Origin: Ylistrum balloti
Taxonomy: Eukaryota
DNA length: 64,000 nucleotides
Assembly (NCBI RefSeq): GCF_031769215.1
Contig: NW_026781914.1
Location: 1 to 64,000, forward strand
Direction of reading: 5' to 3'
In this document: piece by piece, positions 1 to 64,000 of the stretch
How the letters are laid out: each line of letters starts with the position of its first letter
Position numbering within the stretch: position 1 is the first letter of the stretch
The notes under the pieces: generated by a model
What the model was told of the DNA's origin: nothing
Seen by the model: only the letters and a program-made list of their open reading frames with translations
The model's database searches: none
Program-made: the position numbers and the translations under genes

Positions 1-13433: not shown

Positions 13434-14330
13434 GGTAACGTTTCTATAGGTTAGTAGGGAAATATTGTGCAAGTCATGCAGTGTAACTTTATATATTCAA
13501 CCAAACTTTAATTTATTTGAGGCAATAAGCTACCCTGCTGCACCTGAAGCTGTGGTTGATGCTAAGAAGTGAGATTCCCTTAAAAAGTTAGCATCTCTTC
13601 AGTTCTAATGGTTGGCATTAAGTTCAGATTCTTGACAATTGAATCTGAGGGAAGGGATGTTGAATCAAAAGAAAATATCATATACTTTCTGGCTTAATCT
13701 AAATATACTGCACTGCTAAGTTTAATTGAGTATCTGAGCAAAGCTTAATAGTTAATTTCTTGCTGTAAAATGATGTGTTCTCATATCAACCATGCCAAAT
13801 TATCAGCATTAGTGAGAACCTGTACATTGAGATAGTCTACCAAAATCTTCAGCTACCACTGTCAGTCATACAGCGTCTGTGCCTGTTAAGTTAATCTGGC
13901 TGCTTTCTCTTTCCCATTGCAAATTGATATGAAAATTTGTCAACACACACTGTATTTCAATTCATGTAAATATCTGTAATATGTTTACAAGTAGATGCTT
14001 CAGTATATTCCTAACAGTATCTTTCATATCATTGATGTCCATATATAGTTGACAGAACTTTCTGCTCGGCCTTGGTGTTTAACAACTTCAGAAGTTAGGT
14101 TGCCTTTTCCCAGAAATCTCAACTGTTGTAACATCTACTTTCCCATACAAGTCAATCAATTTTTTATGGAGATACTCTCAGTCTATTTAAAGTTGTTCTT
14201 TTATATGAAGTAATTTTTTAATAGAAAGGTGAGTCACTTAAGGATATGGTACTGTTTAGTGTAGTAGTATTTGATAAATATTTCTTATACAAATCTGGCA
14301 TTTTCTTAAGCATAGCTAAGCTAAGTACAG

Positions 14331-14563
14331 AGTCAAATGGAAAAAAGGAGCTATATGCATGTCAGTGTGGTCAAATATATTCTAAAATATTGACAAGCTG
14401 CGAGATGTGGACAGTAGAATTGCTGTATATACACAATATTAGATGTACTAATGTCTTAAGATTGGCTAACATTTTTACTGGAACCCAATATGTAAGGTAC
14501 TACTTTAAATATCACAAAGCAATGTCGTCATATGGAATTTCATATTTAATAATGAAACTGTAA
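14331..14563 (+). pseudogene. Possible decayed zinc-finger terminal exon
   Basis: gtacag|AG at 14331 is phase 1 but has a weak pyrimidine tract. It reads ESNGKKELYACQCGQIY..., resembling the CxCG fingers of modules 3 and 4, but no complete finger follows. Confidence 0.3.
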
Positions 14564-14726
14564 TATACATGTATCCAACAAAGAATTGATTTTCTATAAG
14601 AACAACATCTTTATATATATTTATATATATGTAGAATCTAGTAAGTAATATCGACAATATGGTCCAATATTGGCACTGGATCTTAACAAGCAAATGTTCG
14701 TTGGATGTGTATTACTGGGAGAGACA

Positions 14727-15143
14727 TATTATCAATGAAGTAATAGCAACAGTAATTGTCAAATTTTCGAGGCCGCCTGCCCCTTTATCAAGACACAAAT
14801 ATTACATAAATTACATCACATACATAGAATTTAAAACAAATACAAGTTCATAAATCTAAATCGAGAGCAGTTTTGTAAATTAAGGTGCCTTGATAATCCC
14901 TTCAACCGATTGGACGCCGAAGGCCCTTTATAGTGAACAAATCGCCCATCGGCCGAAATGATTATCAAGACGCCTAAATTTACACAATTGCTCTTGATAT
15001 AGGTTTATAACCTTGTATTTATTTTATGTTCTATGTATGTGATGTAATTTATGTAATATTTTTGTCTTGATAAACAGACAGGTGGCCTCAAAAATTTGAC
15101 AATTCACTTGTCGATACTGTTGCTATTACTTCATTGGTTATAT
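14727..15143. mobile_element. Fold-back/MITE-like palindromic non-autonomous element (~415 bp)
   Basis: The left arm 14727-14899 (tcaatgaagtaatagcaacagt...aattgtcaaatttt...caagaca...cttgataatc) is the reverse complement of ~14960-15143, with scattered mismatches and a ~10-bp indel. The spacer is ~60 bp and the flanks are TA-rich. Confidence 0.75.
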
Positions 15144-15479
15144 ATATCTGTATATATATATGTAAAGAAGGACTATTTGTTAAGAAAAACACACATTGTA
15201 GCATGCAATTTTTAAGGAAATAACATTGAAATCAGTATACATACAACAACTTTCAGCAATCATATTTTGCAAATTTTAGTAGTATATTAAATACAAACTT
15301 CAGCTGGTCATAGGAAAAAGTTTTTGGAGACAAAGTTTGTCTTACAGCTTAGAAAATCATTGTCATATATATAGGAATTATCTTAGAATTATGGTTTTTG
15401 GAACATAGGAAAAGATGAAATAGAGTTTTTAAACTATACAGGAGAGTGAGAGAAATGACACGCTTTCTTTCTTTTACAG

Positions 15480-16213
15480 TGGGACAATATTCTTGTATGG
15501 GGGCAAGAAACAGAAACCCAGTCAGACCTGGATATTTAACAGAAACGGGAGGATGGGACAACACTGCCCAAAATTTATTGGATAATAAGTATAATTGGAA
15601 GGACTATTCTCAACCAGAAGCTGCCCCTGTACAAACTTTTGGACAGGTTTCACAGGGAAACTCAACATCACTACAGACAGGAGATAACATACAACCTGTC
15701 CAGTTGCAAAAAGAGCCTCCAGGGTCACAGTTAAAAAATATGTTGACTTCTTCACCGCATGCAGGAAATGTGTTAGTGAAAGGATCACTGAAGGGAAACA
15801 CATTATCAAAATTCCAGTGTTCTGGCAACGTGTCTACAATATCCAAGGCACCATATACAGGATATGTTCGTGCTAAAACACACACAGTTACAAAGTCATC
15901 ATGTGCATATTCTAGAAGTATTTTTCCTAAAACTAGTTTAGGAGAAAATCCAACAGACAGTGATTCTTATAAATGTAGAATTTGTGCAAAAGTGTTTAAT
16001 TCTTTCAAAGCCATGAATAGACATTTAAGAGTACATGACCAACACCGTTGTAAGCAGTGTAACCAAGGCTTTAAGAGTGACTTGCTTTTACAGAAACATA
16101 ACACTGACCATCATACATTTAAGTTTCCTTGTGCCTCATGTGGCAAACTCTTTGGACGCAAGTTCACACTCAAACGACATGAAATGTATACCTGTAAAGT
16201 TTCAACAGGATGA
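15480..16213 (+). CDS. Module 5: terminal exon with three zinc fingers (C2H2, C2H2, C2HC)
   Basis: ctttctttcttttacag|TG at 15480 (phase 1). Fingers: YKCRICAKVF...RHLRVH, HRCKQCNQGF...KHNTDHH, FPCASCGKLF...RHEMYTC. TGA at 16211-16213. Confidence 0.88.
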
Positions 16214-17324
16214 TAGTGTGACGGATGTTTTATAGGTCTCTTGCATTTTGTCTACCTCTGTGATCCCTTCAGTAGCATAGAGTATCTGTCCAATATGAAG
16301 TTTTATTACAGTACAGCAAATCTGTCTTTGATAAATATCAGTCATGACTGCAGAAGTAGGACCTATCACAATTACAACTTATTTACTAATGCAGTTAGGA
16401 AGCTGTAGATTAATTGAAACACATCTTTGTGGTAGTAACATTACATTGTAATGTTATACTTGTCAAATAAGGGTACATGTATGTAGATAATTATTCGTAG
16501 CTTTTATTATAAATGTGTTCAAGACTGAGCAGATATTTCACAACTTTTTTTCTTTAAGATCATTTCTTGCCGTGTTATTTTATCGGTGTGTTTAATTATT
16601 AGTATTTATTGTTTTTTTTCTCAGGAAGAATTTTAATTGCAGACCTTTTATGCTGTTAGCTTACAAACTATACAGTTAAACCTAGGAACTATGTTACAGA
16701 TCCTGACTGTATTGTGAGTCCCACTAGTTGTACCAGATGTAAACTATTATTGTTAGATCTATATATGAAGTTCTAGTCTACTAATAATTATTGTGATTTA
16801 TGTTAATTATTTTTAATAAGTACGCGCATGACTATCTCAACACAATTGGTTAAAATGCATTTACAAGCTGTACAACAATGGCTTTCAGACTTTAATTGTG
16901 ATGTCACATACTAAATAATGATCCAATGTTACAATGCCTCAATAGTTTTGTAAATTCAGTTTTTTTCTTTTCTCTTTTTTTTTTATTATTACATTGTAAT
17001 GAATTTATGTTCGTATGTGTTGTGCTGTGTTATACAAATGTACCATGATTTCACACTACATAAATGTTTTAAAAGAAAGAGTCTTGCTTGTTGATTATCT
17101 GCTAGTGGATAGCAAGCTATCTTATCCTAGTACGGAGGATAATTGTATTCCTGTCTAAATGGGATGTGTATTGGACATAGTTTGCCGACCAGTTTATTTA
17201 GGTTATACAGATTAAAGGGAAAAAGAGTTTGCTGACCAGTTTATTCAGGTTATACAGATTAAAGGGGGACAACTTTCTAGTTACCAACTTGTGATTACTT
17301 ATGTATTGGTTCGTTGGTCTACGT

Positions 17325-18086
17325 TGTGTCCTTGTCTACATCACACAGGCGTCATCTGATTGGTTTGTTGTGTCCTTGTCTACATCACACAGACGTGATC
17401 ATATTGGTTTGTTGTGTCCTTGTCTACATCACACAGGTGTGATCTTATTGGTTTGTTGTGTCCTTGTCTACATCACACAGGTGTGATTTGATTGGTTTGT
17501 TGTGTCCTTGTCTACATCACACAGGTGTGATCTGATTGGTTTGTTGTGTCCTTGTCTACATCACACAGGTGTGATCTTATTGGTGGGTGTCCTTGTCTAC
17601 ATCACACAGGTGTCATCTGATTGGTTTGTTGTGTCCTTGTCTACATCACACAGGTGTGATCTTATTGGTGGGTGTCCTTGTCTACATCACACAGGTGTGA
17701 TCTTATTGGTGGGTGTCCATGTCTACATCACACAGGCGTCATCTGATTGGTTTGTTGTGTCCGTGTCTACATCTCAAAGGTGTGATCATATTGGTGGGTA
17801 TCCTTGTCTACATCACACAGGTGTGATTTGATTGGTTTGTTGTGTCCTTGTCTACATCACACAGGTGTGATCTTATTGGTTTGTTGTGTCCTTGTCTACA
17901 TCACAAAGGTGTGAACTTATCGGTAGATGTCCCTGTCTACATCACACAGACATGATCATATTGGTTTGTTGTGTCCTTGTCTACATCACACAGGTGTGAT
18001 CTTATTGGTGGATGTCATTGTCTACATAACACAGGTGTGATCTGATTGGTTTGTTGTGTCCTTGTCTACATCACACAGGCGTGATC
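17325..18086. repeat. 44/41-bp minisatellite, ~17-18 copies
   Basis: Unit tgtgtccttgtctacatcacacaggtgtgatcttattggtttgt, with a 41-bp ...ttggtgggtgtcc variant. Internal hairpin atcacac-ag-gtgtgat. Confidence 0.95.
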
Positions 18087-19464
18087 ATTGTATTATTTGA
18101 AATGAAAACTCTACAGTGGAATGTGTGTTTCACTTTGCCTTACAGAACATTCATATTGCTCTTGCGTCAGGTTGTCAACTTTAATATGTACTATATCTCA
18201 TATATATCAAATGGTGACATACCTCACATTTCTTCTCATGTTTTCCAGTATGCCAGAAGTATAAGTGATATTAAAAAATAATATTTGATGAATCCAAGCA
18301 AAACAGTGTCATGATTCAAATTAGGAGAAATATAAAACTGAATGTTTTACAGAATATGTCTTAAAAGTTGTCTAGTTGCTGGGTATGTTGATTTTTGAAG
18401 GAATGCCATTAATGTATATGTGTACTAATACATGTGTAGGTAATTCATAGATTTAGGCGATTCTTTATTCTGTTGAAGGCTTATAATTAAATCAACACAT
18501 ATATCTATGTGGAGCCCCTGTTAACCTATTAAGTCAAGTGGTTGGGACTGATTAAAGTCAGAATTACACATGTACATTTAATATATTTTAAATATACTTC
18601 AAATATATTTCACCATCAGGATATTCCATGTAAATGAACGTAACAAAAAACTTGTAATTATTGGTTTAAATATGTCACAAGTTGTACCAACTTCTGTGCA
18701 CCACATGTAGCAGCATACAAGGGTTATATACCTGAAAAAGAAAGCTTTGTTTAAAATGCTGCATTGTGCTGGTATACATCGGTAGCTATTAAAAGCTGAC
18801 AGGTATATTTCCTTACTAAACAAAATCAGCTGAACTTAAATTTACATGCAGAACATGATTACTGTAATGTATATCAAAAATGTATGATTTGATGACAATG
18901 CGTATTGTTATTATACAATTAATGGACAGTGATGTTGAAATACAACAAGTTAGTAATGAAAACTGCACAACATGTTTTATTCTACAACAGTGTTGTGTTT
19001 GCATTTGGATTTCATAGAAGACATATCAAAGCATTTAAAAATTCCATGCCTGGAGTATCAATTTCAAACTCTACAGTATGCTGTCTATTATATGTTAATT
19101 GTCATGTCATTGCACCAATTTTACCACAACAAATGTATTAGGGTCATGGTCATTATCTAGTAGTAGACATGTGGTATACTTGTAATGCTTCAGAAAAATA
19201 AATATGTTTTCAAGGTCCCAGGAAACACTTGTTAAACTCTGAAGCAAGATCATTTGAAAAAAACCAATTGAAATTATTTTTGCAGCGTAGCTTACAGTAA
19301 AATTGCTCTGTACCAGGTTGAAAATATTGTTCATAAACACTCTGTATACAGATGTAAAGATTGAGAGTCAAATGATTCTGGACCGATTTGTACAGCTATT
19401 GATAAAGAAGAGTCCTGTGGTAGATTAAGTGAAAGTTTATTGTTGTTATTGTGTTTAATTATAG

Positions 19465-20585
19465 GCACCCAGAAGCGTTTCGCAGAAACAACCAATGAAG
19501 AAACATCTTACAAACGTTTGAAAATTCCCAAGGCAGACAATACTCTAAAAGCTAATAGGAAGGCTTCTGTCGTATTTCGTGACTATTTGCGGGAAAAGGG
19601 GCAGGAGACAGACTTTGAACAGCAAAGTGTTGCTCAACTTTGCAAACATCTAGGACATTTCTACATGGATGCTCGTAAACATGATGGAACTCACTACAAA
19701 ACCTCTTCACTGGAGCAATTCCGATACTCCCTTAACAGGTACTTACGAAGCCCCCCTTTCAACAAGCAATATGACATAATCAAAGATTGTGAATTTTCTG
19801 AAGCAAACGTCAATTTCAAAGCAGTCATGAATGAATTGAAGCGTATGGGGAAAGGCGAGACGGAACATTATCCAGTTATTACAAAGGCTGATAGGCACAC
19901 AATTTATTCATCTCAGCATCTTAATGTCAACACGCCTGTCGGTCTTTACAACAAGGTCCAGTTTGACATTCGTTTGTATTTCAGTAGACGAAGCACAGAA
20001 AACATGCACAAGATGACAAAGTCAACATTTGAGATTGTGACAGACTTTGAGACAGGTTTGAGGTATGTGAGAAAAGCTGACGAAATGTTTAAGAATCTAC
20101 ACAGTCATGACAAAGATGTGTTATCATGTAACTATATGCCAGAATCACCTGGCTCACCATTTTGTCCTGTGGCATCGTTCGAGTCTTACATTTGCAAATT
20201 GAACCCGCAGTGTGAAAGGTTGTGGCAAAGACCGAATAGGGAAAGTTCAGCAGATAGTGTTTGGTATTACAACAGCCCAGTTGGAGAGAAGAAACTTGCA
20301 GTTTTTATGTCAGAGCTCAGTAAAGCCTGTAAGCTTTCATGTGTGTATACCAACTATTCCATCAGAGCCACTGGCAGTGCCATACTCTCAAAAAACATGT
20401 TTGATGCAGCTCAGATCATGTCCATCACTGGTCACCAGTCAGATCTTCCGCAGTCCATTTATCAAAGACCAGAGGGCCAGAGAAAGTGTAGGACAGGACA
20501 ATCACCACCAGATAATGTGGAACTGCAATGCATCAAGCTTGAATCAGATGGAGACTTAGAAAACATACTGCATGTACATCACTGA
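19465..20585 (+). CDS. Module 6: terminal exon encoding a Crypton-type tyrosine recombinase-like (DUF3504; KCTD1/15, ZMYM, KIAA1958-related) domain, ~373 aa
   Basis: gtgtttaattatag|GC at 19465 (phase 1); uninterrupted ORF. Family motifs: FYMDARKHDGTHYKTSSL, RYSLNRYL, NTPVGLYNKVQFDIRLYFSRRSTEN, CPVASFESYICKL, LWQRP, WYYNSPVGEKKL, YTNYSIRAT, IMSITGHQS..IY. The first Met is ~65 codons in. Confidence 0.9.
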
Positions 20586-23559
20586 CTTAGGAAAGTCACT
20601 ATGAACATATTGGATGGTATTGGTGTTTTCTTAAAGCCTTCAACTTCATTTGTTGCATAGGTTAGTGTCATATTTAAACATGTTTTATTAACCTGTTCGT
20701 TAGCATGGTTTTTACCCAATGGTTTTGCTCTTTTTTACACAAAAGTTTGTGGTTCAATGATTGACTGTAACCATGGTAACATCTCTACATTCACCCTTGC
20801 CACACTGCTGGCTGCAATGTTATAACACTGTAGTAGTTGTTGAATACCATCGAATGACCATTATTAGGATATTAAACAAGGAGGCTGTGTGTACAAATTC
20901 CCTTTTTGTTAATAGAAAATTATATTATTAAACCATGTATCCAATGCTGCATGTTTTGAAATTGTTTCACTAACCATTGGAAAATCATCTGAAAAGACTT
21001 CAGATTGTCATGGTTGACTTTTAGTGCATTTATATAAATGGAAACAAAAAATATTTCTATTTTTCTGCATAAGATCTGTATCAGTATAAGAACTTGTTAG
21101 ATTAATGAATTCACACTGACTTTTGTGAACAAAAATAGTTCTTCACCAATCTGGTTAATATAGGTCATACATAAATTTCAGTTATATCATTCTTTAATGA
21201 CTTGTTTCTCCTTGATTGAATCTGTCCTCATTGTATTGTTGATTCACATTTGTTTCCACACAAGGATTTATTGGAGAACATTGGAAATATTTCTTGAAAT
21301 AATCCTGATTTACAATTAGGATATTACTGAGTATTTGCACTTTAAATTGTATGTTAGTAAGTATTGGGTATGATTTCATCTTACAACATATACATCGATG
21401 GAATATTCAGTTTGCATTACTGTTTTCAGTGATATTCTTTTTTTCATAATGTCACTATGGCAATTACATTGGATGAACATCACCATCTTTTCTCATTTTT
21501 AAACTTTATCTTTTAATATTCAACAATCGTAAACTGAATTCCTGGAGATTGACAAGAGAAACGATAAACATGTGTTCATTTTTCATACATCTTAGTCTTT
21601 ATCTCTTACTCAGTATTAGTTTGGTACATCTCTGGACTAAAAAAAAATATGGGAATTCTACCAGCTTGGCGATAAGTATATGGTGTATTATCCTCTGATA
21701 AGGAAGGAGTTAATCATGTAGCCTTGCACTGACATATACTTATGTTGTTTCTGTTGATACAAAATGGTATTTATGATTAATTGCACCAGGTCAGAAGATA
21801 CACTTTTTACGATGAATCATCATTGGGAAATGTGTGTACTTAATTTACTCTCTGACTACTTCTATGACACAAGTACATCCTTAAATTCAATTTCTGTCAG
21901 CGGTAGATATCACAGTGTACTGTTACTTTAGGACTGTCTCTGTGAGCAATAGAGAAAAAAACATGGCTTCCTATCTGACGCTCACAAGAATGTGAGTGTG
22001 TTAATTTGATCCATAGTGGTACATCCACTTTAATACTGATCTATATTAAGATAAAAGTGACAGTACAGATGATGCTGGTCACCTAAATATCTGTGATTCC
22101 TTAAATTGTGCACATTGTTTTTTGTTTTAATGTATGACTGCCTGTACAAAGTTTTTTATAGCCTATTTCATAATAACACTGTTGAGAGCACTGTGATCTA
22201 GGTTTATTGGCCAATTCCATGATTGTCAAAAGATAATAGTTGAGGATAACTTTTAAACTCAAAGCAACAATCTTAGAGAAAATGATTGTTTTATAGTTTG
22301 GTGATCAACTTAAAAAACTTAAACATGAGTAGAGTTGTTATACCTTAATTATTCTGTGATAGTTCCTGGTGGCCAACATTACTTCAAAATCAGAGGGAAG
22401 CTGAATGAAGAGGTATTTGTCATCAGATACAATGAATAGTAAACTAATTTTAGGTGGGCTTATTAACAGCCATGGGCATATTGACTGATACATATGGTAG
22501 TGTATCTTATAGACAAGGAATTTTACACATTTAATATCCTTTTGTTATCTTTACTTCACCAGTATGCTGTATAGTGAACTAAATATATTTACTTAGCAGA
22601 TGTGACAGATGCTGCTCTTTAAGCTAGGCTACATGTTGTTTGATGTAGTTTGTGACAACTACCGATACATTCATAAAGATAGGCTATGTATTGTTTCACA
22701 TTATTATGTGATGTACTTGTTAACTACTGGTATATTTATAAGGTCACCTTGATGGTTTTTATTGTGTTCCCTATTAGTATGTTGCTTGGTTTCATTAAAG
22801 CTACAGTACATGTCACCTGTGCTTTTCCTGACCACAGAGAAGGCTAACTGCCTCTGTCTACAATAAAAAACTATCATGTGACCACTTTCTTCTCGTTTTC
22901 CTTATACACACCTTTATGGTTGTAAGTGGTAATATCATTACTCATTAGAAACACGACTTATTGCCAGTGCTGCATCCAACATATTTATATCATAACATTT
23001 TGCATACACAAGTTATCTGTAAATCTAAATTATCATGCTTCACATACTTATACATGTACCAAGGACAATGCAAATATATAACTCTTGGCATGTGAGGCTT
23101 GCATTCCTCAGCTTGGGACTCCACAATATGGCTCGTAATTGTAAAGGAGCCTTGCATATGGAAAATATTGATATCTACTAGAATTGCTTTGCTTTGTTTC
23201 ACTCTACTGTTATGGTATAGCAATACTTGGCTTGACAGTCTATGGAGGCTGAGAATGGCAGAAATGGCCATATGGTGAAGCATACCTGTATATAATTTTA
23301 AGATTGTTTTAGTTTCTTTCCTCTTCCAATTTATCAATTTCAATTCACAGTATCATTAGAATTTGGTGAAGAATGTTTAAAAACTGTTTGATATTTATTG
23401 TCTTCCATTGGATTTTAATTCTTATTCCTGGAAAACTGTCCGTTTTTTCTATATTTCATAGTAGAATCATCATTCCTTTCCCTATGATAACATCTCTCCA
23501 ATTTCTTCCAACCATCTCAGCAATTGGATCCAGGTACATTAAAAGTTTTTCTAAGGCTA

Positions 23560-24240
23560 GGGATGTGATTTGTGTCAGAAAGGCTGAGAGTATGTTTCTA
23601 TTCACATAGGGAAGGGATGTGATGGAAGTCAGGTAGGCTAGGGTTATGGCTCTTGTCATATAGGCCAGGGATGTAGGTCTAGTCGAATAGGCGAGGGATG
23701 TGGTTCTAGTCGGATAGGCAAGGGATGTGGTTCTAGTCAGGCCAGGGATGTGGTTCTAGTCAGGCCAGGGATGGAGGTCTAGTCGGATAGGCAAGGGATG
23801 TGGTTCTAGTCAGGCCAGGAATGTGGTTCTAGACAGATAGGCTAGGGATGTAGGTCTAGTCGGATAGCCTAGGGATGTGGTTCTAGTCAGGCCAGGGATG
23901 TGGTTCTAGACAGGTAGGCTAGGAATGTTGTTCTAGTCGGATAGGCAAGGGATGTGGTTCTATTCGGATAGGCAAGGGATGTGGTTCTAGTCAGGCCAGG
24001 GATGTGGTTCTAGACAGATAGGCTAGGGATGTAGGTCTAGTCGGATAGCCTAGGGATGTGGTTCTAGTCAGGCCAGGGATGTGGTTCTACTCTGATAGAC
24101 CAGGGACGTGGTTCTAGTCACAATGGCTAGGGGTGTGGTTCTTGTCAGATAGGCCAAGGATGTGGTTCTAGTTAGATAGGCAAGGAGTGTTGTTTTAGTC
24201 TGAAAAACTGGAGGTGTGATAGTCCAGGGATGTGATTGTA
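23560..24240. repeat. Variable 21/27-bp minisatellite
   Basis: Core agggatgtggttctagtc followed by (ggatagg)c(a/c)a; more than 20 imperfect units. Confidence 0.9.
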
Positions 24241-25089
24241 GTCTGAAAGGCCAGGGGTATAGTTCAAGATCAGATGTCTTGGAATATACATAAAATATTG
24301 GAGAAGGCAATACAGGGAAATTTGCTACAAACCAAGAGATCAGCAAATCTCAAATGAAAAAATAAAAGAAGCCCAGATTTTGGAAGAGAGCTTAACTAAG
24401 CTATCCCTTGCCAGTTGAGTGTGGCAGGAGTATAAAAACTCTGATAACAAAATGATTACATTGGAAACACCACTTTTCATACTTATACTTAATGAATTAT
24501 TTATATCATGCTTAAGATCAATATTGAAATTCTCTTGGAGGTTGATTTAACAAACTTTGTGTTTGTTTTGTAACTTTAAAAAAAGATAATTAATGAAAGA
24601 AAAAGAAATATGTTCCAACCATGTGTTGGTGTAACCTGTCTACCACAATGAAAAAGCTATTTTTTAATTGAATAGACCTGTTCTGTACCAATCTCTGTTT
24701 TGTTAACATCAGTCAGGTTTACTTCCTTTAAAGCAATAAATTGTTGGCAATCCACATCACATTACTTCACAAACCATTGTGAACTGCTTATTGTGCACTT
24801 AAATATCAGTTTGTGCATGAAGCATCAACCAATCAAAAAGGCTGGAAGGTCATATACCAAAAGTGGTATATATCATAAATTTATCCCACTGACAGCTTGT
24901 TAACACAATGGTCTCAGAGTGAAATAACACAAGGTATTGTGGTAAAAAAATGAGTACCCCTCTGATGATAGATAGAAGACATAAGTTGTCAGCTTGGTAC
25001 CAAATTACAAAACAATCTACTAGAATCTTCATTAAAAATGTGGAAATTGATAACTACGTTTTCTTTAAAGTTATTTTTATTGATTACAG

Positions 25090-25433
25090 ACGTTATGTTT
25101 ATGAAGACTTGCACACCTGAGACATTCCTCATTAAAGAAAGTATCAATCAGATGTATAACACCAGCCACCAGCTAGACCTCAGCTTCCAGGAAAACTCTC
25201 CTAAATCAAAAAAACGTCACTTCTGTCCCGAGTGTGACTTTGTAACAGACCGACACTACAGTCTGAAGAGACACATGATAATGCACAACCAACAGTATTT
25301 TGTATGTAGTCTCTGTGGAGCAAGATTCAACGAAAACTGCAAGCTGAGAAAACATGTACAGATAACACACAAGGACCTACCACCTATCCAAACTACAACC
25401 ACTCCACAGCATTTCAACAGTGGGGCAGGTTAA
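25090..25433 (+). CDS. Module 7: terminal exon with two C2H2 fingers
   Basis: tttttattgattacag|AC at 25090 (phase 1). Fingers: HFCPECDFVTDRHYSLKRHMIMH, FVCSLCGARFNENCKLRKHVQITH. TAA at 25431-25433. Confidence 0.85.
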
Positions 25434-28400
25434 CACTGATCTGGGTGGCAAGTGAATTCAGTAGTTTTGATAATGTTACAAAGATCCGTGGAATTCAGAG
25501 TGTGTTTGTAACCAAAAGGATAGACCATCATCTTAAAGCTTCATCAAATAGCTGATGTCTGCATCCTTTTCTATCAACAGTCAGAAATCAAGATTTTACA
25601 AAGGATATATCAAAGATATTGGAAAAAATCGGATGCAGTCATCCCAGGAAAGACAACAATGTCTTTGATATTCTGGAACCAATTTGATTAATGTATAGAC
25701 TATTACCTAATTTTTCTGTGCAATATTTACATGTATTTTAAATTTTAACTTGGATTTTTAGAGAAACATTTGTATATTTTTTTTTTATTTACTTCGAACA
25801 GTATTCTTTACATTGATCTGTACCTGGTAATGAATTTATCATTAAAGAATTTTGTGATAAATTGAAGTAAGAAAGACATAAAGGATTTTGTACATTAGCT
25901 TTTACTATGAAAAGAAATAATCTGAAGCATATTAAGGAAATAGTGAAATAATTGCATATTTAGGATTTTATCATGAATGATTTTTTTAGCATAATAATCA
26001 CTACCTTTTTATGCTCAGTGTCGTATAATTTTGTAAAGAATCAGTTCAATCCATTTTATGTATAAATATTGCCTTCAAATTTTTATAATGAATTTCTAAT
26101 GCTTGTCAATTGAATAGGTCTTATAGATACATTATATTTTTATTCTTTCTAAAATGGAATGATTTAAATAAAGTACTTCAATGAAATCAATTAAATTCAT
26201 ATCTTGTTTCATCAAGTATAGAGTTCAGTGTACACATGATTACATTATTTATACATTGTCAATGAAATGTGTACATTGTGATCAATGTGTTATAATAATT
26301 GTTTATGATAACTTATGCATATTAGAACTTCAGGCTAACATATGGACTCCTTAATAATGTTGGTTCTCTTTCGTAAAAATGATGTTGTCTCCCTATTTTC
26401 TATGTTTATTTTCAATATGATAAACATTTTGGGATTTTTGTCCTTAATGTTATATTTTTAAAATGTTATTGGGAACTATATATAAATTTTGTTGATTATT
26501 TCTGTGTCTAATTATGTGTTAAATAGATTGGAGTATCTTGTGGTATATTGTAATGTCTATGTGTCCATCAGTGCAGATATGAACCCTTACTACAAAGTAA
26601 TCTCCAGAGATCTAGTGCAGATTTAGTTGGTATTACAACATAATGACAGGATTCTATCAGGTTAATACTCATTTAAAGGTGAAATTCCCAAAATACAAAG
26701 TTGGTAATAACATTTTCCAAAACTGCTTTTTTTTCCATTTGATATTTTAGTCTCTTATACAAACACACAAGATTTTAAGTACTGATGTTAGTACACTTAT
26801 TTTAGTTCTAAGACTATAATTTGTGAGGTGACATTGGTATCAGAGTCTATACTTACCGGGATTGTTTTACATTAGATATACAGTCAGTAATGTCCTCCTT
26901 CTGTAAAGCTTTCTGTTGATTTGCTGATTGAACATATTATTTTTATTTTGAAGTAGTCACCAAATGTTTTAGAAAACAAGTTTTCTACTAGATAATAAAC
27001 ATGAACAGTTGTTAAACAGGCTATAACATAAACAATGTTACTAATAGTGACACATCAGTGCTAAATAGTAAAACATTGTTTTTGTATACAAAAGTTAACA
27101 AGTAGGGTTATGAAACAATGTTTCTTAATGCAGTAGTAAAGTAGTAAAATATCGTTAGTTAATAGTAAAACATTGTTGTTAACATAGAAAGGATGTTACT
27201 ACAGGTACATGTAACTAAACAGTATTGCCAGTAGATATATTATCACTACAATATTTTCAACTACGACAGTGAGGCATAAGCGTACAGTAATAAAATATAG
27301 TCACTGTTAGTTGTGCAACAAAGTTGCTTCTTGTCAGTTTCTATTGAAAATTGTCTTCTTTTTTTAAATCAAAGTGTAACTTGGAAACATACATCTGTGA
27401 ATTCTTATAATTGTTGAAATTCCTATAGAATAGGAATGTCTGTGTATATTTCTGTATATGTAAATATTTTTCTCCCTTTTCAAGTAATTTTTTTTTATCT
27501 TTTTAATTGGCATTGCCATTGTCAGAATACACCTGCCACATAATTTTTTGCTGTATTTGACAGTGACGGAAAACAGTTGCATTTTAGCACGTGTATGAAT
27601 TCAACAGAATTACTGTCTGAATTTACTTTGAAAATTTTGTCTAAAATTACGTGGAACTATATTTCTGTGCAAAACAATTATTTTGCGGTACATCAACCAA
27701 AATTCAGCATGCCGTCAACATCAAATTTTGATGGTCATATTTGTGATCAATGTTGTAGGATAAATAGAATGAATACATGGTCAGTGTCTCGGAATATAAG
27801 CTGCATTTTTCTGCTTGGGAGAGAAAGACAAAAGTGGCTCACCAGAAGTTTGTCACCCTCACCAGAATACTGTTTATATTTTAAGACACTGACCTTGTAT
27901 TCTCTATATAGTGGCTATTATATGGCTATGAGGATTTTATTGTATGAAAACCTGGCAGCACATTTCTCTAGCAGTGCTTAGTGAAATATGTTATTGGGAA
28001 CAGTTCATTTATGTTATACATGTAAAGAAGTCAGGATGATTTAAGATGTGTGAAGGTGAATTATGTGTTACGTGCAATTTTGTATATAGTTTCTGTCAGA
28101 TAGCATTATTGTAAGTACATTTGTGTTCTCTAGATCCATTTTGATGTTATGGACAGTCCCAGACTCTACTATTGTTACGATTATACATGTAATGTATAAA
28201 GTGATAAATATTGTAAATCCAAATGTAGCTCCGATACTGTTCTTAATAAACATATTTCACACTTACCATATGTCTATTTTCTTTATCAAAGAACATTCTT
28301 TAGATGATATTCTATAATATGTATATGTAGACAAAATCATTCCATGTTAATCAAGTCTCCAAATTTGAGATCAGAAATACACTGTATTTTATATAATTAT

Positions 28401-28596
28401 TCAGATTAAACTGGTTTTAGTTTTAACCCGAGTTGTGCATCAGTATAAGGATAAAATCCTGTATGGACAAAGGTTTCAGTTTGGGGAGAAAATGTTCAGT
28501 GTGAAGTGTTGAAGAAAATGAAGAAAATTCATCAACTGTGTTCAACATGAGGAATATTTTACATGTATTGAAGAACTGCATTGTCTGGTGTTTCAG

Positions 28597-29036
28597 AACC
28601 ATTTAACGACCCAAACCTTAACTTGATATTGGACAAGAATCATTTGAAGGGAAAGAGGTTGTGGAGGACAGAGGCAAGGTTCAAATGTGACCAATGCAAC
28701 TATACAACCGAACACAAGTACAGGATTAAACGCCATCAACGGATACACAAGGGAGACTACTTCAAATGTGACCTATGTAACAACAAGTTCACGGAGCTGT
28801 GTGAACTACGTGCTCATCGACAGTCTCGACACGAAGGCATCACTGTCAAATGTGAATTGTGTGGTCGGGAGTTTGCCTCCAAATATGCACTGTCGCATCA
28901 CCGCTCCAGCATGCACCCGAACAAATTTTACCGCTGTAATCATTGTGATAAGTCATTTGTGACCATGGGTAAACTTGTTATTCACTTGAAGTCTTACCAC
29001 AATGTTGAAATGGTCCAACATATGAATTTCACGTAA
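28597..29036 (+). CDS. Module 8: terminal exon with four C2H2 fingers
   Basis: ggtgtttcag|AA at 28597 (phase 1). Fingers: FKCDQCNYTTEHKYRIKRHQRIH, CDLC..HRQSRH, CELC..HRSSMH, CNHC..HLKSYH. TAA at 29034-29036. No Met until finger 3. Confidence 0.88.
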
Positions 29037-30619
29037 GTTCAACCATTCAACTGTGATCGTCATTCTAAATGTGGACACCTCCAAAAACAGGATTCTCAAG
29101 AGCGAAACGCTATGTTTCCACAACCAACAGGAAACCTTGATCTCCTCTGTTCAAAGACTATCACATTTGCCAAAACTGACGAGTGCTTTATAGAAAATGG
29201 AGAAAGAAGTGAAAAATTGATGGATTTCTTCATTGTGTTAGATTAAACTACCATATTCAAGGTGAAATTTGTCATACCCTGTGAACTGCAACTGAAAGCG
29301 ACTGGATATATGTATTATTGACGTTTTATCTGTAATGACAGGACATGCTCAGCAGAGCTATGATTCCACTGATAATGAAACTGAGGCTTTATATATTTTT
29401 ATTCTCCTGTTCCGATTCTTCTTCCAATATAAAAACATTTTCTTTGGAAGGGATTCAAATATGTATTTGGAATAACTGACATTGTAACAACACTTCCAAA
29501 TTATAGTAACTTTACTGTGTCAGAATAAGTAAATGGGCAAGTGCCAAAGAGGATTTGTTATCATCACTCTACATGTACCTTAAACAACACATTACCATGA
29601 AGCAGATGTTAGTTTCTCTACTGCTGATTCTTTAATCATGGTTTGTCAAGCTTTTTTAGTAGTTTGTTGGGAGTACTTTTTCAGAATATTCATTTTGATA
29701 TGCTGATGATAAAATTCATTTAGTAAGTGAACTATGTTCATGGTACAGAAGAAAGTCAGCAGATTTATGTCTTCTTCTGTCCTTAGGAAAAGAACAAAGC
29801 CTTTTGCATGGATCTTCGTACATTGTATCATCTTTAGAAAATAAAAGATACCAATCTAATGGAAAAGTGTTGCTGTTGATAATTTTAGATCTGCTCCTAC
29901 GGTCAGAAGTTTCAAACTTGCTTTGTATCACGTTGATCTTAAGCCATTTACTTAAATTGGCTGACAAAAATGACACCAGGTACTCCTCAGCAGCAAATTA
30001 GTGATGACTTCATTAAAATATTTCGTTAAAGTGTCGTATCGATAATCTTAATCAGATTTAGATAATATTCACACATCCTAAATCAGTATTTGTAACTGAC
30101 AAAGGTGACTGTGAAGTTGTAAACTTATGTTAATCTGTTCCATCGCCAATTCAATGTCCTACTTTACTAATGAAAATAAACATCGTAAATGATACTCACA
30201 CGTGCCACTTCTTCATCGGATCAAATGTCATTTTCCTGTATGAAGGTAATGCATTGAAAAGTAAATATTATTATTTGATAGACATGAGCGGAAACAAGAT
30301 TCCTTTACGATAAGTTTGAATAAATTTGACATCATTTTGCTTTATGAGATGTTTAGCTTGAACAATTTAACATACTAAAGCTTAACTTGTTACAGAATCC
30401 AGATACTAAATGCTGTTTTCGACATTTTCTGTGTAAATTTGGGATCACCAAAAATCTTCATTCAAAATGTATTGATGTAAGAATTTGTGGAATAAATCAA
30501 AAGGTGTCTAACTTAGTTGATTTTAGACAATGTAACATAGGCGTCGTCTTGTCTTCAGGTTAGCTTCTTTACGTATCAAGTATTTTCTTTTGCCTCATTG
30601 TGTAGGAATGTTTTTGTTA

Positions 30620-31622
30620 GCTTCGTTGTGTTTGAATGTCTTTGTTAACTTCGTTGTGTTTGAATGTCTTTATTAACTTCGTTGTGTTTGGATGTCTTTG
30701 TCAGCTTCGTTGTGTTAGAATGTCTTTGTTAACTTCGTTGTGTTAGAATGTCTTTATTAACTTCGTTGTGTTTGAATGTCTTTATTAACTTCGTTGTGTT
30801 CGAATGTCTTCGTAGCTTCGTTGTGTTAGAATGTCTTTGTCAGCTTCGTTGTGTTAGAATGTCTTTGTTAACTTCGTTGTGTTTGAATGTCTTTATTAAC
30901 TTCGTTGTGTTAGAATGTCTTTGTTAACTTCGTTGTGTTCGAATGTCTTTATTAACTTAGCTTTGTTGTGTAGAATGTCTTTGTTAGCTTCGTTGTGTTT
31001 GAATGTCTTTGTTAACTTCGTTGTGTTTGAATGTCTTTGTTAACTTCGTTGTGTTTGAATGTCTTTGTTAACTTCGTTGTGTTTGAATGTCTTTGTTAAC
31101 TTCGTTGTGTTCGAATGTCTGTCAGCTTCGTTGTGTTTGAATGACTTTGTTAGCTTTGTTGTGTACGAATGTCTTCGTAGCTTCGTTGTGTTTGAATGTC
31201 TTTGTCAGCTTCGTTGTGTTTGAATGTCTTTGTTAACTTCGTTGTGTTTGAATGTCTTTGTTAATGTCGTCGTGTTTGAATGTCTTTGTTAACTTCGTCG
31301 TGTTTGGATGTCTTTGTTAGCTTCGTTGTGTACGAATGTCTTTGTTAGCTTCGTTGTGTACGAATGTCTTCTTTAGCTTTGTTGTGTACGAATGTCTCTG
31401 TCAGCTTCCTTGTGTTTGAATGACTTTGTTAGCTTTGTTGTGTACGAATGTCTTTGTTAGCTTTGTTGTGTTTGAATGTCTTTGTTAACATTGTTGTGTA
31501 CGAATGTCTTTGTTAACTTCGTTGTTTACGAATGTTTTTGTTAGCTTCGTTATGTACGAATGTATTCGTTAGCTTTGTTGTGTACGCACCTCTTCATTAG
31601 CTTCGTTGTGTACGAATGTCTT
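30620..31622. repeat. 28-bp T/G-rich minisatellite, ~35 copies
   Basis: Unit ttcgttgtgtttgaatgtctttgttaac with point variants; ends ~37 bp before the module 9 acceptor. Confidence 0.97.
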
Positions 31623-31658
31623 CGGATACAGAAGTTGACTGAAATTTTTATATTCCAG

Positions 31659-32089
31659 GCCAGTTCTACGACTATTGCCGCCAAGTCGTAGATGGGCAAG
31701 ACAAGAAAACGGACCCCGTGTTTCCCAGAATGCCATATACCGGAACACCTAACGTTTTCCAGTGTGACAGATGCACGTACACAACCAACGTGAAGTACAG
31801 GATGACGCGTCATCAGAGAATTCACAGTGGAGATTACCTTAAGTGTGACTTGTGTTCAGCAAAGTTCACGGAACCGTGCGAACTCCGAGCCCATCGCCTA
31901 TCTCGACATGAAGGAATATCTGTTGCATGTCCAGTGTGCGGGAAATTATTTCCTTCCAAACATTCTTTGTCCAATCATCGAGCTCAGCAACACCCCAAGA
32001 AGACTTTCACGTGCACCTTCTGCAAGGACAGATCATTTGTGAAACTCGGAAATCTGCAGCACCACATCGACACATTCCACAAATCCTGA
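31659..32089 (+). CDS. Module 9: terminal exon with four C2H2 fingers (paralog of module 8)
   Basis: tttttatattccag|GC at 31659 (phase 1), with an in-frame stop just upstream in the intron. Reads GQFYDYCRQVVDGQDKKTDPVFPRMPY...FQCDRCTYTTNVKYRMTRHQRIH...CTFC..HIDTFHKS*. AATAAA at 32282. Confidence 0.88.
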
Positions 32090-34301
32090 AATACAGGAAA
32101 TACAGTGATATCTGTTCGTAGATCATGTGGTGCTCAAATAACGGGTTTCAATATTGTTTCAAAGTTGAATTGCGGATCTTAGTAAACCAGATTCTTGCAT
32201 CTGAGTTTTTGGTGATGCCAGGGCTGCTGCAAGTCATCTGAAGGACAATCCACACACTGTCATTAATTTTTTTATCACGGCAATAAAGTTTGAAATCCAG
32301 GCTTTTCATTTTATGTATAATCATGATACAGATTTGCACAATAACTTTCTGGCATGGACAAGATATGGAAAGCGGTGCCTTATTTTGACATCATAGACGT
32401 TTTGGTACTTGGAAAACCAAACGGCGAAAAAAGGAAGACAAAATTGCTGGAACGTTTCGAACATTTGCTACCCATGAAATTGCCATATAAATCACTTTAT
32501 CTTTTAGAAATTACCGAATTTCAGCAAAAATGTGATAAAACTAATACCAAGTACTGATTCAAACATAGTACTTAGACATATAAGATATACAATAGGAACA
32601 AATTCCCACATATGATTGTTCATGCAACTCTCGTGCCAGGTTTTACCTTTCTAGAAAAAGAGTAACCTGAACTCGCGTAATGTTGTGTACCACCATCGAT
32701 CAAATAGAATAAAGTTGTTAAATGATTTTGTCGAGATGAGTTAAAGCCTTTTGTTTGTTACAATTCACAGTTTGATTACCGCAATCGATAAGACACTTGG
32801 AATGAGTTGTTTTGTTGATGTAGGCAATCCATTCCTCTTCCCAGAAAAATTTTAAAAAATTAACATGTCAAAACAATACCAGTTACATTAGTAACAAAAC
32901 CATGTACACTGGCATTTCCGATAAAACACCAAAAAAATCCATTTGACAAACACAGTAGTCCTCCGTTTGGTTTATCGGTTTTCCAAAATATGCAGTCGAA
33001 ATATATTTTGCATTAAGTTCACGGTCTTGGATATCAAATCGTTCTAGTTTATTGTATTTAAGCACGATGACCTTCTGCTTGATATTGATAGCTTCTAACG
33101 ATGCTTAATGCTAAAAAAGAATTGAATATTTTGAAAACATTTTCCTTTTCTCGGCTTTCCAGAATGACAGTACCGTTATAATATGGTTTTTGTTTTTATG
33201 CGTCCGTTTGCTTTGACATAGCAGTTATTTTTCGCAAATGAGTGACATCTGTACCCATATCAAAATGGCACTTTTAAGTAATTAAACTTCGATGTTTCGT
33301 GACATAATTATTTTAATTAAGGTTAAGTCATCATTTTATTTAGTAACTTATAATTGGGCCCATTGTAACAAGATTCTGCATAAATTTTCAATTTCATTGC
33401 ATTTTCTCGACTTTAAATGTTTTTTCTGCTTGATAATCCGTCACAGATATATTGTTCATTAATGTACGGTTTAGCAAACAGTGTCGATGTTTTGATAAGC
33501 AAGTATTTGGCAGCAATCTCGATTATCTAAATGGAAGTTATATAAGTGTTTAAAAATCTTAACGGAAGCAGGAAATTAAAGTACAAAGGATAGTTTTTTA
33601 GTTTCGAGGCCTGTTTACTTTTACATTCACCTCGTGTTAAAATCTTAATTTACACCAGAACTTAAGAGGCGTATACAATATTTGCTAGACATGTTCATTT
33701 TACGCTTTAGTATATAACATATAAATCTGCCTGGTTGTTTGCCTTATGGTTCCGTCGTTGTATACCTTGTCATTTAGAAACGTTACATTACTTGCTTTAA
33801 TTGACCAAGATTAACATATCATTGTTTTCGATGAACAGAAGATGCATACCATTTCTCATTTTTTCAGGATTCTCTGTGTAAATCATTCTTTTTGTTTTTG
33901 CCTTAGTTTGATTGAACTTGAGTTTGGATTATGACGTAGTTTATGGTGGTATTTTCTTCTTGCTCTTTTCTCCACCTTTTTCAACAGGATTTTCCCTTGT
34001 AAACATATCGATATTTAGATTTGGTATGACAGTGACGTTCACTTCGGTACAAATACTTCATCAATGGAACCTGGTCTCGACTGTTGTTAACATATAGTTG
34101 ATTCACCACTAGTGGGTCTTTACGGTCGATTGTTAATAGACTGTTTGTCCTGGTGATGGTTCGTGGCTTTTCCAGGTGATTTGCTGTGAATTTTCTTTGA
34201 TTAGAAATTATATCAGAGACCGTGTTTTGATAACTTAACTTTTAAAGATATCCTTGATTACATTTCAATGTTTTGTAGTGTAAAATTTATTTGATTTCCA
34301 G

Positions 34302-34669
34302 GTGTAGGAGAGAGGGGTCCCGCAAGACGAGGCAAAATAAAGTACCAAAGGATATCGCATTGTGCAACTATAGATAAACCGAAGTACGAATGTGACCGTT
34401 GTGACTACAAAACCCAGCTCAAATACCGGATGAGACGTCATCAGAGGATTCACAACGAGGATTTCTTCTACTGTGCGTCGTGTCCTTCAAGATTTACAGA
34501 ACCTTGTCGGCTTTTGGCTCATGTACGGTCACGACATGGTGGTCAAGTTCTCAAATGTGACTTGTGTGGGGCCGTCTTCCCTTCTGACGATGCTTTGAAT
34601 GACCACAAGATGTCTCAACATGCACATGCTCTTGCATTCAAAAACACACTTACATCATTACCACTCTAA
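34302..34669 (+). CDS. Module 10: terminal exon with three C2H2 fingers
   Basis: ttgatttccag|GT at 34302 (phase 1). Reads GVGERGPARRGKIK...YECDRCDYKTQLKYRMRRHQRIH...; the first Met lies inside finger 1, which the ORF track truncates. TAA at 34667-34669. Confidence 0.88.
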
Positions 34670-37083
34670 AATATAGCAATCCAAGATAGTAAAAAGCTCA
34701 TATCAAATATATTTTTCAGTGCCATTAAAGAACATTTTTGTTATTCCTACAAGGAGTTGAATTATATATTTGACATTAAAAATTCTTTGCATCATCCTAT
34801 TATGATACGTAGTCACTTGCATTGTCAAGTATTTTTTCCGGGTTTCACCATATGAGGGACATTTCTAAAAATGTGTGACGAAAGTTTACATACACTTCAT
34901 GGAATTCATCAGTAACACAATGATATTGGCTATTGCTGTTTATTTCCTGTACCAGTGGTTATTTGTTACCAATAACATGGATGTATGACTAATCGGCAAG
35001 ATTTGAACCAGGAAATAGGAAGTAAAGCCGGAAAATCTCTACGTCATTTCACTACATGTAACATACGAGCGTGTAATAAAAAAAAGGTGTCAATTTGATG
35101 TCATTGTATTATATTGCACTATTCCAATTTCTCTTCTACTTTGCTTTCACATCTCATTTGGGATATTTGCCTTTGCCTTGGGACGTTCACCTTGATATAT
35201 GATGTAGTCGGTTTGGAGATTTGCATACACGTAAAATCATTTCAATATTCTGTCAAGACTATGCCACAGAATTCTAGAGGATTTGCCCGTGGGTATTCGT
35301 CGGTTTTTAATCAGGACGAAGAGGAATCCATACAATGAAATGTGGCTATTATTTGTAGTAAACAATAGTGAACTGTGCGATTATAAATATAATAATAATA
35401 TTATAAATAAACAAGTTTTAATTTCAAGTTTGTTTAAGTGAGCTGGAAAGAAATGTTCGAGTAGATAAAACTCGTATGAAACGTAAATTAATGTAATGAT
35501 CTGTTAACACTGTAGCCAAGGTCATGTTGTGGTTGTGTTTTGTTGTTTGCCTGACATCAATTTATAGACATGTATTTTTATTGATTCGGATGAAAGCGTG
35601 CGCGTGATCTTACCCCAGGAAATCCACATAGACGGGCCGATTATTCCATACCCCAAACATCAAAGTTGGATATCACAAATAAAACCTTGGTAACCTGCAG
35701 TTATTCAGCTGTGTCAAGTAATTTTGATATGGTTACTAGGACATAAATAACAGGGTAGTTATGGTGAAGTTTTAATATTGAAAACTTTTTGCGGAAGACA
35801 GTTTTGAAAGTTCTCAATGTAAAGAGTCTGAAGACTTTATTAGTACGACTCAGAATGCATTTGATACCCTTGGAATCACCCAGCAACAATAACAATGTAT
35901 CATAGAAAACGTTCAGATTACTGGCTATCGCCACTTCTCAGGGCTTCAATCTTCCTTCTATCCTTCACCGTTTATTAAGATACTGAAATATTTGCTTTTT
36001 TTCATTTGCAAAATATTAATTCTCGCTATATATTGCAACATGTTTCAACTCCAAGTTCAGTATGTTGTACTGTAAATTGAATTTAGATCAAAGTTTAATG
36101 TTTGATTTTTTGGTAAATTAACGCAATCGCTTATTAGCGCATCCTCAATCATGCTATATATACAAAAAACAGAAATTACAATTATCTCAGTCATATCATT
36201 TCAGCGTGATGAAGTCTTTAATACGATTATCGCTAAAACACGTCAGTATACCATGCTAAAATTGCTTTTATAGGTACCATCGAGTTTTGTGTCGAGTACA
36301 ATATGATTGTAGGGATAGACTCAGCTGGTGGACTTAAATCTCTCGGATTTGCCATAGTCTATTATACCACGTTTGAGTTCATAAGATTGTTTTCGCTGTT
36401 CAGCAGATGTACATGTACTTGATGTTCTTTTTGCATGATCCAATATATTGACAAACTACTAAATTGGTTGAATTAGTGAGTAATGTTCCTGTCTATCAAT
36501 ATATTCACATTTTTTACGCCGATATTAATTTTCTTGTTTCATCTTCAGTGTTTCCATGCTGTAGGTCTCTAACATCACTAACGAGAAGCGAGAAACAGCT
36601 GTTCGTTACTTCTCATATGTTGTCCCATTAGTATCTTTTCATATTTGTAAGTTGCTGTTGGGTGGTGCGTTTTGCGAACAGCTCCACTAAGTTAGATTTT
36701 ATCCGATATCTGAATTGTTTCTCAGTCAGCTCAATACTTAAACGGTAATCATTTCTTAAATTTCCCAATTTTATATTCTTGGTAATTGAAATAGGCGGTC
36801 TGAAGATATCATCATGTTGTATGTCGTGTGCACAAAACTAGAGCGCCTAACATTGCATCACATTCTTCACAAGGAGCCATGATGTATTATGAATATGCCA
36901 AGCAATTAAGTGATGTCATTGTACATGCAGCCGCGTGTCAAAAGAAAACTAAATCTGTTGACATTAGCAATCATAAAAAGTTATATTGGATGACATTGTC
37001 ACAATGGAGTACTTCAATGGTTGGTGAAAGTGAAAGTCTGAGTAGGAAGATATTTCATAATATTTTCTTTCGCTTATTTTCAG

Positions 37084-37466
37084 GAAGACAATTCAGGGGA
37101 GCAAAACCAGGTCCCAAACGAGGTAAAATGAAGAACCGGGGAATGTTACGTGGTACTACAGTATATAGACCAGGACAAATGTACGAGTGTGACCAGTGTG
37201 AATATAAAACCCAGGTCAAATACAGAATGCAGCGCCACCAACGAATACATAACGGGGATTTCATCTATTGTAACCATTGTCCATCTCGCTTTACAGAACC
37301 GTGTCGGCTTCTAGCTCACGTGCGATTACGGCATGGTGGTCAAGTGGTCAAGTGTGAACTGTGCGGAGCGGTGTTCCCTTCGGACGATGCTTTGAACGAC
37401 CACAATATGCTACAGCACGCACGAGTACTCACATTCTGTAGCCCGCGCAAACCTAAGCCACCCTAA
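37084..37466 (+). CDS. Module 11: terminal exon with three C2H2 fingers (close paralog of module 10)
   Basis: ttttctttcgcttattttcag|GA at 37084 (phase 1). Hand count: 67/80 aa identical to module 10 across the finger region. TAA at 37464-37466. Confidence 0.88.
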
Positions 37467-38265
37467 AGTGTGCAAAGTAGGACGGAAGTATCAATCACCA
37501 TAGTGTCTTTCTTGGGATTTACATTTGTACGATAAAAACCACAAATGTATTTTATGATTTCCCACACTTTCACTTAAAATTAAATGATAGATATTTTTTT
37601 CAAATCAGACATATGAACAGTCATCATTAATTTGATTACAGATAATACCTTGATTAGAATTAATTATTTGATGAAAACATGGAGCCAATTTATTACACAA
37701 TAATGAAACACAAGTGCATACATTTTCTTTCTCGTTTTGAAACACTTCGGATAGTTTTGATATTGCTAGTTACAGTTACTGTAGAGCGTGTCTTATGACA
37801 TATACTGTGGATGCACCATTTATCAGCGCGCTTATTGATAAATATTTGAGTATGTTTAAGGTTTTCGCCAAGTAAGCTTTCTTTTTGTAGATGTCATTGA
37901 TTTCTGATATCTTTGATGTTGATCATGAAGATCAAAACTAGTTACTATGGTGTTGACATAATTTTGACTTTTGTTGATTTAAATCACTTAATCTTTATCA
38001 TGTTTATTCTGAGAAAATTACATTCCTACTTCCTCACTTTTCTGGAGTTATCAATTTACTGCCAGGAAATAATGTTTCTCCACGACACAATTCTATTGTA
38101 ATATAATTACTCCATGGATAAAATTGCATATCACAATTAATAGGTTGAATCAGTGCTTTTTGTTTGTTAGAAGGGTGATTCTCTTAGTTAAGCTTTATTG
38201 TACTTTTCTCGTTCTTATTTTCGTTGTGAATATACTGGGGTCATTATGTACCTGATTCACAATAT

Positions 38266-39333
38266 TTCTCAGCACTTACAGATCTGTAAAAGATCAGATA
38301 CATATGTCTCAGCACTTACAGATCTGTAAAAGATCAGATACATATTTCTCAACACTTACAGATCTGTAAAAGATCAGATACATATGTCTCAGCTGTTACA
38401 GATCTGTAAAAGATCCGATACATATTTCTCAGCTGTTACAGATCTGTAAATATCAGATACATATTTCTCAGCTGTTACAGATCTGTAAAAGATCAGATAC
38501 ATATGTCTCAGCTGTTACAGATCTGTAAAAGATCAGATACATATGTCTCAGCTGTTACAGATCTGTAAAAGATCAGATATATATTTCTCGGCTGTTACAG
38601 ATCTGTAAAAGATCCGATACATATTTCTCGGCTGTTACAGATCTGTAAAAGATCAGATACATATTTCTCAGCTGTTACAGATCTGTAAAAGATCAGATAC
38701 ATATTTCTCGGCTGTTACAGATCTGTAAAAGATCAGATACATATTTCTTAGCTGTTACAGATCTGTAAAAGATCAGATACATATTTCTCAGCTGTTACAG
38801 ATCTGTAAAAGATCAGATACATATGTCTCAGCTGTTACAGATCTGTAAAAGATCAGATATATATTTCTCGGCTGTTACAGATCTGTAAAAGATCCGATAC
38901 ATATTTCTCGGCTGTTACAGATCTGTAAAAGATCAGATACATATTTCTCAGCTGTTACAGATCTGTAAAAGATCAGATACATATGTCTCAGCTGTTACAG
39001 ATCTGTAAAAGATCCGATACATATTTCTCGGCTGTTACAGATCTGTAAAAGATCAGATACATATTTCTCGGCTGTTACAGATCTGTAAAAGATCAGATAC
39101 ATATTTCTCGGCTGTTACAGATCTGTAAAAGATCAGATACATATTTCTCGGCTGTTACAGATCTGTAAAAGATCAGATACATATTTCTCAGCTGTTACAG
39201 ATCTGTAAAAGATCAGATACATATTTCTCGACTGTTACAGATCTGTAAAAGATCCGATACATATTTCTCGGCTGTTACAGATCTGTAAAAGATCCGATAC
39301 ATTTTTCTCGGCTGTTACAGATCTGTAAAAGAT
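38266..39333. repeat. 40-bp minisatellite, ~27 highly homogeneous copies
   Basis: Unit gatacatatttctcagctgttacagatctgtaaaagatca; contains the perfect 14-bp palindrome ttacagatctgtaa. Confidence 0.97.
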
Positions 39334-40680
39334 GATACATTTGTGAGGTTGTTTACGAACATCAATTTACTGAGTTGTTCTCTTAATCTTGCAATTGTAA
39401 ACATTTTATTTCGTGTCTATTTTGATTATTTGTATTTAGGTGTTCCAATGTAAACTAGTTAAATCTGTTGTTACATTGTTAATCATGTTTGATGTCAGAA
39501 TAAAGTTCTATTGTGATGGCATTGTTCTATAGTTATTTAAGATTTTCCTGTGGTATTTACACATCATTACAGATAAATGCTATGACGGTAGGTAAACTAT
39601 TCTCCTGGGTTCGACATTCACCATGACGATGGACCTGGTATGATTTGATCTGATTTCATTACTCTTATTCCGGAAGTTTAAACATCTACGGCTTTATCGA
39701 CGACATACTTCATACAAACCTTGGTCAATCCAAATAAGTAATGTTACATTCGCTTATGAGAATCATATATATATATATATATAAACGGAATCATCAAACA
39801 AACTAACGAACTCAAGCACATCCAGCTTGCTTCATAACGAACAATATTTCTCAGTGAGATCACTATGGCAACCCAAAAATTTCCAATAATTTTCATCATT
39901 CAGCTTTTCTCGAAACCGGATGTTGCGAGTTTGTCATTTGTCGACATCTTACTCGAATGTCGAGATATTGGGATCTGTGACATGTATGTTGTATACATTA
40001 GAGCCAAACGATTCTTCTATTTCGTGCCCTAAAGACCTAAAGTTTGAAGATGAGGCGACTAAGGAAAATTGAACGTGGTCAAAAACTGTCAAAATCTAGA
40101 GCGTGCACATGCTCCATTATTCAATAAATTCAGTAATTTTCATGCATGTATGGTTATTTCAGAACCACAATAAGGTCAATTGTTCCGGCAGGGTAAGCGT
40201 CTTCTTCAGTAAAATATATTTTGTTTATCTAGAGCTGTGGTTTAACCTCAGACAATATCATCGATAAAGTGGCCAAGCCCATGTGATTATCGATAATCTG
40301 TTGATTTATTTACCCATGTATATCATAATACTTATCAAAATATTCGATAATAAACTATTAATATACTGTATCGCTACCCCGCTATAGGAACGATAGAATG
40401 GAATCAACGACTATTGTGTTCACTGAATTTATATGTGAGCTCTCTTGCGGTACCGTATAACAAGATTTTAACGGATATTTTGCAGTTTGAAATATTATTA
40501 ATATCCGAAAACAGTTCCCCTGGTCAATTTTTAAGAGTATTTTCTTCAAACTAGACTCCTATGATCTCTGTTTCGAGGTCTCCTTGATCACAAACAATTT
40601 TAGCCTCGTCTTTGGGTTTTGATCACCTCGTCAGATCCTGTACGTGTCCTTATCCATAATGATTATTGGGTATATTATTA

Positions 40681-41305
40681 GTTATGTAGTTTGCTAGTGA
40701 CCCCCTACAGGAATAAAGGGGTTCAGTCAGATTGGTAGGGGGTGAGGGCGAAGGGGTTCAGTCAGATTGGTAGGGGGTGAGGGCGAAGCCCTGTAGGGGG
40801 TCACTAGCAAACTACATAACGAATTTATTGCACCAAGGACCCACATAAATATATATATAATACGTCCCATCACATTTCCTGGCATCCATGTAAAAATGGC
40901 CAAGACATTCGTCCAGTCGGACTACATCGTAATCTTCAAAATCTGGGTTTTGCTGCTTTTCCACCAAATAATCTTTGAACACTTTAGCGGCCAACTTATT
41001 AGCTTTTAACGTCTTATCAGCGTTAAGTGCCAGGCGTTTTTTTTCCTTGTCTGCAGCTGTCGTCTGCCCGAACCGCCCAGCCATTTTTGATCCGAGTCAA
41101 ATAGGTGCTTCGTGTAGGGGAAACAACTCGTACTAGATAATAGCAACTTCTAGGATTCACTCTAGCCAATATTCCGACACGGAACAGAATGTGAATATCG
41201 CCAATCTGTGATTTGAAATTACGAAGTGACGCCTTTCAGAGATAATGGATGGCGGCCATTGCCCCCTATATATTCAGCTGCCCCCTATAGATTTATAGGG
41301 GGCAA
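40681..41305 (-). mobile_element. Truncated/non-autonomous Crypton-like (tyrosine-recombinase) element relic
   Basis: Minus-strand ORF from ATG 41084 (MAGRFGQTT...LGHFYMDARKCDGTY) is homologous to the N-terminus of module 6 and breaks off at ~40860. It is bounded by a perfect 31-bp inverted repeat (40681-40711/40790-40820) and a hairpin at 41279-41304. The element limits are inferred. Confidence 0.6.
40812..41084 (-). pseudogene. 5' fragment of a DUF3504/Crypton recombinase ORF
   Basis: Hand alignment gives ~42/73 identities with module 6 (RF..TT, KRL, AD.TLKAN, VF.DYL.EK, DFE, LGHFYMDARK.DGT.Y). The tail YIYIYVGPWCNKFVM is unrelated. Confidence 0.8.
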
Positions 41306-41320
41306 GCAACGTCCAATCAG
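41078..41320 (-). promoter_or_regulatory. Promoter-like region upstream of the recombinase fragment
   Basis: CCAAT at 41166, 41201 and 41313. YY1-like GGCGGCCATT at 41251-41260, and AAAAATGGCTG overlapping the ATG on the minus strand. Locally raised GC/CpG. Motif match only. Confidence 0.35.
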
Positions 41321-41829
41321 ATCAATGCATTCTAGTCCGAGGTGCAATAATATAAAATGAATGTAAGAATGATTTTAAAGTTTTCGAGCTCTCGTATTAT
41401 AGGTGTTATTCACTTGTTTGTCTTTCTTTTTATACGCGCTTCCTAGTGTTATCTTCATAGAAACTTGCTCTGGAAGCGTGTGTCTTCCGTTTTCCTACCA
41501 TCGTATCTGAACCAGCGAATATACACAGGAATGTGTGAATATAAGTACGTGACTTGACTTACACAATTTACCAACATGGAAAAGACACGATAAATAATAC
41601 ACTTCGTTGTAGTATTAGAAATTTGCTGTCATCAACAGGTCATTGTTTTTCCTGATTGCTATCAGAAAAGACTAAACATCACGGTAGTAAAACTATAGCA
41701 CCTATAGTAAGTGGTTCGAGGATGCACGCGACACGTGTAATAGCTTGGAGACGGATCTCACAGTGAGTACATTTATTCAATCATAGAGATATATAAAATA
41801 GAAAAATCAGAGACCTAATAGAGTTGGTA

Positions 41830-42510
41830 AAAAAACGATTGCATTGGCTTCGTCTAATTCTAGAGAGAAGTAATTTCAATTTGACTCGGCATTCTCTTCT
41901 TTTTAAAATATGAACATTCCATACTGGCTTGGCCTCCTCTTCCTGACATATAATTTCACATTGACATTGGCTTACTCTGTTTCTGAAGATACAAATTCCA
42001 ATTGACTTGACCTCTCCTTCCTCTAAAGATAAGAAAAATATTGTTGACTTCCTTTTTTTCTTCAGAAGTAATATCAAATTGACTTGGCCTCTCGTCTTTC
42101 TTGAAATAGACTTTCTCCATCTTAAGATAAATTATCATATTAACTTGGCCTATCTAACTTCATATTGACTCGGCTTCCTCTCCTTCAGGTATATTTTTAT
42201 ATTGACTTAGTTGCCTTTCTTTCATAAGATATAGATTAAAACTGACATGACCTGCTCTCCTTCTAAAGAAATAATGTCGAATTGACTTGACCTTCTGTCC
42301 TTCTTAAGATATACCGTCATTTTGACAAAGCTTACTCTCCTTGAGATATGTTTTTATATTGTCTCAACCCCCTCTCCTTCTTAAGATATAATTTCACGTT
42401 GGCTCGTCCTCTTTTTTCTTCTTGACATATAATTGTTTTGCTTCTTCTACGTTTAAATATGAATTCGAATCGACTTCGCTACATCTCCTTTTAAATGTAT
42501 AATTTCATTT
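41830..42510. repeat. Old, degenerate ~40-bp tandem repeat
   Basis: Recurring ttgac(t)tg(a/g)cctctccttc(t)taagatat..att units with heavy divergence. Confidence 0.6.
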
Positions 42511-43879
42511 CCATCAAATGCATATATCTTAGCTAAAATATCAGGACTTTCGAAAGCGCAATACCAAGACAACCCACTCCGATCAGTTTGGACTTCGATA
42601 AGGATTTATTCGCTGTGTTGCGGCATAATGTAAGGATTTTTTTTATGTTTACAACACCTCAGAGACGGAGTTACCATCGGCAGTCAAAATCATGTCCATT
42701 GGCTTTCACGGTCTTAGTACGGCTGAATAATCTTTTGGTAAAACAAATGCCCTAACGCAAATAGACACGGATATTCGACCGGAAAATGAGTTGATGGATT
42801 TCGTTTTTTATTATAAACAATAACATCTAAAAGACCATGAGGAAATAATGTCAGTGGTTCTTGTTAGCTCTGTGTTCAGATAAATGTTGTTATAAATTAG
42901 TATCAAAATCATTACAATATCGTCTTCGTAAGGATGATACATTGACAATTCATAATATAACGGGTACATAAGAGTATAAAGGAAATTTATGTTGCTTTTA
43001 ACGAAGAAGTATTTAAAGGACAAATATAGCCTGAAATGTTCGCCTTTTTTGCTTCATGGTATCGTAAACCTTGCTAATTAAAAACTTGTACACACGGAAA
43101 TATCACTGTGACATTATATTACTAATGAAAAGACTTTAATGTGCATCTTTAGAAACTCAGAAATGTTTTTTTAATATCAAATCTAATTGACGTCTTGGTG
43201 CCGGATGCAGGGAATGACACTATCAGAAAACGTAACAGTTATTATAATCATACCTACCGAAAGTAAGGCATACCTATGTTAATCTCATTCTAAAAACACA
43301 AATTTGTTATTATGCTCCAAGAACATCCCAAATTGAGAACAGAAAAGTGGCAACACTCTAAATTAAACATATCCAATTTGTTGAAATATCAATGTAAGCA
43401 ATAAATATTTAGTACAAGGTGTCGTTATCCTACAACAAATATCCATTACATTGCCAAACAATTATTTAGTTTGTTAGCATTAGCAATATGTGTTAAAAAG
43501 CCATAAAACAAATACCAAAGGCATGCCAAACTGGCACGATTTGTTCTTAACTTGACGTCCTTTTATTGTAGGCTTCGTGTCAGTATTTTATTGCCAAGAA
43601 TGAATAGCAATTTTGACGAAAGGAATCCATTTCCAACCAGATCTTAAATCAATCCACTTTTGGGGTATTGACTATCCTTCCGATTTTATGGAACTAGCAA
43701 TTAGTTCCTTAAATAGCAACTCGTGGAGAAAATGATAAAACAATCCCGAAGTAATTTTGAAATGTATACTCCAATGCTCCTATATAACGTAAACTGAAAA
43801 GGAAATTGTATCAGTCGTGTTTATTTTGATCAATAAATCATCGAACAAGATATGTTTATGAAACACTGTGATCCAAGTT

Positions 43880-44075
43880 GCAACAAAATTCAAATTAAAT
43901 GGTAAAAATTACCACTGGAAAGGTCTTGTCACAAGGAACACACATGCCAAATATGACAGTCCTACCTCATACGGTGCAATAGTTGTGGGCAAGGTTAAAA
44001 CTGACAACAGACAAACTATACAGCAGACAGCACAAAAAACAATATGTCCTCGACGTTTCAATTCGAGGCACGCAC
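43880..44075 (+). mobile_element. Fragment of a Helentron/HINE-like non-autonomous mollusc repeat
   Basis: Core ggtcttgtcacaaggaacacacatg..aaatatga, an acag-rich stretch and a 3' hairpin cctcga-cgtttcaat-tcgagg (44048-44068). Recognised from memory of bivalve repeats; not database-verified. Confidence 0.35.
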
Positions 44076-46015
44076 AGCCGATAGTCTGACCACAACCGTT
44101 ACATAAATTAGTACCATTTTATACAGCATAGATTGATATCACTTTTTTGAAAAAAAGTATTGATATAAAATCATGTTAAAAAATGTTTAAAAAAAAACAT
44201 GCTCAAGGGACATGATTTATTGATTAATTGACATGGATACTTTGTGCACGTGTTTGTTGTATTGCTGATGAATATTTAATTTATGACATTCAACATACTT
44301 GTATACATGGTATTATAACGCTTGGAGTTTGGTGACATTTTCGGGACAAGTGAAGCGCGTACGTTTTGTTTACATAAATTGTTCAATGCTTGTAAACTTG
44401 AATTCCTTCTGCTCTCAAGCTGAATGAAAGGTTCGTCGTGTATCCCTGCAAACAAGCTAAATCAGTATCGATTTAACGATTTGCTGGTTATCTTTGTAAA
44501 CCATATTTGTAAGCATCGATCAGTTAGATAGTGATAAAGTGGTTGAAATGTCATGTCTGATGAAGTAAAGACAATCACTTTCTTTGGGACTTGCTTGAAA
44601 CGCGTTTTCGATGAAGCAGAAGACGCTTACCATTCCAGACCACACAGTCTTATTTTCTTTTCAGTGGTATTCCTTTAAACCTTCATATTCGTCATCGTTT
44701 CATAAAATTTTATATAAAGATTCTGTTAAGATATAGGTATTTTCTTTCAACAATAAACGTTGATAAGCTGAATATAAATTTCCATATTGGTCCAGTTCTT
44801 GTATACCTTGTTCCCACTTGAGAACCCGTCGTCACTAACTTAGGTTGGCGAAGATTTACATCGTGGGTGTTGTCGATGAAGGATAAGACGCTTACTCTTC
44901 TGGAAGATATGGTCTTACTCTCTTTGTACTCTTTCAGATGTTTCCATGTAAATCTTATTTGTTCATATGTTGCCCTTGTTTAATTGAATATGCGTTTGGA
45001 TGATGATTGTGTTGACATGTTGGTATTTCCTTGGATTTATGGATAGTGAAAGGGTAGTGCTAAACTATTTGAATGAATAACTTTTCTTGACAATGGATTA
45101 GCTGTATGGTGGTCAAAAAGGTAATAGTACCCACCTGTTAAATTTAAAGTTCATACCCTTGCTTTCTTGTCGTTCTCTTTCTTTGTTGGTACTGGTGCAT
45201 GGTCTACGTGTTGGTGCGCCATGTTGTTATTGATTTCTATCGATAGAGGCTGACGTCGTGCCCACTGTTTCTTGGTATAAGTACGACAACTTAATGATAG
45301 TTGTCCGTGGTAACAGTTCCTAATTTAGGTCGAATATTAATGTCAACTCTATCGTTCAGGTGGCAGAACCCGACATTGTTATAGACGTGGTGAACGTTAT
45401 TAGTTCGCCTTCTAGTAACTACTCGATCGTTTAAGGCGCTGAGCAAACGTCATGGTGTAGGGCTGGATATCGAACAATGGGCGTACAGAACTTGTGACCA
45501 TCATGAGCACCTCGTTCTTTATGTTAAACAGCACAACGTTTCAGCAAGAGTAAGAACATCTATGTTATGTCAGGACCATCGCTTTCCCAAATTTCACTGG
45601 GCCCTTCTGGAAAAAGGTGGATATAAATGTCAGCAACTTCAAAGTTGAGGACCATTTACAGGAAGGAGAAAACTCGACAAGGCCTATGATTCCACGATTC
45701 CATTAGACGTCAGTGTCTTTTTATGTGGATTTTACGTATATTGAGAGGCTAGCGAAGTCTTGTCACGATACCTAAATGATATGGAGTCAATTTAGAGATA
45801 AAACAGATGTTGATCATTACTACTGATAAAGAATTGACAGTTTGAATGGTAATATCGGTACAATAATATAACGTTTTCGTTTTAATATAACGGAGGCTAG
45901 TACATAAACCTCACGTCATGCAACATATTTCATTAGTACTCCGTAATTCTAAAGCTTACACAGCCTCCTCATCATCAGCGTATATTAACACATTCGCATG
46001 ATAAATATCGACACA

Positions 46016-46975
46016 TTAAGTAACTATACTATATATACAATAATACACTGTATATACTAAGTAACTATACCACATATTCAATAATACATTGTATACACAC
46101 ATGAGATTGCTATACCATATATACAATAATACATTGTATACACACATGAGATTGCTACACCATATACACCATAATACATTGTATACACACATGAGATTGC
46201 TATACCATATACACAATAATACATTTTATACACACATGAGATTGCTATACCATATATACAATAATACATTGTATACACACATGAGATTGCTACACCATAT
46301 ACACAATAATACATTTTATACACACATGAGATTGCTATACCATATATACAATAATACATTGTTTACACTAAGTAACTATACAAAAATACATTGTATACAC
46401 ACATGAGATTGCTATACCATATACACAATAATACATTGTATACACACGTGGGATTGCTATACCATATACACAATAATACATTGTATACACACATGAGATT
46501 GCTACACCATATACACAATAATACATTGTATACACACATGAGATTGCTACACCATATACACAATAATACATTGTATACACACATGAGATTGCTATACCAT
46601 ATACACAATAATACATTGTATACACACATGAGATTGCTACACCATATACACAATAATACATTGTACACACACATGAGATTGCTACACCATATACACAATG
46701 ATACATTGTATACACACATGAGATTGCTACACCATATACACAATAATACATTGTATACACACATAAGATTGCTATACCATATATACAATAATACATTGTA
46801 TACACACATGAGATTGCTACACCATATACACCATAATACATTGTATACACACATGAGATTGCTGTACCATATACACAATAATACATTGTATACACTAAGT
46901 AACTACACTATATATACCATTATACACTGTATACACTCACTAAGTAACTATACCATATACACAATAATACATTTT
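46016..46975. repeat. 45-bp minisatellite in two blocks (~46085-46365, ~46387-46890)
   Basis: Unit atacattgtatacacacatgagattgctataccatatacacaata; the blocks are separated and flanked by ctaagtaactatac-like motifs. Confidence 0.95.
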
Positions 46976-49900
46976 ATCTTGCCACTGCCATTGTCAGAAT
47001 ACACTAGTCACATATTCGGCTGTATTTTAGCAAGTACAGAATGACTTTCTGAAATTACTTTAAAATTACGTTTAACAATGAAAATTGCTGTTGAAATATG
47101 AGAATTTTGTATGTTTTATAATAATGTTATTTACAGAAATTCCTAAAATCGCTGTCATATCCGTTGAAGTTTGGAATTATAATTCTGCGCGGAGCAATTT
47201 TGTTTCATTATTATTATTGCGAACGTCATCAAGTAAAATTCAGCGTAACGTCAACGTCAGGAATGATCTGAATTTCGCAATCATTATTTCTGATTTATCT
47301 CTCCGCGATTGCCCGCTTTGTCTTCCATTTTATTTTGGTTATGATTGTTCTGATCTTTGCAATTTCAATTTTTAAAATAAACCAGCTTTTCCTACTGCTC
47401 CAAAATTTATGACGATATACTCTACCTATAGGTACACATACCGACGTGTAAATGTATACCTTCAGTGATTTAGATACATACAGTGTGCACGTATATATGT
47501 TAATCTTCCAACAACAAATTCGTCTCTGCACGTGATAAATGCAAGCCTTGAACCATGCCAAGAGGCAGGCTTCTGAAAACACAAGGTAAATTGCTATGGA
47601 AGTTTAAGTAAACTTGTATACCTGTTTCGGAACACAGCATGACACGTGGTGCCACGTGCACCACACATGCACAAATGAAAGCTTCGTCTCAATATCAAAT
47701 TATACTCAGTCTAATGTGAGCTGTATTCTCATCAAAAATAGAATTACGTCTAAAAATTCACTCTGCTTTGTTTCGTTTATAAAACTAATAAATCCATCGT
47801 GATAAAACACACGTGCATCTGGTAATTAATCGACTTTCATTAGAGTCGTAATATGGTCGGTTGTCTCACCTGCTGGTCAGAATTTTCAAGGTTTGCCCCA
47901 AGGAGGCCATGAGCCACAGTCGATTGCATACATGATGAGGATAAATTGTTTGTAGTCTTAGATCGAATTTTGATTGTCCTACATACATGGATGACAGTAT
48001 GTTTATCTACAGTGTGATCTATATGACCCCCAGCAGACAGATGTTACTATCTGTGTATTCCATCCTTTTTAGTTTTTTTCGTGTGACTTAACACAGTTGT
48101 CGATAACATGCAACAATGTATACATTTAAGGTAGTGTCGCCATTTTTAAAACAACACAATGTATCATTATCGTAATTCTGCAAGCAATACACTGTGTACC
48201 TATTTAGACTGTTATTCATAATGACTGTACTGTGAACCGCTCTGGAGCTAGTCTGGCCAATGGCAGCACATCTCTATTGGATAGAAAGATCACGTGGGTG
48301 AATACATTTGCTCTAGACTGCAACAACAGGGCGAGTCTTGGCTCTGGTGGAAGCCATTGACGAAGGGAGACACGAAACATTTCAATGGAATAATACAAAT
48401 TGGAACTTTTTCGTTGCTGACAAAAATCGTTTTGGGAGTAGCTGTATTTGCTAATATACTTCAGTGTCTGGTCGTGCAGGATTTGTGAGGATTATTTATA
48501 GAAAATAGCGACTAAGGTAAGGGAGATATCTGTCTTTGATATATTGTATATTTCATACAATTTCCAAAAGGATTGATACAATGGTTTGTGTGAGGGTTTA
48601 AATATAATGTCGATAAGTGATTGTCATGTTCTCCTTTGTTAGTTGAACCTCTTTCGTGACAAAGTCAACACATAAATATTTTCATTTATAATTTATCCCG
48701 GGCAAAGAATTCAAGCGTCGCCATGTTTCTCTCCAAGATTCGTGGAAGCGAATTTTTTAAATCCACGAATACTGTACTTACATTTGCCTACATTTCATTA
48801 ACATCAATGTGCTTGGTAGTTTGATAATATTTTCTCGTGAGAAAAATACCACAAACAAAAGTATGTGCAAAATGAACAGATATTAAAAAACACTGGGCTT
48901 TTGCACACATTTAAGTGCAAACAGCATATGTGCAATGTCGCAACCTTATGTAAGTGTGCGGAGAGTGGGCGTGTCAATGCCATCTTCCGTTTTGCTTTCT
49001 AATATCGTGTTATGAAATGGAAGCTAAGTTGTTTCGAGATATCATTATAATAAAGATTCCGTTATCAGGCGGGATCGACATTCCGATCAACATTGCTTTC
49101 ATCTTCTTCATATCTTTTCCAAATGCGCATGCTCGAAACACATGTACTAAAAAGCCTTTTTATCAGTTCTGTTTGGACAGATAAACTTTAACTAATTCTT
49201 CTGTGATTTAAAAGTCTAGCCTTGATTTGTTGGTCTTCGAAAAAAAAAGTTTATTGGTGGAATGTTAAGAATTTTTTAAGAACTTTCTTGTTTGGTGTCA
49301 CTTTCACTAAACATCTTAACTCAGTTCATGACGTCAATTTTAGTACGAGATATTTTCCTGGCGTTCTATGAATTTTTGATAACCATGATTTCAGTTAAAC
49401 TATTCCTCTATATCATAGTAAATTATTGTCATTGTTTTAAGGGCACAACACCTTTAGGCGTATGGTGTTTTTCAAACAATCGTAAAAGCATGAATTGACA
49501 TAGCGTTATCCTTATATTATCAGGTTTAATGTGCACATTGGGATTGAAATCGAGACGATGGGGTTTGTAATCAAGGATGTAAAATACATAAATAAAATAC
49601 TTATGTACCAGGAAGGTGGGGTCGTATACTAGGACACTTAACACTTAACATGGAAAGTACTATCTGAACACATGCGTCCTCTTGAATCCTCAATCAGAGT
49701 TTTATTTGGAATGCTGGCATCTATGTACCATGATATTATTTAATTATACACGGTGTTTCTCATGCTTTAACACACATGTACATGTCTTAAATAACACGCT
49801 TAAAAAACAGGCATGCTCGTTATTATGAGCATTTTAAACATGACAATGACCTTTTGTTGAGATATGCGAGACTAAATTCCATATGGAAAAAAATACTACA

Positions 49901-51165
49901 TTGAACCATGGATTATAAATAGATAATTTACTGGTGCGGACATGTGGACTATAGGGCCTGGCATTAATATCTATATTTAGTTAAGGGTACCATACATCAT
50001 CACATATGTTGAAACATGTTATCTGGATTTATTATAAAGACCTGCTGGATATGAAATTAGTCATGTTTGGAAAATCTGGAAAAAAAATCATTGGAATGTT
50101 CACGTGTATTTAAAATTTTGGACCTATCGGTGCAGTTTTTACTCACTGACCCATAGGCGTTACACATCTGTCCAATCCATAGGTCATCATTTGCCGACAG
50201 GTGAAATGGATCGGATCGGAGATGATATGTCTAAAATTCCCGTACTATTAGTACGAAACCTTCCTTCTATGTAGGGAATCTTGGCCGTGTGTCATGTGTC
50301 AACATCCACTCATCTCAATTACGGTAACATCGAGATAATACAGGGATGTTTTCACATACAAAAAAGTGATGATTAATTCCGGAAAGTACGACTAACCACG
50401 TGTACCATTTGTATGATTTATATCCGTTGATAATTAACATTGGATTTAATGCATTTGAACTTTATGTTTTTGTATGACATAACTTTATGTATAACTCATG
50501 AGTCTGCCTCATCGTGAGATGGCAGACAGGGAGAGGGGTTAAGAAGGTTGAGTCACTAGTTCCCGGCTATCACTCCAATTCCTGTCATATAGTTCCAGTT
50601 TCTAGTCAATATCCAAGTATCTATTTTGCCAGTATGAATTCCATTATAGTATGCTTCTTTTTAATCACATATCAAGTAATTTCCGAGGATACAATGCAAT
50701 GTGTGCGGGAGGGGTGTTGTTTACGGACAAAGTCCCTGGGAGCTGTAGAAATTTTAATAATTGGAATGAAATGAATAGTAAATAAATCACGTGATTAATA
50801 GATATACCCGTCTTAATAGGAATAAAACGTATCGGATAACATGGTCAGAATATTACATATACCTATTCATGGCCCAAAAATCAGGACATATCATCGTTTC
50901 TTCTAGATACACGTACAACATACATTATATAATGTCTCGGCTACCTATCCATAAGTTTCCGACAAACACTTCTGTACAAGTTTATTTAGAAATATGACAG
51001 TAAAGTGGTGGCTTCCTTCTAAATACTGCGCTCACTAAGATTTCTCAACTACATTTTCACGCTTTTTGTCGGCAAATATTTCAATATTTTCAAACAAAAC
51101 AATGACATAAGAAATATGCTTTTACTGTCATTTGATTATAATTGAGAAAAAACTATATTGAAAGA

Positions 51166-51480
51166 ATCGGGATACAGCTAAATCGTTAATTAATCAGGAT
51201 ACAGCTAAATCGTTAATTAATCAGGATACAGCTAAATCATTAATTGATAAGGATACAGCTAAATCGTTAATTAATCGGGATACAGCTAAATCGTTAATTA
51301 ATCAGGATACAGCTAAATCGTTAATTAATCAGGATACAGCTAAATCGTTAATTAATCGGAACACAGCTAAATCGTTAATTAATCGGGATACAGCTAAATC
51401 GTTAATGAATCAGGATACAGCTAAATCGTTAATTAATCAGGATACAGCTAAATCATTAATTGATAAGGATACAGATAAAT
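51166..51480. repeat. 27-bp minisatellite, ~11 copies
   Basis: Unit ggatacagctaaatcgttaattaatca. Confidence 0.95.
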
Positions 51481-52119
51481 ATTTGATTAAACAGAATACA
51501 ACTTAATTGTTAATTAGAAAACGGTTCACAGCGTGAGCTTACTATTTCAAAGAATGTTCTGTAGACGTAATAAAATTTTATTCAAGAAGTAAAAGTGAAA
51601 TGGTATTGTATCGCTTTACACTGACACACTGTATCACACTGAATCACGTCCCACAGCGGTGTCACATACAGGGCTGAATACTAATGATCACACGTGCTCA
51701 TTTATTTATGTTTGAAAATAACACCTTGTTATGTAGAATCATAACTGTATTGGTAAAACATTATTTGTTCCCACGGCTCAGTTAAACCCTGTCAAATTCG
51801 TGGGACCTAACACCTGTGTGTAGAATCGCACGTGATTGATCCTATGCATTACTTATATACTAAGTGCCATGACTACATCAATTGTACCTGGGGCTGCACT
51901 GTATTTGCTATTGATGACTGTATGAGTATCATATTCTTAACGTTATTCATTAATTGATTTCTACAATTATAATCACCTATCTATATTTACCATCAGGATA
52001 GCATAGGTTTAGTCTTGATAACGCTGCGTGTGTCTTTGGCTGCAACCTGTGTTTGTCTATAGCCACCACAATCTAGATATCCCAGCATATATCTGTAGCT
52101 AGTGTCGGTCAAACCAATT

Positions 52120-53462
52120 ACTACCTGTCTATAACTACCACATGTATATATATGATACCTGTCTATATCTACCACCTGTCTTTAACTACCACCTGTCTAT
52201 AACTACCACCTGTATATATATAATACCTGTCTATATCTACCACCTGTCTATAACTACCACCTGTCTATATCTACCACCTGTCTATAACTACCACTTGTAT
52301 ATATATAATACCTGTCTATAACTACCACCTGTATATATATGATACCTGTCTATAACTATCACCTGTATATAACCACCACCTGTATATATATAATACCTGT
52401 CTATATCTACCACCTGTCTATAACTACCACCTGAATATATATGATACCTGTCTATAACTACCATCTGTATATATATGATACCTGTCTATATCTAGTACCT
52501 GTCTCTACATACCATCTGTCTATAACTCTCACCCGTCTTTATCTATCGTCTGTCTATATCTGCTACCCGTCACTTACTACTACCTGTCTATACCTGCTAC
52601 CTGTCGATAACTTCCACCTATCAATGCCTACCACCTGTCTATACCTACCACCTGTCTATAACTACCACCTGTCTATACCTACCACCTGTCTATACCTACC
52701 ACCTGTCTATAACTACCACTTGTCTATACCTACCACCTGTCTATATCTACCACCTGTCTATACCTACCACCTGTATATACCTACCACCTGTATATATATA
52801 ATACCTGTCTATATCTACCACCTGTCTATAACTACCACCTGTCTATACCTACCACCTGTCTATATCTACCACCTGTCTATACCTACCACCTGTCTATAAC
52901 TACCACCTGTATATATATAATACCTGTCTATATCTACCACCTGTCTATATCTACTACCACCTGTCTATAACTACCACCTGTTTATACCTACCACCTGTCT
53001 ATACCTACCACCTGTCTATATCTACCACCTGTCTAAAACTACCACCTGTTTATACCTACCACCTGTCTATATCTACCACCTGTCTATACCTACCACCTGT
53101 CTATAACTACCACCTGTATATATATAATACCTGTCTATATCTACCACCTGTCTATATCTACCACCTGTCTATAACTACCACCTGTTTATACCTACCACCT
53201 GTCTATACCTACCACCTGTCTATATCTACCACCTGTCTATAACTACCACCTGTTTATACCTACCACCTGTCTATATCTACCACCTGTCTTTATCTACCAC
53301 CTGTCTATAACTACCACCTGTCTATAACTACCACCTGTCTATACCTACCACCTGTATATATATAATACCTGTCTATATCTACCACCTGTCTTTATCTACC
53401 ACCTGAATATATCTACCACCTGTCTATAACTACCACCTGTCTATACCTACCACCTGTCTATA
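52120..53462. repeat. ~17-bp minisatellite with interspersed TA-rich variant units
   Basis: Unit ctaccacctgtctata(t/a/c), with a periodic ctgtatatatataatacctg variant. Confidence 0.95.
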
Positions 53463-53589
53463 AATATCGGCAAACGGATATACATCGGGAAGACAATTCA
53501 GAACTCAAACATTGACCTGACACTGACAAAGTAATCGTGGATAAGTAAACAACGAGAAGAGATCTCTTTTCTATTTTTCTGCCATCTAG

Positions 53590-54782
53590 GAAATTGGGTG
53601 ATCCGTGAGCTGGCATATCTCTTATACTGAATCAAAAGACGGTGGTGTGATCTGTGAACAGGCATGTCTCTTATACTGAGTCAGAAGATGGTGTGATCTG
53701 TGAACAGGCATGTCTCTTATACTGAGTCAGAAGATGGTGTGATCTGTGAACAGGCATGTCTCTTATACTGAGTCAGAAGATGGTGTGATCTGTGAACAGG
53801 CATGTCTCTTATACTGAGTCAGAAGATGGTGTGATCTGTGAACAGGCATGTCTCTTATACTGAGTCAGAAGATGGTGTGATCTGTGAACAGGCATGTCTC
53901 TGATACTGAGTCAGAAGATGGTGTGATCTGTGAACAGGCATGTCTCTTATACTGAGTCAGAAGATGGTGTGATCTGTGAACAGGAATGTCTCTGATACTG
54001 AGTCAGAAGATGGTGTGATCTGTGAACAGGCATGTCTCTTATACTGAGTCAGAAGATGGTGTGATCTGTGAACAGGAATGTCTCTTATACTGGGTCAGAA
54101 GATGGTGTGATCTGAGAACAGGCATGTCTCTTATACTGAGTCAGAAGATGGTGTGATCTGTGAACAGGAATGTCTCTGATACTGAGTCAGAAGATGGTGT
54201 GATCTGTGAACAGGCATGTCTCTTATACTGAGTCAGAAGATGGTGTGATCTGTGAACAGGCATGTCTCTGATACTGAGTCAGAAGATGGTGTGATCTGTG
54301 AACAGGCATGTCTCTTATACTGAGTCAGAAGATGGTGTGATCTGGGAACAGGCATGTCTCTTATACTGAGTCAAAAGATGGTGTGATCTGTGAACAGGCA
54401 TGTCTCTTATACTGAGTCAGAAGATGGTGTGATCTGGGAACAGGCATGTCTCTTATACTGAGTCAGAAGATGGTGTGATCTGGGAACAGGCATGTCTCTT
54501 ATATTGAGTCAGAAGATGGTGTGATCTGGGAACAGGCATGTCTCTTATACTGAGTCAGAGGATGGTGTGATCTGGGAACAGGCATGTCTCTTATACTGAG
54601 TCAGAAGATGGTGTGATCTGTGAACAGGCATATCTCTTAAACTTAGTTAGAAAATGGTGTCATTTGTGAACAGGAATGTCTTTTATACTGAGTCAGAAGA
54701 TGGTGTGATCTGTGAACAGTCGTATCTCTTATATTGAGTCAGAAGATGGTGTGATCTGTGAACAGGCATGTCTCTTATACTC
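53590..54782. repeat. 46-bp minisatellite, ~25 copies
   Basis: Unit gatggtgtgatctgtgaacaggcatgtctcttatactgagtcagaa (starts at 53687, 53733, ...). Confidence 0.97.
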
Positions 54783-55437
54783 AGTCGGGTTAAATGAAGG
54801 TCGAGCCAATGTATATAGCAGTGGTATGAGTTCGTACTTTGTCTCATCATGAGATGATTCTAGTCGTAACTTGATATAACTGCAAGCCTATGCTCAGTGT
54901 CATATCACGGTTCTCCTAGCCAAACAGTGGAAAGTCGTCCAAACGAACATGTATTACATGCAAGGTAAATTCATACACGTGTAATATATGTTCCAGATAA
55001 AAAAAAAAAGGCAATAGTATGGTTGATACTTCAGCAGAGTAAATATCCGTAATGAAAACATAAGTCCATTATATAGGGGTTTATCTTCAAACGATAAACA
55101 AATTGATAATCAAAAACAGACATAGGCGCATGAAGCGTATTGGGTACGCGCAACGGTCTTGACTCGTGAACAGAGATAATATACAGCGAGATTTTTGTAA
55201 ATCGTTATCTGCTATAACCGTAATTACATGGTTGGTTGGAAGGATCATTTTTATTGGTAACATCAGGTGGAATCCGGTATTTGTTTGTTATATTTATATC
55301 TGTTCGGTACGGACCTGGGGGCGAGATACTTGTAATCTGGTTCAAAACACGGAGTACTACAGGACGAAATACTACGGTTCTGGTTCAGAAGATCAAAATT
55401 AAAGTCGATATTCTCTATTTCGGTGCTCTGAACTTCA

Positions 55438-55910
55438 GGAAGAGATACTCTCATTCATTACTCCGAACTTTATGGCGAAATACTCTCGTTCATTACTCCG
55501 AACCTCATGGCGAGATACTCTCGTTCATCACTCCGAACCTCATGGCGAGATACTGTAGTTCATTACTCCGAACTTCATGGCGAGATACTCTCGTTCATTA
55601 CTCCGAACTTCATGGCGAAATACTCTCGTTCAACACTACGAACTTTATGGCGAAATACTTTCGTTCATCACTCCGAAGTTCATGGCGAAATACTCTCGTT
55701 CATTACTCCGAACGTCATGGCGAGATACCCTCGTTCATCACTCCGAACTTCATGGCGAAATACTCTCGTTCATTACTCCGAACGTCATGGCGAGATACTC
55801 TCGTTCATTACTCCGAACGTCATGGCAAGATATTGTAGTTCATTACTCCGAACTTCATAGCGAAATACTCTCGTTCATTACTCCGAACTTCATGGCGAAA
55901 TACTCTCGAT
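55438..55910. repeat. 35-bp minisatellite, ~13 copies
   Basis: Unit catggcgagatactctcgttcattactccgaactt; internal hairpin cgaga-tac-tctcg. Confidence 0.95.
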
Positions 55911-58349
55911 TAATACTTTCCAATCAGATGTAACATATTGATAATACCCTTTCCTGATCTGAAATGGTGTTTTCTACTGATGTAATGTTTTGACATATTT
56001 TGATAATTTGACATCTCTTTCTCCCACAAAGACATCGACATGTAGGAAAATGTCTTCTATAAGGTCATGTGAAATATATAGCATACTGCTCTGTCTATAT
56101 GATACTGTAATATCGTTATGGCGTCGATTCCACCAATATATTCATTTACATTATAAACATGAAGAAATCATTTGTTGAATAAGTGATTGCCAGAATGGTC
56201 TTGTAGATTTGTAGTTCAGCTCTAAACTCGTGTAAGTAACTCCAATAAACGTTCGGGTCATTTAAACCGTTAAGTTAGTGAACACTAGAAATGATTTTTC
56301 ACAATGTTGGTACACCTGTTCCGTATAAACGCCAATCTTAGGTCTATAATAAAGAAACTAGAAATGTTTGAACAAGAAAACAATACGCCGATACAATTCA
56401 TGGGCTCTGTGTTTCTAAAACTAAGATCAAGTGCTAATATGTTCTTGTGGGTAAATAGAGGTACGTAATCCATAGTATTACAGCGGTCAATATGACAAGG
56501 TAGAGGTCAGGGGGAAGGGGTACATTTATAGTACATAGCTCAGTATTTATCTTAAAGCATGACAGATTTTTACACAGCTGAAGGCCAGTCTCTTTATGGA
56601 CCAACTCTCTCCTCATCTACGTGGTTACTACACTCACAATATGGGTTGTTACGTGTAGTTTTATTCTATATTGTATAGCTATCATTCTTCTCGCAATCTA
56701 ACTTCAAAATAGCCTACAGGGGAAATAAATTATCCGGTGTTTCATTTCCCTAGGACGTTTTGAATTCGGACGTCATCAATGTTTTGTGTCCAGTGATCGC
56801 CTCCATTAAGTAGATATACCCTGTGGGTGTAAATGGCATAGTAAGCTGGAGTTAATTTCCTGTAACTTTGCGATAGCTGCCCTCCTACAAAATCATCAAT
56901 AATAACACGTTGTCTAGGCTTTCACAGATGTGTATTTACTCATTCCTTATACACAACACGGACACATTGTCCCTATATCATGTCTTCTCATTCCCTCTCA
57001 CTGTTAATTCCGTCGTCACCGAATAAGATACACATTCCTTTATCTATTTTACAGGCTAGCGATGAATTGCTCCTAACAAAACATCGCTACACCAGCAACA
57101 ATAAGCTCGTCCTAGAATTTATTGAAACAAACCATATTTATAAACGTTTTATCAATTATTGGTACCAAGAACATTCCAATCTCCCACAGACACACGAAAC
57201 CGAGACGTTATCAAGCTACCTATTAGAGATAGAGAAGCCAGATATTTATTTAATATGTCAACAGCACGTGCGCATTAGCGTCACATATTTATAAACAGAC
57301 GTCCATCACGTCAGTAAACAGTCCAGCTGACCATCCAAATCTTGCTTACTGGAGGTCAAGCGTGTCCGTAATGGATGCCGTTTCCATCGTATCCTAGTCT
57401 GGCCTGTGGCGTGGTCTATATCTTCCCTGTCGCGTTGTACGTGGGATAGATAGTGGAAAAGAGAAACCGTAAGTTCATCCTCCTCAGGGTTTGCCAAAAT
57501 AAACATGGGAGTATTTACTTGACGTACCTTTGATGTATTTACAGATAGTACACCAGTAATATACCGAAACAAATACTTTCTACCATTGTTTACACTGTAT
57601 AGATAAATAATAACCAACAGATAACAACGCCAGACCTGAAACTTCAAACTTGTCAGAAATTCGCATGTGAATAACGTTACATGTAGTGGAAACATAATAT
57701 TGTTATAGCTGTTGTAACAGTCGACTCCTGCGGGACCTGACGTTACAACTATCAACACACCCCTATAGAATATTGCATTATCAGATTCTCTCGATAATTC
57801 GCGAGAGAATAATGTCGAACGTAAGTTACAGCTATTTCCATGTGTGTTAACGATGTCTGTGTTTCCAGGGTCTCATTTATCTCCTTTACCCCGTGTTTTA
57901 CACGATATTATGATTTCATTTAAACAACTTGTTTTTTACCACAAATTGATGCTATTTATCACGTCACCATCAGATAGTGGGTTATTCATATTGTCCTTCA
58001 CTATACAATTCTTTTATCGTTATTTCTAGAGAAGCACTGGATGGGTAATCCTCTATTTTTAGATGTAGGGTCGCCTTAATGCCTATTCCTGCATAATCAA
58101 TCGAGATTGGTCGAGAAAAGAATGTGCCGACAAGCGGCCATTCTCCTTTTTGAAAGTCAAAGCTCTTATCACCATTTCTGGGGAGGTACGGGACGGATCT
58201 TAATCAAACTCTATATGTAGATTTCCCTAAGTTCCTACTTGCAATTTTAGGTCTGAAATTAAGAATTGCTGAAAGGCCCTTTTTGTACTTTTTTTTATTT
58301 TCTGATGATTTTTTATTATTAAACAGTGATATGATATTATCAACAAGAC

Positions 58350-58385
58350 CATCATCATCATCATCATCATCATTATCATCATCAT
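58350..58385. repeat. (CAT)n microsatellite
   Basis: About 12 CAT units with one interruption. Confidence 0.9.
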
Positions 58386-60025
58386 ACATAACACGAATGG
58401 CTGAAATACGGTCATCTTGGATTTTAACAGTCATTGTTTTTTATCGCTATTTCTTGCGAAGTCAGTGCAATTCCCAAATTTCATATACAGACTAACCTTA
58501 GTGTGTAGATATGCATTGCCAATTTTGGGATTGATCAGATGTCGGGTCAGTGCGCAACAAAAGCCATAAGTTTGTATTCCAATACTAATTATATTTAAAT
58601 TGTTGAATACCAAATCTAACCCCACGATCATTCTGGTTCCTTGTTCCAATGAATATATTCATCTACTTCTAATTCTAGTACCACATACACAGAGATCCTT
58701 GATCCTTTACGATGCAAGGATTCTTGTTTTGATTGCTTTCTGAATCAGTATAAGATAATGAAGACAAATGTTTCCAGTGAGAGACATGTCACTGGCAGCT
58801 CCTCTGTCCAACCTAATTCCCCAGAGTCGCCACGTGGAACAAACCAACCACTTGTGGATTTCGTGCCTATAACAAATATTTTAATGACCTGACATGGTCG
58901 ATGTTATTCTAGTTCATCACAGCAGCCAGCGTTGACACAGCATGACGGTGCTTGGCGATGATCTGGACAATAAAGCCATTTCCCGTCATTAGACAATTTA
59001 CATAGTAAATAGGGGTTGACACTCGAGAGACCGAGTCGAGGTCCTCATTACAATGAATTGTGGACTTGTAAGCTGGAATATAGCCGGGGTTACTGTCGTA
59101 ATTCCATGTTGTTTCATATTGATCACAACTATTTACACATCTGGCCATAATCTGAAATTAACTCGACAGATTGTTGTCTCTCTAATCACGAGTTATCACT
59201 GGACATTAATGGAACGCCAAGCATGTGCATTTACAAATTAGGTAATAGCAAGAATTGTTTAAAACATCAATGTTAATTTTCCTGACAAATAATAAAAAAA
59301 AACACTCGCGGCCGTTATGTGTGCATGGACTGACACGATTAGTATTTAAGGCGTGATCCGCTGCACTCTCTATTCTCCAATGAACAGTAAAATAATTGTG
59401 AAATGTTTAGCCATTCTGACTTGCTTTGGTGTGTAATGTTATTGGAAGAATTACCAATTTTTCTAATTCTAATATTGAACCGTCCTCAAAGTTTCGTGTG
59501 AGCGAGAGAAGATATATATGTTATCTAAATTTGACATATGTTTTTATACAACGTAATGGAATTAGTTCCCACAATAACAAGATCCCAGTACAATCACAGA
59601 TGTTGGCCTGTACCTTGAGTAGATCTTATGGTACACCCTCGCTGTTGACAAAGAGATAAGGTGACCAGGGATTCCTGCAGGAAATGTGTTAAAATGTGAC
59701 GAAAAAGTCTCGCTCTCTGACCCGATTTCGATTAGATATTAAATTTCGATTGAAGACAAGTTTATTGGTCCTTGTAACTTTAAATATATTTTATTTTCTA
59801 GAAGGCAGTATGATAAACCGCATGTGATACTGGGAATTCTCTCATAGCACTTCAGTTCCTTGTACGAGTGGCTGTGGTAACTTGTAGACATCTGTCTTGA
59901 TAACAACTGAGAACAAATCCAGTCACATATGTAAAGAAAAGTAACATACCCTAAACAAGTTTTAATTGATTTCATCATTATGATTCTTTACTAAATTTCA
60001 AATTTTGTCTACTTCACAGGTAACA

Positions 60026-60955
60026 ATGTCGTCCCCTGAAAAAGTCTACTCGATTAATATCGAGGACATCATTAAGGAATATACTTGGAACAGATTCCGA
60101 AAGTCCAAGCATTTTCTGCGACGACCATTCTACAGGAAAAGTAATTATTATATTGATATCAACTGGGGATACTTAGACTTTAATCATGACACCGTTAGAT
60201 TTGACATCCGCCCCGAGAGTACTAGTACACTGCCAGAGGAAATAGCCTCCACAAGTGTTGAATCTAGTCCAGGCAAACAAAGTGTGGACAAAGACGGAAG
60301 CAAAAATGTGGTTCTGTACAAGTCTAGATATGAGAATAAGACGCCAATGGACCAACAGTACACGTTCTCAACGACTCGCGAGACAAAAGCATCATGTAAC
60401 GTGGAATTCCAAGAAACGTACACCAAAGGAGCCGAATGTAACATCGAGATCAAGGTCCCGGGGGATATTGTCACTATAGGGGCAGGTCTAAGTGGAGAAC
60501 TGGCAGTCACCAAGACAAAGAGCGAATCGTTCGAGGAAACAGTCACGTGGGAGGTCAACACACAGATAAATGTTGCCAGAGGTCACACGGCCGAGGCAAC
60601 GGTGTTTGTGTCAGAACGCAACAGTATGGCTGACTTCGAAGTCAAATCGACCATGTCACTTCCGGATGGAAAGGATATGCCCGTCGCTGTTCGGCGCATC
60701 TCGGATGACATGGTCATGTATACAGATATTATAAACGATCTGGCTCCTGTGTTTTCAGAGGTAGCCAAGAAAAGTCAGATCGTTGAACTAGTGAAAAGTA
60801 AAGATCAGAAACGAGGCATGCTTCGATCGAATGTTATCTTAACAACTCATGGCACATGTAAAAGTATTTCATGGAAAAACCAACATGTCCATGTCAATTC
60901 TGAGCAAGTGGTTAAATATGATGATGATTTAGCAAAGGATGGTGATGAAAAGTGA
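60026..60955 (+). CDS. Aerolysin-like beta-pore-forming protein, ETX/MTX2 family (LIN-24-like), 309 aa
   Basis: Acceptor tttgtctacttcacag|G at 60020 then ATG 60026; CDS in one exon. Motifs: VLYKSRYENKTPMDQQYTFSTTRET, Ser/Thr-rich strands, amphipathic hairpin ECNIEIKVPGDIVTIGAGLSGELAVTKT, TVTWEVNTQINVARGHTAEATV. No signal peptide or lectin domain. AATAAA at 61073. Confidence 0.85.
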   Translation: MSSPEKVYSINIEDIIKEYTWNRFRKSKHFLRRPFYRKSNYYIDINWGYLDFNHDTVRFDIRPESTSTLPEEIASTSVESSPGKQSVDKDGSKNVVLYKSRYENKTPMDQQYTFSTTRETKASCNVEFQETYTKGAECNIEIKVPGDIVTIGAGLSGELAVTKTKSESFEETVTWEVNTQINVARGHTAEATVFVSERNSMADFEVKSTMSLPDGKDMPVAVRRISDDMVMYTDIINDLAPVFSEVAKKSQIVELVKSKDQKRGMLRSNVILTTHGTCKSISWKNQHVHVNSEQVVKYDDDLAKDGDEK

Positions 60956-62499
60956 ATGGATCGATTGTTTCAAGCCTTTGTGATAGCGATTTTAAACGCT
61001 TGTGATAACTAAAGTAGAACTTTAAATGTACTTAACATAGTAGATAACGATTAGGCTTAAGCCTTATCTGCCAATAAACATAAGTGATGAATTCAAAATT
61101 AACACTCAAATTATATTAATTTGACCCGAACTCAACAAATATACGGTTGGGAAAGGAAAGAAAAGTCTTCGGCTGTGTTTAGTTCTGTTTACGAACATTT
61201 TCACTTATTAACCAATAGATATGTCTGGACAACCTTTGAACAAATGGAGCAAGACACCTCAGATAGTTGAATAGTCTTCTTTAGATATTGAAATCGGCAA
61301 ATGAAGACTGACTGCTTAAAAAGAAATTCTGATGAACGTTTTACGTGTAGCTAAAGTAGAGAGACCATGCTCTCCTGAAATCAGTTGTGCCTTGGGCGTC
61401 CGTCACCTAGAAGTTCTTCCTTTATCAGACAACTGCCAGAATCAACTAGATGTGTTGTGTATCATTTTGAACATTGATGTGAACTTTGGACCGTCGGTGC
61501 TATCAGTGATGATATCGGACCACACTTCAAACAGATAAAAAATCATATTTTATAATTCAGAGACGAAGAAGTCTCGTACAGATAGACGCTATGTGAGATC
61601 AATTTACTTCCGAGTAGCGGAATTTGTGACATTACAGAAGGAGATGAACACAATAGTGATAATTCAATGATATTCTGTTATTATACATATTCTAGTAAAT
61701 ACATACATCTTTATTTCGGTATTTGGTTTTGTAATACTTAGTCCAAAGTTCAAATAATTTTAAGTAGAGTCACGTAGAATACGTTTGTACATACTGCATA
61801 CTCCAACTGTCAGTTATTTGCCTATACGTAAATATAAACATTTTTAATTTTTAATTCAACATAATATATTCTAAATTTACATGTGTTATGAATAATGGAT
61901 ATCTTAATCCGTAATTGTGGAACGAATTTATGCCTGTGAAAGGGTAACTATTATTACGATTAATTATATATACACATATATTAGATGAAAATATGCAATA
62001 AAGTGATATCAGTCAATTTTCGTTTGAGATTCCTTCAACGTGCTAGAGAACTTTGTTTTGATTATATTCGCACTAAAGCATTTTATCAATACAGATATAA
62101 TAGATAATAGACGTAACACTAATTTTGGTAGGTGATCTATTTTCGTTAATTTCGTGTTAACTCTTTCCCCAGAAATTCCAGTTCTATCAAAAGAAGAAAC
62201 ACTGCAAAGCCTAAGAATCTAAGAGTAAAGACATTGTAATACAGGAAGCTGTACTAATAAACAGTTATCAATAAAAACAACATTTTCCTATAGCTCGCCA
62301 AAATTCAACGTTAACGTCAAAACGTTTGACTTGCCGTGTACGCCACAATCAACCAACATCTAAATACACTTACAACACGGTAATGTGGGAACGCCCAGCA
62401 CTACATTTTACCATCTACAAAACAAGTGAACTGGGTATTGCTGAAGTAATACATGTTCCCAATCGGCCTCACAAGCCATTACACTGCAATGAAATATCA

Positions 62500-62725
62500 C
62501 TTTTCTAAAATTGTAGTGATAGTAACCTTGACCTTGATCTAGTAATACTAAGATAATTTGAACCTTAATAAGCGTGGATTTTGACAAAAATGTAATACTG
62601 ACCTTGATCCCAAACCCTTGAAACTCGACCTTTAGTTTTATTTGCTTATTACATTTGCGAAGTTTGATAAGAATCTTTCATAGAACTGGGGTACTGACCC
62701 CTTCCCCTGGTAGGGGAATTATAAA
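62500..62725 (+). mobile_element. Possible Helentron/HINE-like repeat fragment
   Basis: Repeated ccttgacctt(ga) motifs and a terminal hairpin ttcccct-ggt-aggggaa followed by ttataaa. Recognised from memory only. Confidence 0.25.
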
Positions 62726-64000
62726 GCAAAAATATTTGGAGAGCCGCTTATTAGCACTATACTTCATCATCGGCTGGCATTATGTGCCCCCGAATCGGAA
62801 ACAAGCCTTTGGATATAGAATCAACTCCATCACGTAGCCTTAACATCGTAGGTTGGGGAAGCATGATTTTTACTATCAATAAAAAGAACATTCATCATTA
62901 CCACACTTGTCACACAGCTGTTCCTTTTTGTTAGATATATATCAACTTCACCGGAAAATTCTGTCTCTAAAATTACAATTTATAGTCAATATTCACATGT
63001 ATCATGCTGTTATTGATATTTACATATCAGTAAAAGCATATATGAATATTAATATTAAATTATCATTTTAGGGTCAGATTTTTCTGTCTAGAGATAGAGG
63101 TAAGCGAATAATGTAGAAGAGTCGGTCTTGTTTTTAATTTTCCATTCTGGTATGAATAGAATTAATAGAATAAATCTCCATCATCAATTCATCTGAAGGT
63201 GAATGTGTAGAATTCGACAAAGCCTTCTGCAGATCCCGCCTCGCATCAAAACGAAAAACATCAGCCTAGAACTGATCATTCTCACGGTGCATTTCATTTC
63301 ATCTTTCCAGGTGCTTTTCACGAAATACGCTCATAGCACTGTTCACGTTTCTTTGAAAGAAAAAATTACACAACCGCAAGGGATTACGTTTCAGCATTTA
63401 CCAAAATTTAAAAGAACTAAGTTTATCGTGATTTCATTAATGCATTTCCTAATTCCAGTAGCTTGGCTGTGACGGTTGACATACCTGTTAGGATGGACAT
63501 CCAAACTATCGATCAATAACGATTTAATGAGAAAAACGTGTCGCGTAAAACGGTACAGAGATTAACAACTTAAGGTTTAATGAAAAATCGATAGATTGTC
63601 ACCGGGAACCCAGGAACTAACTTCCATATAGGTTTTGAACGTTCGACTGGTTATTGTGTGACATATTTTACAAATAAAAGAAAAAGTTCATTTGGTAATT
63701 TCAGTTGCAGGTAAACTATGAAACGAGAAGATAGCATACAAGACCGATGTTACCGATGGAAAACTAAATGTGTTTATGTGGTAGATAAAACAGTGTTGAT
63801 ACTACACACACTCTTTTGGACTGTGATTTATTATAAAATGCAATTAAAGTTTTCCTCTCTTATTCAATACGCACGTTGGCTTTATTGCAAGATAGAGTAT
63901 GAATGATTTAATGATTTAACATGAACTGTAGAATAATCAATTTTCGGGTGCATTTCATTTTCGTGGATTTTGTGGTTACCTTGATACCACAAGGAAGTGA

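What the first reader, a model, noticed from the sequence alone, without database searches (positions are those of the whole stretch)
19465..20585. Transposon-derived tyrosine recombinase captured as one alternative exon, apparently keeping its catalytic Tyr
Seen: an intact ~373-codon ORF behind a phase-1 acceptor. By eye the catalytic set maps to R (FSRRSTE), K (EMFKNL), HxxR as NYSIR (His->Tyr), H (ITGHQS) and Y (QSIYQR). Known: Crypton transposons encode tyrosine recombinases, and DUF3504 genes (KCTD1/15, ZMYM2-4, QRICH1, KIAA1958) are domesticated from them, often losing catalytic residues. Inference: an independent domestication by exon capture, producing a fusion isoform that binds DNA and may retain nicking or recombination activity.
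Basis: partly seen in the sequence, partly recalled or inferred. Interest (0 to 1): 0.72.

Follow-up and report, generated by a model that had tools for sequence, protein, structure and literature searches.

The report
Scallop gene exon from domesticated Crypton recombinase
A transposon-derived tyrosine-recombinase domain has been fixed for a long time in scallops as one of about a dozen interchangeable last exons of a transcription-factor-like gene. It most likely serves as a non-cutting DNA- or protein-binding module, which makes it a clean new example of a known kind of transposon domestication.

Summary
Window 19465-20585 (+) is an intact 372-codon frame behind a conserved phase-1 acceptor, with no start codon. 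It matches Pfam DUF3504 and models as a two-domain Cre-like fold. The window is Ylistrum balloti (scallop).

The frame is single-copy. It lies at the syntenic place in Mizuhopecten yessoensis and Pecten maximus, is conserved only within the exon, and has dN/dS of about 0.1, like the rest of the gene.

NCBI's M. yessoensis isoform X2 joins a 374-aa constant exon directly to this exon. In Ylistrum that constant exon sits on another contig, C309, and has a matching phase-1 donor.

The host gene is a lola-like array. It has one constant exon and at least 11 alternative 3' modules in the window: C2H2 fingers, a BEN-like module, an unknown module and this DUF3504 module.

But His to Tyr is shared by all four orthologues. 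The Lys loop and the His-Tyr segment have decayed, and one lineage has lost Arg, His and Tyr while staying under purifying selection.

The best reading is a domesticated, probably non-catalytic binding module. Splicing is not shown directly in this species, because no RNA run was available. The scan also noted other DUF3504 cassettes elsewhere in this genome.

The parts
19436..19464 (+). Pyrimidine-rich tract and AG acceptor (…tgtttaattatag). Conservation with other scallops begins here.
   Evidence: The last 14 nt are identical in Ylistrum, Mizuhopecten, P. maximus and L021. Upstream sequence does not align.
19465..20585 (+). Alternative 3' terminal coding exon: phase-1 start, 372 codons, stop at 20583-20585. 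It encodes a Crypton-derived DUF3504 / tyrosine-recombinase-fold module.
   Evidence: M. yessoensis isoform X2 junction …NTI|GTQKRF…; single copy; dN/dS 0.095.
19467..19856 (+). N-terminal helical domain (aa 1-130), like the core-binding domain of Cre. This is the most constrained part.
   Evidence: dN/dS 0.04-0.075 against Mizuhopecten; helices at pLDDT above 90. Cre matches span both domains; weak QRICH1-domain hit.
19878..20432 (+). C-terminal catalytic-fold domain up to …ITG. The Pfam DUF3504 match covers aa 138-284.
19989..19991 (+). Arg I codon (R175, RSTE motif).
   Evidence: It is R in Ylistrum, Mizuhopecten and P. maximus, and G in L021.
20091..20093 (+). Catalytic-loop Lys codon (K209). 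The surrounding TKNHRE-type loop is degenerate.
   Evidence: The loop matches the family consensus at 6/12 positions; free-standing relatives average 9.2 with a minimum of 7; pLDDT below 50 at residues 207-221.
20355..20366 (+). Box II YSIR: Tyr in place of the His of HxxR, with Arg II kept.
   Evidence: aligned to PHVLR of XerA; Tyr in all four orthologues.
20433..20582 (+). Fast-evolving tail that carries His II (20433-20435) and the nucleophile-position Tyr (20460-20462).
   Evidence: tail amino-acid identity 35-61% against 87-89% for the rest, and dN 0.23-0.47; pLDDT below 50 from residue 325. L021 is frameshifted here by a 7-nt indel.
20871..20876 (+). First ATTAAA after the stop, a candidate poly(A) signal. 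A second lies at 20927-20932.
   Evidence: This is a pattern match only.
15480..16213 (+). Neighbouring upstream alternative C2H2 zinc-finger exon with a phase-1 acceptor. It contains the donor ACCT|gtaaag (exon end 16194) that NCBI's Ylistrum model uses to reach 19465.
   Evidence: P. maximus isoform X3 and Argopecten isoform X2 end in this exon at its own stop.
25074..25433 (+). Next downstream alternative C2H2 zinc-finger exon.

Best explanation
Window 19465-20585 is one of about a dozen mutually exclusive 3' terminal modules of a scallop (Pectinidae) multi-isoform nuclear-factor gene.

Gene layout. A single 374-aa constant exon lies in this assembly on contig C309, at about 3632-2510 on the minus strand. 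It ends in a phase-1 donor, ATAG|gtaaga. Splicing from it to the phase-1 acceptor at 19465 gives a protein of about 745 aa whose C-terminal half is a complete two-domain tyrosine-recombinase fold. I did not build or search that joined protein.

Origin. The module came from a mollusc CryptonA-type transposon. It inserted into, or was captured by, the alternative-exon array before the split of the Ylistrum, Mizuhopecten and Pecten lineages. It lost its own start codon and has evolved since as an ordinary coding exon.

Function (inferred). Every other identifiable module in the array is a DNA-binding domain (C2H2 fingers or BEN). The decay of this module is concentrated in the catalysis-specific loops, while the DNA-embracing scaffold is kept. 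The most likely role is therefore a non-catalytic targeting module. It would bind DNA, or a DNA-bound zinc-finger partner as QRICH1's Crypton-derived domain does in Zincore.

What is shown and what is not. The exon, its phase, its synteny, purifying selection, the fold and the residue states are shown. The junction is supported only by annotation (M. yessoensis isoform X2). Splicing in Ylistrum, binding, and lack of catalysis are inferred.
For: Identity and fold:
- Pfam DUF3504 scores above its cut-off.
- Foldseek's top hits are QRICH1 (9hjt) and Cre, with TM 0.60/0.68 over both domains.
- A family profile aligns box II and the His-Tyr block to XerA, and aligns to QRICH1.

Exon status:
- The acceptor and its phase are conserved in four sequences, with no upstream ATG.
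- Nucleotide identity is 82-90% inside the exon and 30-45% in the flanks.
- The whole array is collinear in M. yessoensis and P. maximus.
- M. yessoensis isoform X2 (P0044) joins the constant exon directly to this exon.
- The Ylistrum constant exon has the same donor in phase 1.
- At least 16 annotated isoforms in three other scallops share the constant exon, and their tails map to separate window modules.

Not a mobile copy:
- The only DNA match in the 648-Mb genome is the exon itself.
- The best paralogues are 58-59% identical at the amino-acid level.

Selection:
- dN/dS is 0.095, against 0.094 for the constant exon and 0.04-0.29 for the other modules.

Origin:
- The exon clade has SH-aLRT 100 and nests among mollusc ORFs that keep the full catalytic set. 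These include a multi-copy Crypton in this same genome.

Loss of catalytic constraint:
- His I is Tyr in all four orthologues.
- L021 has Gly at Arg I, Gln at His II, and a frameshifted tail without the Tyr, yet its dN/dS is 0.08-0.12.
- The Lys loop and the His-Tyr block match the family consensus at or below the minimum seen in free-standing relatives. Non-catalytic blocks match at or above the mean.
Against: - No RNA evidence exists for Ylistrum. The only run served (X1) is genomic DNA.
- The M. yessoensis junction is an automated NCBI model whose read support I could not inspect.
- None of the seven P. maximus isoforms retrieved here (X1-X7) uses the exon, although it is intact in that genome.
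- NCBI's own Ylistrum model joins the exon to the upstream zinc-finger exon instead.
- Five of the six catalytic residues, including the Tyr, persist in three lineages. YxxR in place of HxxR occurs in the active telomere resolvases ResT and TelA (PMC11317167; the positional equivalence is from my own knowledge of Deneke et al. 2004). Loss of catalysis is therefore not proven.
- DNA binding is inferred from the fold and from the neighbouring modules only.
Confidence: 0.75

Rival explanations
1. The module is still an enzyme. It would use an R-K-Y-R-H-Y active site (Tyr in place of His I, as in the telomere resolvases ResT and TelA) to nick, relax or recombine DNA at sites chosen by the host protein, at least in Ylistrum, Mizuhopecten and Pecten.
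For: Arg I, Lys, Arg II, His II and the Tyr are kept in three lineages separated by dS 0.55-0.8. The Tyr is one of the few tail residues shared by all three. An active-site Tyr next to the nucleophile is compatible with catalysis in ResT and TelA (PMC11317167). Kojima and Jurka raised the same possibility for the Crypton ORF in bird ATF7IP (PMC3212892).
Against: The segment between His II and the Tyr is nearly invariant in free-standing relatives (KSVxSLxxY). Here it is degenerate: it carries a Pro in two species and a 2-residue deletion in P. maximus. The Lys loop is degenerate and poorly modelled. L021 lost Arg I, His II and the Tyr while the rest of the exon stayed under purifying selection. 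Tail identity is only 35-61%, so retention of one Tyr in three lineages is not significant.
Confidence: 0.12
2. The real transcript is the one NCBI predicts for Ylistrum (P0001, 'zinc finger protein 718-like'). In it the upstream C2H2 exon is spliced from an internal donor at 16194 to 19465, giving a zinc-finger plus DUF3504 protein. This could hold instead of, or in addition to, the constant-exon isoform.
For: The donor ACCT|gtaaag is a good consensus, is in phase 1, and its bases are conserved in Mizuhopecten.
Against: Those bases are also coding, so their conservation says little. In Argopecten (isoform X2) and P. maximus (isoform X3) this zinc-finger exon ends at its own stop. In the contiguous M. 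yessoensis assembly the annotated partner is the constant exon. In Ylistrum the constant exon is on another contig, so the annotator could not use it. The model also starts at an internal Met of an exon that itself has a phase-1 acceptor.
Confidence: 0.1
3. It is an independent gene nested in an intron of the array, with its own promoter and a small upstream start-codon exon. It would not be an isoform of the host gene.
For: The exon needs an upstream exon, and I could not see RNA. None of the seven P. maximus isoforms retrieved here includes it.
Against: Nothing is conserved upstream of the acceptor within several hundred bases. The phase equals that of the constant donor and of every other module. 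The M. yessoensis model joins it to the constant exon.
Confidence: 0.05
4. It is a decaying or recently inserted Crypton copy, that is, a pseudogene or an active element, and not an exon.
For: A recently active Crypton family with at least 40 non-autonomous copies lives in this genome, and one copy lies in this same locus at about 40670-41350.
Against: The frame is single-copy. It is only 55-59% identical to that family. It is syntenic and intact in three species and in a fourth sequence. dN/dS is about 0.1. It has no start codon of its own.
Confidence: 0.01

Closest known systems
Vertebrate DUF3504 genes domesticated from Cryptons (KCTD1 long isoform, KIAA1958 isoforms a and b, ZMYM2-4, QRICH1, WOC), Kojima and Jurka 2011, PMC3212892
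   Same: A Crypton tyrosine-recombinase domain fused to host domains and kept under purifying selection. In KIAA1958 the domain is encoded by isoform-specific exons.
   Different: The host gene, lineage (Pectinidae) and capture event are different. The vertebrate genes all lost the Tyr and Arg II, and mostly the His. This exon keeps Arg I, Lys, Arg II, His II and Tyr and changed only His I. It also keeps the N-terminal core-binding-like domain in one uninterrupted exon.
Crypton-derived ORF in an intron of ATF7IP in birds (PMC3212892, section 9)
   Same: An intact recombinase ORF inside a host-gene intron, highly conserved between distant species, predicted to be an alternative exon, with possible residual activity.
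   Different: The bird case had no transcript or annotated fusion, and chicken and turkey carry a frameshift. Here an annotated fusion isoform exists in a sister species and the exon sits in an array of alternative DNA-binding modules.
QRICH1 in the Zincore complex (PDB 9hjt; Bianchi et al. 2025, cited in PMC13538652)
   Same: It is the best structural and profile match. It is a non-catalytic Crypton-derived domain that works on DNA-bound zinc-finger factors.
   Different: Sequence identity is only about 16%. The domestication is bilaterian-wide rather than scallop-specific. No SEPHS1-type partner is known here, and the QRICH1 Pfam domain match is below threshold.
Drosophila lola and mod(mdg4) type loci
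   Same: Common 5' exon(s) plus a long same-strand array of mutually exclusive 3' modules, each giving a different DNA-binding C-terminus.
   Different: The constant region has no BTB or any other Pfam domain. The modules are heterogeneous: C2H2, BEN-like, DUF3504 and one unknown. Trans-splicing was not examined. This is a mollusc, not an arthropod.
Telomere resolvases ResT and TelA
   Same: An active site with a Tyr near the nucleophile where recombinases have His (YxxR).
   Different: They are bacterial enzymes with proven activity and no close sequence relationship. This is cited only to show that His to Tyr is not by itself inactivating.

Membership tests
DUF3504 / Crypton-type tyrosine-recombinase domain (PF12012) | Pfam model match above the gathering score | tested here: met
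   32.7 bits against a cut-off of 29.7, E = 9e-8, aa 138-284. The same holds for the M. yessoensis orthologue.
DUF3504 / Crypton-type tyrosine-recombinase domain (PF12012) | Two-domain Cre-like fold | tested here: met
   AlphaFold2 model with mean pLDDT 76. Foldseek finds QRICH1 at E = 1e-8 and Cre at TM 0.60/0.68 across about 340 columns.
DUF3504 / Crypton-type tyrosine-recombinase domain (PF12012) | Nearest relatives are CryptonA-type ORFs | tested here: met
   50-58% identity to mollusc and echinoderm ORFs with full catalytic sets. The exon clade nests among them in a quick ML tree. A multi-copy Crypton exists in this genome.
Catalytically competent tyrosine recombinase | Arg I (RxxE), catalytic-loop Lys and Arg II present | tested here: met
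   R175 with E178, K209 and R300. Arg I is lost in L021.
Catalytically competent tyrosine recombinase | His of the HxxR box | tested here: not met
   Tyr (YSIR) in Ylistrum, Mizuhopecten, P. maximus and L021. It is His in all 16 free-standing relatives that cover the column.
Catalytically competent tyrosine recombinase | His/Trp II and the nucleophile Tyr in a conserved helix | tested here: inconclusive
   H323 and Y332 are present in three lineages, but the intervening segment is degenerate, has an indel in P. maximus and is lost in L021. pLDDT is below 50.
Catalytically competent tyrosine recombinase | DNA cleavage through a covalent phosphotyrosine intermediate | not testable with these tools
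   This needs a biochemical assay.
Active Crypton transposon copy | Several near-identical copies and an own start codon | tested here: not met
   The only DNA match in the genome is the exon itself. There is no ATG before codon 65 of the exon. The position is fixed and syntenic in three species.
Domesticated (exapted) transposon gene | Orthologues at the syntenic place in distant species under purifying selection | tested here: met
   The loci are collinear. dN/dS is 0.07-0.12 across four sequences, equal to the constant exon.
Domesticated (exapted) transposon gene | Expressed as part of a host transcript | tested here: inconclusive
   It is annotated as isoform X2 in M. yessoensis. No RNA run was available for Ylistrum.
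lola / mod(mdg4)-type alternative 3' module locus | One common 5' region joined to many mutually exclusive 3' terminal modules | tested here: met
   Sixteen annotated isoforms in four scallops share the constant exon. Their tails map to at least 10 separate places in the window, all compatible with phase 1.
lola / mod(mdg4)-type alternative 3' module locus | TTK-type BTB domain in the common region | tested here: not met
   No Pfam domain in residues 1-374 of P0044. The Atlas search of residues 1-110 found nothing meaningful.

The most novel reading that the evidence does not exclude
The scallop isoform is a site-directed DNA-cleaving or topoisomerase-like enzyme. It would be a transposon recombinase with a ResT-like R-K-Y-R-H-Y active site that was captured as an alternative exon and is still catalytically used by the host, in all sampled lineages but one. 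This would be the first animal Crypton domestication that keeps chemistry rather than only binding.
Probability: 0.1. Interest if true: 0.8.

Novelty: new member of a known kind. Interest (0 to 1): 0.45.

Why it matters
Crypton (DUF3504) domestications are known from a handful of ancient vertebrate and bilaterian genes, and those have lost most catalytic residues. This case is younger, restricted to one lineage, and can be dated. The source transposon family is still active in the same genome. The capture point, a splice acceptor in an array of interchangeable DNA-binding exons, is visible. The catalytic site is caught mid-decay: one residue has changed in three lineages and four positions are altered or lost in a fourth.

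It shows how a locus built to swap DNA-binding modules can recruit a transposase-type domain as one more module. It also offers a natural series for asking which recombinase features are needed for the domesticated function.

The host locus has a novel constant region and C2H2, BEN-like, DUF3504 and unknown modules. I found no description of it in the papers I searched.

Tried and rejected
- RNA evidence. The look-up of sequencing runs listed no RNA holder. The one run laid, X1, covers exons and introns evenly, so it is genomic DNA from another individual. It gave 2 differences in the exon (one synonymous, and one Tyr/Cys at a site that also varies between species) against 8 in the flanks. That is too few to interpret.
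- The single 'joint' 15475 to 19503 comes from two 22-nt matches of an unrelated 6.6-kb contig. It is not a splice.
- The look-up of encoding contigs found nothing for P0001, P0058 or P0068, because only the longest product per gene is on record. P0044 and P0063 worked.
- Pfam found nothing in the constant region or in the 3348-3704 frame. The BEN-like frame 7478-7762 had no BEN hit, only sub-threshold matches to unrelated families. The BEN label comes from UniRef's name for P0056.
- The Atlas search of the constant N-terminus gave only sub-threshold leads.
- The careful ML tree did not finish in 300 s, so the quick IQ-TREE result is used. For the genome's own Crypton only the first open piece of L002 was put in the tree.
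- I did not build or search a joined constant-exon plus DUF3504 protein for Ylistrum. The exons were searched separately by reference.
- I could not identify the organism behind L021 (a Logan contig of SRR23580857). It is not P. maximus.
- The readings 'active insertion' and 'pseudogene' were rejected; see the rival explanations.
- The large representative-protein search was not used, because no claim here rests on absence of relatives.

Full report
**Observation.**
A stop-to-stop open frame runs 19365-20585 on the + strand. An AG acceptor, tgtttaattatag|GC, ends at 19464. The exon starts with two bases that complete a codon, so it is phase 1, and 372 codons and a stop follow. There is no in-frame ATG between the upstream stop and the acceptor. 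The first Met is codon 65 of the exon. Pfam DUF3504 scores above its gathering threshold (32.7 against 29.7 bits).

**Organism and annotation.**
A word-index protein search identified the window as Ylistrum balloti, a scallop. NCBI's 'zinc finger protein 718-like' (P0001, 605 aa) contains the frame at 100% identity. That model joins the upstream C2H2 exon to 19465 through an internal donor, ACCT|gtaaag, with the exon ending at 16194.

**Not a mobile copy.**
A DNA search of the 648-Mb genome with 19300-20750 finds only the exon itself. The closest paralogues are 58-59% identical in protein. Those paralogues (C356, C1237, C518, C772) are near-identical copies of a Crypton that keeps RRGxE, TKNHRE, NHSIR and GHKS…Y. 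That Crypton also has at least 40 short non-autonomous derivatives at 92-99% identity, and one of them lies in this window at about 40670-41350. A live source family therefore exists, but the exon is not one of its copies.

**Orthologues and exon status.**
- *The fusion isoform.* Searching with the length limits of the whole 605-aa model found M. yessoensis 'LOC110455972 isoform X2' (P0044, 735 aa, 85% identity). Its first 374 residues are followed directly by …NTI|GTQKRF…, which is the same acceptor.
- *Collinear loci.* The M. yessoensis locus (L025) and the P. maximus locus (L026) are collinear with the window, block by block. The DUF3504 exon lies between the same two zinc-finger exons in all three species.
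- *Conservation confined to the exon.* Identity to Mizuhopecten is 82-90% from the acceptor to about 20400 and 30-45% in both flanks.
- *Acceptor conservation.* The acceptor, its phase and the absence of an upstream ATG are shared by Mizuhopecten and P. maximus. They are also shared by a fourth sequence, L021, a Logan contig of an unidentified run with 73% amino-acid identity.
- *The constant exon in Ylistrum.* It lies on another contig, C309 at about 3632-2510 on the minus strand, with 90% identity. It ends in ATAG|gtaaga in phase 1. C309 read backwards and C57 read forwards are in the order expected from Mizuhopecten. This contig break probably explains NCBI's odd Ylistrum model.

**The host gene.**
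Searching with the constant region returned 16 annotated isoforms from Mizuhopecten, P. maximus, Argopecten irradians and Ylistrum, and from nothing outside scallops. All share the constant exon, and their tails map to separate places in the window:

| Window coordinates | Module |
|---|---|
| 2991-3944 | three exons, unknown domain |
| 6599-8609 | BEN-like, by UniRef's name for P0056 |
| 9563-10584 | large exon with weak finger-like motifs and no Pfam hit |
| 12900-13433 | C2H2 zinc fingers |
| 15480-16213 | C2H2 zinc fingers |
| 19465-20585 | DUF3504 |
| 28596-29036 | C2H2 zinc fingers |
| 31658-32089 | C2H2 zinc fingers |
| 34302-34669 | C2H2 zinc fingers |
| 37084-37466 | C2H2 zinc fingers; paralogue of 34302-34669, no isoform of its own among those retrieved |

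A conserved zinc-finger exon at 25074-25433 and a read-through finger tail of the constant exon add two more modules. Wherever I checked, the acceptors are phase 1. This is lola-like architecture, but the constant region has no BTB or any other Pfam domain.

**Selection.**
Against Mizuhopecten the exon has dN 0.078, dS 0.82 and dN/dS 0.095. The constant exon has 0.094 and the other modules 0.04-0.29. Up to …ITG, dN/dS is 0.07-0.12 in all six pairwise comparisons of the four sequences. The tail beyond that point is only 35-61% identical, with dN 0.23-0.47.

**Fold and residues.**
An AlphaFold2 model built on a 20-sequence alignment has mean pLDDT 76. Confidence is low only at residues 207-221, the Lys loop, and from residue 325 onwards, the tail. 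Foldseek's best hits are QRICH1 in the Zincore-ZFP91-DNA complex, and Cre over both domains with TM 0.60/0.68. A family profile aligns box II and the His-Tyr block to XerA residue for residue.

| Position | Ylistrum, Mizuhopecten, P. maximus | L021 |
|---|---|---|
| Arg I (R175) | Arg | Gly |
| Lys (K209) | Lys | Lys |
| His I (Y297) | Tyr | Tyr |
| Arg II (R300) | Arg | Arg |
| His II (H323) | His | Gln |
| Tyr (Y332) | Tyr | lost: a 7-nt indel shifts the tail |

P. maximus also has two fewer residues between His II and the Tyr.

Matches to the consensus of free-standing relatives:

| Block | Exon sequences | Free-standing relatives |
|---|---|---|
| Non-catalytic, 41 positions | 29-31 | mean 26 |
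| Non-catalytic, 31 positions | 25 | mean 21 |
| Lys loop, 12 positions | 2-7 | mean 9.2, minimum 7 |
| His-Tyr block, 16 positions | 5-11 | mean 12.9 |

The scaffold is kept and the catalysis-specific elements are decaying.

**Origin.**
In a quick ML tree the three exon sequences then in hand (Ylistrum, Mizuhopecten, L021) form a clade with SH-aLRT 100. It lies inside a group (SH-aLRT 90) of mollusc ORFs from Mytilus, Ostrea, Pinctada, Saccostrea, Liolophura and this genome's own Crypton, all catalytically intact. The capture is therefore a mollusc event, separate from the vertebrate and bilaterian DUF3504 genes of Kojima and Jurka (PMC3212892). It predates the divergence of the four lineages, because all of them share His to Tyr.

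**Mechanism.**
The most likely mechanism (0.75) is that the constant exon splices to 19465 to give an isoform whose C-terminus is a non-catalytic recombinase fold used for targeting. That module takes the place the zinc-finger or BEN modules hold in the other isoforms. It would bind DNA, or a DNA-bound finger protein as in QRICH1/Zincore (Bianchi et al. 2025, cited in PMC13538652).

Residual catalysis cannot be excluded (about 0.1). Three lineages keep five of the six residues. A Tyr at the His I position is compatible with catalysis in ResT and TelA (PMC11317167; the positional equivalence is from my own knowledge).

The NCBI zinc-finger to DUF3504 model is probably an artefact of the contig break.

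**Comparison and novelty.**
The closest precedents are the isoform-specific DUF3504 exons of KIAA1958, the KCTD1 long isoform, and the conserved Crypton ORF in bird ATF7IP, which was also predicted to be an alternative exon. This is a new, independent and better-resolved member of that kind. The proteins are already in NCBI as unnamed predictions, but I found no paper describing them or the host locus.

**Limits.**
- No RNA run was available, and X1 is DNA.
- The species behind L021 is unknown.
- The joined spliced protein for Ylistrum was not built or searched. Exons were handled separately by reference.

Noticed in passing
window 1-37500 (+) with G000:C309:3632-1951 (-): The whole left part of the window is a lola-like array. 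One 374-aa constant exon, which lies on another contig and has no known domain, is joined to at least 11 alternative 3' modules in the window, plus a read-through zinc-finger tail of the constant exon on C309. The modules are C2H2 fingers, a three-exon BEN-like module at 6599-8609, a three-exon module of unknown domain at 2991-3944, and the DUF3504 exon. The array is conserved and collinear in Mizuhopecten and Pecten maximus. I found no description of it in the papers searched.
   Followed up: partly
window ~40670-41350 (-): One copy of a repeat of about 560-680 bp with at least 40 copies at 92-99% identity. Its roughly 490 bp of 5' sequence, including an 83-codon frame, equals the 5' end of full-length Crypton copies (C1237:43177, C356:52649, C518:159, C772:92853) that keep the full catalytic set. 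This is a recently active Crypton with non-autonomous derivatives. It is only 55-58% identical to the exon, so it is not the exon's direct source.
   Followed up: partly
G000:C88:1301336-1456295 (L008-L011, L014, L016, L017): A tandem cluster of at least seven intact DUF3504 frames of about 330 aa, 29-36% identical to the exon, lacking the HxxR His and other catalytic residues. This looks like a second, separate domesticated DUF3504 family.
   Followed up: no
window 15480-16213 and 19465 (NCBI model P0001): NCBI's Ylistrum gene model joins a zinc-finger exon to the DUF3504 exon through an internal donor at 16194. The true 5' exon lies on contig C309, so the model is probably a by-product of assembly fragmentation.
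   Followed up: partly
L026:31434-32513 (Pecten maximus LR736843.1): The DUF3504 exon is intact and syntenic in P. maximus, but none of the seven annotated isoforms retrieved here (X1-X7) uses it. Either the isoform is unannotated or the exon is rarely used.
   Followed up: no
G000:C309:6704-6877 (+) and G000:C367:692195-692488 (-); L025:2474-2328 (-): Paralogues of the constant exon's N-terminal conserved segment of about 60-100 aa. One is transcribed divergently right next to the gene in both Ylistrum and Mizuhopecten. This suggests a small family that shares an undescribed N-terminal domain.
   Followed up: no
window 46000-47100, 51100-53300, 55200-55950: Long tandem-repeat tracts that give spurious long open frames on both strands. 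They are unrelated to the finding.
   Followed up: no
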